A stretch of 63,636 nucleotides of DNA, counting the filler, from Nemertoderma westbladi (lineage: Eukaryota; Animalia; Xenacoelomorpha), in the NCBI GenBank assembly GCA_032718475.1. It is 4 parts of 4 records of this genome, joined end to end, with 100 filler letters (N's around TTAATTAATTAA, not from the genome) between each part and the next. Parts side by side here need not be neighbours in the genome. Positions count along the whole stretch, not along the records: positions 1 to 22,572 come from JAUCBJ010003652.1; 3 more parts are not named here. The stretch is one strand, 5' to 3'. Below are positions 1 to 63,636 of the stretch, piece after piece. Both the position numbers and the translations under genes were made by a program. Under the pieces are notes generated by a model, which searched no databases, was not told where the DNA came from, and saw only the letters and a list, made by a program, of their open reading frames with translations. Numbering within the stretch: position 1 is the first letter of the stretch; each line of letters opens with the position of its first letter.

Positions 1-54
1 CTCTAACAGTAGCGTAAAACGCAAATAAATCTGTTAAACCTTTTGACCATCTGT

Positions 55-312
55 AATTCTAGTCGATTAAGATATCGAGGCACCCACCGATATACTTGAA
101 AGACAAATTCTAGAATCAGTGGTTAACGTCCCCAGACAAGCTCTGGAATAAATCGGTGCCCATCTTAAATATTAATTTAATATTTATTAAAATCTGTAAA
201 ATTCAGATCCGTTAACAATTCTAGTCGATTAAGATATCGTAGCACTTACCGATACTCTTAAAAGACAAATTTCATAGAATTAAGGATCCTATGTCCCCAG
301 ACCTGCTCTGGA
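55..312. repeat. Imperfect direct duplication (~100 bp block, offset ~162 bp)
   Basis: AATTCTAGTCGATTAAGATATCG...AAAGACAAAT...GTCCCCAGAC..GCTCTGGAAT occurs starting at 55 and again at 217. Confidence 0.8.
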
Positions 313-1131
313 ATCAAATTGTGTCAATTTTAACATCAAATAATAAAATTCACGGGAATAAATTTAAATTCATATTTTAAATGAATTTCATAAATTGTCA
401 TTTTGTACAATTTATAACATTCCCGGAATTCCATTGATTAATAGGGAGCGGAGATTCATCCTATTGAGTGTATTAGAGTGCGAGAATCTCCAACATATAG
501 TCAATAGCCGATAAAATTAATAAAATCATACATAGAGAGGATATTGACAATTAAAGAATTATTATTAAATAGCATCCCAGATCTGTATGCATGAGAATTA
601 CCCTAATTCTACCGCTAGCATTCCATAATGTCACCATAGCAACACCCACGCTAGAATTAGAAGCAAGTTAAAAGAACAATAGAAAGCTTGTCCCATTGCA
701 TAGCATAGAGAATATAGCACACTGCTAGTATCCAAGGATACACAGTAATAACGTGACATTCTGGAAGGCACTGACTAACGGACAAATGGCCTGTATGTGT
801 ACAATTGGTGACAGTTGTGTAGAATTTGTGCGTTTGTAGGTGAATGTTACTGCTAAGGTGTGTTTACAGTAGCTAGTCGCAATTGTGAAAGTAACCCAAC
901 TCTCCTATAGAAAGAACCTAAAGTGGATTCAAGCCTTTGGGATGGACAGTGGAGTGACTTGTGCCGGTTATCATTGTCGTGATGTTGCTACATGTTGGCG
1001 TAAACACCGCGACGACGGTACATCGGCGCTGAGGATCTTACACTGTCCGGGGGCAAAAGAGGGGTAGGCAGCGACGCCCGCTAGCCTAATATATAAACTT
1101 ATTTGGATATTAATAAACTCAGATAGCAGAT

Positions 1132-4100
1132 ATGACGGAGTTGATAGAAGATGATCTTGGTATTAGGGAGCGATATACTCTACCTTTACAAGCATTTGTG
1201 GATAGCTTAATACGCGGTGAAGCCGATCCAACCATTACGGAGGACGATGGTCGTTATATCGAACCGCCGATGTCCCAAGAGCAACTTGCGCGTGAATTGG
1301 ACTGTCGGAAATTCACCACTCGCTATACGAATCGTAATGGTACGTATATGGACTTCTTAACTACCGGCCATCCTATCGATTTGCATGATACGAACGATGT
1401 AGATACAGAGAGGGAAATGGTTCTATTTAAATATCATACCCAGCGGAGTCGTAACGATAAACCGAGAATAGATCACGAAAATTCTATTCGTAATCGACTG
1501 GAAAGAGAAAACGTTGAAGAACCGGATAAACGCATCGACTTCAACGAATACCTAGAATTTTTGAGAGAAACCTATCTCAACATCGCCAGTCAGCAGAACT
1601 TAGAGACTCGATATCCTCAAGGTATACATCACGACCCTGTGGTAGAACTTAAACGGCTCTATTTCACTATGATGTATCTTACCGCCGATCGTCCACTACC
1701 TGTTATCCCGGATAGTTTTGAACAAATGGAAGAATACTGCAAAACTGGAGAACGATCACCCGCGTTTCCTCTACAGGACGTACGTCTTTGGTATTATTGT
1801 GACGAATGCCCTAGACCCAACCAACAAACTGAAAGACATAAACATCCGCGGAGACGTTGCGCTAAACATAGTTTTACGCGTTACACTTACGGGAGTTTCG
1901 AGCGAAATCTGTTCGACATACCACCCACGATCGCTCGTCTTAAACGATCACTGAATAAACCCATGATCAGAGTTCCGGAATACTCGGTCAGGCCTCCTCA
2001 TTCCCTAGTGAGACCTCAAACTCTTGATCCTAACAGTATCACTGATCCTCCCGAACTATATTCCTTGTTCAAAGACTTAGTGTTACCCAAACAATTAATC
2101 GGTGGTGCTCCGGTAGTGGGTTTGTTAGACATCCGCCCATCCTACTTAGCCGGATTGGGACGCGGGCAGCTAATATCACCCTTTGATCCTTACAATCGTC
2201 CAGGATTAAACCCGATGCAACCCGCCACGGAAGTCGAGGAGAGCGTTATAAGAAACGCTTTAGACGCCATTCTACAGAAAATCGGAAAGGGAACACAAGA
2301 TTGTTTAGAGAAACGTAAACTACAGCAACAAGTACAATCTGTGAAGGAGTTAGCCTTGCCACAGTTCGATAGAGAAATCCAAAACCTCGAGGAAGACATC
2401 GAGCTTGGACGCACGTATTCTCTACAAGAATTTTTAGATGAACACTTACAGAGACAAGCGGAAGAAATTCTACTCGAGGAGAAACACACGAAACTGGAAG
2501 AGAGAGAAGAAGCCGCTTTAGCCCAACCGGAAGCTCAAATCCTCATGACGGACCTCTACTCTAAAACCGTTCGTCATCCCTCGATGATTCCACATTTCGG
2601 GGACAAGCTCTTCGCGACGATACAACCTCAACCGGTTGATATCAGTACAGGATCGCAAAATCTTATCGCTGACGCCCCTATGTTACAGCGTCCGCCGATC
2701 GAGGCCGCTCGTGTTGACGGTATACTCGTTGAACCTCCGGACAATCGAGTGGATCTTGTCCGTCGTATGGTACACGATGTCAACATACGCGCTAGACCCT
2801 TACAGAACTCGTTTTATGGGATCAAAGACCACCCTTATTACGTTAATCTGACTCAATATTATATGGTAAAACCAGAAGACCCGACACATAATTTAAAGTT
2901 TCTACCACTGATAAATCCTCTAGACATTGTCGAACTCGAACAATTGCAGAAACATCTGGATCAGTTAGTAAAGGTAAACTCATTTAGAAAACCATATAAC
3001 ATTTCTCGAATCGAGAAAGATATAGAACCTCCTTATAATCTCGATGGATTTATTAAAACTCGATTAGTCCATTGGAATCTAGATGTATTATTTGAAGAGG
3101 AGAAAATACAAAGATATGGAAATGTAGAGACGTATACCACTCGGCATATGAAGTATAGTGATCTCCCCGACGCTAACCAATGCGGCATTGTGGCATTGTG
3201 GCATCCAGTAGGGATGACCCTAGAGAACGCCACCAAGGAGTGGAATGAAACTCTTAATGTTATTGAGATGTATGGAGTTGTCACCTACGATAATGAATGT
3301 AGCATTCCGGTCGGAGAACTAGGAACTACGCGCATGATCCACATACGCGGATTAGCTGGTTCTACCCACGTGTTCACTCGAGCGTGTTCCGACGTGATTG
3401 ATTATTCTTTTGAAACTCTCACCGAAACACAAAGGAATCTCCGACATGAACAATTCGAACTCGCGCAGCGTTACGTCATTGACACCGAACGCAAACCGGC
3501 CATGGGCATCGATGGATCGATGTTACCCCAGCCCGTACTCGAGATGTTATTCAATGAAAGAATCCTTAAAATCGGCTCAGCTGTTTATGGAGATCTCCAA
3601 AACGACTTTTGGAATATGGAGAACATTCCATACCCTTTCGTTGATACTCAGCTGATTGCCCCCTGGGCAGAAGGTCGAGGTTTCTTCCGCACCATGTATG
3701 CTAATACGTCTAGCAACATTACAAAGGTGCAACGAACTTCCATCGGACATCTTGCCTTTCAGGAATACGGATGGAATCTCAAAGTCGGAAATCCCATTAA
3801 CTATCAACAAGTATACGGAGATCATTATTCTCGCTTGTACTTTGATGGACCATTAACCGCACCTGGCGCCGTGTATAGCTTCATGAGTGTTCCACTCCGT
3901 CCCTCCTTAGCTATATACACAATCTTTGAAAATACCGCACTTGCCGGTTGGCTAGCCGATGTGTGCAGTCGTACTATACGCGCCCATCCATTAATACTTG
4001 GAACCAAACTCGCTAAGCTAGATGAACATAATAAATTCATTCGTTTCGAATGTTTCCGGCGATTTTTAACCCCGTTCCGCAACGTGGATAGCCAATTTAA

Positions 4101-5391
4101 AGACCGCGCTTTGACCAAACTCAGCCTAAGAAACTCAGCTGCAGAGAAGTTGGATAGCGCTGGATTCGCCATTTTCCAAGAGATTTGTATATCGAACTTG
4201 AACTCCTCAGTTATACAAAGACCTCGAATCCCCACCGGTTATTCTGTCGTGGAAATTCAGACAATAGGTCCACCTGAAGAGACAGACACGCCCACCTCAG
4301 CTATGCATTTGGAAGACGAACCAATATGTCTAGAATCTGAAGAGATTCAGCCTATCGCACCCCGGAACAGCGACAACGATTACATCATAGAATGGTATCA
4401 AGGTCCACAGTGTCTCACTGCGTACGATTATCGACATGCCAATTATGTTTCTAGGCAACGTTGTCGGTTATGCGCATCGAGAGACCATGATACGCCCATG
4501 GACACCAACGTCCGCTGTTCCTATTTCCAAGAACAACCGACTATGGAAATTTATTGCGCATATTGCAGACTCAATAACTTGCATATCTTTGCTGTTTGCC
4601 CTCAATTTATGACTCAATGTCACCATTGTCAACTAAAGGGACATGCCAGTTTCGATTGCCCTTTTAATTACGATTTGGAAAGCGTAGATGAAATGATCAC
4701 ACTACGTTACATCAGAGCTTGGGAAGCGAACGCTGATTTACATTGTGATTCGCGCCATCGCTATTATCCCGGACGCGCTTACGAAGGAGTTTATGCGTTC
4801 CATCCTTATCTATTCGCTTCGGTTGAACAGAAATCACGCATATCAAGTTACGAGCTACTGAAGCGCGTTGGAGAATGTATTTCAACCAAATTCGTACGCA
4901 AATTTCTCAGGAGTGTTAATCCTAGCGACCTTCATTCCTATAACTTAATCAATTATATCCGTCAGGATCCGGGCTATGGAGACTTGTTTGTTAACTCACA
5001 CCCCGAGTTACAGGAAGTATATCGACGGCCTTACGAATACCGAGCCCGCGAACGCGAGTTGGAAAGGACCATTAAACCCCGGAGGTTTCTAACTGCCTAT
5101 GGTCCACCCACGGCCCTCGTTCAGACCACTCGTAAAGGACCCGTAAGAGCGGCTGTCTTGAAACGAGCTCTCAAAGCTGTTAGACCCCTCTCCCCGGACG
5201 TTGATGTCAATCAACCCGGTACTTCGACTGGCGGATACACCGACCATAATCCTACACCCTCTGATGCAATCATATTGCACCCTTCACCCAGGAGTTATAG
5301 CCCTCCTTGTAAAGTGGCTCGCCCCAAAGAGAAAAGGACTCTGGCTAGCTTTAAGAAACTGCGTAAACGCCGTCCGCGCAAGAAAGACTAA
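1132..5391 (+). CDS. 1419-aa intronless protein with DEDDy-like 3'-5' exonuclease domain and CCHC zinc knuckles; probable accessory ORF of an LTR retroelement
   Basis: Long open frame. ExoI-like GVVTYDNEC (~3274-3300), LPQPVLEMLFNERILKIGSAVYGD and FVDTQ (~3520-3650), SIGHLAFQEYGWNLK, ExoIII-like PLRPSLAIYTIFE (~3890-3930). Cys/His motifs CRLCASRDH, CAYC..H..C and CHHCQLKGHASFDC (4460-4660). Predicted coiled coil at ~2300-2520 and a basic C-terminus. Followed by a PPT and LTR. Confidence 0.75.
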   Translation: MTELIEDDLGIRERYTLPLQAFVDSLIRGEADPTITEDDGRYIEPPMSQEQLARELDCRKFTTRYTNRNGTYMDFLTTGHPIDLHDTNDVDTEREMVLFKYHTQRSRNDKPRIDHENSIRNRLERENVEEPDKRIDFNEYLEFLRETYLNIASQQNLETRYPQGIHHDPVVELKRLYFTMMYLTADRPLPVIPDSFEQMEEYCKTGERSPAFPLQDVRLWYYCDECPRPNQQTERHKHPRRRCAKHSFTRYTYGSFERNLFDIPPTIARLKRSLNKPMIRVPEYSVRPPHSLVRPQTLDPNSITDPPELYSLFKDLVLPKQLIGGAPVVGLLDIRPSYLAGLGRGQLISPFDPYNRPGLNPMQPATEVEESVIRNALDAILQKIGKGTQDCLEKRKLQQQVQSVKELALPQFDREIQNLEEDIELGRTYSLQEFLDEHLQRQAEEILLEEKHTKLEEREEAALAQPEAQILMTDLYSKTVRHPSMIPHFGDKLFATIQPQPVDISTGSQNLIADAPMLQRPPIEAARVDGILVEPPDNRVDLVRRMVHDVNIRARPLQNSFYGIKDHPYYVNLTQYYMVKPEDPTHNLKFLPLINPLDIVELEQLQKHLDQLVKVNSFRKPYNISRIEKDIEPPYNLDGFIKTRLVHWNLDVLFEEEKIQRYGNVETYTTRHMKYSDLPDANQCGIVALWHPVGMTLENATKEWNETLNVIEMYGVVTYDNECSIPVGELGTTRMIHIRGLAGSTHVFTRACSDVIDYSFETLTETQRNLRHEQFELAQRYVIDTERKPAMGIDGSMLPQPVLEMLFNERILKIGSAVYGDLQNDFWNMENIPYPFVDTQLIAPWAEGRGFFRTMYANTSSNITKVQRTSIGHLAFQEYGWNLKVGNPINYQQVYGDHYSRLYFDGPLTAPGAVYSFMSVPLRPSLAIYTIFENTALAGWLADVCSRTIRAHPLILGTKLAKLDEHNKFIRFECFRRFLTPFRNVDSQFKDRALTKLSLRNSAAEKLDSAGFAIFQEICISNLNSSVIQRPRIPTGYSVVEIQTIGPPEETDTPTSAMHLEDEPICLESEEIQPIAPRNSDNDYIIEWYQGPQCLTAYDYRHANYVSRQRCRLCASRDHDTPMDTNVRCSYFQEQPTMEIYCAYCRLNNLHIFAVCPQFMTQCHHCQLKGHASFDCPFNYDLESVDEMITLRYIRAWEANADLHCDSRHRYYPGRAYEGVYAFHPYLFASVEQKSRISSYELLKRVGECISTKFVRKFLRSVNPSDLHSYNLINYIRQDPGYGDLFVNSHPELQEVYRRPYEYRARERELERTIKPRRFLTAYGPPTALVQTTRKGPVRAAVLKRALKAVRPLSPDVDVNQPGTSTGGYTDHNPTPSDAIILHPSPRSYSPPCKVARPKEKRTLASFKKLRKRRPRKKD

Positions 5392-5461
5392 CTGTTTAGA
5401 GTATTTACGTATATTAGAAACTGTGATTTTGTATATTTTATAGACTCAAATCCCATTTTCT

Positions 5462-5469
5462 GGGAGCGG
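5462..5469 (+). other. Polypurine tract-like sequence (GGGAGCGG) abutting LTR
   Basis: Purine-rich octamer immediately 5' of the TGTAAAAGCTT terminus that is shared with the other LTR copy. Confidence 0.55.
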
Positions 5470-6731
5470 TGTAAAAGCTTCTGTGGGATATAACTGGCCC
5501 TTTTGCTTCGCAATCCAGTTTCCCCCCTAGGCGCTGGAATACTCTAAAAGGCTCTATAACTATATATATATTCCCCTCGCCCGCAAGGTACCGTTATAGG
5601 TGTTTTAACGGACATAAAAGTCATTCTGCTATATACGTGTTTTGGCGGACATGGTAAGGCAAAAAACCTGCAATGCACCAAGTACCTTTACACAGCTTAG
5701 CCTTGATGATTCAGATTGCGACATCTAGCAGCTGGTTGCTGGCATGGAAACAGCCATTGGACGCATGGTTCTTTGTTTGGCTTGAGCCAATCAGAGCGAT
5801 TTTTTCTGTCAATGTGTAGATATTCGGCCGATCATACTAGAAGTGTTCAGTCTTACTGTTTTTTGTGATACTGTTGTTGTTGGTATCTAGGCCAGGAACA
5901 CCGGCTCTAGAGTCAATTAGTTTTCATACTTTAGAAGAAACATTAGTAGGCTTAAATTATAGAGCGTATAACTGTTATCACATCATATATCAATTCATAT
6001 CAACTTGTTTCTATTCTTGCATTATCGGTTCAACATACATTATTATACTGCTATTTACTGTTGTGTTTTGGTTGAATATTATTTGGAGAACATATATAAA
6101 GAACCCAAATTTCCCAATTTTCTTGATACACTACAGGTTAGAGAGACGGGTTATATATAGCGATTGCGACTTATATTGTTGTGGTTTGTAGTGAATTTAA
6201 TGCTATTTGGTAAGCCCTACATGAGTCAATTGCTGTTCGCTTTATATATGATAAAATTCATTGACGGTCGGCAAATTAGTGAGCAGTATTGTGTGTTACC
6301 GGTAGTGTGCATGATTGTGATTGATAACTAAGCATTTCCTAAAGAATGCGCCTCATACGTGAATCATAAGCCTTACCGACTTACCGTTGTGACTAGTATA
6401 AGTCATATCTCTGTTTACCTAGATAGAGCGCCACGTCCTAAAGGAACTGTTAATATTTCCCGAAAGTGAATAATATTAGTCAGAAATTATTTATTAACGA
6501 TCAATCGAATAATACAATACAGTAAGCTTACACTGCAATAATAATCTAAGCCCTCAGAATCCAGTCTCCCGGGTATATCCAGCGGGTGAATGGACGCGCA
6601 CTAGGCTGGCTTCTGCTAATGTTGTGTTTATTGGTATTAAATATTTGTCATCTTCTAAAGTCTATTTATAAACCAAAAGACATATAAATTTTGGCAGGTT
6701 AAACTGCTAAAGGTCTTCAAAAGCGCGTACA
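5470..6731 (+). mobile_element. Long terminal repeat (3' LTR, ~1.26 kb)
   Basis: Begins TGTAAAAGCTT and ends AAAAGCGCGTACA (TGTA...TACA). Colinear similarity to 47193-48224 (-) and 45752-45885 (+), with homology stopping at these termini. Conserved AGCCAATCAGAG CCAAT box at ~5785. Confidence 0.8.
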
Positions 6732-7420
6732 GTGTTCTATTGGGCAAGTGACTGCATCCCTATAATATTACGCTATAATGCTTAATGTCAAAATTGATAA
6801 ATTTAAAAATTGCCTATTGGGGAGTATATAACGTTACCCAGTTGATGAGACACGTTACCCTAGAACAAGTACCATAAAACCTTTACATCTATAGTACAGT
6901 ATGTGGCACCAGTGCCGGTATTTTTGTAGGTCCCGAGTGGTAGAGATATTATTCTACGACATTTTCCGGCCAACGGAGACTATGAAACTGAATGATTGGG
7001 TGTTTCAAATGTTTACTTTTAATTTCAAAGTCGCAAACATTACCGTAATTATTGTTATCCATTAGGGCATAAGATAATCTGACACTAGGGCAACTATTAC
7101 TAGTATGTTATGTACGTTACCTACAAAGTAATTATTTTTAGTAAATCATTATTATAATAATTTATTATTATAAGTCAATATTCCTACAAAAAGCCTACAT
7201 TAATATATTCCATAACGAAGTGGAGCGGACTGTAAATACTGGCGGTAAGATAATTTATATTAATAATTCTCCAAGTAAGTAAAAGTTTCCTATTCAATCT
7301 AAATACTATTGTGTTAAAATTGTGTGAAAGATGACGGAATGAAAGTTAATTTCAGAATGCTTGTTGTTATTCATCTACCGTAAGTCTAGCCACTGCAGTA
7401 GGCCTACTGTAATTGTGAGT

Positions 7421-7527
7421 GGAACAAAATTCGCTAAAATAGGAACAAAATTCGCAAAAATAGGAACAAAGTTCGCTGTGAATTTGAACAAAATTTGCAT
7501 TTTTCACATTTTAGGAACAAAGTTCGC
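7421..7527. repeat. Short ~21-bp tandem repeats (GGAACAAAATTCGCAAAAATA)
   Basis: About 4-5 imperfect copies visible. Confidence 0.65.
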
Positions 7528-8478
7528 GCTCCGAGTGAGAGAGTAATAAATTTGGCAAGTAATATACTTCTCTGCAGTTTGAGCATGATTCAATAAATAG
7601 TAGTAGCTTTACTAGGCCCTCATGAGTACCAGCACCTGGTGTTTCTATCGTTGAGTTGATGGCAATTTTCGTGTTTTCACCTTTTCACTCTTCGAAATTG
7701 CGACAAACATTATGTAGAATTGGGAAAAATGGAAGAACGTGTTTGCTTGACCTAGTAGTTGTAGTGCACTCATATGCAATGAAACTATAAACAAGGTAGA
7801 ACATAGTTTTCCGTAGTACAGTAGCTGTCAGGGTGGAAAGGTAGTAGTGGTGGTATTTTGGGTGCTAACTTTATCCTTCTTCCATGAGATTAGCTTTTTT
7901 CTTTTCTGTCATGTAAATGTGGGCTCAGTAGGATTAGAGGATCATATGTCGTTTCTAGTCCGCGGTATAATTACTAAGTCGGAGGACATTGCTAACAGCA
8001 GTGCAACACCCGCTGTGGAATATTTAATGAGAAGAACCGTATAGAAATAAGGCTGTGCTGTGGCATCTATCAGTGCGGGGCACCAGAAGGGTTGGCGCAT
8101 ATAATAGTCATAGGGTGTGGTATTGTAAGGTATCTCACTTCTTGTGATGTATCAAAAGAGATCGAGGTTCAGCATAAAACCGAATCATGGGATGTGATTT
8201 TGGAAGATAGCAGCTGTATCTCTTATATATCTCAAATTATTTTCGAAGGTTTGGGGTATATATAATTTATATAATATATAAATATATAAATATAATTGTA
8301 AGGAAACCAAGATCAACCACGTTAAATAAAAATTATAAGAAATTACACAAGCTTTCGAAATAATATAATATTTCTTTTTCAAGTGATTTAAATAATTAAT
8401 TAAATAAATAGCTAATAATTCATTACAGTTTCCATGAAATTAAGCGTCTACAGTACATTAGTCTACATAATGAGTTCT

Positions 8479-8900
8479 CTAATCTGGATTAAATACGTCT
8501 AAGCCGAAATTATTGCAAACCGCTTCATTTATAGTGTTGAGACCAAATGGCTTGATTGTTCTTAAGGTGCACTGCCAGTATCCTTCCCTTGTACGGATCT
8601 CCCGTCGCTGATCTTTCTTTCCCCTGCCTTTGTAATGAACCTTTTCAATGGGTGTTATTTCGAAATGCGAAAAATCATGGTTTTCATTTTTACAAAAATG
8701 TTTCTCTATAGTCGTTTGTGGCTTATGATTCCTTATATTACACTTATATTGTGATAGCCTTGGTTTAAATGTTTCTGTTGATCCGATTCCTTGTAAGTTA
8801 CATATTTTACATTTTGCTAAATATATTATATCTTTGTCATCACAGGTAAGGCGCTGTTTAATTTCATATTTAGTTTTCAAACGGGTCGAGGTCAAACGGA
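8479..8900 (-). mobile_element. Penelope-like element fragment, C-terminal GIY-YIG endonuclease
   Basis: YEIKQRLTCDDKDIIYLAKCKICNLQGIGST...RLSQYK...EKHF...REGYWQCTLRTIKPFGLN is a typical PLE GIY-YIG; 5'-truncated. Confidence 0.85.
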
Positions 8901-8912
8901 ACCTCGACCCGT

Positions 8913-9417
8913 TAGCTCTATCAAAAATGGATACCATTTGGAAATCAGATCTCTCCAGGCACCTGAAGACTAAGTTCTTTCGAGCCACAGTGGAAAGTGT
9001 ATTTTTATACGGGGGTGAGACCTGGACACTGACTAAATCACTTGAACAACGAATTGATGGTTGCTACACAAGACTACTAAGGGCAGCCTTAAACATCAGC
9101 TGGAGACAACACATGACAAACGCCGAGCTTTATGGTACAATACCACCTGTATCAACCACCCTCTGTGAACGCAGATTAAGATTCAGTGGGCACTGCTGGC
9201 GAAGTAAAGACGAGGTCATACCAGATCTACTTCTCTGGCAACCAACTCATGGAAAGCGTAGTCATGGACGACCGGCCATAACATATATAGATCAACTTGA
9301 AAGAGATACTGAACTTGGGAGAAACGAAATTGCGACAACTATGGAGAATCGGGAAGCCTGGAAGGATCTCATTTCCACTGTCCGAGTTCGCTCGACCTAG
9401 TAGTAGTAGTAGTAGTA
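8913..9417 (+). mobile_element. RTE-clade LINE 3' fragment (family A) with (TAG)n tail
   Basis: FLYGGETWTLT...RRLRFSGHCWR...GRP...W C-terminal RT motifs; ends VRVRST*, then TAG repeats; near-identical to 17143-18020 and 55922-56396. Confidence 0.9.
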
Positions 9418-9517
9418 ATGTTTTTATCACTCTAATATAAAATATACAAACGTTGCGGCAAGCCGACTTCAGAGGGTTATACATTAAATCGAAACCGGAC
9501 GTGACGACCGACCGACC

Positions 9518-11626
9518 GTGACGAGGAGAGCACCGCGGGTCCCGGCAGGTAGACGGGATCCAGGGGGAGAAAGGACAGATATTTGCCAGCCGGTGGATTA
9601 CAACGAGTTTAGAATCCCCCATAAATGCAGATACGTGACCCCCAGATCAAACAACGAGATCGTAGAGAGTTTCATAATGGATCTACACAAAGCGGTCGAC
9701 AGGGTGACACAAGTACCGAGAAGGGATTTAAACCTCACAACAGATCAATTGAAAGATCTAAAGACTTTAAGAGATGACGAGGATATATCGATCTTAAAGG
9801 GAGATAAGACTGGTAATGTGGTGATAGTGGATAGCCAGATTAGATTGAGAGAGATCAGGAGATCTCTGGACGACAGTGATAAATACAAGCGGCTAGAAGG
9901 AAGCCCAGTGGGAAAATTCAGGGCCGAGTTAAAGAAGATGTTGGATGACTTGGATATCGGGAGCAAGGAACTACGCAGTTATTTGGTGCCGAGATACCCA
10001 GAGAATGGATACGTATTTCCGTTACCCAAAGATCATAAGGATCGCCGGGAGTGGGTGGATTGGGGTGGAGGAGGTGTAGCGCCCAAAATGCGTATAATAA
10101 TTTCAGCTACTGGGACCGTCATAGAGAGAATAGGGAAACTTTTGAATACAATTCTGGAACCACTCTTACAGAGAATGTCCCATTTCATACGAGATTCGGC
10201 GGATGCGAAGATGTCGTTGCCCAAAAGGAAACTCAACGAAGTCACGTTCCTAGCGATGGACGTAGTAGATATGTACCCGTCAGTAAGGTTAGAGGACGCG
10301 GTACAAGCTGTAACTCAGGCATTACTTGAGAATGAAGATATTCTAGAACTTTCAGGATACAGCATTGAGCAGATTGTAGCTATGGTAACCTTTGTGATGG
10401 AGCACACGTATTTCGAGTTCGAGGAGAAGTTTTACTTGCTCAATAAAGGCGTCGGGATGGGAGTCCCAGCTGGTAAAGGGATAGCTGTATTAACCGTGAA
10501 CATGTTACACAAACGGGTGAACCTGGTGAACATGTTTTCCGCCATATATTTTAAATCGTTCGTCGATGATGCAGAATCTATATTTCCAACAAAGCTGTCT
10601 AACTCGGTGAAAGACGCAATAAAGAAAATGTACAATAATGTATGTATGGAAGTATTTGGAAATGACAGCATAAAATTTACTTTCGATTTCGATTTTCATG
10701 AATCAGTATTTCTCGACTTGACTTTGTACCACGATGAAGAAGATGGAGTTATAAAGACAAGGGTATACTTCAAGCCATTATCGGGGAAGTTACCGATACC
10801 GTTCGCCAGCGGACATGATAAGGAAATGCTAATACCAACCGCAAGAGGGCAGCTGTTACGGTTTAACAGGCTGTCCAGTAAAGACAATGATTATGAAGCT
10901 GTTAGAGACCGGTATTTGACAGATTGCGCGATATCTGGATATCCGGTAGCGGCATTGGAATCGCTGAGGAATAAGTCGAGGGAAGAGCTAAGAAGGAAGA
11001 GGAATCCGAGGGTTGATAAGAAAGAGAAAATGGTATATTTAACTGTACCGGGACCATTTGGAGAGACCATATCAAGGGTAGTCTCAAACTATAAACGACG
11101 GTTAATAAACTTTCGCTTTAAAGTGGCGGTGTTAAGAAGGAGCGGTCTGAATCTCGGACAACGATTAATAAAGAAGAGGAAGACACAACAACGAAGGGGA
11201 AATGCTAAGTGCGGCACCTCAACGCGTTGCGAGACATGTCCCATCATCCACGATATGGCAGAGACACCATGGGGAGATAAAATCCGGGGGTTCTACACAT
11301 GTGTTTCAACGAATGTGTTATACATAATCACCTGCGAGAAACATGAAGAGCAATATTACATAGGGCAGACCAGACAAAAACTGAGGGACCGAATGAACGG
11401 GCACAGGGCTATGATAAAGAAGTACAGAGGTCCCGCTGCGATGGGACTCGAATACGGAGAGAGAGAGGAACATCTACTCATCGAGCACTTCCGTTGGTGC
11501 GAGTTGGGAGATATGCGTGTAACGATTTTCCGAGGCTTCACGAGGGACGGGGACAGGGTGCATGCGGAAGCGAACTACATTAGGAAGTACAAACCAGCAT
11601 TAAACAAAATGCAACCGATAGTCTAG
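9518..11626 (+). CDS. Penelope-like reverse transcriptase - Zn linker - GIY-YIG endonuclease
   Basis: ILKGDKTG, PKDHK, MRIIIS, LAMDVVDMYPSV, GVGMG, FVDD, FLDL, VYFKP; linker CGTSTRCETC; NVLYIITC..YYIGQT..LRDRMNGH..EHF..AEANYIRKYKPALN. Frame is open from 9488. Confidence 0.92.
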   Translation: MTRRAPRVPAGRRDPGGERTDICQPVDYNEFRIPHKCRYVTPRSNNEIVESFIMDLHKAVDRVTQVPRRDLNLTTDQLKDLKTLRDDEDISILKGDKTGNVVIVDSQIRLREIRRSLDDSDKYKRLEGSPVGKFRAELKKMLDDLDIGSKELRSYLVPRYPENGYVFPLPKDHKDRREWVDWGGGGVAPKMRIIISATGTVIERIGKLLNTILEPLLQRMSHFIRDSADAKMSLPKRKLNEVTFLAMDVVDMYPSVRLEDAVQAVTQALLENEDILELSGYSIEQIVAMVTFVMEHTYFEFEEKFYLLNKGVGMGVPAGKGIAVLTVNMLHKRVNLVNMFSAIYFKSFVDDAESIFPTKLSNSVKDAIKKMYNNVCMEVFGNDSIKFTFDFDFHESVFLDLTLYHDEEDGVIKTRVYFKPLSGKLPIPFASGHDKEMLIPTARGQLLRFNRLSSKDNDYEAVRDRYLTDCAISGYPVAALESLRNKSREELRRKRNPRVDKKEKMVYLTVPGPFGETISRVVSNYKRRLINFRFKVAVLRRSGLNLGQRLIKKRKTQQRRGNAKCGTSTRCETCPIIHDMAETPWGDKIRGFYTCVSTNVLYIITCEKHEEQYYIGQTRQKLRDRMNGHRAMIKKYRGPAAMGLEYGEREEHLLIEHFRWCELGDMRVTIFRGFTRDGDRVHAEANYIRKYKPALNKMQPIV

Positions 11627-11669
11627 GAACGGGTTCGGAGAAGGGAAAGAGGGACTCCTTAGTTTTGAA

Positions 11670-14180
11670 CTATATGGGTAATACTGGTGCCGTCGATATA
11701 GTTTTGTTTAATTGTTATTTTACGGTTTCTATGGTTGCGTACAGTAATGTGGTAGTAATTTTGGGTTATGTTATGTAATAATGGTGCTGTTGATATAGTT
11801 TCAGTTTAATTGTTATTTTACGGTTTCTATGGTTGCGTACAGTAATGTGGTATTAATTTTGGGTTATGTTATGTAATAATGGTGCTGTTGATATAGTTTC
11901 AGTTTAATTGTTAGTTTACGGTTTCTATGGTTGCGTACAGTAATGTGGTATTAATTTTGGGTTATGTTATGTAATAATGGTGCTGTTGATATAGTTTCAG
12001 TTTAATTGTTAGTTTACGGTTTCTATGGTTGCGTACAGTAATGTGGTATTAATTTTGGGTTATGTTATGTAATAATGGTGCTGTTGATATAGTTTCAGTT
12101 TAATTGTTAGTTTACGGTTTCTATGGTTGCGTACAGTAATGTGGTATTAATTTTGGGTTATGTTATGTAATAATGGTGCTGTTGATATAGTTTCAGTTTA
12201 ATTGTTATTTTACGGTTTCTATGGTTGCGTACAGTAATGTGGTATTAATTTTGGGTTATGTTATGTAATAATGGTGCTGTTGATATAGTTTCAGTATAAT
12301 TGTTGTTTTACGGTTTCTATGGTTGCGTACAGTAATGTGGTATTAATTTTGGGTTATGTTATGTAATAATGGTGCTGTTGATATAGTTTCAGTTTAATTG
12401 TTATTTTACGGTTTCTATGGTTGCGTACAGTAATGTGGTATTAATTTTGGGTTATGTTATGTAATAATGGTGCTGTTGATATAGTTTCAGTATAATTGTT
12501 ATTTTACGGTTTCTATGGTTGCGTACAGTAATGTGGTATTAATTTTGGGTTATGTTATGTAATAATGGGGCTGTTAATATAGTTTCAGTTTAATCGTTAT
12601 TTTACGGTTTCTATGGTTGCGTACAGTAATGTGGTATTAATTGGTAAATTAATGTGGTATTAATTTTGGTTTATGTTATGTAATAATGGGGCTGTTGATA
12701 ATTGTTATTTTACGGTTTCTATGGTTGCGTACTAATGGTATTAATTGGTAAATTAATGTGGTATTAATTTTGGTTTATGTTATGTAATAATGGGGCTGTT
12801 GATATAGTTTCAGTTTAATCGTTATTTTACGGTTTCTATGGCTGCGTACAGTAATGTGGTATTAATTGGTAAATTAATGTGGTATTAATTTTGGTTTATG
12901 TTATGTAATAATGGGGCTGTTGATAATTGTTATTTTACGGTTTCTATGGTTGCGTACTAATGGTATTAATTGGTAAATTAATGTGGTATTAATTTTGGTT
13001 TATGTTATGTAATAATGGGGCTGTTGATAATTGTTATTTTACGGTTTCTATGGTTGCGTACAGTAATGTGGTAGTAATTTTGGTTTATGTTATGTAATAA
13101 TGGTGCTGTTGATATAGTTTCAGTTTAATTGTTATTTTACGGTTTCTATGGTTGCGTACAGTAATGTGGTATTAATTTTGGGTTATGTTATGTAATAATG
13201 GTGCTGTTGATATAGTTTCAGTTTAATCGTTATTTTACGGTTTCCTGCGGTCGCGTACAGTAATGTGGTATTAATTTTGGTTTATGTTATGTAATAATGG
13301 TGCTGTTGATATAGTTTCAGTTTAATTGTTATTTTACGGTTTCTATGGTTGCGTACAGTAATGTGGTAGTAATTTTGGTTTATGTTATGTAATAATGGTG
13401 CTGTTGATATAGTTTCAGTTTAATTGTTATTTTACGGTTTCTATGGTTGCGTACAGTAATGTGGTATTAATTTTGGTTTATGTTATGTAATAATGGTGCT
13501 GTTGATATAGTTTCAGTTTAATCGTTATTTTACGGTTTCCTACGGTCGCGTACAGTAATGTGGTATTAATTTTGGTTTATGTTATGTAATAATGGTGCTG
13601 TTGATATAGTTTCAGTTTAATCGTTATTTTACGGTTTCTATGGCTGCGTACAGTAATGTGGTATTAATTTTGGTTTTTATGTTATGTAATAATGGTGCTG
13701 TTGATATAGTTTCAGTTTAATTGTTATTTTGACGGTTTCTATGGTTGCGTACAGTAATGTGGTATTAATTTTGGTTTATGTTATGTAATAATGGTGCTGT
13801 TGATATAGTTTCAGTTTAATCGTTATTTTACGGTTTCTATGGTTGCGTACAGTAATGTGGTATTAATTTTGGTTTATGTTATGTAATAATGGTGCTGTTG
13901 ATATAGTTTCTGTTTAATCGTTATTTTACGGTTTCCTACGGTCGCGTACAGTAATGTGATACAGTTTCTGAGTTATGTTAAATAATACGGTCGCGTACAT
14001 ACACTAAGGTAATATTTAACTTCTGATCTATGTAGTAAAGTGAGGCTGTTGATATAGTTTTGTTTAGTAGTTAGCTTCAGTTTCCTAGCGTCGCGTTCAG
14101 TAATGTGATATTAGTAATTCTGATTTATGTAAGTGATAACGGTTTTGTTTAATAGTTATTTTTTGCGGTTACTATGGTCG
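11670..14180. repeat. 98-bp AT-rich tandem satellite (~25 units)
   Basis: GGTGCTGTTGATATAG recurs at 11783, 11881, 11979...; variant units at 12600-13050; degenerate at both edges. Confidence 0.95.
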
Positions 14181-14424
14181 AGGAGGTACAAAAATAATTA
14201 TGGTAATGTTAAGGGTATTTGGTGCAGTAGATATAGTATTGTGCAATAAGGTACGCTGGCTACAGTATATCGGCCGAGCCTACGCGTAGGTCATTATTTA
14301 TAGACTGAGGGAGGGAGTTTGTACTACAGGACAGTAGTGCAGCATTTAACTGACGGTACATTTGTACACGTTGCACTGCTGTACAGTTGGTTGGACTATT
14401 AATTGTAGAATATAGGCAACTGGC

Positions 14425-14462
14425 CTACCAGAAAGAAAACGTCTGGTTGAAACGTGTAGTGG
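14425..14462 (+). ncRNA. Degenerate minimal hammerhead ribozyme motif
   Basis: CTAC-CAGAAAGA-A-AACgtctgGTT-GAAA-CGTGT-A-GTGG: HHR layout, but the core box deviates from CUGANGA. Confidence 0.4.
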
Positions 14463-14567
14463 AAACATAAATCTTCTATATTTGGTTTGCTTTAGCCTTC
14501 TGTTTGGTACTGTAGAATTTCTGTATGTAGGGCCAGTCTTGCTGTTGGTTTTTATTGTTGAATTGGT

Positions 14568-14604
14568 GCTCTGAAGATGGCCCTAGGGGCAGAAATATAT
14601 AAGC
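14568..14604 (+). ncRNA. Minimal type I hammerhead ribozyme (PLE-type)
   Basis: GCT-CTGAAGA-TGGCCCTAGGGGCA-GAAA-TATAT-A-AGC: stem I GCT/AGC, CUGANGA box, GC-rich stem II with one mismatch or bulge, GAAA, palindromic stem III, predicted cleavage after A14601. Confidence 0.75.
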
Positions 14605-15389
14605 TGGGTTGAATATTTAATATTTAAGGTTTAATATCGAGGGTAGTCCCCTAGCTCGACGTCCGGTTTCGATAAAATATACAATTTTTTGAAATGTCAT
14701 ACTGCACATACTTTTGCTTCTGCTCCAAAAATACCCATTAGGACTCACAACTAAACATCACATATTATATTAATTAACTAGGGAATTTTCATTCAGAATA
14801 CAATTACAATCTGAATGATTGATTAGATCATTAGGTTAATTACTGTCCTATTTCTATGGCTAATACTTACAGAAACAATTTACAATCGATACTGGAACAT
14901 TGAAAGTAAAAGTTGAGATTTTAGGTTGTAAACAGTTTGTATTTAAGGAAGGTGCAATAAATATATTTTTACAGTATAAATGATATAAGTTGTGTTTAAA
15001 TCGGTTGTATACTTATGTTGTTAGGCCTATTGCTGTCCAAGGAAACTGTTCATCTGTATAATTATAACGACTCTAATATCTAGTTTGTATAAACTATAAA
15101 AGAACAGTTATTGCGTTTGTACAGTTTCAATGTTCTCCAATTATTTTGTAAGTTACTCTGTATGAATGACGTCTGAGTTTGTGGGATTTACTTTTATCTT
15201 AGTATTATAATGAGCTGATTGTTATTCTTTCGCCATGCGCTCGAACGAATGATTTTGGATCGAATCACACACATGAGTGCATTATAAAGCTCACGCGCCC
15301 AGACATTGCAACAACTGCTTCGCCAACCGTAACCTCCAAATGAACTACAGTTTCCAAGCAAAAATTATTTGTAAATCTTCAGATTTACT

Positions 15390-16361
15390 TACTGTAAGAA
15401 AATCGTGTCTGTTTGTTTGTTTGCTTGTCTGTCTTTCTGTCTGTCTGTTTTTCACGCGAAAGGCTCCGAAACTATCTGGTCAATTGTTTTGTTTTTAGTA
15501 CCCTCCTGTAGTGTATGGTCTGAATGGGTGTATAAAGCAATTTTCAGAAAAATAGTCATTAGTTTTTGCAAAAAATGAACGAAAAATAAACAAAAAGTGC
15601 CATAGACGCAATGGTAAAATAACACCAATAACAGCTGGTGTTCAAAATAGGTTATGTAATGCATTTCTACACAAGGCTTAGTATAAATCGACGAGGTTGC
15701 CAAGATTATTGTACTTAGTACACCCATACTGTTTGCTTAGGCCCTACTGCCTAAACTCCACTCCCTTACAAACTTGAAATTCTTCATAGTGTGTGTTAAA
15801 TATGTTATACAGCTGATAGCCTTCTCAGTCAAGGTATGGGCGATGAATTTTAGTAATAATGTAGGTCTTCAACTCTAGTACTACAATAATTGGGGTAATT
15901 AGAATCATGAGAGGGAAACGTTGGTATTTTTGTTTCAGCTGATGGATGGTATTTACATCCGGCGTGCTTGCACGCCACTAATTTATAAAGCTATTTCTTG
16001 TTTTTACATGTACAGGGAAAATTAACAAATCTAATGGTGAACAATTTATCGTCCTGAACGGTCCAATTTCACAGATGTGTTTTTTGCCGCGTTTTTTTGT
16101 CCAGTTTTGGGACTAGTTTTTTTTGTCCGCGTTTTTTTAGCGCGTTCTTATGTGGTGTCGTAGGCCGCATTTGTGGACGCGGCAAAAAACGCCTCAAAGA
16201 AAATGTTTTTTAAATATTATCATGTATTTTTCCACAGGGAAGACCAATAAATATTCTGACTCTTTTGTGCAGTAAATAAAATAGATTATTTTATATATTT
16301 ATTATTTACATATAGTAGATATAAATTTACCGAGCTCAGCTAGCGAAGTCCATACGCTAGT
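15390..16361 (+). mobile_element. Possible non-autonomous Helitron/Helentron (HINE-like) remnant
   Basis: (CTGT/TTGT)n microsatellite followed by AACTATCTGGTCAATT near the 5' side and GCGAAG...GCTAGT at ~16343-16361; ends may not belong together. Confidence 0.3.
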
Positions 16362-17142
16362 CCAATGAACGAGTAGGTAAATAATAACAATTTTTACATG
16401 GAAATAAAATATTACTTTATACCCCGCTGGCCACAAGACGAAATACGACGTCTAACACGGCAATGTGTCGGAACTTCTTTAAGGATTTCTACGCCATGAA
16501 ATTCTAGATAAATGGAGCCATTCAGTTCGAACATATCCGAACGACACGAACGAACGTAGCGAATGATTGCAAATAGAGGTATGATAGAGTTAGGACACTG
16601 TAAATTACTTTGTAACAGGTATGTATGTAGTTTTAACACAAAATTGAAATATTATTTTTTTTATTTTATTATTTATATTTTTTTTTTATAATTGCTGATA
16701 AAAGACAACATATTAAACATTTGATGTTACAAAAAGTGTTAAAGTTGGTGGAATTTCTCGAATTTTGTAATTGAATCGAAGTAAAAAAAGATTATCACCT
16801 GTAATATTTAAAATATTTACCTGGTAATTAAATAAACTTTCATGCGTTACTGGAAATAATTGATTAAGTGGAAGCATTCTGCTGACATGCAGCGATTTAA
16901 AGGACTCCACTTGACCGAAGTTTATTGCTGACATTCTGTCCGACCTTTCCCTATTGTCCCTGTTGTTCTGATATTTCCTGCTCGCGGATAAAGTTAATTG
17001 AAGTACAGGATGTAGGATGCGTGGAGAGGTTATAATACCGGTAATGTACTTGTCCCTTGCAGCTGTCTATAGTAAAGTGTAAGCAAAATTAAATCGCCCA
17101 AGTGAAAATATGGTGCTAAACTACAGTATATTATTTTCCCTA

Positions 17143-18020
17143 CTACTACTACTACTACTACTAGGTCGAGCGAACTCGGACAGTGGAAATGAGATCCTTC
17201 CAGGCTTCCCGATTCTCCATAGTTGTCGCAATTTCGTTTCTCCCAAGTTCAGTATCCCTTTCAAGTTGATCTATATATGTTATGGCAGGTCGTCCACGAC
17301 TACGCTTTCCATGAGTTGGTTGCCAGAGAAGTAGATCTGGTATGACCTCGTCTTTACTTCGCCAGCAGTGCCCACTGAATCTTAATCTGCGTTCACGGAG
17401 GGTGGTTGATACAGGTGGTATTGTACCATAAAGCTCGGCGTTTGTCATGTGTTGTCTCCAGCTGATATTTAGGGCTGCCCTTAGTAGTCTTGTGTAGCAA
17501 CCATCAATGCGTTGTTCAAGTGATTTAGTCAGTGTCCAGGTCTCACCCCCGTATAAAAATACACTTTCCACTGTGGCTCGAAAGAACTTAGTCTTCAGGT
17601 GCCTGGAGAGATCTGATTTCCAGATGGTATCCATTTTTGATAGAGCTACCCAAGCCTTTGCTTTCCTAACTTCTATGTCCTTTTTGCTACTCTCTATCCA
17701 TGATCCAAGGTACTGGAAGTCATCGACCTTCCTTAGTTGATTATTATCAATGGTTGTCAAGTTTCCATTAACTTTAAAATTCATGAATTCCGTCTTGGTA
17801 GCATTTATATGCAATCCAACCCCCTTAGCAGTCCTCTCCACTTTATTTAGTAGAAGCTGTGCATCTGCTAGCGTATTAGAGAGCAGGGCGATGTCATCCG
17901 CAAAGTCGGTGTCTGTGACTGTAGTTGCCGGATATCTACTACTTCTACGTTCTTGAAGTGTGAATCCCAGATCTTCACCCTTTGTGGCCGTCCTCATTGC
18001 GTAATCCAGCACAATTACAA
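17143..18020 (-). mobile_element. RTE-clade LINE, 5'-truncated (family A), with 13-bp TSD
   Basis: ORF 17161-18012 with DFADD, GLHINATKT, FQYLGS; (TAG)n tail; TSD ATTATTTTCCCTA at 17130-17142 and 18021-18033. Confidence 0.93.
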
Positions 18021-18102
18021 ATTATTTTCCCTAATGTTATTAAAATTTGTAGACAATTATTTGGTGGGTATTGTACATAAATTCAACAGATGCAACGCGC
18101 CA

Positions 18103-18254
18103 GTATAGTATGATGTTAGCTCGAGTCGAAGTAGGCAAGAGCATGCAATGTGGTATAGTATGATGTTAGCTCGAGTCGAAGTAGGCAAGAGCATGCAATG
18201 TGGTATAGTATGATGTTAGCTCGAGTCGAAGTAGGCAAGAGCATGCAATGTGGT
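18103..18254. repeat. 50-bp tandem repeat, 3 copies
   Basis: TGATGTTAGCTCGAGTCGAAGTAGGCAAGAGCATGCAATGTGG at 18111, 18161 and 18211. Confidence 0.92.
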
Positions 18255-19849
18255 TTGAAACTAACTTTAAGTTAGCATGAGAAAACAATTTGGTGCGAAT
18301 TTGACGCAAAAGAGTAGCTATAGGTTTCGAGCAGTGTGGGACAATCTCTATGTAATAATAGACAATATTTTTTTGCATTTAATATTTAAAAATCTACGCT
18401 CATTAAAAAAGTACTTTTTTATAAATATATTCGGCAATGGAGAAAATTCGAGCGTCTATAGAACTTGAATTCTTTTAAAGGATTTGAGAAAGGAGAAGTT
18501 AAACAGATTGATGATGTTAAACTCAGCTAGATTGCTCTAAGTATGGCGACTTATATGTCCAGTGCGGTCCCCCCAGAACTGCACTCCCAGAGGAAACTTT
18601 GTTAAACTACCAATATTAATGCTTTTGCATTCGTAGCATTTCGTATTTACAATATCAGTGAGCGGCGAGCCATTGTGAGACGGAGATAAATCAAGTTAAC
18701 CGGTAAAGTAACAATCTATAATCCGCCGGACGAATTAATTACGTTGGTCGAACTTAATCCGCATGGAATTACAGTTTGCAGGGTATCCTGGTATCAATTT
18801 ATATCAGTTCTACATTCCTACCTCATATGCCTGGTTAATTTCTGATCTGTATTGTTTCAACTGTTATTCTGATATCCTCAACTAATTGACCAGACGCCAG
18901 AACCATCTAAGTGTTGATCAATTTGGTGAGTTGATGTTTCATATTTGAGTATTGCGATTTGCAATTCTCTTCTTAATTTCGATAAGAAATTGAAATGTTA
19001 TCCTGTTATATAATACCTGCCGGATTTTGGTTTGTAGGAGACAGCGTATTATAATTTGATTTAAATTCTTGGACCAGCTCGTGAGTGTCAATGCTAATTT
19101 ATAGACACTATTTGAAGGCTTTTTAACTACATTTTAGTGTTATATTTTATTTGTAACCAATGTAACATAAAGGACCCCTTTGGAAACAAGCTGAACATTT
19201 ATTTACTCACTATTAGATGTTGCTACACAAGGCTTCATTCTATTACAAATTCTAAATGGCTTGGTTTTTCTAGGTTACGTGCCTTTGTTATCTCGGAGGC
19301 CCCTATCACAAGCCGAGCAAATTTTACTTCTAAAGGATTGATAATATATATCAGAAAATGAAATAAAAAATGTGTATTGGCATAATAATTAAAATATTAG
19401 TCCTGTATTTAAATATATTAATATAATCATTAACTTATTTTACATTTTTTTAATCATCATATATTTATGGAGGCACTAGACCTTGGCCTGGTCGATCTAT
19501 TCCTAAATCCGGCCTTGATCCCTGCATCAAACAAAGTATATATTACCTTCTAAATAAATTAACGTAAAATGTCAAATGCAACCAGTATACAACTGCTCGA
19601 TGCCTGTAAAAGCCCCAATAAACAATAGACAATAAAAGCACCAATAAAATATATATATATTTATTTTATTTCATTTATTTCATTATCTCATTATATTTAA
19701 ATATATATTTTCTGACCCTGCAACTTGCAATAATAGCATATAGCATCTGTTTGCTACAGCCTGCTCGTTTTAACTCTACTATTAACTTGAAAATGAACAC
19801 TTATCATAATCGTTAACGAAGTATAGATTGAAGTGAACGCATGAAGAAC

Positions 19850-22275
19850 CATTAATATTAATTGATAATTTTATTATTTAATTAATCGTCAAGCAAGTGA
19901 AGTAAAAAACCTTACCGGTAGGTATGCAAGTATGTAATAAACTAAAAAGCAACTGGACCTAGACGGTTGTATGCAACCAGCTGGCGGCGGTCAGCTGAGA
20001 GGTTTCGCCTCACGAAGAAAGGCATTCTCCCCAGGAGGCCAAGCCAATAAATGACATTTAGAGCGTGAAGTCCCAAAGGGAGAAGGAACGGACAATGAAA
20101 CAAAGAGATACCAGTAACTATCAACTGGGAAGCAGCACCACAAATTTGCGCCAATCACGTTTCGGCTTGTCGATAATGGGCCGGCGAGTGCGAATATAAT
20201 GCATTTCAAGCTTTTGCAGATCAGGCAACAATGGGTGCCGTGCAATTAATTTGAAATTTTTCAAAAACTAGAAAGGCCAGACTTTGCCTACCCCTAGAAA
20301 GGTCAAGTGTGTCAATTTTGACACACACCATTATTCAGTGTAAATTCACCCCAATTGTCTGCCTATTCGAGCCATATTATAATCTCATCAACAACATCTA
20401 ACAACATATTTGCAGTATAGCATGATCGTTAATGCTAAATATACCATAAATGTATCATTTTGGCTATATACCAGTCTATCATCATATGTAGGCCCTATGT
20501 AGTCCTACTTATGGTATTTTAGTTAGCTATAACATTATTTTGACAGCATAGCATTATAAGTAATGATATATATTGCATATCATATCTTAATATCGAGATT
20601 AAAAGAATATAAATTCTGGACATACTAAAAGAGCTGTAATAATTAGGTCGATATGGTCTGGAGTGGTTGTTATTTAGGCTCGAACATAGCAACAACGGCT
20701 TTGTATCATAGCATTATAGACCATGCTATGTCGAACGCGATGGCTATATTTGGTGCAATATTAGTATTCAAATCAGTACCAATAGTCCATAAACCGGTTT
20801 CCAATATCATATTACATATAATATGTAATTTACAAGTATTACAATGTATATTACAATAAATAAATTGAATAAATTCTATAAAAGTTACAATATTATTGTA
20901 TCTACACAAGTCTACCCTAAGCACTAATGCGTCCGGGATCCTGTGCTTTCTAGTACAGTACACAGCAGGCAAGCAAATATTATTTAGAAGAACGTAAAAA
21001 GAAATATTAATAGGAATTTAGCTTAGGGGTATATTTTCTACGGTGTAGGTGGTCGTCTTGTTCGTCTTATCGTAATATATTTTTTATCCGGAATTACAAT
21101 AAAGAAACTAAATGTCATCAGTTCTTATTATTTTACTTGCGCGACCGACTATGCCGTGCATTGTACTACAACTGTTAGACCACAACAAACATGTATGGTG
21201 GCTGGGTTTCATACGATCCTATTATTATAATACTATATCGAATTCAGTTATTGGTATATCAGTTTCGCAAACACCTAATGATACAGTCCTACCCGTACTC
21301 ATCGGTACTCACTAGTCATTTTAGTGTCTTGGCCTTTACAGTTACATGATACAGTTAGGTACTGTGCGTACATACTTTATCAACGGTTACTCTCTTTACC
21401 GTTAGTTCTTTACATCATTGTAACCAAATATGTCCTAGGACCTAGAGCATCAAATTGCAGATACCGAACCAAAAAGCTTGTCTTTAGTAAAACAATAAAA
21501 ATAGAAATACCTGTTAGAATTTTACACCACAGAAGTTCAAAAGTAATTATAAATTATATGTCACAACATGGCCTAGTTGAAAGAAGGCTGCTTAATGTGC
21601 TTTTTTTTTATAACTAAATGTTTAAACTTCACCACAAACAATCTCTCCAAAACCACCTGTAACAGGAAAAGTAAGATATAATAAGGACAAACGAGTTTCA
21701 GAATCAGATGCGAGTTAAAATTTGAGTCTAGAATCGGCCAGAGAAAATATTTAGTTTTTTTTAACTTTGTTAACTTTGAACTTGTAAAATTTTCTTAGTA
21801 GGGATGGCTGTAAAAAAAAATTTTACTCCATGAGCTTGTAGAACTTTCTAAAGTAGTAAGACTTCGGAAAATGTACACCCACAGTCATGAGATAATGCAT
21901 GTGAGGCATCAAAGTCGAAATTGGTCCTGGTTCTATCTAACGCGTTCGATCAGGTGTTGTTTGATAGTGTGTTAAACATATTCCCACTTACAAGAGGGGC
22001 AAGATAATGAATGAATACACGACGTTAGAAGCAAGAATACTTGGGACAGGGTGTTTCAGAGATGGGAGCAAACAGATCGGTTGAATGTCTTCCTTCGTGA
22101 GGCGAAACCTACCGGTCAGCTGACAGTCGTCAGCTAATCACTGATTCTGATTGTATGCAACCGTCTAGGTCCAGTTGCTTTTTAGTTTATTACATACTTG
22201 TATACCTACCGGTAAGGGTTTTTTATTTAACTTGCTTGACCATTAAATTAAATAATATAATTAACCTCATCAATT
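19850..22275. repeat. Pair of ~180-bp inverted repeats (19850-20028 / 22083-22275), possible non-autonomous TIR element
   Basis: CCTTACCGGTAGGTATGCAAGTATGTAATAAACTAAAAAGCAACTGGACCTAGACGGTTG...AGGTTTCGCCTCACGAAG appears reverse-complemented ~2.1 kb downstream. Confidence 0.7.
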
Positions 22276-22572
22276 AACCTTAACGAAGTTTATGTATGTA
22301 ACAAATAAGTAGCATTTTGATTTCCATCAGAATCTATAATGAGTCGCAATTAGTCTTGCTCTTTGTCCAGCTGCCGCCACAAACTTAAACCACGAACTAC
22401 AATAGCCAAAAATAAAAATGGACAATAAGTAAATCAGTTTATAATTAAGTCACTTTGTGGCACTGTTTGTGGGTGCGACACTGACTTTGTGGGTGCGACA
22501 CTGACTTTATTTTCAAAAGGCACATCACGAGTCTCAATAACTCGACCCATTAGTCTCTAGGTTCTTGTTCTT

Positions 22573-22672
22573 NNNNNNNNNNNNNNNNNNNNNNNNNNNN
22601 NNNNNNNNNNNNNNNNTTAATTAATTAANNNNNNNNNNNNNNNNNNNNNNNNNNNNNNNNNNNNNNNNNNNN
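22573..22672. other. Artificial contig spacer
   Basis: N44-TTAATTAATTAA-N44. Confidence 0.97.
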
Positions 22673-23378
22673 GGGGTACACCATTTTGGTCCAAAATATG
22701 TCGAAATTTTTTTTATGGTCTATTGTAATGCACCATTGAATGGTGTTTCCAAATCTGAAAACCGCTATTTAATAGCTCTTTTAGTTTTCAAGTTATGTAA
22801 ATTTCCATTTACGGAATCCTATTGAAATTACTATTACTATGTATAATGAAAGGTCGATTATCTCCAAATATTTTTTTCATGAAATTGTCAACTTCAAAAC
22901 CCTACTACTTCTACAATTTTTGAGTAATTAGTCTGAAACTTCCTGTGGGTGTCTAGATAGCCACCCTGCATAAAAGTATCAGGCAACTTTTCGAAATTTT
23001 TTGTTAATAAAATTTAATACTATTTATAAAAAACCTAAAAATTTGCATAAATTTGCAGCGCCACCTAGCGGTGCAGAATTATTTTAACAAAATTTCGCCT
23101 GATAGTTATGTTGCCCCATCTTTGATCTATCATATAAAAAAACTTTCATGTGATTAGGTTCAAAACTGTAAAAGCCTTAGGGTTTTAAGCGCAACCAAGT
23201 TTTTTTTGTTGTTAACTAGTATTAACTAATATTAAATAGCGAAAAAAAAAAATTTTCTGACCTGTCATGTAGAATAGCATCTTAGGCACCTATATGCCAA
23301 ATTTTAGCCAAAATCAAACAATTTTGAAACGCTGAGAGTGATAAATCGAAGAGTTGTCCGAAAATGGTGTACCCCCCC
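22673..23378. mobile_element. MITE with GGGGTACACCATTTT TIRs ending at TTAA (Kolobok-like)
   Basis: GGGGTACACCATTTT...AAAATGGTGTACCCC followed by TTAA (23379-23382); an inverted homolog of its interior lies at 63290-63636. Confidence 0.75.
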
Positions 23379-23980
23379 TTAAGGGGATGCCGGTGGGTGT
23401 GGCATTGGTTCGAATTTAAAGCATTTTGTAATGCATACTGCCCCAAAATACAAATAAGTAGAATTAAAGTGTAACATCATTGTGGACAATATTGAAATAA
23501 AATTATTGTATGTGGGGGAATCTACTCTCGGTCCCGCATATCTGTTATCGGGACGCCGTGCAGGCAATGTTGTAAAGTCGGAACATATGCCGGAGCAGAT
23601 AAGTGTAATAATATATAATGGATATATTGAATAAAGGTAGTCTACTGGGCTACACGGATCTTGGCCCAAACATAGTACCGGTAGACAGGACAGTCGGTAC
23701 TGATAGCCTAAGTATCTATCTATATCACAGACAGACTCTCGGTCGTCATGAAAGTGAAAGTATCTAGTGCCGGTACTGGTACCATAGTCGCTATTGCCAC
23801 AATTATTAAAAAAATATTTTTTGATGCAACTTAGTGCGCGCGGCCAGAATTAATATTTTTGACTTTTTAATATTTCTTCTCAACCTGTTTTGTGGAATCA
23901 GAATGGTGGATTACATGAAAAAAATCGAGTACCTCTTTCACAAATTTCAAAGAAACTTATAAATAATAATGGCATGTGAT

Positions 23981-25038
23981 TTACCAGTCGGTCATACTGT
24001 AGTAGAAGGACCAAGTGGCAAGTGCGACTATAGTTAGGTACAGTTACCAGTCGGTCATACTGTAGTAGAAGGACCAAGTGGCAAGTGCGACTATAGTTAG
24101 GTACAGTTACCAGTCGGTCATACTGTAGTAGAAGGACCAAGTGGCAAGTGCGACTATAGTTAGGTACAGTTACCAGTCGGTCATACTGTAGTAGAAGGAC
24201 CAAGTGGCAAGTGCGACTATAGTTAGGTACAGTTACCAGTCGGTCATACTGTAGTAGAAGGACCAAGTGGCAAGTGCGACTATAGTTAGGTACAGTTACC
24301 AGTCGGTCATACTGTAGTAGAAGGACCAAGTGGCAAGTGCGACTATAGTTAGGTACAGTTACCAGTCGGTCATACTGTAGTAGAAGGACCAAGTGGCAAG
24401 TGCGACTATAGTTAGGTACAGTTACCAGTCGGTCATACTGTAGTAGAAGGACCAAGTGGCAAGTGCGACTATAGTTAGGTACAGTTACCAGTCGGTCATA
24501 CTGTAGTAGAAGGACCAAGTGGCAAGTGCGACTATAGTTAGGTACAGTTACCAGTCGGTCATACTGTAGTAGAAGGACCAAGTGGCAAGTGCGACTATAG
24601 TTAGGTACAGTTACCAGTCGGTCATACTGTAGTAGAAGGACCAAGTGGCAAGTGCGACTATAGTTAGGTACAGTTACCAGTCGGTCATACTGTAGTAGAA
24701 GGACCAAGTGGCAAGTGCGACTATAGTTAGGTACAGTTACCAGTCGGTCATACTGTAGTAGAAGGACCAAGTGGCAAGTGCGACTATAGTTAGGTACAGT
24801 TACCAGTCGGTCATACTGTAGTAGAAGGACCAAGTGGCAAGTGCGACTATAGTTAGGTACAGTTACCAGTCGGTCATACTGTAGTAGAAGGACCAAGTGG
24901 CAAGTGCGACTATAGTTAGGTACAGTTACCAGTCGGTCATACTGTAGTAGAAGGACCAAGTGGCAAGTGCGACTATAGTTAGGTACAGTTACCAGTCGGT
25001 CATACTGTAGTAGAAGGACCAAGTGGCAAGTTCGACTA
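23981..25038. repeat. 63-bp essentially perfect tandem array (~17 units)
   Basis: Unit TTACCAGTCGGTCATACTGTAGTAGAAGGACCAAGTGGCAAGTGCGACTATAGTTAGGTACAG. Confidence 0.97.
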
Positions 25039-25869
25039 ATTAGTTCAATATTTTGATATATTATGGGTGCAGGATTTACCGCGTATGAAAAACTAAAGTA
25101 GAAAACAAGCAATACAGCAGTATTTCATGGCCTACTTTTCACTTTCTCAATTTATTCACGTCATTGGAAAAAATATTCTGGTTTCCTAAACAAAATTCGA
25201 TTTTTCTAAATTTTTTTAACCGTTTAGAAACTTTTCACAGTGAACTTTTTGGAAAAATAAACCCTGGGCAGTGTCAGTTCGCTAAGGCTCCGTCAACTCA
25301 GTGGCTCGCCCCACATATACATCACATACTGCACACCACGTAAATTAAGGTTTACATAATTTTCCATTTTCGAATAAAATAGGATTCCTTGTACGAATTC
25401 CCGCACCGCCAGTGCACAAAAACACAATGTTTTTGATTAAAATGCCTACTCCTACTAATAGATGTACTTAAACTACTAGAAAGCTTTAACTCATATAATA
25501 ACTTTACCAGAAGTTTCTTTAACTTCTCAGCAGTTCTTTCAAATTGATAACCAATATTTCCATCCTTTAATATCATCTGGTTCATTAACCATATTAAATT
25601 GATATGTCTTTGACCGTTCACACAAAATAATGATAGCCAATAAGAAGTCAAAAATTATGCCATGAGTCATATTTTTATTTAGCCTAGCTAAACTTTTGGC
25701 AACTATATTTGATTTTGTCCCAACTGGTATTTTTAATTTTATAATTTAATGAATGTTTTCTTTTCTGTTAATTTTTGTTTTTTATTTTACACAAAAATTC
25801 CACATTTGAAAAATTCCACTTTTTAATTAACCTCAGTCTATTCTCCCTTTGGAATACATTGCATATTTT

Positions 25870-25889
25870 ATATTTTACCTTTTATACAG
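25870..25889 (+). promoter_or_regulatory. Probable splice acceptor upstream of the SETD2 ORF
   Basis: Pyrimidine tract TTTTACCTTTTATACAG|G, 12 nt before ATG 25902, preceded by T-rich intron-like DNA. Confidence 0.6.
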
Positions 25890-25901
25890 GAAAGGTTAGC
25901 C

Positions 25902-28900
25902 ATGGTCGTTAATGAAAATGTGTTAAATGAAGCTACAAAGGAAGAAAATGTTACAAAAAGCTACAAAGATGAGCTTGAAATTCCTATTTCAAGACAGAGT
26001 GCACAGGAACACGAAGAACAAGACAATGTTCAAAATGTTGTGAAAGATATAGATCTAACAATGGAAGTTGTGGACAAATCCTTTGATGATGCTTCCATAA
26101 AGGATTCCAAACATTCCAAAACTAAGCATCACGATAAGAAGAAAAAGAGCAAAAGCTCTTCTCATGTTAAGTCAAAAGATGCTAAGGTGAAGAAATCAAA
26201 GAAAGCCGATATTGATGATGTAGATGTTCAACTAATAGTTAATTCTGAGGAAGAGTTCCCACTGGCTAAAGATTATATTCCTGAAAAGCCCAAACAAAGC
26301 CGACGGAAACATTTGGAAACTAACATGGATACTAGCAGTTCTGTAGTTGAACTTGACATTCAGTGTTCCAGCCATGCTCAAGAATTAGAGGATTCGCGGC
26401 TAGATAGGCGATTAAAACGACTCAGTATGTTATGTAAATCGTCATCCAATGCCACACAACGTAAATCATCTGGTTCTCATAAAGTGGAAGATATCTCCAA
26501 GGCGCGGCATTCTTCGGCTCGTAGAAGGCACTCGCGATCGCTTTCTTCTGATGATGCTCAAGCAAAGCAACATTACCATGGCGATCAACACGAAGGATTT
26601 GATGAAAATAATTTAAATTCACCTTCTAGATTAGGCGATAAATACCCCCATAATATCATGAACTCAGAGTCAAAATCATTTAGCCCCCTTGATAGTCATA
26701 TGTCACACACCAGTGGAGTTCCAATTCGATACTCAGTTTCGCCATTACCACCAAAAGATTCACCTATAAAGAAGGATGAAACTCCTCCACTGAATAATGT
26801 TAGCATAATTACTCCGAGTGATACTTCTAAACATTGTCCTTATCAAATTCATTCTAGTCGATTGGCCTTGTTTCATGGTGGCACTGCACCAAGTCCAACA
26901 AGGGAGCACCCAGTTAGTCCTGATTCAACAACTAAAAGTTCAGAGATTGTCCCAGATGGCAACTATCTACACCATAATAATGTGTCAGATGATGAACGTG
27001 TTGACAGGGGTGATTCTGATCGACATAGGTCTCGAGATAGCCGTCGTGACCGCCCTTACAAGAGATCACGTTCCCGAGATATTGAGAAGTGGCGGTACCA
27101 CAACAGGAGACGTGGTAGGAAGTCTCCAGTAAGGCAGCTTAGAGATGATTTAGCCTGTGTCACAGAGAAGACTGCTATTGCAGGACATTCTGATAAAAAT
27201 GATGATAATGCCATAGATACTGATATTACTATATGCAATATAGACTTAGACAGCATACCAATACCATTATCAGATATTCCAATGCCTGATAGCTCACCTG
27301 TGGCAACTAAGCAAAATATCACTGAAGATTTTCCTAACATTGCAACTGATTTAATGCAGATACCACAACCACCTCCTGGTATAAAACAACTTGTGCCTGA
27401 TGATGCTGTTACTTTCGAAAACCCAGAGAACCATGCTGATGTTGATATTCCACCACCAAAAATTGACTATTCCACATCTGATCCCCTTCTTTATCATCAT
27501 ATCAATAACCTTGAAAACGAGCATTTTGAAGAATCATCTGATGATGATAATGAGTATGTTCCTCTTTCAGGTTCACGTTTTCGAGATATTAAACGGGATC
27601 AAGTACCTGCTCTTTGGGGTTCTTCTCTACCTATAGCAACAGCTATACGGCGGCAATATCCAATCCCTGATCCCCTTCCACATGTCCATCAAGTAATAGA
27701 AGCAGATCAAAACGATGGTCAAAATGTTCCTCCACATTTTGATGAAGATAATAGAGATGATAAAATTGATGGTGATGGTTATCAACCTGCATTTGAGGAA
27801 TTATATTCACCTACGCATGGGGACAGCAGTGGTGATGAAGTTTATATTGCGAAAGACAATGCTTCTAACAAGGAGCTTGATGAGGATTCTGATGAGCCAG
27901 TTTCCATTGAACATTTAATTGAAAGTGTTCATAAAGGTGGCATACCACCATCTGGTGCCATTCTTGATAATATTCCTGGTCTGGGTAGTCCCCAGCATCA
28001 CTCCTCTTCGCAGCGACCTACAATGCGAACTAATCGTTTCCAAACTGAGGGAACTAAACATCCTCAAAGTCATGACATGCCTTCACATTCCACATTTATA
28101 GTTGAGAATTTTGATGATCCATTTGATCACACTGAGGGAATTAATGATGTTGCTGATGATGTCAACTTGATACCATTGCCTACCCAGATTGGTAAGTCCC
28201 CTTTATGTTCTCCTGGTCCTTCAATGAGGTCCATGCGCAATCAGTTACCAACTGGAGGTAGTGAAAATCGCTTTTCCCAACTGTTTCCCTTAGTTGAGCA
28301 GTCTTCCCAGTTGGATGTCCCATTATCTCAAGGTTCGGAATGTGGACCCCCAAAGTATCCACCACATGAAATCGATTTTCCTTCCACTGGTGAGAATTTT
28401 AGTGAGTTTATAGTTCCACCAAATTACCAATTTCCTACAGTGCCAATTGAATCACATAACCAGTCATCACAAAATCTAAATCAATCATTGAACTATCACA
28501 GTAATGAAAAAAGATCTTATGGTACTGAAGCTTCACAGATGCATGCCCTATCACCCATTGATGAACCCAAACCCACAGGTTCCAGATTTACAGCACCACC
28601 TGGCCTTATAGTATGTGATGGATCAAAAGGTCATGTAGGTGAGAATTTATTACAGATACATGATCTATCATCCAATGAAGGAACTCATCCCACAAGTTCC
28701 AGATTTACTGCTCCGCCTGGTCTTATAGTGAGTGGTGTAGCTAAAGATGATTTAGGTGAAAATTATTCTGAAGGTTTAAATCAAATTAGCAACAATAAGG
28801 AAAAATCCAAGGAAGATGCTGATATAGAGCCAGGGTCTGTGAAGGCCAAATTGAAAGCTGCAATGGAAAGAATTAAGTCTGGTAAAAGTAAAATGACACC

Positions 28901-31900
28901 TTCAACATCGAATACTGTTATGGTTGGTTCTGTGTTTAACATTAAGAATAGAAAACTAGCACCAAGTGCCTGCAAAAAAGAAAAATTACCTTTGTCAACT
29001 AAGCCAATAGCAGTTAAACCGACTCAAGTTTTTAATGATGCAGATGATGTGGAAGACGATTACCAAAAGGTCATTACCAAATCTGCAAGCAATAAGCCTC
29101 CTTTAAAAAGTACCCCACGACCTCTTGGTGGTGAAGAGATTGCTTTAGCAATTAAAAACCAACTGGCGGTGGCCAAGGCAAAGGAATTAGCTGAGAAATC
29201 TCTTGCTGATCAAATTCTCATTGATTCTGCATTAAAAGTGGAAGCTGTTTCCCATCAAGCAACTTTAAAGCGTGTCCAGAAGGAACTTGTTAATGAAATT
29301 TCAAAGATTCGAGCTGAAGTGGATGCCAATTCAATGAATAAAGATGAACTACCAGCTTTTGCAAGATCCAGTACATTTGCCAAGTCCATTTCAAAGGATG
29401 ATTCTGATGCTACTGGAAAACCAGATAATTTTGATAGAGACAGGCATATGGAAGAGACTGATAAGGAGCGGCATAAGAAAAGAGATTCATCACCAAGATA
29501 CCACAGTCACAGCAGAAGGTCACGAAGCCGAGATAGGCGACGATCACAATCGAGAACCCGATATAGACGACGGTCACATTCAAGAAATAGAGATACGAGA
29601 TACCGTTCACGCAGTCGAGAGCGCTATGGTAAGGAGTGGAGGAGTCGGGATAGCAGGTCGAGGCCTTACGGTTCAGAGCGACCACACCTTACAGAAGTAA
29701 AGTCCAGACGGGATAAAACTGTTTCATCAGATAGAGATAAATCCAGGCGGGATGAAACTGTTTCATCAGATAGAGATAAATCGAGGCGGGATGAAACTGT
29801 TTCATCAGATAGAGATAAATTACCAACTGGGGATTTTAAAAGATCTAGGTTTTCCGAGCAGCCTTCAGAGTTACGTCGAAGTAGATTCTCTGGCGAAAGT
29901 AAAACAATAGATAGCAATGTTGAACTTACTCTACCACAATCTGCTGTTGCTGAAGTGTTAAACATTAGGTCTAAACAGTCAAAAGACGTAGCACCTAGTA
30001 ATCTGTTACCAGAAACAGTTAGAGTTGGTGCAGTGCCAAAGTCAAAATTTATGAAACCTTCTGATGCTGATGAATCTGGTGCAATTTTTGCTGGGGATGT
30101 AAACCCATATCATTCAAATACACAACCGGGGAAAGGTTATGTTGACACAGAAAATAAATCTGAATCTGGTTCTCTTAAACATCCAAATTATGTAACAGTT
30201 AAGAACATAAAGCATGCACCACCAAAATCTATGAGTGGCAGCAGCAGTAGTGGAAGCAGTTCATCCTCGTCTGGGTCAAATAGTTCTACGTCGAGTTCAT
30301 CTGACAGTGAATGGGAAGAGAAGAACATTACGGATGAGCTTCAGGGACATAATATATCGGCTAAATCTCAGAATAATTCATTGCAAAAGTCAATGCTTGA
30401 TATCAGTGTAAGTAAGGCAAATGATGCAACACAGTTTACTGATCACACCATCCTTAAGGAAGAGTCTTTGCTTAAACATAAAGATAATAATACTAGTTAT
30501 TCAGAAAAACTTGACAGACAATTAGATACAAGAATGTCTGAAGGCCATGATAGAAAACATGACAGATTGCAAAGAGGTACTAAGCCTGATTCAATTCGAT
30601 TGGAAGATACCCACCTTGTAAAATATAACAAAGCAAATGAAAAGAAACAGCAATCTCCAACTGATGGTGATATATTCGCTGATGATAGAAAATATAAATC
30701 GCGCTCTTCCTACAACCAATCTGGTGAAAGAAAATTGGACAGTGGTAAGCATCAAAGTGGTGATAGAGGCCATTACATAGAAGATGACCGACAAACTGGT
30801 GAATTGCAGAATGCAGAACAACATAGAGAGAATGAACAGCTTTATTCAAACGTTGTATCCCAACGAGCTGGACAAAGTAAAGCAACAAAATCACAAGAGA
30901 GAAGTTTGGAACAAAAACAGCAATATAGACAAAGAGGTGGAATGGATATTGAAGATGCAACATTTAGTCCAGATATGGAAGATTCACTGAGGAAAAGTCA
31001 TCATCATCGAGATCAACAAAAATATGATGCAGAAAGTCCTGAAAAGGTGCAACAAAATTATAGTCATAACCAAGAATATAAACATAGGGGAAAACATTAT
31101 GAAAGGGACATTCAAAAGCAACATAGTGAATATGGAGTTAAAAACAGGTCCACTCACAAGAGTCCTACTCCATATGGGGATACGGTACAAATAGAACACC
31201 ACCACAGAAAAGGTAGAGTGCAAAACTCTCAAATAGATTTCAGACAAAACCTTGATAATGAACATCCTCGGGCTGGGAGTAAACATCTATCTAAGTTGGA
31301 AATGGAAAATATTAAACAACCAAGTTTAGAAAGGGAATTGAAATCAAGGCGGCGAACCTCTAGAAAGCGACCTGATCAACATAATCCAGAATATGCTACT
31401 CATTATAGTGAGGAAGAGATATCGGAAAGACACATTACAAGAGATTATATTGCCAAAGGTGGTAGTGGTAGAGGCTATCTTAAAAAGCACCATCAGCCAG
31501 AAGATAAGACAAAGACACACAAACAAAGGAACATTAGTGAATTATCATACAGTAGTGAAAGTGAATCTGATGGGGAAACCGCGGAAAGGCGGGAAGGGAA
31601 GGATTTTTCAAAGCATGTTAAAAGAGTACCACATAGCACTACCATCCGAAATAGTGATAAGCGTTCTGAGACCAGTGCAAGGAGGATCCATAAAGACTAC
31701 CCCTACAGTAGTGATGGTAGCGAATATATGGTCCAACATGATCTCAAAAGTAAGGGTGACTACACACGAAGAATAGTATTACAACCAAAATACCATAGAT
31801 TAAGTAAAGAAACGAGGCATGAAAGAGTTTTGGATGATGCTAATGAATGTGAGACTCAAATCAGCAAAACAGATAAGAGCATGAAAGTAAATGTCAATCG

Positions 31901-34900
31901 ATCTAAAAGCCCAGTAAGCCACCTGAAAAGGGCAGTTAAATCCAATAGGACATCTGTAGAAAGGAGAAAGCCAAACAGAAGTGAAGAATCATCTTCTTCA
32001 TATGGGAGTCCTAGTGACAGTAATGATAATTATGAGCAGCATCATCAACCTCACCATTCCCGCGTTGGCCAAAAAATCACTACCAAACATAGATCTAAGA
32101 ATATGATTGGCCAAAGTGAACATAACATTTGTAAGTCTGTTGATTTATCCAATGCAGATTTTCAGGCTAGACGTAAGCGTACCAAACCCAGATCTTCCAG
32201 TGAGTCATCAGGTTCAAGTGACATTGAAATATTGAGGAAGGCTGCTGAAGCAACCCTGGGTAAGAGAAGATCAGGGTCATATATTGGTGATACAAAATTA
32301 ACAATAAAACAGAAAAGTCCAAATACCATATTTGTTGGCGAGACCAGCTCATCTGAGTCCACATATAGTTCAAATCAATCTGATGGTATGGTTAGTAATG
32401 TAAATCAACCAGTTACTAGGTCTGAATTCAAGAATGAAGGAACTCCATCTTCACCAAAAAGAAAAACGAAAATGCGATGTAAGAAAAAGATTCGTAGATC
32501 TAACGAGCACTTGCAGTTGGAATCAATGCACCATTACCGAGAAGACATGAGTCGTAGTAGTCAGTACCAAGATGTAAAAATTTCGAAATACCAGGTTTTT
32601 AGTCCAAGTCGACACCAGAAGGCAGACCATAGAATGGACAGATATATTGATGTTGATGATAGAGGCAAACATTCGAGATATTCACAAGAGGAAGTCGAGT
32701 ATGGTGATTATTATGATAAAACAAATCGGAGATATATAGTTGAAGATGATGTTTATGAAAGTGAAGAAGAACTACCCACGCAGCGTACAAAGAGATATGA
32801 TAGCAAGGGATATGGTAATAAATATAATAAAAAATTTAGAGAGATTCAAGTAGTTAACAATTCCAAGACTCATCATCATAGGAGACACGCTGAGAACGAG
32901 TCACCTGTAAGGTTAAGTGAATCAAATCAGTCCGACAATTATGACAATCAAGGTCGTCATAAAGAACGCTCAAAAGCGACAAAATCGAATCAAGTTATGC
33001 AGAGGCATCACCATAAGAGACGGAAATGGAGTCCTGATTCTGGTAGTGATGAGAAGTATAAGCAAGCTGTAAAGGTTAGAAATGAATATTTAAAACGGGG
33101 TGCTTCAGGGAAGATTCCAAAGAGACAGGTTTTTAGGGAGAAATCGGAGCAACATACATCTGGGGAAGATTCTTCAGATTCAGAAACCTCTGATGACGAC
33201 ATTATTGAACGGAATATGATTAGAAAACAGAAACGTAGAAACAAAGACACATCTTCCCATCGTACACATATATGTAGGAAAAAATTGGCCAAGGAACAAA
33301 AACGTGAACTTCGGCAACAAGGGGAATCAATGTCTCATGATCGTGTACATGTGATTGAATCAAGCAACTGTGATGTAAGGCATAAAAATGTACCAGAAAC
33401 AACAGTTCAATCAAATAAACCAATAGTTCCATGTGAACCCCCACTGAAGCCGATTGAACCTGTTCCACCACCTGATGTTGATCCCAATATCAGAGAAGAT
33501 TCAAATTCTGGAGACTTTAGACCGACAATGTTGGAACCAGTGATGTCGATTCCTTCTGCAGAATACATGGCAAAACATCCACCACCTAATATTGATCACC
33601 TGCTGCTCAATCACGATGATGTTGTTCAAAAGCCGTCGGGCAGTGATAGTCACGGTACTCGCCACCCCAGTGGTTCAATATCAATGAAAGCGGGCCAATC
33701 AAAAAAGACCAGCCGATCACCCAGCCCCAGACGTAGATCACGCAGAAGTAGGTCCATTTCTAATCATAGAGGACGACCTCGCAGCAGAAGATCTAGATCT
33801 CGGGGATTTAAAAGATCAAGATCTCGAGATTACAGCAGGAGGCGGTCGCGATCTCGAGGGTATTCCCCAAAACGTCGATCACGATCAGTCGATCGCCGAC
33901 GTAGATATTCACCTCATCGTCGTGGCCGTTCGCGTAGATCACATTCACGTGATAGGAGGCGATCAAGATCTCAATCATATGGCGGAAATCGTTCACGTAA
34001 GAACAGATTAGAAAGGTCATCATCTTATAATAAACAACATAGAATATCTTATCGCAAAAAGTCCCCAATTCGTGATTCTAATGTTAAATTGTCGCGACGT
34101 TCCATTTCAAATTCTCCTCCTCTGGCTAAAAAGTCTGAGTTTCGAACCGATAGATCTGTTGATGACACAAATAGACCGACTTCAACCTCAAGTAGTGGGG
34201 TGAGTGTTTCTTCTGGAGAAAATTCCAAGGTGACTACAATGCAGACTACAATGCAAAACGTGACTCTTAAACCAGTAGAATTTAATCCCTTGGCCAAATC
34301 AGAACAAATTCCTATTCCGCCACAACCAGAAAAATTATTCAATCCGATGGTCCATCATGAGTACCAAGTTTATGAGCAACCGGTAACTGTCCCATTTCCT
34401 ATGGTGGCGAATACCGTGCAGTATGGAGCTATGGGCGAAGTCTTCTATGATGGGACAGCTGTTCATCCTTCTCCCATGGTGGAGCAACAGCCATGGTTTG
34501 ACATGTCGACTCGGCCGTCGAATGTAGCATTTCCATTATCGATGATGGCTCCGACGCAGCCGCCTATTTCATTGTCTGCACCACCGCCACCACCACCACC
34601 AGTACAAGGATGGTCTGGTAGCGGTATAACACCCAGACCTCAACAGCCAAGTCACTACATGCCTCCGGTATTTATGCCACGTGGTGAGATTGACTCGATG
34701 CATCCATCTCGTAGAGACCACGTTCCTGAATATAACCGCAAACACAGTCAAGGGCTCCGGGGTAGAGGCCGTGGCCGTGGTTACCCATCGGTTGTGGTCC
34801 ATTCAACTAGTGACCAACACAATGTATCCAGCACAGACGACAGGTTGTTTGAAGCAAGACAGGCGGCAACTAAGGATGTCGCTGATGGTAGTGGTGATGA

Positions 34901-37496
34901 TATTCCGAGTTCGACGACTGGTGTAGATGTAAATATTGCTGAAAACACGGGAGAGGAAATTCTTTCATCTACTAAAGAAGAAATTTCCAGAGAATTGGAT
35001 CACGGTTTAAGAATTAAGTCATCATCCCCTGCAAAAGCGAATACCACAAGTTATGTAAATATATTTTCAAATGTGTACTTAAATACTCAATATGATCACA
35101 TTGATAAAGAGGCAAAACGAATGGTTTGCGAATGCAGCATCACCAAGAGTGACGTTGCCGAAGGTAGGAAAGGTTGTCAAGATGATTGTCTAAACAGGTT
35201 GCTTATGATCGAATGCGGCAACAAGTGTCCCTGTGGTGCGCACTGCTCTAACAAACGGTTTGAAAAGCGGGAGTACTCCAAGGTTGAACCCTTTCAAACG
35301 GCCTCCAAGGGTTGGGGGATGCGCGCTTGCATCTCTGTGCCCGCAAAGGAGTTCATAATTGAATACGTTGGCGAAGTTCTCTCGTCCAAACAGTTCCGCC
35401 AGAGAACTAAAGAATACAATCGCGAAAAAGTAGAACATTCATATTTTATGGAACTTAAAACAGATGAAATTATAGATTCCACAAGGAAGGGTAATTGTTC
35501 GCGGTTTATTAATCATTCTTGTTCTCCCAACTCCGAATGCCAGAAATGGACTGTAAATGGGATGTTAAGGGTTGGAATATTTTCTAAACGAGATATAAAT
35601 CCAGGGGAAGAGGTTACGTTCGACTACAAATATGTAAACTATGGTAAATCCGCACAGAAGTGCGAGTGCGGAGCTGCGAATTGTCGTGGGATAATAGGGA
35701 CCCAGGCGGCTGAGGGCCGCGGAAACTCCTCGAAAGACGAAACGCGATTCGCTGAAGAATTTGCGGATATAGGTTGCGGGGACGGGTTCAAGAACAAAGG
35801 GCAAGTGTTGGAGCTGTGTCGGCTGATGGTCCGGGCTGAGACTAACAGCCGTCGCGAACTCTGTCTGGGCGCCCTGCAGTGTACCGATGATGAACAATGT
35901 CTCAGCTATTTCATTAGTTATCAGGGTCTATCAATACTTTGGTCTTGGATGGCTGATGTCAGTAATATTGAAACTGATATCACTTTGCAGATACTGAAAG
36001 TACTTGATATTCTCCCGATTAATAATAAAACTATTCTGGAAACTACTAAGGTTTTGTCTGCTGTGATGAGGTGCTCAAATATTCCCGTACCTGAAATTGC
36101 CGCTGATGTAAGTACTGATGATAATGTTCAACGGAAAAACATTCTTATAAGCGATATACATCGTTATTCTAACGATCTTTTAGAAAGGTGGAAAGGTTTG
36201 AAGGAAATATTCCGCATTCCGAAAGTAAAACCTTCGAAAGACGATTCTGATAAGAATTCTGGTAGTAGTAGTATCTCTGATAAAAACGGAGAGACTTACA
36301 TCCCGACGGCGACTGGATGGGAGCGGCAACGACGCCACGGCCTCGGGAAGAAGAGCTCCCGTCGTAAGGGTTCGGTTAACGGAGGTCCGACCACGCCGCC
36401 AACGACTCTGACGCAAACAGAGAAGGAATCCCGACGGAAGCAGTTTGAGGAGGACGCCAAACTCATACAGGAGAAACTGGCGGAGGAGGCCAGGGTCAAG
36501 CGGGAGGTGGAGCAGAGCGCGATGATGGATATCGAGATGTGTCCCGGAGGAGTTTACGTGTCGGAGGAGACCGATACGTCGATGGATCCGGCGATGGCGG
36601 GTTTGAATCTCGGAAACATCGACCCCTCCACGGGACTCCCCGTGCTCGGAGGGGCGCCCCCAGCGGCGGAGGGCTTCATCGCATCCGGACCCCCCACCGT
36701 CGTCGAGGCTATCGGAGATCCGTTGCTATCGCAACCCGCGGTCTGCGGGCAGGTTATACAGACGGTTGTCTGGGACCCGGAGAAGCAGACCACGGTTATC
36801 TACCAGCAGCCGGTGCAGATGGTCTCGGGCGCGATGGGATCCGAGGGATTCGTGTTGCCGATCCCAGACGAGGATATTCCGCCCCCGCCCTCCCCAACCC
36901 TCGAGAAACTGCCCCCCAACTGGAAGAGCACCACTGATCCCGAGGGGAAAATATACTATTACAATACAATATCTCGAGAAAGTCAGTGGGAAAAACCAAC
37001 ATGGAAAGACGTGGTGGACTTGGAAGAGTCTATCAGTTCGCCAATCCGCTCTGAACTTCTAGACGTGAAAGATAAAGTGGAAAAAGCGCGACTTAAGAAA
37101 GAAGCGCGGATGGCGAAAGCGGCAAAAGCGGCAGCGGCCGCCGCGGGATTTACGCGAGAGGACGAACTCAAACACAAATACGTCCGCGAGATGGCGTGTC
37201 ATATCGAGACGACTTTGGGAGAGTTCCGTAACCCGGAGTGTAAACTCGGTCGCATCTCCTCTGATAAACACTTTAAGCTCCTCGTTAAGAAACTCACTCA
37301 CGCCGTTATGATGAAGGAGTTGAAACACTGCCGACACATAGAGGACTTGGAGGTTAATGAGAATACCAAGAGTAAATCCATCGACTTTGTTCGGAAATAT
37401 ATGTCAAAGTTCGGCGAGGAGTTTAAACCGGGGGCTGCTTCACCGGAAGCGACGCATAAAGGCGAACTCCCCACGCCGGATGCAGCGTTACAATGA
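25902..37496 (+). CDS. SETD2: Histone H3K36 methyltransferase SETD2/Set2 (AWS-SET-postSET, WW, SRI), single giant exon
   Basis: AWS MVCEC..CQDDCLNRLLMIEC (~35121), SET KGWG..EYVGEV..RFINHSCSPN..GEEVTFDY (35283-35630), post-SET CECGAANCRG (~35661), WW LPPNWK..IYYYN..SQWEKP (~36909-37000), SRI CKLGRI..FKLLVKKLTHAVMMKELK..FVRKYM (~37150-37420); long disordered RS/Ser/Lys-rich N-terminus. Confidence 0.95.
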   Translation: MVVNENVLNEATKEENVTKSYKDELEIPISRQSAQEHEEQDNVQNVVKDIDLTMEVVDKSFDDASIKDSKHSKTKHHDKKKKSKSSSHVKSKDAKVKKSKKADIDDVDVQLIVNSEEEFPLAKDYIPEKPKQSRRKHLETNMDTSSSVVELDIQCSSHAQELEDSRLDRRLKRLSMLCKSSSNATQRKSSGSHKVEDISKARHSSARRRHSRSLSSDDAQAKQHYHGDQHEGFDENNLNSPSRLGDKYPHNIMNSESKSFSPLDSHMSHTSGVPIRYSVSPLPPKDSPIKKDETPPLNNVSIITPSDTSKHCPYQIHSSRLALFHGGTAPSPTREHPVSPDSTTKSSEIVPDGNYLHHNNVSDDERVDRGDSDRHRSRDSRRDRPYKRSRSRDIEKWRYHNRRRGRKSPVRQLRDDLACVTEKTAIAGHSDKNDDNAIDTDITICNIDLDSIPIPLSDIPMPDSSPVATKQNITEDFPNIATDLMQIPQPPPGIKQLVPDDAVTFENPENHADVDIPPPKIDYSTSDPLLYHHINNLENEHFEESSDDDNEYVPLSGSRFRDIKRDQVPALWGSSLPIATAIRRQYPIPDPLPHVHQVIEADQNDGQNVPPHFDEDNRDDKIDGDGYQPAFEELYSPTHGDSSGDEVYIAKDNASNKELDEDSDEPVSIEHLIESVHKGGIPPSGAILDNIPGLGSPQHHSSSQRPTMRTNRFQTEGTKHPQSHDMPSHSTFIVENFDDPFDHTEGINDVADDVNLIPLPTQIGKSPLCSPGPSMRSMRNQLPTGGSENRFSQLFPLVEQSSQLDVPLSQGSECGPPKYPPHEIDFPSTGENFSEFIVPPNYQFPTVPIESHNQSSQNLNQSLNYHSNEKRSYGTEASQMHALSPIDEPKPTGSRFTAPPGLIVCDGSKGHVGENLLQIHDLSSNEGTHPTSSRFTAPPGLIVSGVAKDDLGENYSEGLNQISNNKEKSKEDADIEPGSVKAKLKAAMERIKSGKSKMTPSTSNTVMVGSVFNIKNRKLAPSACKKEKLPLSTKPIAVKPTQVFNDADDVEDDYQKVITKSASNKPPLKSTPRPLGGEEIALAIKNQLAVAKAKELAEKSLADQILIDSALKVEAVSHQATLKRVQKELVNEISKIRAEVDANSMNKDELPAFARSSTFAKSISKDDSDATGKPDNFDRDRHMEETDKERHKKRDSSPRYHSHSRRSRSRDRRRSQSRTRYRRRSHSRNRDTRYRSRSRERYGKEWRSRDSRSRPYGSERPHLTEVKSRRDKTVSSDRDKSRRDETVSSDRDKSRRDETVSSDRDKLPTGDFKRSRFSEQPSELRRSRFSGESKTIDSNVELTLPQSAVAEVLNIRSKQSKDVAPSNLLPETVRVGAVPKSKFMKPSDADESGAIFAGDVNPYHSNTQPGKGYVDTENKSESGSLKHPNYVTVKNIKHAPPKSMSGSSSSGSSSSSSGSNSSTSSSSDSEWEEKNITDELQGHNISAKSQNNSLQKSMLDISVSKANDATQFTDHTILKEESLLKHKDNNTSYSEKLDRQLDTRMSEGHDRKHDRLQRGTKPDSIRLEDTHLVKYNKANEKKQQSPTDGDIFADDRKYKSRSSYNQSGERKLDSGKHQSGDRGHYIEDDRQTGELQNAEQHRENEQLYSNVVSQRAGQSKATKSQERSLEQKQQYRQRGGMDIEDATFSPDMEDSLRKSHHHRDQQKYDAESPEKVQQNYSHNQEYKHRGKHYERDIQKQHSEYGVKNRSTHKSPTPYGDTVQIEHHHRKGRVQNSQIDFRQNLDNEHPRAGSKHLSKLEMENIKQPSLERELKSRRRTSRKRPDQHNPEYATHYSEEEISERHITRDYIAKGGSGRGYLKKHHQPEDKTKTHKQRNISELSYSSESESDGETAERREGKDFSKHVKRVPHSTTIRNSDKRSETSARRIHKDYPYSSDGSEYMVQHDLKSKGDYTRRIVLQPKYHRLSKETRHERVLDDANECETQISKTDKSMKVNVNRSKSPVSHLKRAVKSNRTSVERRKPNRSEESSSSYGSPSDSNDNYEQHHQPHHSRVGQKITTKHRSKNMIGQSEHNICKSVDLSNADFQARRKRTKPRSSSESSGSSDIEILRKAAEATLGKRRSGSYIGDTKLTIKQKSPNTIFVGETSSSESTYSSNQSDGMVSNVNQPVTRSEFKNEGTPSSPKRKTKMRCKKKIRRSNEHLQLESMHHYREDMSRSSQYQDVKISKYQVFSPSRHQKADHRMDRYIDVDDRGKHSRYSQEEVEYGDYYDKTNRRYIVEDDVYESEEELPTQRTKRYDSKGYGNKYNKKFREIQVVNNSKTHHHRRHAENESPVRLSESNQSDNYDNQGRHKERSKATKSNQVMQRHHHKRRKWSPDSGSDEKYKQAVKVRNEYLKRGASGKIPKRQVFREKSEQHTSGEDSSDSETSDDDIIERNMIRKQKRRNKDTSSHRTHICRKKLAKEQKRELRQQGESMSHDRVHVIESSNCDVRHKNVPETTVQSNKPIVPCEPPLKPIEPVPPPDVDPNIREDSNSGDFRPTMLEPVMSIPSAEYMAKHPPPNIDHLLLNHDDVVQKPSGSDSHGTRHPSGSISMKAGQSKKTSRSPSPRRRSRRSRSISNHRGRPRSRRSRSRGFKRSRSRDYSRRRSRSRGYSPKRRSRSVDRRRRYSPHRRGRSRRSHSRDRRRSRSQSYGGNRSRKNRLERSSSYNKQHRISYRKKSPIRDSNVKLSRRSISNSPPLAKKSEFRTDRSVDDTNRPTSTSSSGVSVSSGENSKVTTMQTTMQNVTLKPVEFNPLAKSEQIPIPPQPEKLFNPMVHHEYQVYEQPVTVPFPMVANTVQYGAMGEVFYDGTAVHPSPMVEQQPWFDMSTRPSNVAFPLSMMAPTQPPISLSAPPPPPPPVQGWSGSGITPRPQQPSHYMPPVFMPRGEIDSMHPSRRDHVPEYNRKHSQGLRGRGRGRGYPSVVVHSTSDQHNVSSTDDRLFEARQAATKDVADGSGDDIPSSTTGVDVNIAENTGEEILSSTKEEISRELDHGLRIKSSSPAKANTTSYVNIFSNVYLNTQYDHIDKEAKRMVCECSITKSDVAEGRKGCQDDCLNRLLMIECGNKCPCGAHCSNKRFEKREYSKVEPFQTASKGWGMRACISVPAKEFIIEYVGEVLSSKQFRQRTKEYNREKVEHSYFMELKTDEIIDSTRKGNCSRFINHSCSPNSECQKWTVNGMLRVGIFSKRDINPGEEVTFDYKYVNYGKSAQKCECGAANCRGIIGTQAAEGRGNSSKDETRFAEEFADIGCGDGFKNKGQVLELCRLMVRAETNSRRELCLGALQCTDDEQCLSYFISYQGLSILWSWMADVSNIETDITLQILKVLDILPINNKTILETTKVLSAVMRCSNIPVPEIAADVSTDDNVQRKNILISDIHRYSNDLLERWKGLKEIFRIPKVKPSKDDSDKNSGSSSISDKNGETYIPTATGWERQRRHGLGKKSSRRKGSVNGGPTTPPTTLTQTEKESRRKQFEEDAKLIQEKLAEEARVKREVEQSAMMDIEMCPGGVYVSEETDTSMDPAMAGLNLGNIDPSTGLPVLGGAPPAAEGFIASGPPTVVEAIGDPLLSQPAVCGQVIQTVVWDPEKQTTVIYQQPVQMVSGAMGSEGFVLPIPDEDIPPPPSPTLEKLPPNWKSTTDPEGKIYYYNTISRESQWEKPTWKDVVDLEESISSPIRSELLDVKDKVEKARLKKEARMAKAAKAAAAAAGFTREDELKHKYVREMACHIETTLGEFRNPECKLGRISSDKHFKLLVKKLTHAVMMKELKHCRHIEDLEVNENTKSKSIDFVRKYMSKFGEEFKPGAASPEATHKGELPTPDAALQ

Positions 37497-39080
37497 CGTC
37501 ATTAACCTAATTATAATTAACGGTGTAATTTTCCCACGGGTGTTTGTTTGTTATATTCGTATCATCTTATGTTTTTAATCGATTATGACTGTTCATGTTT
37601 TTCTTCTTTCTCTGTTAATAATAATAATTGTAAGACAGAGTATCAATATATAGATATTGCGCTGTTAGATTTTGTTTGGCTCAATAATATACAATACACC
37701 AAATATATCTTATTTCTGGTACCTTCTGGTCAAAAAAATACAGTGAAACGATTCATAAACAATACGCGTTAAAAAACTCATCAAAAAATGTTTTCTACAG
37801 ATTTATGAAGTGTGAAAATTGAAATCCAAGTGAAATTATCTGTATGTTCCCATAACATTTTTTATTCTTAAATTGTTACTTTTTCGCTCGAATATACCCC
37901 CAAATCGGGAGGAAAAGATGCACTTTTTCCCGGCGAAAAAAAGTAAAATGAAATATTGGTGGAGTTTCTTAAATTGTATTACTGCTATTTATTGCCGAAA
38001 AAGCATCGACGTAGAAAAGGTTTGCACGTAATTTGAGCCAAATCCATTCACACACTCAAAACTTATGGCAGCTTTAATGTCTGCAGGACGAACTAAAAAA
38101 CGGAACTCAATATCCAATATTTGTTTATGTAGTTAAGCGGCTCTCTAGTTACGTAATAAATATCCGAATGTATGTATATGTATGTAGTATATTTATATAA
38201 TAATTATTTATTACATGGGGAAAAAACGTAGAACATTTTTCTCAATATTCTTTAGACCCTTTATTAACCTCGCTGGTCCTGGGCAAATTAAATGCCTCGA
38301 GAATAGTGAAAAAAGTCTCTACTTTTTTTCACATGTAATATATAATTATTATCTACTACTCTTACATACATATCAATAATCGTCAAATTTTACCGACTCG
38401 TTGCTATGAATTTCTACTCCCATTAAGCCAGGCAGTTTGTGTAATATGCAATATGATAAACTACACATTTCACAGATTTCATGACTCGCCCCACATCGAC
38501 TATTCGTACCTGAGGAAGTAATTCGTTGGACATTTGTCACGTCCCTTTCGACTCAAAAAGGAAGGCCAACATTGGAGTTCAATTGCAGTCTATCTGGTAA
38601 AAGTCTACATTTGAAACCTCATTGTTAAAGTCTCAGTCATACATTGGCTGGGAACAAAGATGATTAGCTTTGTCAGTAGTCTTTAGTAAAACTTTCCGAG
38701 CTGCACGATACCAATACCAGCGAATATTAGGATATAAGATGTTGCGACGATAAAGTTCTTGTGGAGAAAGTAGCAGAACAGTAGCAGGTGTGTTCCTCGT
38801 ACCCATTTTCCTGCACTTTTCCATTTCTTCCAAAGTTTTAAGATAGCATGATATAATACCCTACGTGCCAACCAACCAAACTTGTTGCACTAAGACTCTG
38901 CAAACGTTCGAGTGATTATTGCGACCAATGTCTCCTAATATTTTTCACCCGGATGTATTGCGCTTGGCAGAGTCGCTTATAATCATTGGCACTGAATTCA
39001 TGATCTGAAGTGAAGAATGGGTGTGTATTTGTGTGTATTCGCTAAACTTTAGTTTGTGTGATTAACACACATTTAAGTCC

Positions 39081-39305
39081 CGGGGTAGCTCAGTTGGTTG
39101 AGCGCAAGGCCTCTGTTGGTTGTAGGTTCGAGCCCCGCCAAGGTCCATACAGACTTTCATCCCCTGAGGTTGGTAAAGTGAGGACCAGTTGAATTACTGG
39201 GAGCAAAAATTAGCGCCAATTCCATCCTTCCCTACCCTCGGGTAGCAGCTATCGAAAGAGGATCCTTTGGGTGGCCTCCGGCTTCGGACAACTGTTTGCT
39301 TTTTT
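39081..39305 (+). mobile_element. tRNA-derived SINE
   Basis: A box TAGCTCAGTTGG (39086), B box GGTTCGAGCCC (39125), body CTTTCATCC..GGTTGGTAAAGTGAGGACCAG..CCCTACCCTCGGGTAGCAG, T-rich end; homologs at 58882 and 60184-60323. Confidence 0.85.
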
Positions 39306-39480
39306 GAGTAACAACAATACACATACAGTAACTGTGTTGTATTACATTTATCTATGATAATGTATTGCACGCTATTTTGTATTCCTGCCTTTGTACCAAG
39401 TTATTCATTACCCTGACCAACCATTCCACCAGTGCTTAAGCCGAGCTTTTGCAATATACTAACAATAATTGGTTGGCCAA

Positions 39481-39590
39481 AGGCTCCTCTGCTCAGCTCA
39501 TTGGAGCAGGTTGCTTCTAGTGTTGGTCTTTTTGGAAACTCCAAGAGGAACAAAATTATGACAGTGAACCTTGACAGCCTTCAAGTCCAG
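39481..39590 (+). mobile_element. Short decayed RTE fragment (family B)
   Basis: Matches 61351-61450 (CTCAGCTCATT..GCTTCTAGTGTTGGTCTTTTT..AACTCC). Confidence 0.65.
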
Positions 39591-39647
39591 AATTTGGAAA
39601 AATTGGATTGAGTTGATACAAGTGATGCCACTACAGTACGATTTTTA

Positions 39648-39957
39648 GTGCGGGCACCAAATGTGGGTGCAGCACGTCATTTTCAAATTTGTATTTTTTT
39701 AAATATTCATTTTATAATCTATATTTTTACGATTTATAGATTTTCTGTGATTGTGAATTCAATGGCAATGAATTGAAGTTCATCCGAGTAACGCAACTGC
39801 CGTTTTTCATGCGTGCACCAAAAGTGGGCGCAACACGAAATTTTCAAAATTTAGTTTTTTTTAATATCATTGAATTATCTATATTCCCGCGATTTATAGG
39901 TTTTCTGTGATTGTAAATTCAATGGTAATAAAGTATAGATAATCCAAGTAACTCAAC
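39648..39957. repeat. ~160-bp imperfect tandem duplication
   Basis: TGCG(G/T)GCACCAAA.GTGGG.GCA.CACG...GATTTATAG.TTTTCTGTGATTGT.AATTCAATGG occurs twice. Confidence 0.75.
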
Positions 39958-40164
39958 AACTTTGAACATGTAATACTACACACTGATCCAAAGACAACCA
40001 GAATTGGACAGAACACAATATAACTACAGACTAAACTAATAAATTAACTACAGTATAAAGGATCGAACGAACAACAAAATAACAAGTTAGCCTACTTAAA
40101 AAAAGTAATATACAGGGTGTCCCATTAAATTTGTTACTGCTTTCCAAATATTCGTTCGCACGTC

Positions 40165-41868
40165 GATCCCAAACTAGACATGTATGTATCAGACAATCCC
40201 AGGCTAGACTTATGAGTATCCGACACTCACAATCCAGACATGTGAGTATCAGACACTTCCAATCCAGACATGTGAGTATCAGACACTTCCAAGTCAGACA
40301 TGTGAGTATCAGACACTTCCAGGCTAGACTTATGAGTATCCGACACTCCCACTCCAGACATGTGAGTATCAGACACTTCCAATCCAGACATCTGAGTATC
40401 AGACACTTCCAGGCTAGACTTATGATTATCCGACACTCCCAATCCAGACATGTGAGTATCAGACACTTCCAATCCAGACATGTGAGTATCAGACACTTCC
40501 AATCCAGACATGTGAGTATCAGACACTTCCAGGCTAGACTTATGAGTATCCGACACTCACAATCCAGACATGTGAGTATCAGACACTTCCAATCCAGACA
40601 TGTGAGTATCAGACACTTCCAGGCTAGACTTATGATTATCCGACACTCCCAATCCAGACATGTGAGTATCAGACACTTCCAATCCAGACATGTGAGTATC
40701 AGACACTTCCAATCCAGACATGTGAGTATCAGACACTTCCAATCCAGACATGTGAGTATCAGACACTTCCAGGCTAGACTATATGAGTATCCGACACTCC
40801 CACTCCAGATATGTGAGTATCAGACACTTCCAATCCAGACATGTGAGTATCAGACACTTCCAGGCTAGACTTATGAGTATCCGACACTCCCAATCCAGAC
40901 ATGTGAGTATCAGACACTTCTAATCCAGACATGTGAGTATCAGACACTTCCAAGTCAGACATGTGAGTATCAGACACTTCCAGGCTAGACTTATGAGTAT
41001 CCGACACTCCCAATCCAGACATGTGAGTATCAGACACTTCCAATCCAGACATGTGAGTATCAGACACTTCCAAGTCAGACATGTGAGTATCAGACACTTC
41101 CAGGCTAGACTTATGAGTATCCGACACTCCCACTCCAGACATGTGAGTATCAGACACTTCCAATCCAGACATATGAGTATCAGACACTTCCAGGCTAGAC
41201 TTATGATTATCCGACACTCCCAATCCAGACATGTGAGTATCAGACACTTCCAATCCAGACATGTGAGTATCAGACACTTCCAATCCAGACATGTGAGTAT
41301 CAGACACTTCCAGGCTAGACTTATGAGTATCCGACACTCACAATCCAGACATGTGAGTATCAGACACTTCCAATCCAGACATGTGAGTATCAGACACTTC
41401 CAGGCTAGACTATATGAGTATCCGACACTCCCACTCCAGACATGTGAGTATCAGACACTTCCAATCCAGATATGTGAGTATCAGACACTTCCAATCCAGA
41501 CATGTGAGTATCAGACACTTCCAGGCTAGACTTATGAGTATCCGACACTCCCAATCCAGACATGTGAGTATCAGACACTTCCAATCCAGACATGTGAGTA
41601 TCAGACACTTCCAAGTCAGACATGTGAGTATCAGACACTTCCAATCCAGACATGTGAGTATCAGACACTTCCAGGATAGACTTATGAGTATCCGACACTC
41701 CCAATCCAGACATGTGAGTATCAGACACTTCCAGGCTAGACTTATGAGTATCCGACACTCCCAATCCAGACATGTGAGTATCAGACACTTCCAATCCAGA
41801 CATGTGAGTATCCGGCACTCCCAATCCAGACATGTGAGTATCAGACACTTCCAATCCAGACATGTGAG
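40165..41868. repeat. 30-bp minisatellite with variant units (~56 units)
   Basis: AATCCAGACATGTGAGTATCAGACACTTCC interspersed with AGGCTAGACTTATGAGTATCCGACACTCCC. Confidence 0.97.
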
Positions 41869-41869
41869 T

Positions 41870-44580
41870 GGTGGAACACGAACTTAGATCATTCCCATTC
41901 GAATTTAGATCCTTCCCAAAGGAACTTAGATCCTCAACATACGAACTTAGGTCCCACCTTGTACTGTATATATAATGCTGTACCGTAGCTGTGTTGATGT
42001 GAAATGTCATTTCCATACTCCAGCAGACCTTACTGTAAATGTATAATGCTGTACCGTAGCTGTGTTAATGTGAAATGTCATTTCCATACTCCAGCAGACC
42101 TTACTGTAAATGTATAATGCTGTACTCGTAGCTGTGTTGATGTGAAATGTCATTCCCATACTCCAGCAGACCTTACTGTAAATGTTACCATATTAAGCGA
42201 ACTTAGATCCCACCACTAATATATTGCAATGCGAATTAGCTATTAATTGGCAAATTATACTGTAGTTTGTTGGTGAGTCACTGATCACAACTACAGATAC
42301 TTTGGTGTATAACTTATTTGCATAGATCATTATAAGTACTTTTCTACGTTTTATGTAACACAGTACAATATACTATATAATATCGATAGAACGCGGCCAA
42401 CGCACAGTACACGTGGGATCTAAATTTGCTTCTCCTCTAGCGTGTGCTAATTAATGAGTTAATAAGATCTAGTTCGCTTGGCTTTCAACGTGGGATCGAA
42501 GTTCGCTTCGCGACTAGCATGATGATTACCAAAGGCTTTTTAATATCATAAATTAGGATCTAAGTTCACCTAGTTAGTGATCTAAGTTCACCTAGTTAGG
42601 GTCTAAGTTCACCTAGTTAGGATCTAAGTTCACCCAGTTAGGATCTTAGTTCAGCTAGTTAGGATCTAAATCCACCTATTTAGGATCTAAGTTCACCTAG
42701 TTAGGATCTAAGTTCACCCAAATAGGATCTATGTTCGCATATAGGCAAGCCTTAAGGGGGATGTTGTGTGGGCTGCAGCTCACGGCCCAAGCGACTGAAT
42801 CGGCCCTTTCAAAAACTTACTAGGCTGTAGCCAGTGGCCCCGTCTTGAAAGATAAAACGAACTTAGATCCTGCAAGTCCTGACTTTGATGAACTTAGATC
42901 TTTGCGAACATAGATCCTATCTGGGTTAAGTTAGATCCTAACTTGGTGAACTTAGAGTCCTAACTAGGTGAACTTAGATCCTAACTAGGCGAACTTAGAT
43001 CCCATTTTATGCTATTAAAAGCCTTTGGTAATCATCATGCTAGTCGCGAAGCGAACTTAGATCCCACGTTGAAAGCAAAGCGAACTTAGATCCCACGTGT
43101 ACTGTGCGTTGGCCGCGTTCTATTGATATTATAATATTTTGTACTAATATATATTGTAACAATTGTACTAATATATATAGTGTATATGTTGTATGTTACA
43201 TTAAGCATATAAAAGTACTTATACTGATCTAATGCAAAAGTCATACACTCAAAGTAGTTGCGATCAGTGGACTCACCAATAAACTATAATTTGCTAATTA
43301 ATAGCTAATTCATTGGAATGTATTGGTGGTAGTATCTAAGTTCGCTTCCCTTCAAGCGTGATAATATTTACAGTAAGGTCTGGTAGCCTATGGTAATGAC
43401 ATTTCATATTTAGACAGCTACGATACAGAAATATATACAAGGTGGGATCTTAGTTCGTATATTGAGGATCTAAGTTCGTACGGGAAGGATCTAAGTTCGT
43501 ATGGGAATGATCTATGTTCGTATGTTAAGGATCTAAGTTCGTATGGGAAAGATCTATGTTCGTATGTTAAGGATCTAAGTTCGTATGTTGAGGATCTAAG
43601 TTCGTATGTTGAGGATCTAAGTTCGTATGTTAAGGATCTAAGTTCGTATGGGAAGGATCTAAGTTCGCGTTGAGGATCTAAGTTCGTATGTTGAGGATCT
43701 AAGTTCGTATGGTGAGGATCTAAGTTCGTATGGAAAAGTTCTGAAGTTCGTATGTTGAGGATCTAAGTTCGTATGGTGAGGATCTAAGTTCGTATGGAAA
43801 AGTTCTGAAGTTCGTATGTTGAGGATCTAAGTTCGTATGTTGAGGATCTAAGTTCGTATGGTGAGGATCTAAGTTCGTATGGAAAAGTTCTGAAGTTCGT
43901 ATGTTGAGGATCTAAGTTCGTATGGTGAGGATCTAAGTTCGTATGGAAAAGTTCTGAAGTTCGTATGTTGAGGATCTAAGTTCGTATGGTGAGGATCTAA
44001 GTTCGTATGGAAAAGTTCTGAAGTTCGTATGTTGAGGATCTAAGTTCGTATGTTGAGGATCTAAGTTCGTATGGTGAGGATCTAAGTTCGTATGGAAAAG
44101 TTCTGAAGTTCGTATGTTGAGGATCTAAGTTCGTATGTTGAGGATCTAAGTTCGTATGGGAAGGATCTAAGTTCGCGTTGAGGATCTAAGTTCGTATGTT
44201 GAGGATCTAAGTTCGTATGGTGAGGATCTAAGTTCGTATGGAAAAGTTCTGAAGTTCGTATGTTGAGGATCTAAGTTCGTATGGTGAGGATCTAAGTTCG
44301 TATGGAAAAGTTCTGAAGTTCGTATGTTGAGGATCTAAGTTCGTATGTTGAGGATCTAAGTTCGTATGGTGAGGATCTAAGTTCGTATGGAAAAGTTCTG
44401 AAGTTCGTATGTTGAGGATCTAAGTTCGTATGGTGAGGATCTAAGTTCGTATGGAAAAGTTCTGAAGTTCGTATGTTGAGGATCTAAGTTCGTATGGTGA
44501 GGATCTAAGTTCGTATGCCCAAGTTCTGAAGTTCGTATGTTCAGGATCTAAGGTCGCCCTAGGATCTAAGTTCGTTCACC
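41870..44580. mobile_element. Foldback-type element: long modular inverted arms built around GAACTTAGATCC motifs
   Basis: Left arm 41870-42740 mirrors right arm 42858-44580 (e.g. AGAACGCGGCCAACGCACAGTACACGTGGGATCT at 42388 vs its reverse complement at ~43088); right arm carries an expanded ~22-bp array at 43440-44575. Confidence 0.8.
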
Positions 44581-44991
44581 GGGGAACCGTTGAGGCCGCC
44601 ACTCTTCCTTCACTGCCACTCTCTGCCTGTCTGCCTGTTGTTCGCGAGATTAACAAAAGCGTTCTGCTAGTACCGGTACTGTCTTACAGTCTTAGGCTTA
44701 ATTCAGTAGTAATTTGTACCGATCCACGATCCCGTAGTTATTTCCGTATTATTTTACAGTTTTATTACTGTGTAATCGAGGCCTAGGCCTATTTCGTGTG
44801 CCGCTGCTGGGGTGGGCTATGATGGTTTTCAATGGCTGCTTTCAAATCTACCAACAAATTCGTAACCGAATGGTTGGCTGCTACAAAGAATTGGCCTGTC
44901 TCTAGGTTAGTGCAGTAGCCTAGTCAGCTAGTGGTTACCTACCGGCATACTGATATCAGGATATACCGGGTACACCATGAGCATGACCCGT

Positions 44992-45560
44992 AATATAGTG
45001 TCATTTTCTGATGACATGGACACCCCCCCCCCCCCCCCCCCCAATTTTTCTACAAATCTTTATCATATTGCTTGAAATTTGAAGAACAACTAGTTCAACT
45101 CACCGAGCTGCCGTGGTTATTACCGGCACCAAGAAGCCGGAATTTTCTATTTCGCCTTTAAATTTTTTTATAAGCGTTTTTAAAAAGTGTCTTTTTTTAT
45201 GTATTAAATAGAATAACATAGCCTCGCGCCGGTGCAAAACCATGCAACATTTGAACGCTCATATCTCAGCTATTTTTCAACGAAATTCAAATTGTGTTAC
45301 ATATTTGGAATCCTTGTACGGTCAGCTTTCCATTGGTACGAACAAACAGCTATAAGGTAGAAGAATAACTGCGGTGTAACGGGTGTAATATCGCTGGAGA
45401 CCGAGATTAAAAGCAAAAATAAAAATTCTGGCTCACCCAGTCAGTGGTCGGGAGGTGAAACTATCTCTGTTTCAAGTTTCATGCAATCTCATTAAGATCT
45501 GTAGAACAATTAGGGGGGGGGGGGGGGGGGGGCGTGTCACCGGTAACACGACACTATATT
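44992..45560. mobile_element. MITE-like element with imperfect TIRs containing polyC/polyG
   Basis: AATATAGTGTC...GACA..CAC(C)n at left, (G)nCGTGTCAC...GACACTATATT at right. Confidence 0.65.
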
Positions 45561-45651
45561 CTGGGACATGGTGATAAATATTATACTTCTCTGGTCCGAC
45601 CCGAAGGTTAATAATCATATAAACTACTAAACGTTTCTAATTTTTAGATGG

Positions 45652-45751
45652 NNNNNNNNNNNNNNNNNNNNNNNNNNNNNNNNNNNNNNNNNNNNTTAAT
45701 TAATTAANNNNNNNNNNNNNNNNNNNNNNNNNNNNNNNNNNNNNNNNNNNN
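45652..45751. other. Artificial contig spacer
   Basis: N44-TTAATTAATTAA-N44. Confidence 0.97.
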
Positions 45752-45885
45752 GCATGGACTGGCTTCGGCTAATGTTTTTAGTTTGTTTTGTATTAAATCT
45801 TATCATCTTATAAAAGGCAGATTATCAATAAAGACATATAAATTTCGGCAGGTTAAACTGCTGAAGGTCTATAAAAGCGCGTACA
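45752..45885 (+). mobile_element. 3' end of LTR (same family as 5470-6731)
   Basis: CTGGCTTC.GCTAATGTT...AATAAAGACATATAAATTTCGGCAGGTTAAACTGCTGAAGGTCT..AAAAGCGCGTACA, followed directly by satellite. Confidence 0.85.
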
Positions 45886-47192
45886 CACTGGTTACTCAGG
45901 TGATACTCCCCTCACCCGTTGTTACACTGGTTACTCAGGTGATACTTCTCTCACCCGTTGTTACACTGGTTACTCAGGTGATACTTCTCTCACCCGTTGT
46001 TACACTGGTTACTCAGGTGATACACCTCCCCGCACCCGTTGTTATACTGGTTACTCAGGTGATACTTTTCTCACCCGTTGTTACACTGGTTACTCAGGTG
46101 ATACTCCCCTCACCCGTTGTTACACTGGTTACTCAGGTGATACTTCTCTCACCCGTTGTTACACTGGTTACTCAGGTGATACTTTTCTCACCCGTTGTTA
46201 CACTGGTTACTCAGGTGATACTCCTCCCCTCACCCGTTGTTACATTGGTTACTCAGGTGATACTCCCCTCACCCGTTGTTACACTGGTTACTCAGGTTAT
46301 ACTCCTCCCCGAACCCGTTGTTACACTGGTTACTCAGGTGATACTCCTCCCCTCACCCGTTGTTACACTGGTTACTCAGGTGATACTCCCCTCACCCGTT
46401 GTTACACTGGTTACTCAGGTGATACTCCCCTCACCCGTAGTTACACTGGTTACTCAGGTGATACTCCGCACACCCGTAGTTACACTGGTTACTCAGGTGA
46501 TACTCCCCTCACCCATTGTTACACTGGTTACTCAGGTGATACTCCTCCCCTCACCCATTGTTACACTGGTTACTCAGGTGATACTCCTCCCCTCACCCAT
46601 TGTTACACTGGTTACTCAGGTGATACTCCTCCCCTCACCCGTTGTTACACTGGTTACTCAGGTGATACTCCCCTCACCCGTTGTTACACTGGTTACTCAG
46701 GTGATACTCCCCTCACCCGTAGTTACACTGGTTACTCAGGTGATACTCCGCACACCCGTTGTTACACTGGTTACTCAGGTGATACTTCTCTCACCCGTTG
46801 TTACACTGGTTTCTCAGGTGATACTCCTCCCCTCACCCATTGTTACACTGGTTACTCAGGTGATACTCCTCCCCTCACCCGTTGTTACACTGGTTACTCA
46901 GGTGATACTCCCCTCACCCGTTGTTACATTGGTTACTCAGGTGATACTCCTCCCCTCACCCGTTGTTACACTGGTTACTCAGGTGATACTCCTCCCCTCA
47001 CCCGTTGTTACACTGGTTACTCAGGTGATACTCCTCCCCTCACCCGTTGTTACACTGGTTACTCAGGTTATACTCCGCACACCCGTTGTTACACTGGTTA
47101 CTCAAGTGATACTTCTCTCACCCATTGTTACCCTGGTTACTCAGGTGATACTCCTCCCCTCACCCCGTTGTTACACTGGTTACTCATTTGAT
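45886..47192. repeat. 39/42-bp minisatellite (CTGGTTACTCAGGTGATACTC(CT)CCCTCACCCGTTGTTACA)
   Basis: About 32 tandem units. Confidence 0.97.
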
Positions 47193-48224
47193 TATTCGCG
47201 CTTTTAGACCTAACAGTTTAACCTGCTGATTTAAGTGTCTCCTTAAATCGACTATTGCCCTTGCTTATTGACATCAGTTGAAACCAGTCTATGCGCGGCG
47301 TATGACCCACGGTGTGGGAGACTGGATTCAGTTCTAGAGAAATTTATTGCAGTAGGCTACTTTGTATTATTCGATTGATCGCTACTATATAATCTCCAAC
47401 AACTATATTTACTTTCGGGGAAATATTAACAGTTCCTTTGGGACGTGGCGCTTTAAGTATCAAACAGAGTTATGACTTACACTAATCACAACTAGAGGCA
47501 ATAGGGTATCGCAAATAGCGCATTTTTTAGGAATGCTTTATTAACCTTCACACGACTTCACACTATTTCACACTAATTCACACTAATGCACACTGATTTG
47601 CCGAATGTCACCGATTTTGATCATATATAAGGAGGATTGCAACTGACACACGTAGGGATTATGAAATAGCATTTATTTCACAAAAAAACCATTATAAATT
47701 GAGTCGCAATTGCTACTGGTACACCCTTCTGCTTACCTCAGCAATTAAGAAAGTTGAGGGGTTTACGATTATTTATCAGTATTCTCGAATATAACATCCA
47801 TCAATATAAACAGCAATTAACAACAATATAAAACAGTATTAAAGCAGTGCGGTGAAAAGAGTCAGTATGTTGAAAGAAGTGACTTGTGGCGTGCAGTGTG
47901 TAATGTTAATAGATGGTCGTTCTTATGACTCTAGCCTCTGATGTTTTGGGCAAAATCTGAAACGTCAGAACTTCCGAATGAATCCTGAATGAAGTAGGAT
48001 TCTAGGAAAAACTGCCTATTGCGTCATCTCCCGTAGGCTGCTGTAAACAAAAAGGGGAGATCGCTCTGATTGGCTGAGATATGTCAACCCAACTCTACCC
48101 AACCCAATTTCGTCATCCCAACTCTGTGTTTCTTGACAGGCGCGTAGGTGTACAATTATAAGTCCCTTTAGAGTATTTAGCGCATTGCGTAAAATGACTT
48201 ATTATGTCTGCAAAAGCTTTTACA
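47193..48224 (-). mobile_element. Solo LTR (same family as 5470-6731, diverged) inserted in satellite
   Basis: Minus strand starts TGTAAAAGCTTT and ends AAAAGCGCGAATA (decayed TACA); flanked by TTGAT/GTGAT, an imperfect 5-bp TSD. Confidence 0.8.
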
Positions 48225-49517
48225 GTGATACTCCCCTCACACGTTGTTACATTGGTTACTCAGGTGATACTTCTCTCACCCGTTGTTACACTGGTTACTC
48301 AGGTGATACTTCTCTCACCCGTTGTTACACTGGTTACTCAGGTGATACACCTCCCCGCACCCGTTGTTATACTGGTTACTCAGGTGATACTTTTCTCACC
48401 CGTTGTTACATTGGTTACTCAGGTGATACTCCTCCCCTCACCCATTGTTACACTGGTTACTCAAGTGATACTTCTCTCACCCGTTGTTACACTGTTACTC
48501 AGGTGATACACCTCCCCGCACCCGTTGTTATACTGGTTACTCAGGTGATACTTTTCTCACCCGTTGTTACATTGGTTACTCAGGTGATACTCCCCTCACC
48601 CGTTGTTACTCTGGTAACTCAGGTTATACTCCGCACACCCGCTGTTATACTTGTTACTCAGGTGATACTTCTCTCACCCGTTGTTACACTGGTTACTCAG
48701 GTGATACTCCTCCCCTCACCCGTTGTTACACTGGTTTCTCAGGTGATACTCCTCCCCTCACCCGTTGTTACACTGGTTACTCAGGTGATACTCCTCCCCT
48801 CACCCGTGGTTACACTGGCTACTCAGGTGATACTCCTCCCCTCACCCGTTGTTACACTGGTTACTCAGGTGATACTCCTCCCCTCACCCGTTGTTACACT
48901 GGTTTCTCAGGTGATACTCCTCCCCTCACCCGTTGTTACACTGGTTACTCAGGTGATACTCCTCCCCTCACCCGTTGTTACACTGGTTACTCAGGTGATA
49001 CTCCTCCCCTCACCCGTTGTTAGACTGGTTACTCAGGTGATACTCCTCCCCTCACCCGTTGTTACACTGGTTTCTCAGGTGATACTCCTCCCCGCACCCG
49101 TTGTTACACTGGTTACTCAGGTGATACTTCTCTCACCCGTTGTTACACTGGTTACTCAGGTGATACTCCCCACACCCGTTGTTACACTGGTTACTCAGGT
49201 GATACTCCCCTACACTGGTTACTCAGGTGATACTCTCCTACACTGGTTACTCAGGTGATACTCCCCTACACTGGTTACTCAGGTGATACTCTCCTACACT
49301 GGTTACTCAGGTGATACTACCCTACGCTGGTTACTCAGGTGATACTCCCCTACACTGGTTACTCAGGTGATACTCTCATACACTGGTTACTCAGGTGATA
49401 CTCCCCTACATTGGTTACTCAGGTGATACTCTCCTACACTGGTTACTCAGGTGATACTCCCCTACATTGGTTACTCAGGTGATACTCTCCTACACTGGTT
49501 ACTCAGGTGATACTCCT
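48225..49517. repeat. Continuation of 39/42-bp minisatellite, shrinking to a ~29-bp unit after ~49200
   Basis: Same unit; later units lack the CACCCGTTGT segment. Confidence 0.96.
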
Positions 49518-49765
49518 AGAATCAGCAATGACAAAACCATTTCTGGATTAATTTTCATAAGTTTTTAGGGAACAGAATCAAACTATTTCTACTTATTTTA
49601 TTCAGAACTGTCATATTTTTAGGGTGTTGTTACTCAGCTTTATATGCTAGGGATATATAGACGGAAACTTCATAATTAATTAATTGGATTGCATGTTTCC
49701 AAACTTTCAGGCCTTATGGAAATAATGTCGGAAATTTCGTTATGGAAATATATTATATTACCGTA

Positions 49766-50172
49766 ATTGTCATATTTACTAGGATGTTATATTTACTTGC
49801 TTTCTTGCTTACCAAATGGAAATATAATCCGATGTGTCATATTTACTTGGATGTCATATTTACTTGCTTTTTTGTTTACCAAATGGAAATATAATCCGAT
49901 GTGTCATATTTACTTGGATGTCTGTCATATTTACTTGCTTTTTTGTTTACCAAATGGAAATATAATCTGATGTGTCATATTTACTTGGATGCCATATTAC
50001 TTGTTTTCTTGCTTACCAAATGGAAATATAATCCGAAGTGTCATATTTACTTGGATGTCATATTTACTTGTTTTCTTGTTTACCAAATGGAAATATAATC
50101 CGATGTGTCATATTTACTAGGATGTCATATTTACTTGCATTCTTGCTTACTAAACTTATGGAAATATAATAA
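49766..50172. repeat. ~67-85-bp tandem repeat with nested TGTCATATTTACTT subunits
   Basis: TGTCATATTTACTTGGATG...TTACCAAATGGAAATATAATCCGA repeated about 5-6 times. Confidence 0.85.
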
Positions 50173-50457
50173 GAATTGTAATATATGCCTGGACATTAAA
50201 ATTACAGTCTATAATGAGCTAAGCGTTTATGCAATGGGAATAACTTATGGATATGTATGGTTCTGATATGTTAATGATATTGAAATAAATGATAATGTAA
50301 ATAATGTAAATGGGGGTGGGGGGGATATAAGCCAAAAAAATTGAAATTTCTGATGTTATTCACCGAATAAGTGAATTGCCACAAACCCCAGACCAACATT
50401 ACAGTCGCTAATGAGAAAGAACTCTTAAGTTCAAAGAGTATGCGGACATCGCTGCAG

Positions 50458-51867
50458 CTAATTCTGCTCTATTTTCCCCTGTTTCAGTTGAGACACCCTA
50501 GCAGAATTGGTGCATTGTCCATGATATTCCTGAGGTAAGAGGATAAGCGCAATCTCGGGCGACCCACGTTCATCATCCTTCCTTCCTTCGCTTGATACAG
50601 CTCTCCCAGCCCTCCAGTCTGTATCACCATATCCAATAGGTTCTATCGGTGCTGGACTTATGTTGGAAGACATCTACGATTGTGGCCATCCCTTCGCCGT
50701 AGTAGGTCGTTATGGTGTGTTTTTCCCTCCTAAGATAAGGAATACACTCTCCATTTGATTCGTATTCAGAAATCGTGCGGGTTTCCGATGGTGTTTCGAG
50801 TTCATACTTGTCATTCACAATGTCCCTACACAACGTCGCCACGACTTCTTCCTGATCCTCCTACACCTGTTGTCTGCGCTCCTCGTCTTCCCTTGTCCAC
50901 CTGCTGACAGGTGTTTCGACTCTGATATCCTTGAGAAACCTTTGCATTGTAATTTACGGTGTCGCCCTTTGTTCCCGGAAAGTCTACAAGCGGCGTGGAT
51001 CGCAATATTTATGGCGCCCCTCAATGTGACCGATTGGTTCGAAATTTCAAACACCCTTGGGCATTTCCCGATCGCAACTGTCAGGAATAATTCATAGAAG
51101 TTGCCAGTCTTCTTGGATGATATATCGCATCTGTTCCACCGACACGTATTTAATGTTCCACTGATACAACATTTGATGATGATTGGGATGCGCCTCCCAA
51201 CCTACAGTATCCGATGGATAGCTGAGCGCCATATTGTTCTCTATAAGTTTTAATTGTTGATTGGTTTGGGGCTGATAAAGCCCATCATTGGACCAAATGT
51301 TGCAGAAATGTATGTTCCAAAAACCTCATTGAGTCAAGTATATAGGACTTGAGCGTCCAAAAGTTTTGGAAGCTTTGTCCCAACAATACGTTTGATGTCT
51401 GTAATAATAGCTGAACCGCATTTGATAATAGAATCATTTTGTACTACCTTAGCAACGGCGTTTGGTAGTTGGTCCAACCATGGTTCAACGGTTCCTTCAT
51501 CGTCGAAAATGACACATCCTTCCTTTTGGACGGATTCGATGAACCGTTTCCACTGTTTCTTCGGTTGGTTATTTGTCCACCATGTGTGTGTGGTTGTGTT
51601 TGGGTATTCTGAAAGAAGACTCCTTACTGACCGCAACACAGTGGAGATACTTCGTCTCTGCTAGGAGGTCTAATGATATGTACCTACGAGTCGGTTCATG
51701 TAGAAGTAATCCTGAAGCTCGCGAACTTTGTCGTGGTGTGCGGAAGATGCTGGTAGTAGCTGCGAGAGATTATCTCGGGGTGTCTCAGTGTGTGATCAGT
51801 TATTATGGATGGTCCGGGTGCTCCCATTAATGAACTCTCTCGTCTCGCCGACTCTCTTTTCAGCCAT
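50458..51867 (-). pseudogene. Decayed DEDDy-like exonuclease gene, divergent homolog of ORF 1132-5391
   Basis: GCVIFDDEG ~ GVVTYDNEC; LPNAVAKVVQNDSIIKCGSAIITD..LLDAQ ~ LPQPVLEMLFNERILKIGSAVYGD..FVDTQ; SVEQMRYIIQE (51110-51143) ~ PSLAIYTIFE; broken by stops and frameshifts. Confidence 0.6.
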
Positions 51868-52099
51868 TCCTTCTCTACAACTCTGTCAGCTAACTAACAA
51901 CTTTGCCTTTGTAAGATCTTAGTGTTAACTAGAGCTAAATTTACCAATAATTGCGTTTAACTAATTCACTTTATTTCATAATCTGTACGTAAATTGTGCC
52001 TATTTATGTTCAAATTCCTTACTTATCTGGCTTGCTTAATTTTTTTCTACCCTAAAATATTATTACTCTCATAGGATCGGCATGCTGCATTGCAGCTGC

Positions 52100-52101
<2 letters not shown>

Positions 52102-52145
<44 letters not shown>
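52102..52145. repeat. (TA)n microsatellite at Gypsy insertion site
   Basis: About 22 TA units directly before the LTR TG. Confidence 0.95.
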
Positions 52146-52149
<4 letters not shown>

Positions 52150-52397
52150 GCGATACTATATGGCTCGCCCCATATCCTCGGACAATATGGGAGAGACCTA
52201 CCGGTAAATGTCAGTATGTCAGCAGATTTACCATATACAAACACTACCGTATTACCTGTACGGTACATGGATTATGCTGTGACTGCATATATTTGGCCAT
52301 TGTACCTAACTGTTCTTATCATCAATATATTCGCATATCTGCTCCACACAAAGGTTTGTTCGTCTGCTGCCTCGCAGCAATAGTAGATACCCCCACA
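52146..52397 (+). mobile_element. 5' LTR (~252 bp) of Gypsy element, followed by PBS TGGCGCAG
   Basis: TGTGG...CCACA termini; TGGCGCAGTG at 52398 is PBS-like (possibly tRNA-Ser). Confidence 0.75.
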
Positions 52398-52547
52398 TGG
52401 CGCAGTGTGATTTTGAACCTCGACGGGAGGTCAATCCGTAAGAAAAAACTCGGGATATTGTCCGAATCGGCTAACGACTCCATATCCCCCAGAGACAGTG
52501 GCGACAAAACGATCGAGGCGCGAGGTGGCAGTCCCTCCCCTCTACGG

Positions 52548-55500
52548 ATGAACGACCTCATCCAGATCCTCGCCAGACAACAGGCAGACGCAGATGCACA
52601 TCTGGCACGGCAGCAGGCGGCCGCAGATGACTGCCTAGCCCAACTCCTCGCGGCGCTGCAACCCGGTGCAGCAGCAGCGGCGGCGGTCCCGGTACCGGGA
52701 CCACCCGCGGCCCAACCGATGTATGCGCAGGCCGCCGCGAACCCGGCTCCTCGACGCCGGGTCATCGACATCTCGGCGATGGAGAAGATCGACGTGGACG
52801 TCGAGTTCTCCATGTTCCGCCGGTGGAGACAGGCGTGGCGGTCCACGCCCACAGGAGCGGCCTACAGGAGACCATCCGCGTCACCCTACACGTGAACATC
52901 GATGCGGACGATACAACCATGGAGATGGTCCTCGATGCACTCCAGGGCCACCTCCGCGCCAAGAGGAGTATCGCAATCGACGCGATCAAGTTCCACGAGC
53001 GCCGGCAAGGCGCGACCGAGGGATTCGATTCCTTCTGGGTGGCCCTGGAGGATCTCGCAGACACTGCGGAGCTCTGCGGGTACTGCTGCGACCAGCAGAT
53101 CGTTACCCAGATCATCGTGGGTCTTCGATGTTCGGAGACCCGGATGGAACTCCTCAAGGTTCTCCCTCAACCGACCCTTGAGGACTGCGTGAGGATCGCG
53201 CAGAGCGTGGAAGCCAGCGAGAGGAACGACTCGATCCTTGCGAGCGGGAAACCTGTGAACAAACTCTCTGCGTTAAAACGCGAACGCTCGGTCTCCCGGA
53301 ACCAACCCTGCTATCTCCCGCACCCCGATGGGCTCCCGGAACTCATCGCCCGACCCTGCATGGCGTAACTCCAGCGGCCACAGTTGCGGCAACTGCGGCC
53401 GGGAACCCCACGAGGCAGGCTCGGAATGCCCCGCCAAGGGGGTCAAGTGCCACGGCTGTGGCAGGACGGGGCACATCAAGCGGATGTGCCGGTCCCGATC
53501 CGCCACCAAGAAGAGGGTGTCCACAGTGTATCACCGCCAGAGTATTAGCAGCGTTGCCAACAATGAGGGGACAGCCTGCAAACTCTCATATATCGCGGTG
53601 GGCCTGACGGACTCTGGGATCGGGAACCTCAAGGGGACGGTTCATGACTCCCTCCCGGACAGCGGTGCGGCCGCCAACGTCTTCAACCAGGGACTGTTTC
53701 TCCGGTTCGGAGTGCGACTCGATGACCTCCTCCCGCTTCGAGACGACGACAAATTCGAGGCGGCCAACCGACTCCCCATGGCGGCCGTGAGATGGTACCC
53801 AGTAGAGATCGACTACTGCGGGACGACGGCGACCACCGAGCTGGTCATCTCTCCCGAGTCCGACGGACTGATCCTCTCTAAGAAGACCATCCAGGACCTG
53901 GACATCCTCCCGCGCACCTTCCCGGCTCCCCTACACAGCCGCGGAACCGTCGCTTCGTCCCCGGCGATCCGCTCCCAGGACGATCTCCTCCGCGAGTTCA
54001 CCGACGTGTTCGACAATGACTCCGCGCCTCTTCCAACGATGCATGCAACTTCAGCGTATCCAGCTGAAGGATGGGGCCAAGCCGTTCCACGTCAACAGCG
54101 CGCGACCTGTCCCGTTCGCGATGCGGGACGAGGTGAAGGAACTCCTCGACAAGCTAGAGTGACGGGAAGTCATCGCCCGGGTCGAGGAACCTACGGAATG
54201 GACCCATCCGATGAGGGTAGCACATAAACCCAACGGGGGACTGCGACTCAGCATGGACCTCCGCCACCTAAACTCGCAGGTCCAGCGCCCCTATTACCCG
54301 ACGCCAAATCCACGGACTGCAGTCGCCGGAGTCTCCACGACTGCAAAGATTTTCTCCGTGTTCGACGCCGCCAGTGGCTACTGGCAGGTTCCCCTCGACG
54401 AGGAATCCCAACTCCTCACCACCTTCGCGACTCCCTGGGGCCGGTACCGTCACACTCGTAGTGTGATGGGGCAGATCTCGTCCGGCGACGAGTTCAGCCG
54501 TCGAGGCGACGACGCCCTCCAGGGACTTCCTAACCTCATCAAGGTCGTAGATGATGTGCTCCTCTACGACGATACGATGGAGGAATACATGGAGAACATC
54601 GCGAGGTTTATGGAGCGGTGCTGGACCTACAGGATCACGTTACACCCGGGGAAGGTTCAGTTTGCCCAGACCGAGGTTCGGTTCGCTGGGTACCTCGTCG
54701 GAGCCTCCAGGATAAAGGCCGACCCCGAGAAACTGAAGGCGATCGCCGGCTTCCCCCGCCCTGGGAACATCACCGATCTCCGCAGCTTCCTCGGTCTCGT
54801 GGAGCAACTCGCTCCATTCTCAGCAGATATCGCTGCCGCAATGTCCCCGCTATGCCCCCCCCCCCCCCCCCCCCCCCCTAAGCACGAAGGCGACCTTCAT
54901 CTGGATGGGGGACCACGAACGGGCCTTCGAGGCTACCAAGCTGGCTCTGACGTCACCACCGGCCCTCGTCCCATTCGACACAACCCGAGAGACCCGCCTA
55001 GTGACAGACGCGTCCCGGCTGAAGGGCCTTGGCTATGCCCTCCTCCAACTTTACGGGGAGGACTGGAAGCTGGTCGAGTGTGGATCGAGGTTCACCACCG
55101 AGACCGAGTCCCGGTATGCCATGGTGGAACTCGAGCTGCTCGCCGTCATGTGAGCAATGCAGAAGTGTCGTATATACCTTCTCAGCCTCCCACACTTCAA
55201 CCTGATCGTTGACCACCAGCCGCTGGTGACGATCATCGACAAGTACACGGTGGACGCGACCGACAACATGCGCCTCCAGCGACTCAAAACGAAACTGGCT
55301 CCATACCAGTTTACCACCATGTGGACCAAGGGGAAGGACCACGCCATAGCCGACGCATTGTCCCGCGCCACTGTCCACGACCCGACACCGGACGACATCG
55401 TGGACGACGGTGAAATGGCGACGTACATCCGGGCCGTCACCCGCCAGACCACCGCCGACATAACCGGCTCCGACTCCGCCCATCTCGCGGACCCAGTCCT

Positions 55501-55921
55501 CGATGAACTCGCCCGACTGGCTCGGGACGATCCGGACTACAAAGCCCTACTCGCGGCTATCGAGTCTGGGTTTCCAGAATCCACCCGGACGAACCCAGCG
55601 GTGAACTTCTTCTGGTCTGTCCAGGACCAGTTAACCACGGACGGGGACCTGGCCTTGCTGGGCCATCGCATTGTGGTCCCCACAGCGTCGCGGAAATTAA
55701 CCCTTACGCGCCTCCACGCCTCGCACCAGGGGGTGGAGAAGACGCTACGACGTGCCCGGCAGTGTGTCTACTGGCCGGGCATAACTAATGATGTCCGGAC
55801 GACCGTGGGCGCTTGTAGCAAATGTCTGGCCGGCCGATCGAGCCAGACAAAGGAGTCGTTCCAGTCGGAACCTCCACCCACTCGACCCTTCGAGGACGTT
55901 TCGGGGGACTTCTTCTCCCAT
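52548..55921 (+). pseudogene. Ty3/Gypsy (Mag-like) gag-pol, frameshifted and truncated in integrase
   Basis: Gag double knuckle CGNCGREPH..CPAKGVKCHGCGRTGHIKRMC; protease DSGA; RT DAASGYWQ..VVDD; RNase H TDAS..ESRYAMVELE..DHQPL..ADALSR; integrase LHASHQG..VYWPGI..CSKC; GC-rich; several frameshifts and stops. Confidence 0.93.
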
Positions 55922-56396
55922 TAGAAGTTAGGAAAGCAAAGGGTTGGGTAGCTCAATCAAAAAGCTCAAGCCACAGTGGATAGTGTATTTTTATACGGGG
56001 GTGAGACCTGGACACTGACTAAATCATTGAACAACGAATTGATGGTTGCTACACAAGACTACTAAGGGCAGCCCTAAACATCAGCTGGAGACAACACATG
56101 ACAAACGCCGAGCTTTATGGTACAATACCACCTGTATTAACCACTGTCCGTGAACGCAGATTAAGATTCAATGGGCACTGCTGGCGAAGTAAAGACGAGG
56201 TCTTACCAGATCTACTTTTCTGGCAACCAACTCATGGAAAGCGTAGTCGTGGACGACCAGCCATAACATATATAGATCAACTTGAAAGGGATACTGAACT
56301 TGGGAGAAACGAAATTGCGACAACTATGGAAAATCGGTAAGCCTGGAAGGATCTCATTTCCACTATCCGAGTTCGCTCGACCCAGTAGTAGTAGTA
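55922..56396 (+). mobile_element. RTE LINE 3' fragment (family A), decayed
   Basis: Matches the other family A copies, with an internal deletion and premature stop; (TAG)n tail; abuts truncated Gypsy integrase. Confidence 0.9.
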
Positions 56397-56789
56397 TAGA
56401 ATCCAAAATATGTGGTTTGGATTGATTGCGATATACTTATGGGTTTGTTGCTCGATTGACTCGACTATGTATGCAAATTTCCAAAGAATATGCCCTTCTT
56501 TAAAAAATACATGCAAAATAAGGTGCGACTCTTTCAGGTATAAAAGGATTCAGGATTTGGTTACAAAGAAAACTTATTAATAAATAATTACATTTATGAT
56601 ACAATAAAGTATTGAAAATCAAAAGGGAATTGTATGTTGATAATCGGACAAACATTAGTGACGAGTAAGGAAACAATAGGGTTGGTGTAAGAAACAATTT
56701 AATAACAAGGGCCTAAAGGGCCTTGAGTCGATGTGATTGTGTACAGCAGTACAGCACAGACTACTGTTGGGTGGGGTGGGGGGGTCACT

Positions 56790-57527
56790 AGGGTGCTACT
56801 GCTCCTTATTTCATTCGAATTTCTATTTTTAATAGAGATATTTTTCGCTCCATCGCACGAAAACATGTTTAGTAAGTTAAATTATTAAATGTCATTAATG
56901 TCTTCTGGTTCCCCCGGCCTTTCAAATCTTGAAATTTTTGCCAATTTTTATGATTTTTTGGTGAATTTCGAAATTTTAATAATATTAACCATAAAGAGAG
57001 CAAATATATCAGTTGAAGGTGAATATTAGATCAAGAATTCCACTAAAATAATATTTAAAATTATTGTACTGAACCAACAGTTAGTACGATTGTAGTTCGA
57101 ATGAATCAAATTTTAGTTCATGAGTTAGAAATATTACTTTTTAGTGAACTGAAATATACATATTATTATTTTTTACTTTGACTCACTAGTAAACTGCATT
57201 CCATAAACAGTCCTCTACCTGGAGATCCAATTGTCATATTGTAGTTTTAAAGGTGTTTACACCCACCTAGTAGACAATTGCGGTAGAATGATACTAATAT
57301 CTTTGCTATCTTTAGGGTTAATATTATTCAAATTTTACAATTCACCGAAAAGTCATCAACATTGGCAATAATTTCAAGATTTTGAATGGCCGGGGGAACT
57401 AGAAGACATTAATGACATTTAATAATTTAACTTACTAAAAACATGTTTCAAACTAAAAACATGTTTTCGCGCGATGGAGAAAAAAATAGAAATTCGAAAA
57501 AAGTGAAATAAGGACCAGAACCACCCC
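56790..57527. mobile_element. MITE with ~190-bp inverted arms
   Basis: TAGTAAGTTAAATTATTAAATGTCATTAATGTCTTCT.GTTCCCCCGGCC (56871-) mirrored at ~57387-57437; termini GGGTG..TCCTTATTTCA / TGAAATAAGGA..CACCC. Confidence 0.8.
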
Positions 57528-57872
57528 ACTGGGTAGCCAATCAAAGCCTGCTAATCGATTGAGTCACGATTAATATATCGATTAATATATCTGTGTCAAA
57601 CCGGGTTCAGTATGATGTCATAAATATTAAACAGTCAATTTTCTAAATTTGCCTTTTGCGTAAAAGTAAAACAGTAGTTTTCTGACATTTCTGAACGTTT
57701 TAACCAAAAACACACGAAGGCAGTCGATTCAGCGCACCTAGTAATACTAATTCCTTATTCACCAACCTTGTTACTGAATTATAGAAAAATAACTTAACAA
57801 AACAATATAAAATAATGCCTAAAACAGATAGACAGACAAATAAAATAACTCTGTAGTGACTGTAGTCGTTAC

Positions 57873-58300
57873 CTAAGGTCTGGCACAGCTACGTCATCCA
57901 GTTGTTTGGCAACCGACGGTGCCGTCCCGTTTAGGTTTAACGAGGTTTTCGTTAAGTTCCGAGTAATATTGTAGAGCGCCGCTTTCAGTCTGTCTGTCTC
58001 GTTAGTAACGGCCTCTTCTCGAGTTCGTTCCCGTATCGCCGCCCCGTAGAACTTCGGATTGACTTGAACGTTCTGGTTATTAACCCGGAGGTATTTGTTT
58101 TTATGATGCCGTTCCGATACCACGGAGTCCCGATGGAGAATCCCGGAGACGAATACCTGAAACAGGACGAAGAAGAACCCCAACAGGAATATAAGGAGTA
58201 AGGCTTGGGGTTGGCCTTGGTTACCATAGTTACGGTAGGTCGGATCCGGGTAATAATCTAAGTTCGTGCGAGTAAATAACGCTCTATGTTGTCTAGGCAT
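57873..58300 (-). CDS. Probable first coding exon of a type II membrane protein (Golgi glycosyltransferase-like topology)
   Basis: ATG at 58300 in a GC-rich context; short N-tail, single TM (ALLLIFLLGFFFVLFQVFVSGIL), stem with N-x-T sequons (NET, NIT, NLT, NGT); ends at donor-like AG|GTAACG. Confidence 0.6.
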
Positions 58301-58881
58301 CGCCGCGGTAGACCGGACTGCCGGACGGTGTCCCGCGCTGCCGCGTGCAGGCGTGTACCGGTACCGGTAGCACAGCGAGCAAGTTATCTGTCGCGAAGCA
58401 CGAAAGCCAAGGCCGCAATGAAAACCAGAAATGAACGTCAAACTGATAAATTTAGAAGTTTTTAATTTTGAACATAGGCCTATACAGCTATAGACCTACC
58501 AGTCTGCCAGTGACACCATCAACTGAGCGAGGAAATTGTTTTAGAATTAATTACGGTACCTACCGACCGGCAGCCAAATAAATATAGGCCTATTCAGCTA
58601 TTGATAATCAGTAAAGGTATGGATGCAGGGATGGGACAGGGACGCTACGAACGGTACGCAGGTACGGTAGGCCTATTGCTGTATTCAGTATGAGTCGTGG
58701 TACAGTCTGACGATGACATTTTTTTTTTATTTCCTAATAGGCAATGTAGCCAATTAAGGCTATGATTGACATTTGACAGCACAGAGAATATACAGTCCAT
58801 ATGAATGAAAACCGACAAGATAACAATGCTATTAGGGGCTATACTAAACTAAATACAGTAAATAACTACAGTATATTAACG

Positions 58882-58930
58882 GCGGGGTAGCTCAGTTGGT
58901 TGAGCGCCGGGCCTGCAATCTAGTGGTTGT
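58882..58930 (+). mobile_element. tRNA-derived SINE head fragment
   Basis: GCGGGGTAGCTCAGTTGGTTGAGCGCCGGGCCTGCAATCTA.TGGTTGT, same head as the other SINE copies; no B box. Confidence 0.7.
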
Positions 58931-59115
58931 TGACGGATGTTGAGCTGGGGTCCATTAAATATAAGCGTGGTTATGCAAATCAGTATATTAGTCAGACAAC
59001 AGTATATATGATCGAGCAAACATTAGGCCTAATCTAAACAGAAATTGGGTAGTCCGGTACATAAAACAGAAGTACTACACATACTTATTCCCAAGGGTTG
59101 CCAGGCAACCAGTTA

Positions 59116-59215
59116 NNNNNNNNNNNNNNNNNNNNNNNNNNNNNNNNNNNNNNNNNNNNTTAATTAATTAANNNNNNNNNNNNNNNNNNNNNNNNNNNNN
59201 NNNNNNNNNNNNNNN
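59116..59215. other. Artificial contig spacer
   Basis: N44-TTAATTAATTAA-N44. Confidence 0.97.
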
Positions 59216-60183
59216 ACCCGAGGGTAGGGGTGGGCGCTACTCCTATCTGCTACCCGAGGGTAGGGGTGGGCGCTACTCCTATCTGCTACCCGAGGGTAGG
59301 GGTGGGCGCTACTCCTATCTGCTACCCGAGGGTAGGGGTGGGCGCTACTCCTATCTGCTATCCGAGGGTAGGGGTGGGCGCTACTCCTCTCTGCTACCCG
59401 AGGGTAGGGGTGGGCGCTACTCCTATCTGCTACCCGAGGGTAGGGGTGGGCGCTACTCCTATCTGCTATCCGAGGGTAGGGGTGGGCGCTACTCCTCTCT
59501 GCTACCCGAGGGTAGGGGTGGGCGCTACTCCTATCTGCTATCCGAGGGTAGGGGTGGGCGCTACTCCTCTCTGCTACCCGAGGGTAGGGGTGGGCGTTAC
59601 TCCTATCTGCTACCCGAGGGTAGGGGTGGGCGTTACTCCTATCTGCTACCCGAGGGTAGGGGTGGGCGTTACTCCTATCTGCTACCCGAGGGTAGGGGTG
59701 GGCGTTACTCCTATCTGCTACCCGAGGGTAGGGGTGGGCGCTACTCCTCTCTGCTACCCGAGGGTAGGGGTGGGCGTTACTCCTATCTGCTACCCGAGGG
59801 TAGGGGTGGGCGTTACTCCTATCTGCTACCCGAGGGTAGGGGTGGGCGTTACTCCTATCTGCTACCCGAGGGTAGGGGTGGGCGTTACTCCTATCTGCTA
59901 CCCGAGGGTAGGGGTGGGCGCTACTCCTATCTGCTATCCGAGGGTAGGGGTGGGCGCTACTCCTCTCTGCTACCCGAGGGTAGGGGTGGGCGCTACTCCT
60001 CTCTGCTACCCGAGGGTAGGGGTGGGCGCTACTCCCATCTGCTACCCGAGGGTAGGGGTGGGCGCTACTCCTCTCTGCTACCCGAGGGTAGGGGTGGGCG
60101 TTACTCCTATCTGCTACCCGAGGGTAGGGGTGGGCGCTACTCCTCTCTGCTACCCGAGGGTAGGGGTGGGCGTTACTCCTATC
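59216..60183. repeat. 36-bp G-rich minisatellite derived from SINE body (~27 units)
   Basis: Unit TACCCGAGGGTAGGGGTGGGCGCTACTCCTATCTGC; its reverse complement contains CCCTACCCTCGGGTAGCAG as in the SINE at 39230-39248. Confidence 0.95.
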
Positions 60184-60323
60184 CCAAGATTTGCTCCCAG
60201 TTATTTAACTGGTACTCATTTTATCGACCCCAGTGGATGAAAGGCTGAGTGGACCCTGACGGGGCTGAACCTACAACCAATAGATTGCAGGCCCGGCGTT
60301 TTTATCCAACTGAGCTATCCCGC
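60184..60323 (-). mobile_element. tRNA-derived SINE 5' half running into the 36-bp array
   Basis: Minus strand GCGGGATAGCTCAGTTGG...GGTTCAGCCCCG..CCACTCAGCCTTTCATCC..GGGTCGATAAAATGAGTACCAG..CTGGGAGCAAA. Confidence 0.85.
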
Positions 60324-60919
60324 TTTTCCTAAAGATTTACAAAGTGTAAAATATGTAGCACTTTTTATAAGCACTTTCCATGCCTGCAAATTGTTAATTC
60401 CCCATTTTACACATGTATCGCGTGACGCGAAGGTTGTACAACAATGAATGAGGGTAAAGAAATTGGTTAAAAAAAAGAAACCTAACATGTTATGAGTTAC
60501 AACGTTGAATCTGGCTGATTTCGATTGTATTGTTAGGGTAATCAGGGTTTGGAATGAAGTCAAAAGTACAACAATTCCAATCTACAGATAGAGATAATAA
60601 AAAATTATCAAATATGTCGTTTAGTAATTAATGAGTAAAAAGTTAATAATGACAACTGAAGAAGTTATTTATTACAAGTTAACTACTGATGGACTATTAG
60701 CTGATACACAACAAAGTAAACGAAAATAGATTTGTTTCATAGCCATCAGCAACACTGAATAATGATAATAAATTATTAATAAGATGCGAAAACCACAGTT
60801 TTTGCTTTATGTAATAAACTAAACATTTTAAGGAATTAATAATTTATGCTAAATCATAGCAGGATGTAACGGCATTTTACTTAAAGTGAAAGGTGAACCC
60901 TCCCAAGTCCAGAATCTCT

Positions 60920-61105
60920 TTCAAGTTGATTTATGTATGTCATAGCTGGTCGTCAACGGCTATGCTTTCCTTGTGTTGGCTGCCAGAAAAGTAGATCTGG
61001 TATGACCTCATGTTTACTAATCCAGCAGTGCCCGAGGAATTTAATGTGTTAACGGAGTAGGGTTGATACAGGCAGTACGTACCATAAAGTACGACGGCAT
61101 TTGTG
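60920..61105 (-). mobile_element. Old RTE family A fragment
   Basis: TTTCAAGTTGAT..GGTCGTC..TGCCAGAAAAGTAGATCTGGTATGACCTC..CCAGCAGTGCCC..GTACCATAAAG aligns with 17259-17450. Confidence 0.75.
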
Positions 61106-62084
61106 TCTACTGTTGACAGTGACACAGAACCATTCGAGGTATTATGGGGCGTCCTCCAGGGAGACACACTTGCACCATTCTTATGGTGTCTTTATGTTCT
61201 ACGCATGTCCTTAGATCATCATAATGATGATGGGGTGATGGTAACTGCACCTACTGGCTCCATAAGTCGAGGAAATCCTGCCAAGTACCTAACTGATCTA
61301 GACTTTGCTGATGACTTAGGAGTACTCTCAGAATCACTAGAGGGAGCCCAACGGCTCCTCAGCTCATTAGAACATGCTGCTTCTAGTGTTGGTCTTTTTA
61401 TTAACTCCAGAAAGACCAAAATTCTGACAGTTAACTTTGAAAGTCCTCAGCAAATCTCTGATCGGATGAGCATAAGCTCAAAGGATGGTATGCTTGAGCA
61501 TGTGGACGACTTCTGTTACCTGGGATCATGGATCCGGAAGTCAGGTGAGGACCTTCGAATACGTAAGGGAAAGGCATGGGCAGCTTTGAAAGGGCTTTCC
61601 AGGATTTGGAGGTCACACATAATTCATTGGAATCTTAAGGTCCGAATATTTAGAGCAGCAGTAGTTCCAGTACTCCTCTATGGGAGTCCATGCTGGGCTC
61701 TAACTGCTGAGGACACCAAATCTCAGGATGGCACATTCACAAGAATGCTACGCCGGGTTCATTGTGTCAAGTACAATGCACACATCTCCAACCAGACACT
61801 ATAACATTGGAGGTGTCTCATTGGTTCCCCCAAGCTTGACACTAGAAAAAGTCGCCTCCGCTTTGCAGGACATTGCTTTCGCCGTGAGGACCAGCCAGTG
61901 CATAATCTTGTGCTTTGGTTGGCAGCCTCATGGAGTGAATAAGCATGGTGGACAGCCCATGACTTTCTTGAGACACATCTTAAAGGACACTGGCCTTGAA
62001 GATGCGGATGATCTAGCAAATGTCATGGGTGATAGGGAGTTGTGGCGGCGCAATTTTTTCGATAAGCCGGCACAGCATTCTTAA
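61103..62084 (+). mobile_element. RTE LINE fragment (family B), frameshifted
   Basis: GVLQGDTLAPFL, DLDFADD, FCYLGS, LLYGSPCW, then RLRFAGHC in an alternate frame. Confidence 0.88.
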
Positions 62085-63289
62085 AAATGCAGCTGCATGC
62101 AGCATGCCGATCCTAGTAGTACATGCTTGCTACGTAGCCAACTACAGAGTTGACTACATAAATGAGACAGTCTACCCACTGCATCAATCTTTATTAATAC
62201 CACTTTACCTGCTAGGTAGACAGTCTAGTGTAGCAAGTAGACAGTCGGTCTAGGTTAGCAAGTAGTCGATCTCACAAAATTTCAGGGTAGACAGTCTATG
62301 TAGACCGACTACCCCAAAAAGAGGGTAGACGGTCTACGTAGTTGGTTTTATTAATACGGCACCTAGGTCTCAGAACCGTAAAAAAGTGCACATTCCGCTG
62401 AATTGAGCAGTTGTAATTTCTTCAATTTTGTTAGCCAATCACAAGAAGTAAATATGTAAGGCACTATAGAAACACTAAAAGAATTCATAACATAATAAAA
62501 GTATTAGGGCCAAGGAATTCTCACTGCACATTTCTGGGTGAGCGTGCATATGGCTGATTGCCAGATATTATCCAACTCGAATTAGATCAAATCAGTTCCA
62601 ATTTGATCATCACCATCTCGATCCGTTATATTTTTTAAAGTAGACAGGATATTTATCGCGTCCCATATGCGTCTTGTCACAGTTCATATTTATTATTTAA
62701 ATCAATTAATTATGCAAACGGAGTTACAGTATGACAGGAACTCATTGCAAAAAGACAGGGTGTGGCTGTATTAATGACTATCTCCCGCCCAGATATTGGA
62801 TTGGTCAAACTCACGCACACTAGCACAAACAAAACACTATGTTATTGTAGCCTTAGCCTATACAATGATATTTCGTGCCGCAATTTTCATCCACAGACTT
62901 TACACTTTTCTCGATGCAGTAAGCAGATCTCGTCGGGTCTAGCTAGTATCGAAACCTGCTTAACGATTATTATGGCCAATCCACCGGTTTTCTATCTAAC
63001 CCCTTGTCTGGGATCGCCTGCACACAGTTCTCGGTCAGAAGCTGGGGGAAAGAATCCCGGTCGATGGTTTGATTTGGAGAAATGGAGAGTTCAATAAAAT
63101 AAGCTTAGTTGATTTTATGAAGTATATTGAGGCAGTTGTCTAAATACGTTGCTGGGCAACGTACTATTAATGGACAACGTACTATTAATGGACAACGTAA
63201 CAATTTTAAGTTCACATCAAGGAACATGAGGTCGCCATTTTACATTTTACAACATGGGGTACATCATTTTCTGACAACTCTTCGATTTA

Positions 63290-63636
63290 TCACTCTAAGC
63301 ATCTCTCTCAAAATTGGTTTTGGCTATAATTTGGAATATAGGTACATAAGATGCTATTCTACATGACAGGTCAGAAAAATTTTATTTTTCGCAATTTAAT
63401 ATTAGTTAATACTAGTTAACAATAAAGAAAACTTGGTTGCGCTTAAAACCCTAAGGCTTTTAAAGTTTTGAATCTAATCACATTAAATGGGGCAACATAA
63501 CTATCAGGCAAAATTTTGTGTAAATAATTATGCACCGCTAGGTGTTGCTGCAACTTTATGCTAATTTTTTAGGTTAGTTATAAATTATTACATTTTATTA
63601 ACACAAAATTTCGAAAAGTTGTCTGATACTTTTATG
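63290..63636 (-). mobile_element. Partial copy of the MITE at 22673-23378
   Basis: GCTATTCTACATGACAGGTCAGAAAA..TTAATATTAGTTAATACTAGTTAAC..TTGGTTGCGCTTAAAACCCTAAGGCTTT is the reverse complement of 23170-23280. Confidence 0.85.

Follow-up and report, generated by a model that had tools for sequence, protein, structure and literature searches.

A probable accessory ORF encoding a predicted DEDDy exonuclease with zinc knuckles beside the 3' LTR of a repeated element of Nemertoderma westbladi

The first 6731 nucleotides of the window, a stretch of 63,636 nucleotides (filler included) joined from four parts of four records of the Nemertoderma westbladi assembly GCA_032718475.1, probably represent the 3'-terminal portion of an LTR retrotransposon. 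They carry a likely accessory ORF of 1419 aa, whose product is predicted to be an RNase D/WRN-type exonuclease with zinc knuckles and would trim RNA in trans. We give this reading, taken as a whole, a probability of about 60%. The coordinates of the features are given in Table 1.

Table 1. Features of the element and related repeats, in window coordinates
Feature	Position	Strand	Basis
Non-coding internal part of the element, continuing beyond the left window edge	1..1131	+	ORF scan, LTR comparison, depth
Probable accessory ORF, 1419 aa, no interruptions	1132..5391	+	Reading frame, synonymous variants
N-terminal 689 aa, with Cys/His cluster (aa 223-246) and acidic stretch (aa 401-465)	1132..3198	+	Composition
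Predicted DEDDy (RNase D/WRN-type) 3'-5' exonuclease domain, aa ~690-945, with two insertions	3199..3966	+	Remote profile/alignment matches
Three zinc-knuckle-like motifs, aa 1111-1176, one canonical CCHC	4462..4659	+	Pattern, weak profile matches
Basic tail of 19 aa at the C-terminus, net charge +10	5332..5388	+	Composition
Polypurine-tract-like 8-mer	5462..5469	+	Sequence
3' LTR, TG...CA, flanks AGCGG / GTGTT	5470..6731	+	Related copies, depth drop past 6731
3' end of a related LTR, its 5' part lost in an N gap, with a 39/42-bp satellite after it	45752..45885	+	82% identity over 130 bp
Diverged solo LTR of a related family, within 39/42-bp satellite	47193..48224	-	Shared ends, 5-bp duplication with one mismatch

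Ends, internal region and abundance of the element

The ORF is followed, 70 bp past its stop, by the purine tract GGGAGCGG (7/8 purines), which adjoins a 1262-bp repeat of the form TGTA...TACA, starting with TGTAAAAGCTT at 5470 and ending with GCGCGTACA at 6731. An 8-mer is too short for its composition to be significant, and it is its position that constitutes the evidence. All these positions, including the ORF stop at 5391, reproduce those of an earlier note made from the sequence alone. The repeat is identified as a 3' LTR because the purine tract precedes it, no target duplication surrounds it and depth falls in the first bin beyond 6731. A minus-strand reading was dropped, as no TGG primer-site start is found past either end.

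The TG...CA ends are set by a related solo LTR and a partial copy. The solo LTR (1032 bp) shares its first 11 bases with the focal LTR, and these bases are absent elsewhere in the window; its 5' 130 nt align locally with a score of 45, a value that 2000 shuffles do not approach beyond 31, and identity further in is 70% over 600 bp. It closes with AATA, not TACA, and its flanks, ATCAC and ATCAA, form an apparent 5-bp target duplication matching at 4/5 positions. The partial copy, aligned over 45759-45885, has lost its 5' part in an N gap and shares its last 13 bases with the focal LTR. The claim that two copies confirm both ends of the LTR therefore stands for the 3' end; the 5' end is confirmed by the solo copy only.

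The ORF and the DNA before it are repeated like the LTR. In the public DNA runs X1 and X3, where 44,277 and 12,229 contigs respectively were placed on the region, the lowest ORF bin exceeds the flank bin 347-fold and 103-fold, and the median over 1-1131 reaches 9e5 and 4e5, these depths being sums over contigs and no measure of copy number. As ORF depth is at least 100- to 350-fold above the flank in both runs, the ORF is part of the repeat: the internal region is multicopy, as is the LTR. Continuous depth supports the view that an LTR element carries the ORF, placing it inside a high-copy element that ends at the LTR. None of the 32 contig pieces listed reaches from the end of the ORF into the LTR, and linkage in other copies is read from this continuity of depth. 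In run X4, a contig without 1501-4310, and thus without the whole exonuclease, has a depth of 2918, and the median of the bins is 950 inside this interval and 8920 outside it, indicating that copies devoid of the gene core spread well.

Variation among copies suggests that the ORF is under purifying selection. Among the 26 ORF variants, which are those falling within the ORF among 40 listed of 1672, 19 are synonymous, as compared to 34% expected for transitions (P 5e-5), and none affects a second codon position.

Upstream of the ORF, the region 1-1131 contains no ORF longer than 68 aa, save a 5-codon lead-in of the main frame, no similarity to the LTR and no trace of an integrase end; it includes a direct repeat of 114-117 bp (55-168 and 217-333, 77%). 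The window starts inside the element, and neither gag nor pol, nor a primer-binding site or a 5' LTR, is found within 1-6731; Rfam gives no match in 1-7200 at E<=1. A gypsy-type element at ~52147-55921 was considered as the missing 5' half or as a partner, and was dropped: it has no DNA similarity to the focal element, and its GC content is ~60%.

The predicted exonuclease and the rest of the ORF

The other five frames across 1132-5391 each contain 68-98 stops. No Pfam family matches the ORF at E<=1, and a pattern search finds no reverse transcriptase, protease or integrase motif in it. Neither a transmembrane anchor (top 19-residue hydropathy 1.43) nor homology to fusion proteins in Pfam is detected, so that the ORF does not appear to be an env gene; an absence of such motifs had been noted previously, and these results agree with it. 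The N-terminal 689 aa have no Pfam match at E<=10 in three tiles, and their best match in a PDB sequence search is at E 0.52.

The middle domain shows the motif order of RNase D/WRN-type exonucleases, just as the earlier note had described: YDNE at aa 719, ILKIG at 811, VDTQ at 837, SIGHLA at 870 and PLRPSLAIY at 921, followed by E933. The putative catalytic positions D720, E722, D821, Y929 and E933 all align with the RNase D-like family. In an alignment of 34 rows, D720, E722, K813 and Y929 are invariant and D821 is near-invariant; the ExoI D-x-E, ExoII D and ExoIII Y thus appear in the expected order when compared to the 32 bacterial members. ExoIII, in contrast, reads YxxxE both in the ORF and in its single homologue, P0001 (see below), where all 32 bacterial rows have Asp. 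By this alignment, the domain is a DEDE variant rather than a canonical PF01612 member. The earlier note did not mention this replacement of Asp by Glu at the last catalytic residue.

Three weak and concordant searches support a remote DnaQ/RNase D-like assignment. Identity of the domain to aligned bacterial PF01612 members is 12-21%; the ORF has no PF01612 match, and P0001 scores 11.9 bits against a gathering cut-off of 23.6. The NCBIfam RNase D profile matches aa 800-845 weakly (E 0.007). Atlas feature searches return PF01612 in 24/30 and 30/30 matches, with shared-feature counts of 149-167, whereas true members typically have 170. With bacterial PF01612 domain profiles, 3/6 give aa 775-846 a higher score than any of 200 shuffles and 3/6 fail. 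HHalign of the ORF together with P0001 against 37 domains reaches 92% (E 6e-7), the best of 40 shuffles reaching 1.3%, and the ORF alone reaches 39%. This HHalign result and the Atlas searches lend weak backing to the DnaQ-like fold for which a check on aa ~690-945 had been proposed. A single-sequence fold of the domain has a pLDDT of 30; a model built from a DEDDy-filled alignment has a pLDDT of 59, and its structural matches (RNase D, Z 13.8; diDNase, 13.7; Nibbler, 13.2) are biased by that alignment, making them circular and no independent support. No HRDC domain is matched, PHROGs give nothing under E 0.05 and a PDB sequence search of the exonuclease region nothing under E 0.39.

As for the CCHC knuckles claimed earlier, one is canonical (CX2CX4HX4C, aa 1163-1176); the two others, at aa 1111-1129 and 1142-1156, are not. 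They match Pfam zf-CCHC_3 at E 0.015, under the cut-off, and a pair profile of the knuckles, from the ORF and P0001, matches nucleocapsid chains (E 5e-4). The basic tail could be a nuclear or RNA-binding signal.

When 1.84 billion representatives are searched with aa 497-1223 of the ORF, P0001 (648 aa, from an ENA assembly) is the only match at E<=0.001. Searches from P0001 and from a two-sequence profile return P0001 only. The two proteins are 28% identical over 187 aa of the exonuclease and keep the YxxxE ending, the linker and the three knuckles in the same order, but P0001 has neither the 689-aa N-terminus nor the 40-aa insertion that follows ExoI. The suggestion that such a fusion could be undescribed is weakened accordingly, as P0001 has a like order of exonuclease, then three knuckles. 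No homologue of aa 650-1000 is found among 2000 candidates, and no relative locus in viral contigs, metagenome contigs, prokaryote genomes or phages; plasmid matches at E 7-8 were set aside as chance. The P0001 match suggests an old and wider protein family missed by profile libraries.

Relatives in mobile elements and cells

DEDDy exonucleases are known as ORF3 products of the bdelloid LTR retrotransposons Juno and Vesta (Rodriguez, Kenefick, Arkhipova 2017, PMC5408684); Vesta and the Terminons had been rightly named in the earlier note, and Juno is to be added from this source. In the literature searched, an exonuclease as an extra gene of an LTR element is found in rotifers only. Compared by the published description rather than by sequence, the rotifer ORF3s are, like the ORF described here, separate ORFs before the 3' LTR, RNase D-like, devoid of a transmembrane segment, and keep the catalytic acids apart from one Asp-to-Glu change. 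They differ in several respects: the present ORF has 1419 aa, an extra N-terminus of 689 aa and three knuckles, whereas the text of that paper gives knuckles for gag and pol only; Glu lies at the fourth position in our alignment (DEDE), whereas that text writes DEED; the LTR has 1262 bp instead of 159-551 bp; and the element is apparently present at very high copy, instead of 1-2 full-length copies per family. The synonymous excess also differs from the neutral variation reported for rotifer env and GDSL ORF3s, a comparison that does not cover rotifer DEDDy ORFs (PMC5408684). On the reading preferred here, the ORF would be a variant of the bdelloid ORF3 of DEDDy type, set apart by its size, its knuckles, the form of its active site and its copy number.

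Penelope-like elements of the Terminon/Athena type also carry a stand-alone DEDDy accessory ORF, but Terminons are described, in PMC5408684 and PMC6431247, as located at telomeres, with hammerhead ribozymes at their ends and no LTRs, whereas a TG...CA LTR, a purine tract and no Rfam match are found here. Dada DNA transposases (PMC3706591) are likewise mobile-element proteins of ~1400 aa with zinc fingers, and some families have a DEDDy domain; this domain lies, however, within a DDE transposase that has introns in its gene and small-RNA genes as targets, whereas our element has LTR-type ends and no evidence of a transposase. Cellular RNase D, WRN, Nibbler (mut-7) and Rrp6 (PF01612) share the motif order and the five catalytic positions, but the present domain is below the Pfam cut-off, ends in YxxxE, has no HRDC match and is joined to knuckles. 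A further literature match, PMC6681497, was false, concerning the DedD protein.

Possible roles of the ORF

We propose that the ORF lies in the env position, behind a gag-pol situated left of the window, and would be expressed from a separate RNA, subgenomic or spliced, that terminates in the 3' LTR. The knuckles and basic tail may hold single-stranded RNA, from which a two-metal site would take off 3' nucleotides, and the protein would act in trans, benefiting the family. The weakest step of this proposal is the substrate: a host small silencing RNA, or element RNA fragments feeding it, is the likeliest candidate, which would make the ORF a counter-silencing gene, and we hold this only tentatively. 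More doubtful is the broader idea that DEDE exonucleases with three knuckles form an unrecognised counter-defence family in distant hosts, represented by the ORF and P0001, which would destroy or over-trim host small silencing RNAs in trans, so that the LTR family and its gene-less derivatives become very high-copy.

Other explanations can be considered. That a solo LTR landed beside a host or viral gene would fit an ORF without any retroelement core domain; it is very improbable and largely refuted, given the missing target duplication at 5470-6731, the repetition of the ORF and its upstream DNA at least 100-fold above the flank, and the lack of relatives in viral contigs and phages. The same element and fold could instead belong to a non-autonomous family, moved by the gag-pol of another family and having the ORF as its only gene. 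Cargo-carrying non-autonomous LTR derivatives are indeed known (PMC6431247). The 1131 bp of non-coding, equally repeated DNA before the ORF, without trace of an integrase end, would agree with such a family, but purifying selection on an ORF of 4.3 kb is more readily understood where a copy profits from the protein it encodes. The interval separating pol from a third ORF may also consist of a long non-coding spacer containing tandem repeats, and we consider a non-autonomous family unlikely.

Two others accept an accessory gene and change its function. An active exonuclease could be a replication helper, its targets being not host small RNAs but the 3' end of element RNA, of primer tRNA or of cDNA; such a role has been proposed for the rotifer ORFs (PMC5408684) and for the DEDDy domains of Dada transposases (PMC3706591). 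The nucleocapsid-like knuckles could carry the protein into particles. Most LTR elements, however, replicate without such a gene, and gene-lacking copies are abundant in X4, although help in trans would explain that too; we regard this role as somewhat unlikely. Alternatively, the DEDDy fold could be catalytically weak or dead and, in the manner of Exd1, Maelstrom or Egalitarian, act as an adaptor that binds element RNA for its transport, packaging or shielding. Inactive DEDD derivatives do occur in piRNA biology (PMC5408684). The Asp-to-Glu change at ExoIII and the two long insertions point in this direction, and the knuckles and basic tail are suited to RNA binding. The four acidic positions and the Tyr are nevertheless kept in the ORF and P0001 at 27% identity, whereas dead domains of this kind usually lose catalytic positions, which leaves an adaptor improbable.

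The reading that we prefer remains that of an accessory RNA-trimming exonuclease. Exonuclease ORF3s have so far been described in rotifer elements of low copy number and without a demonstrated function, whereas the family described here is apparently extremely abundant, with a gene under probable purifying selection and natural deletion copies for contrast. Abundance, selection and deletion copies together make the role of non-env accessory genes in LTR elements testable, and also whether animal retrotransposons may encode their own silencing suppressors.

An open gene within a highly repeated, LTR-ended unit

The ORF is an open gene within a highly repeated, LTR-ended unit and is maintained by selection. 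The five remaining frames across its span contain 68 to 98 stops each. Seventy bases past its stop codon lies the purine tract GGGAGCGG, immediately followed by the LTR, which begins with TGTAAAAGCTT and ends with GCGCGTACA; this succession of stop, tract and TGTA...TACA repeat, described in the earlier note, is confirmed in the sequence.

Coordinates of the focal element and of other features of the window
Feature	Position	Strand	Remarks
ORF	1132-5391	+	ATG to TAA; 1419 aa
Purine tract	5462-5469		
Focal LTR	5470-6731	+	1262 bp
Related LTR copy	47193-48224	-	same initial 11 bases as focal LTR
LTR 3' fragment	45759-45885		matches 3' 130 bp of focal LTR (82%); truncated by N gap
39/42-bp satellite	45752-49520		contains both other LTR copies; target preference or local duplication possible
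GIY-YIG fragment	8479-8937	-	
GIY-YIG ORF	9677-11626	+	649 aa, GIY-YIG at C-terminus; presumably Penelope-type
98-bp tandem array	11608-14015		follows the GIY-YIG ORF
SETD2-type gene	25902-37496	+	AWS, SET, WW, SRI; single intronless 3864-aa ORF; retrocopy or intron-poor genome; together with the Penelope-type ORF suggests a eukaryotic, probably animal, host
Gypsy-type element	~52147-55921	+	gag knuckle, RT, RNase H, integrase zinc-finger matches; several broken frames; ~60% GC vs 36-45% in surroundings; unrelated to focal element
Non-LTR retrotransposon 3' fragments	8913-9417, 17144-17997, 56027-56396, 60900-61804		identity 84-98%
MITE-like short elements	42471-43086, 45023-45531, 56911-57395		terminal inverted repeats 70-100 bp
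N gaps	22573-22672, 45652-45751, 59116-59215		identical, 100 bp, 12-base AT linker; they join four separate pieces into the window, so distances across are unreliable

BLAST of 1-7200 against the window reveals two further matching places. The earlier note had taken both LTR ends to be confirmed by two other copies, which holds for the 3' end, the 5' end being matched by one copy only. Within the window, the initial 11 LTR bases are found only in the focal LTR and in the related copy, whose opening 130 nt reach a score of 45 (highest of 2000 shuffles, 31). This copy is 70% identical to the focal LTR across 600 bp and terminates in register with AATA replacing TACA. Its flanks, ATCAC and ATCAA, form a 5-bp duplication that differs at one base, and the copy reads as a solo LTR belonging to a related family. 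The flanks of the focal LTR, AGCGG and GTGTT, are mutually unrelated, and a solo LTR is therefore rejected in its case. Given the purine tract to its left, we infer from retroelement anatomy that it is the 3' LTR.

The stretch is present, whole or in part, in six of the seven public sequencing runs listed, and depth was mapped in four of them over 1-7000 at 80% likeness. Contigs fitting this region number 44,277 in run X1, possibly the source sample itself, and 12,229 in run X3. The summed depth, which adds up contigs and is not a copy number, has a minimum over the 18 ORF bins of 59,624 in X1 and 53,596 in X3. These minima are 347 and 103 times the values of the bin beyond the LTR, 172 and 520 respectively; in both runs the 1.1 kb before the ORF and the LTR itself equal or exceed the ORF. 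The flank bin is empty in run X4, and depths are low throughout in run X5, with an ORF minimum 3 times the flank. Individual X3 contigs diverged by 13-16% from the window reach depths of 5,000 to 14,000, others about 20, suggesting subfamilies of many near-identical copies each. As none of the 32 pieces listed covers both the ORF stop codon and the LTR start, linkage of ORF and LTR in other copies is read from the unbroken depth. This high depth over both makes a lone gene next to a stray LTR, the alternative raised in the earlier note, very unlikely.

Among the 40 best-supported of 1672 differences, a sample selected independently of codon position, 26 fall in the ORF, at third (18), first (8) and second (0) codon positions; 19 are synonymous, a share expected to be 34% under random transitions (P 5e-5). 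Of the 12 small indels listed, two are inside the ORF; they lie at neighbouring sites, and each is carried by a minority of the depth.

Predicted exonuclease domain and knuckles

The ORF before the 3' LTR is a real feature, and its middle domain is predicted to adopt a DnaQ fold with four acidic residues and a Tyr. A Pfam search with the whole ORF gives no match. In the language-model Atlas, PF01612 3'-5' exonucleases represent 24 of 30 matches for aa 640-1010 and all 30 for aa 690-945 (scores 0.91-0.93; 149-167 shared features, below the usual 170), and NCBIfam gives an RNase D match at aa 800-845 (E 0.007). When 1.84 billion representatives are searched exhaustively with aa 497-1223, a single protein is retrieved, P0001 (E 1.2e-5), a 648-aa singleton from an ENA assembly, which is 28% identical to the ORF across 187 aa of the exonuclease and has a second match spanning the knuckles.

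The ORF was also compared with 55 bacterial loci, nearly all with PF01612-type domains, 37 of which were used for six profiles. The segment aa 775-846 outscores 200/200 ORF shuffles with the WRN-like, non-polymerase and all-domain profiles, and is not above all 200 with the RNase D, cyanobacterial and PolA ones. Aligned to the 37 domains by HHalign, the ORF-P0001 pair reaches 92% (E 6e-7, 84 columns), the controls giving at most 1.3% (40 column shuffles) and 0.06% (reversed pair); without P0001, the ORF scores 39% over aa 684-963, and its tiles outside the domain stay under 1%. When the ORF, P0001 and 32 of the 55 loci are aligned (34 rows), D720, E722, K813 and Y929 are invariant and D821 nearly so; at position 933 the 32 other rows have Asp, and both the ORF and P0001 have Glu. 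The ORF has a 40-aa insertion behind ExoI. Fold prediction without alignment gives no usable model (pLDDT 30). The model built on the 34 rows (pLDDT 59 overall, 73-89 near ExoI, ExoII and ExoIII) has RNase D as its best structural match (Z 13.8, rmsd 3.6, 181 aligned), with diDNases and Nibbler also matching; as the alignment is filled with the same family, it indicates compatibility only.

Three knuckles, one of them canonical, lie C-terminal of the exonuclease, at aa 1111-1176. The profile of ORF and P0001 matches retroviral nucleocapsids (E 5e-4), mainly owing to P0001. Searches of PDB sequences and Pfam with aa 1-689 give no match. In agreement with the earlier note, neither RT, integrase nor TM is detected in the ORF, and a protease motif is also absent.

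Known systems and possible function

RNase D-like ORF3s occur in Juno and Vesta, and also in Terminons; in the sections available of this source, no activity is demonstrated for these ORFs (PMC5408684). In Juno and Vesta, which have LTRs of 159-551 bp and low copy numbers, DEDD is altered to DEED (PMC5408684). The focal ORF resembles these rotifer ORF3s in position and fold but differs in motif variant and LTR size; for this reason, and with pol outside our view, it is not assigned to them. Dada transposases contain internal DEDDy domains (PMC3706591), DnaQ-like domains are cited as known LTR accessories (PMC6338049), and a review covering Terminons and giant planarian Burro elements does not mention a DEDDy-knuckle ORF in its accessible part (PMC6431247). 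Our literature search, which covered mainly open-access papers, retrieved no report of a DEDDy-plus-knuckle ORF, nor of a DEDDy ORF in LTR elements beyond rotifers.

We favour an LTR element carrying a DEDDy gene, with a probability of about 0.85. Gag-pol would lie to the left of the window, and the gene would be expressed as a separate transcript, as is typical for ORF3s (PMC5408684). The knuckles and basic tail may bind RNA, and the predicted active site would trim 3' ends. An active RNA exonuclease working in trans is somewhat favoured, the alternative of an RNA adaptor that does not cut being less likely.

An internally deleted contig, in which 1500 is joined to 4311 with loss of aa 123-1060 and hence of the entire exonuclease, is present in X1, X4 and X5. 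In X4 its depth is 2918, and the median bin depth is 950 within 1500-4311 vs 8920 outside; copies without the gene core have therefore amplified, which fits either a trans-acting product or a dispensable one. This exonuclease-less form is the dominant one in X4.

If the product is indeed an active exonuclease, its favoured substrate would be small silencing RNAs or the precursors of these. This preference has two grounds: among functional analogues that take part in transposon biology, trimmers of the Nibbler/mut-7 type come closest, and the element family is highly abundant. The product may instead be a replication helper. A counter-silencing role of the gene is proposed only tentatively.
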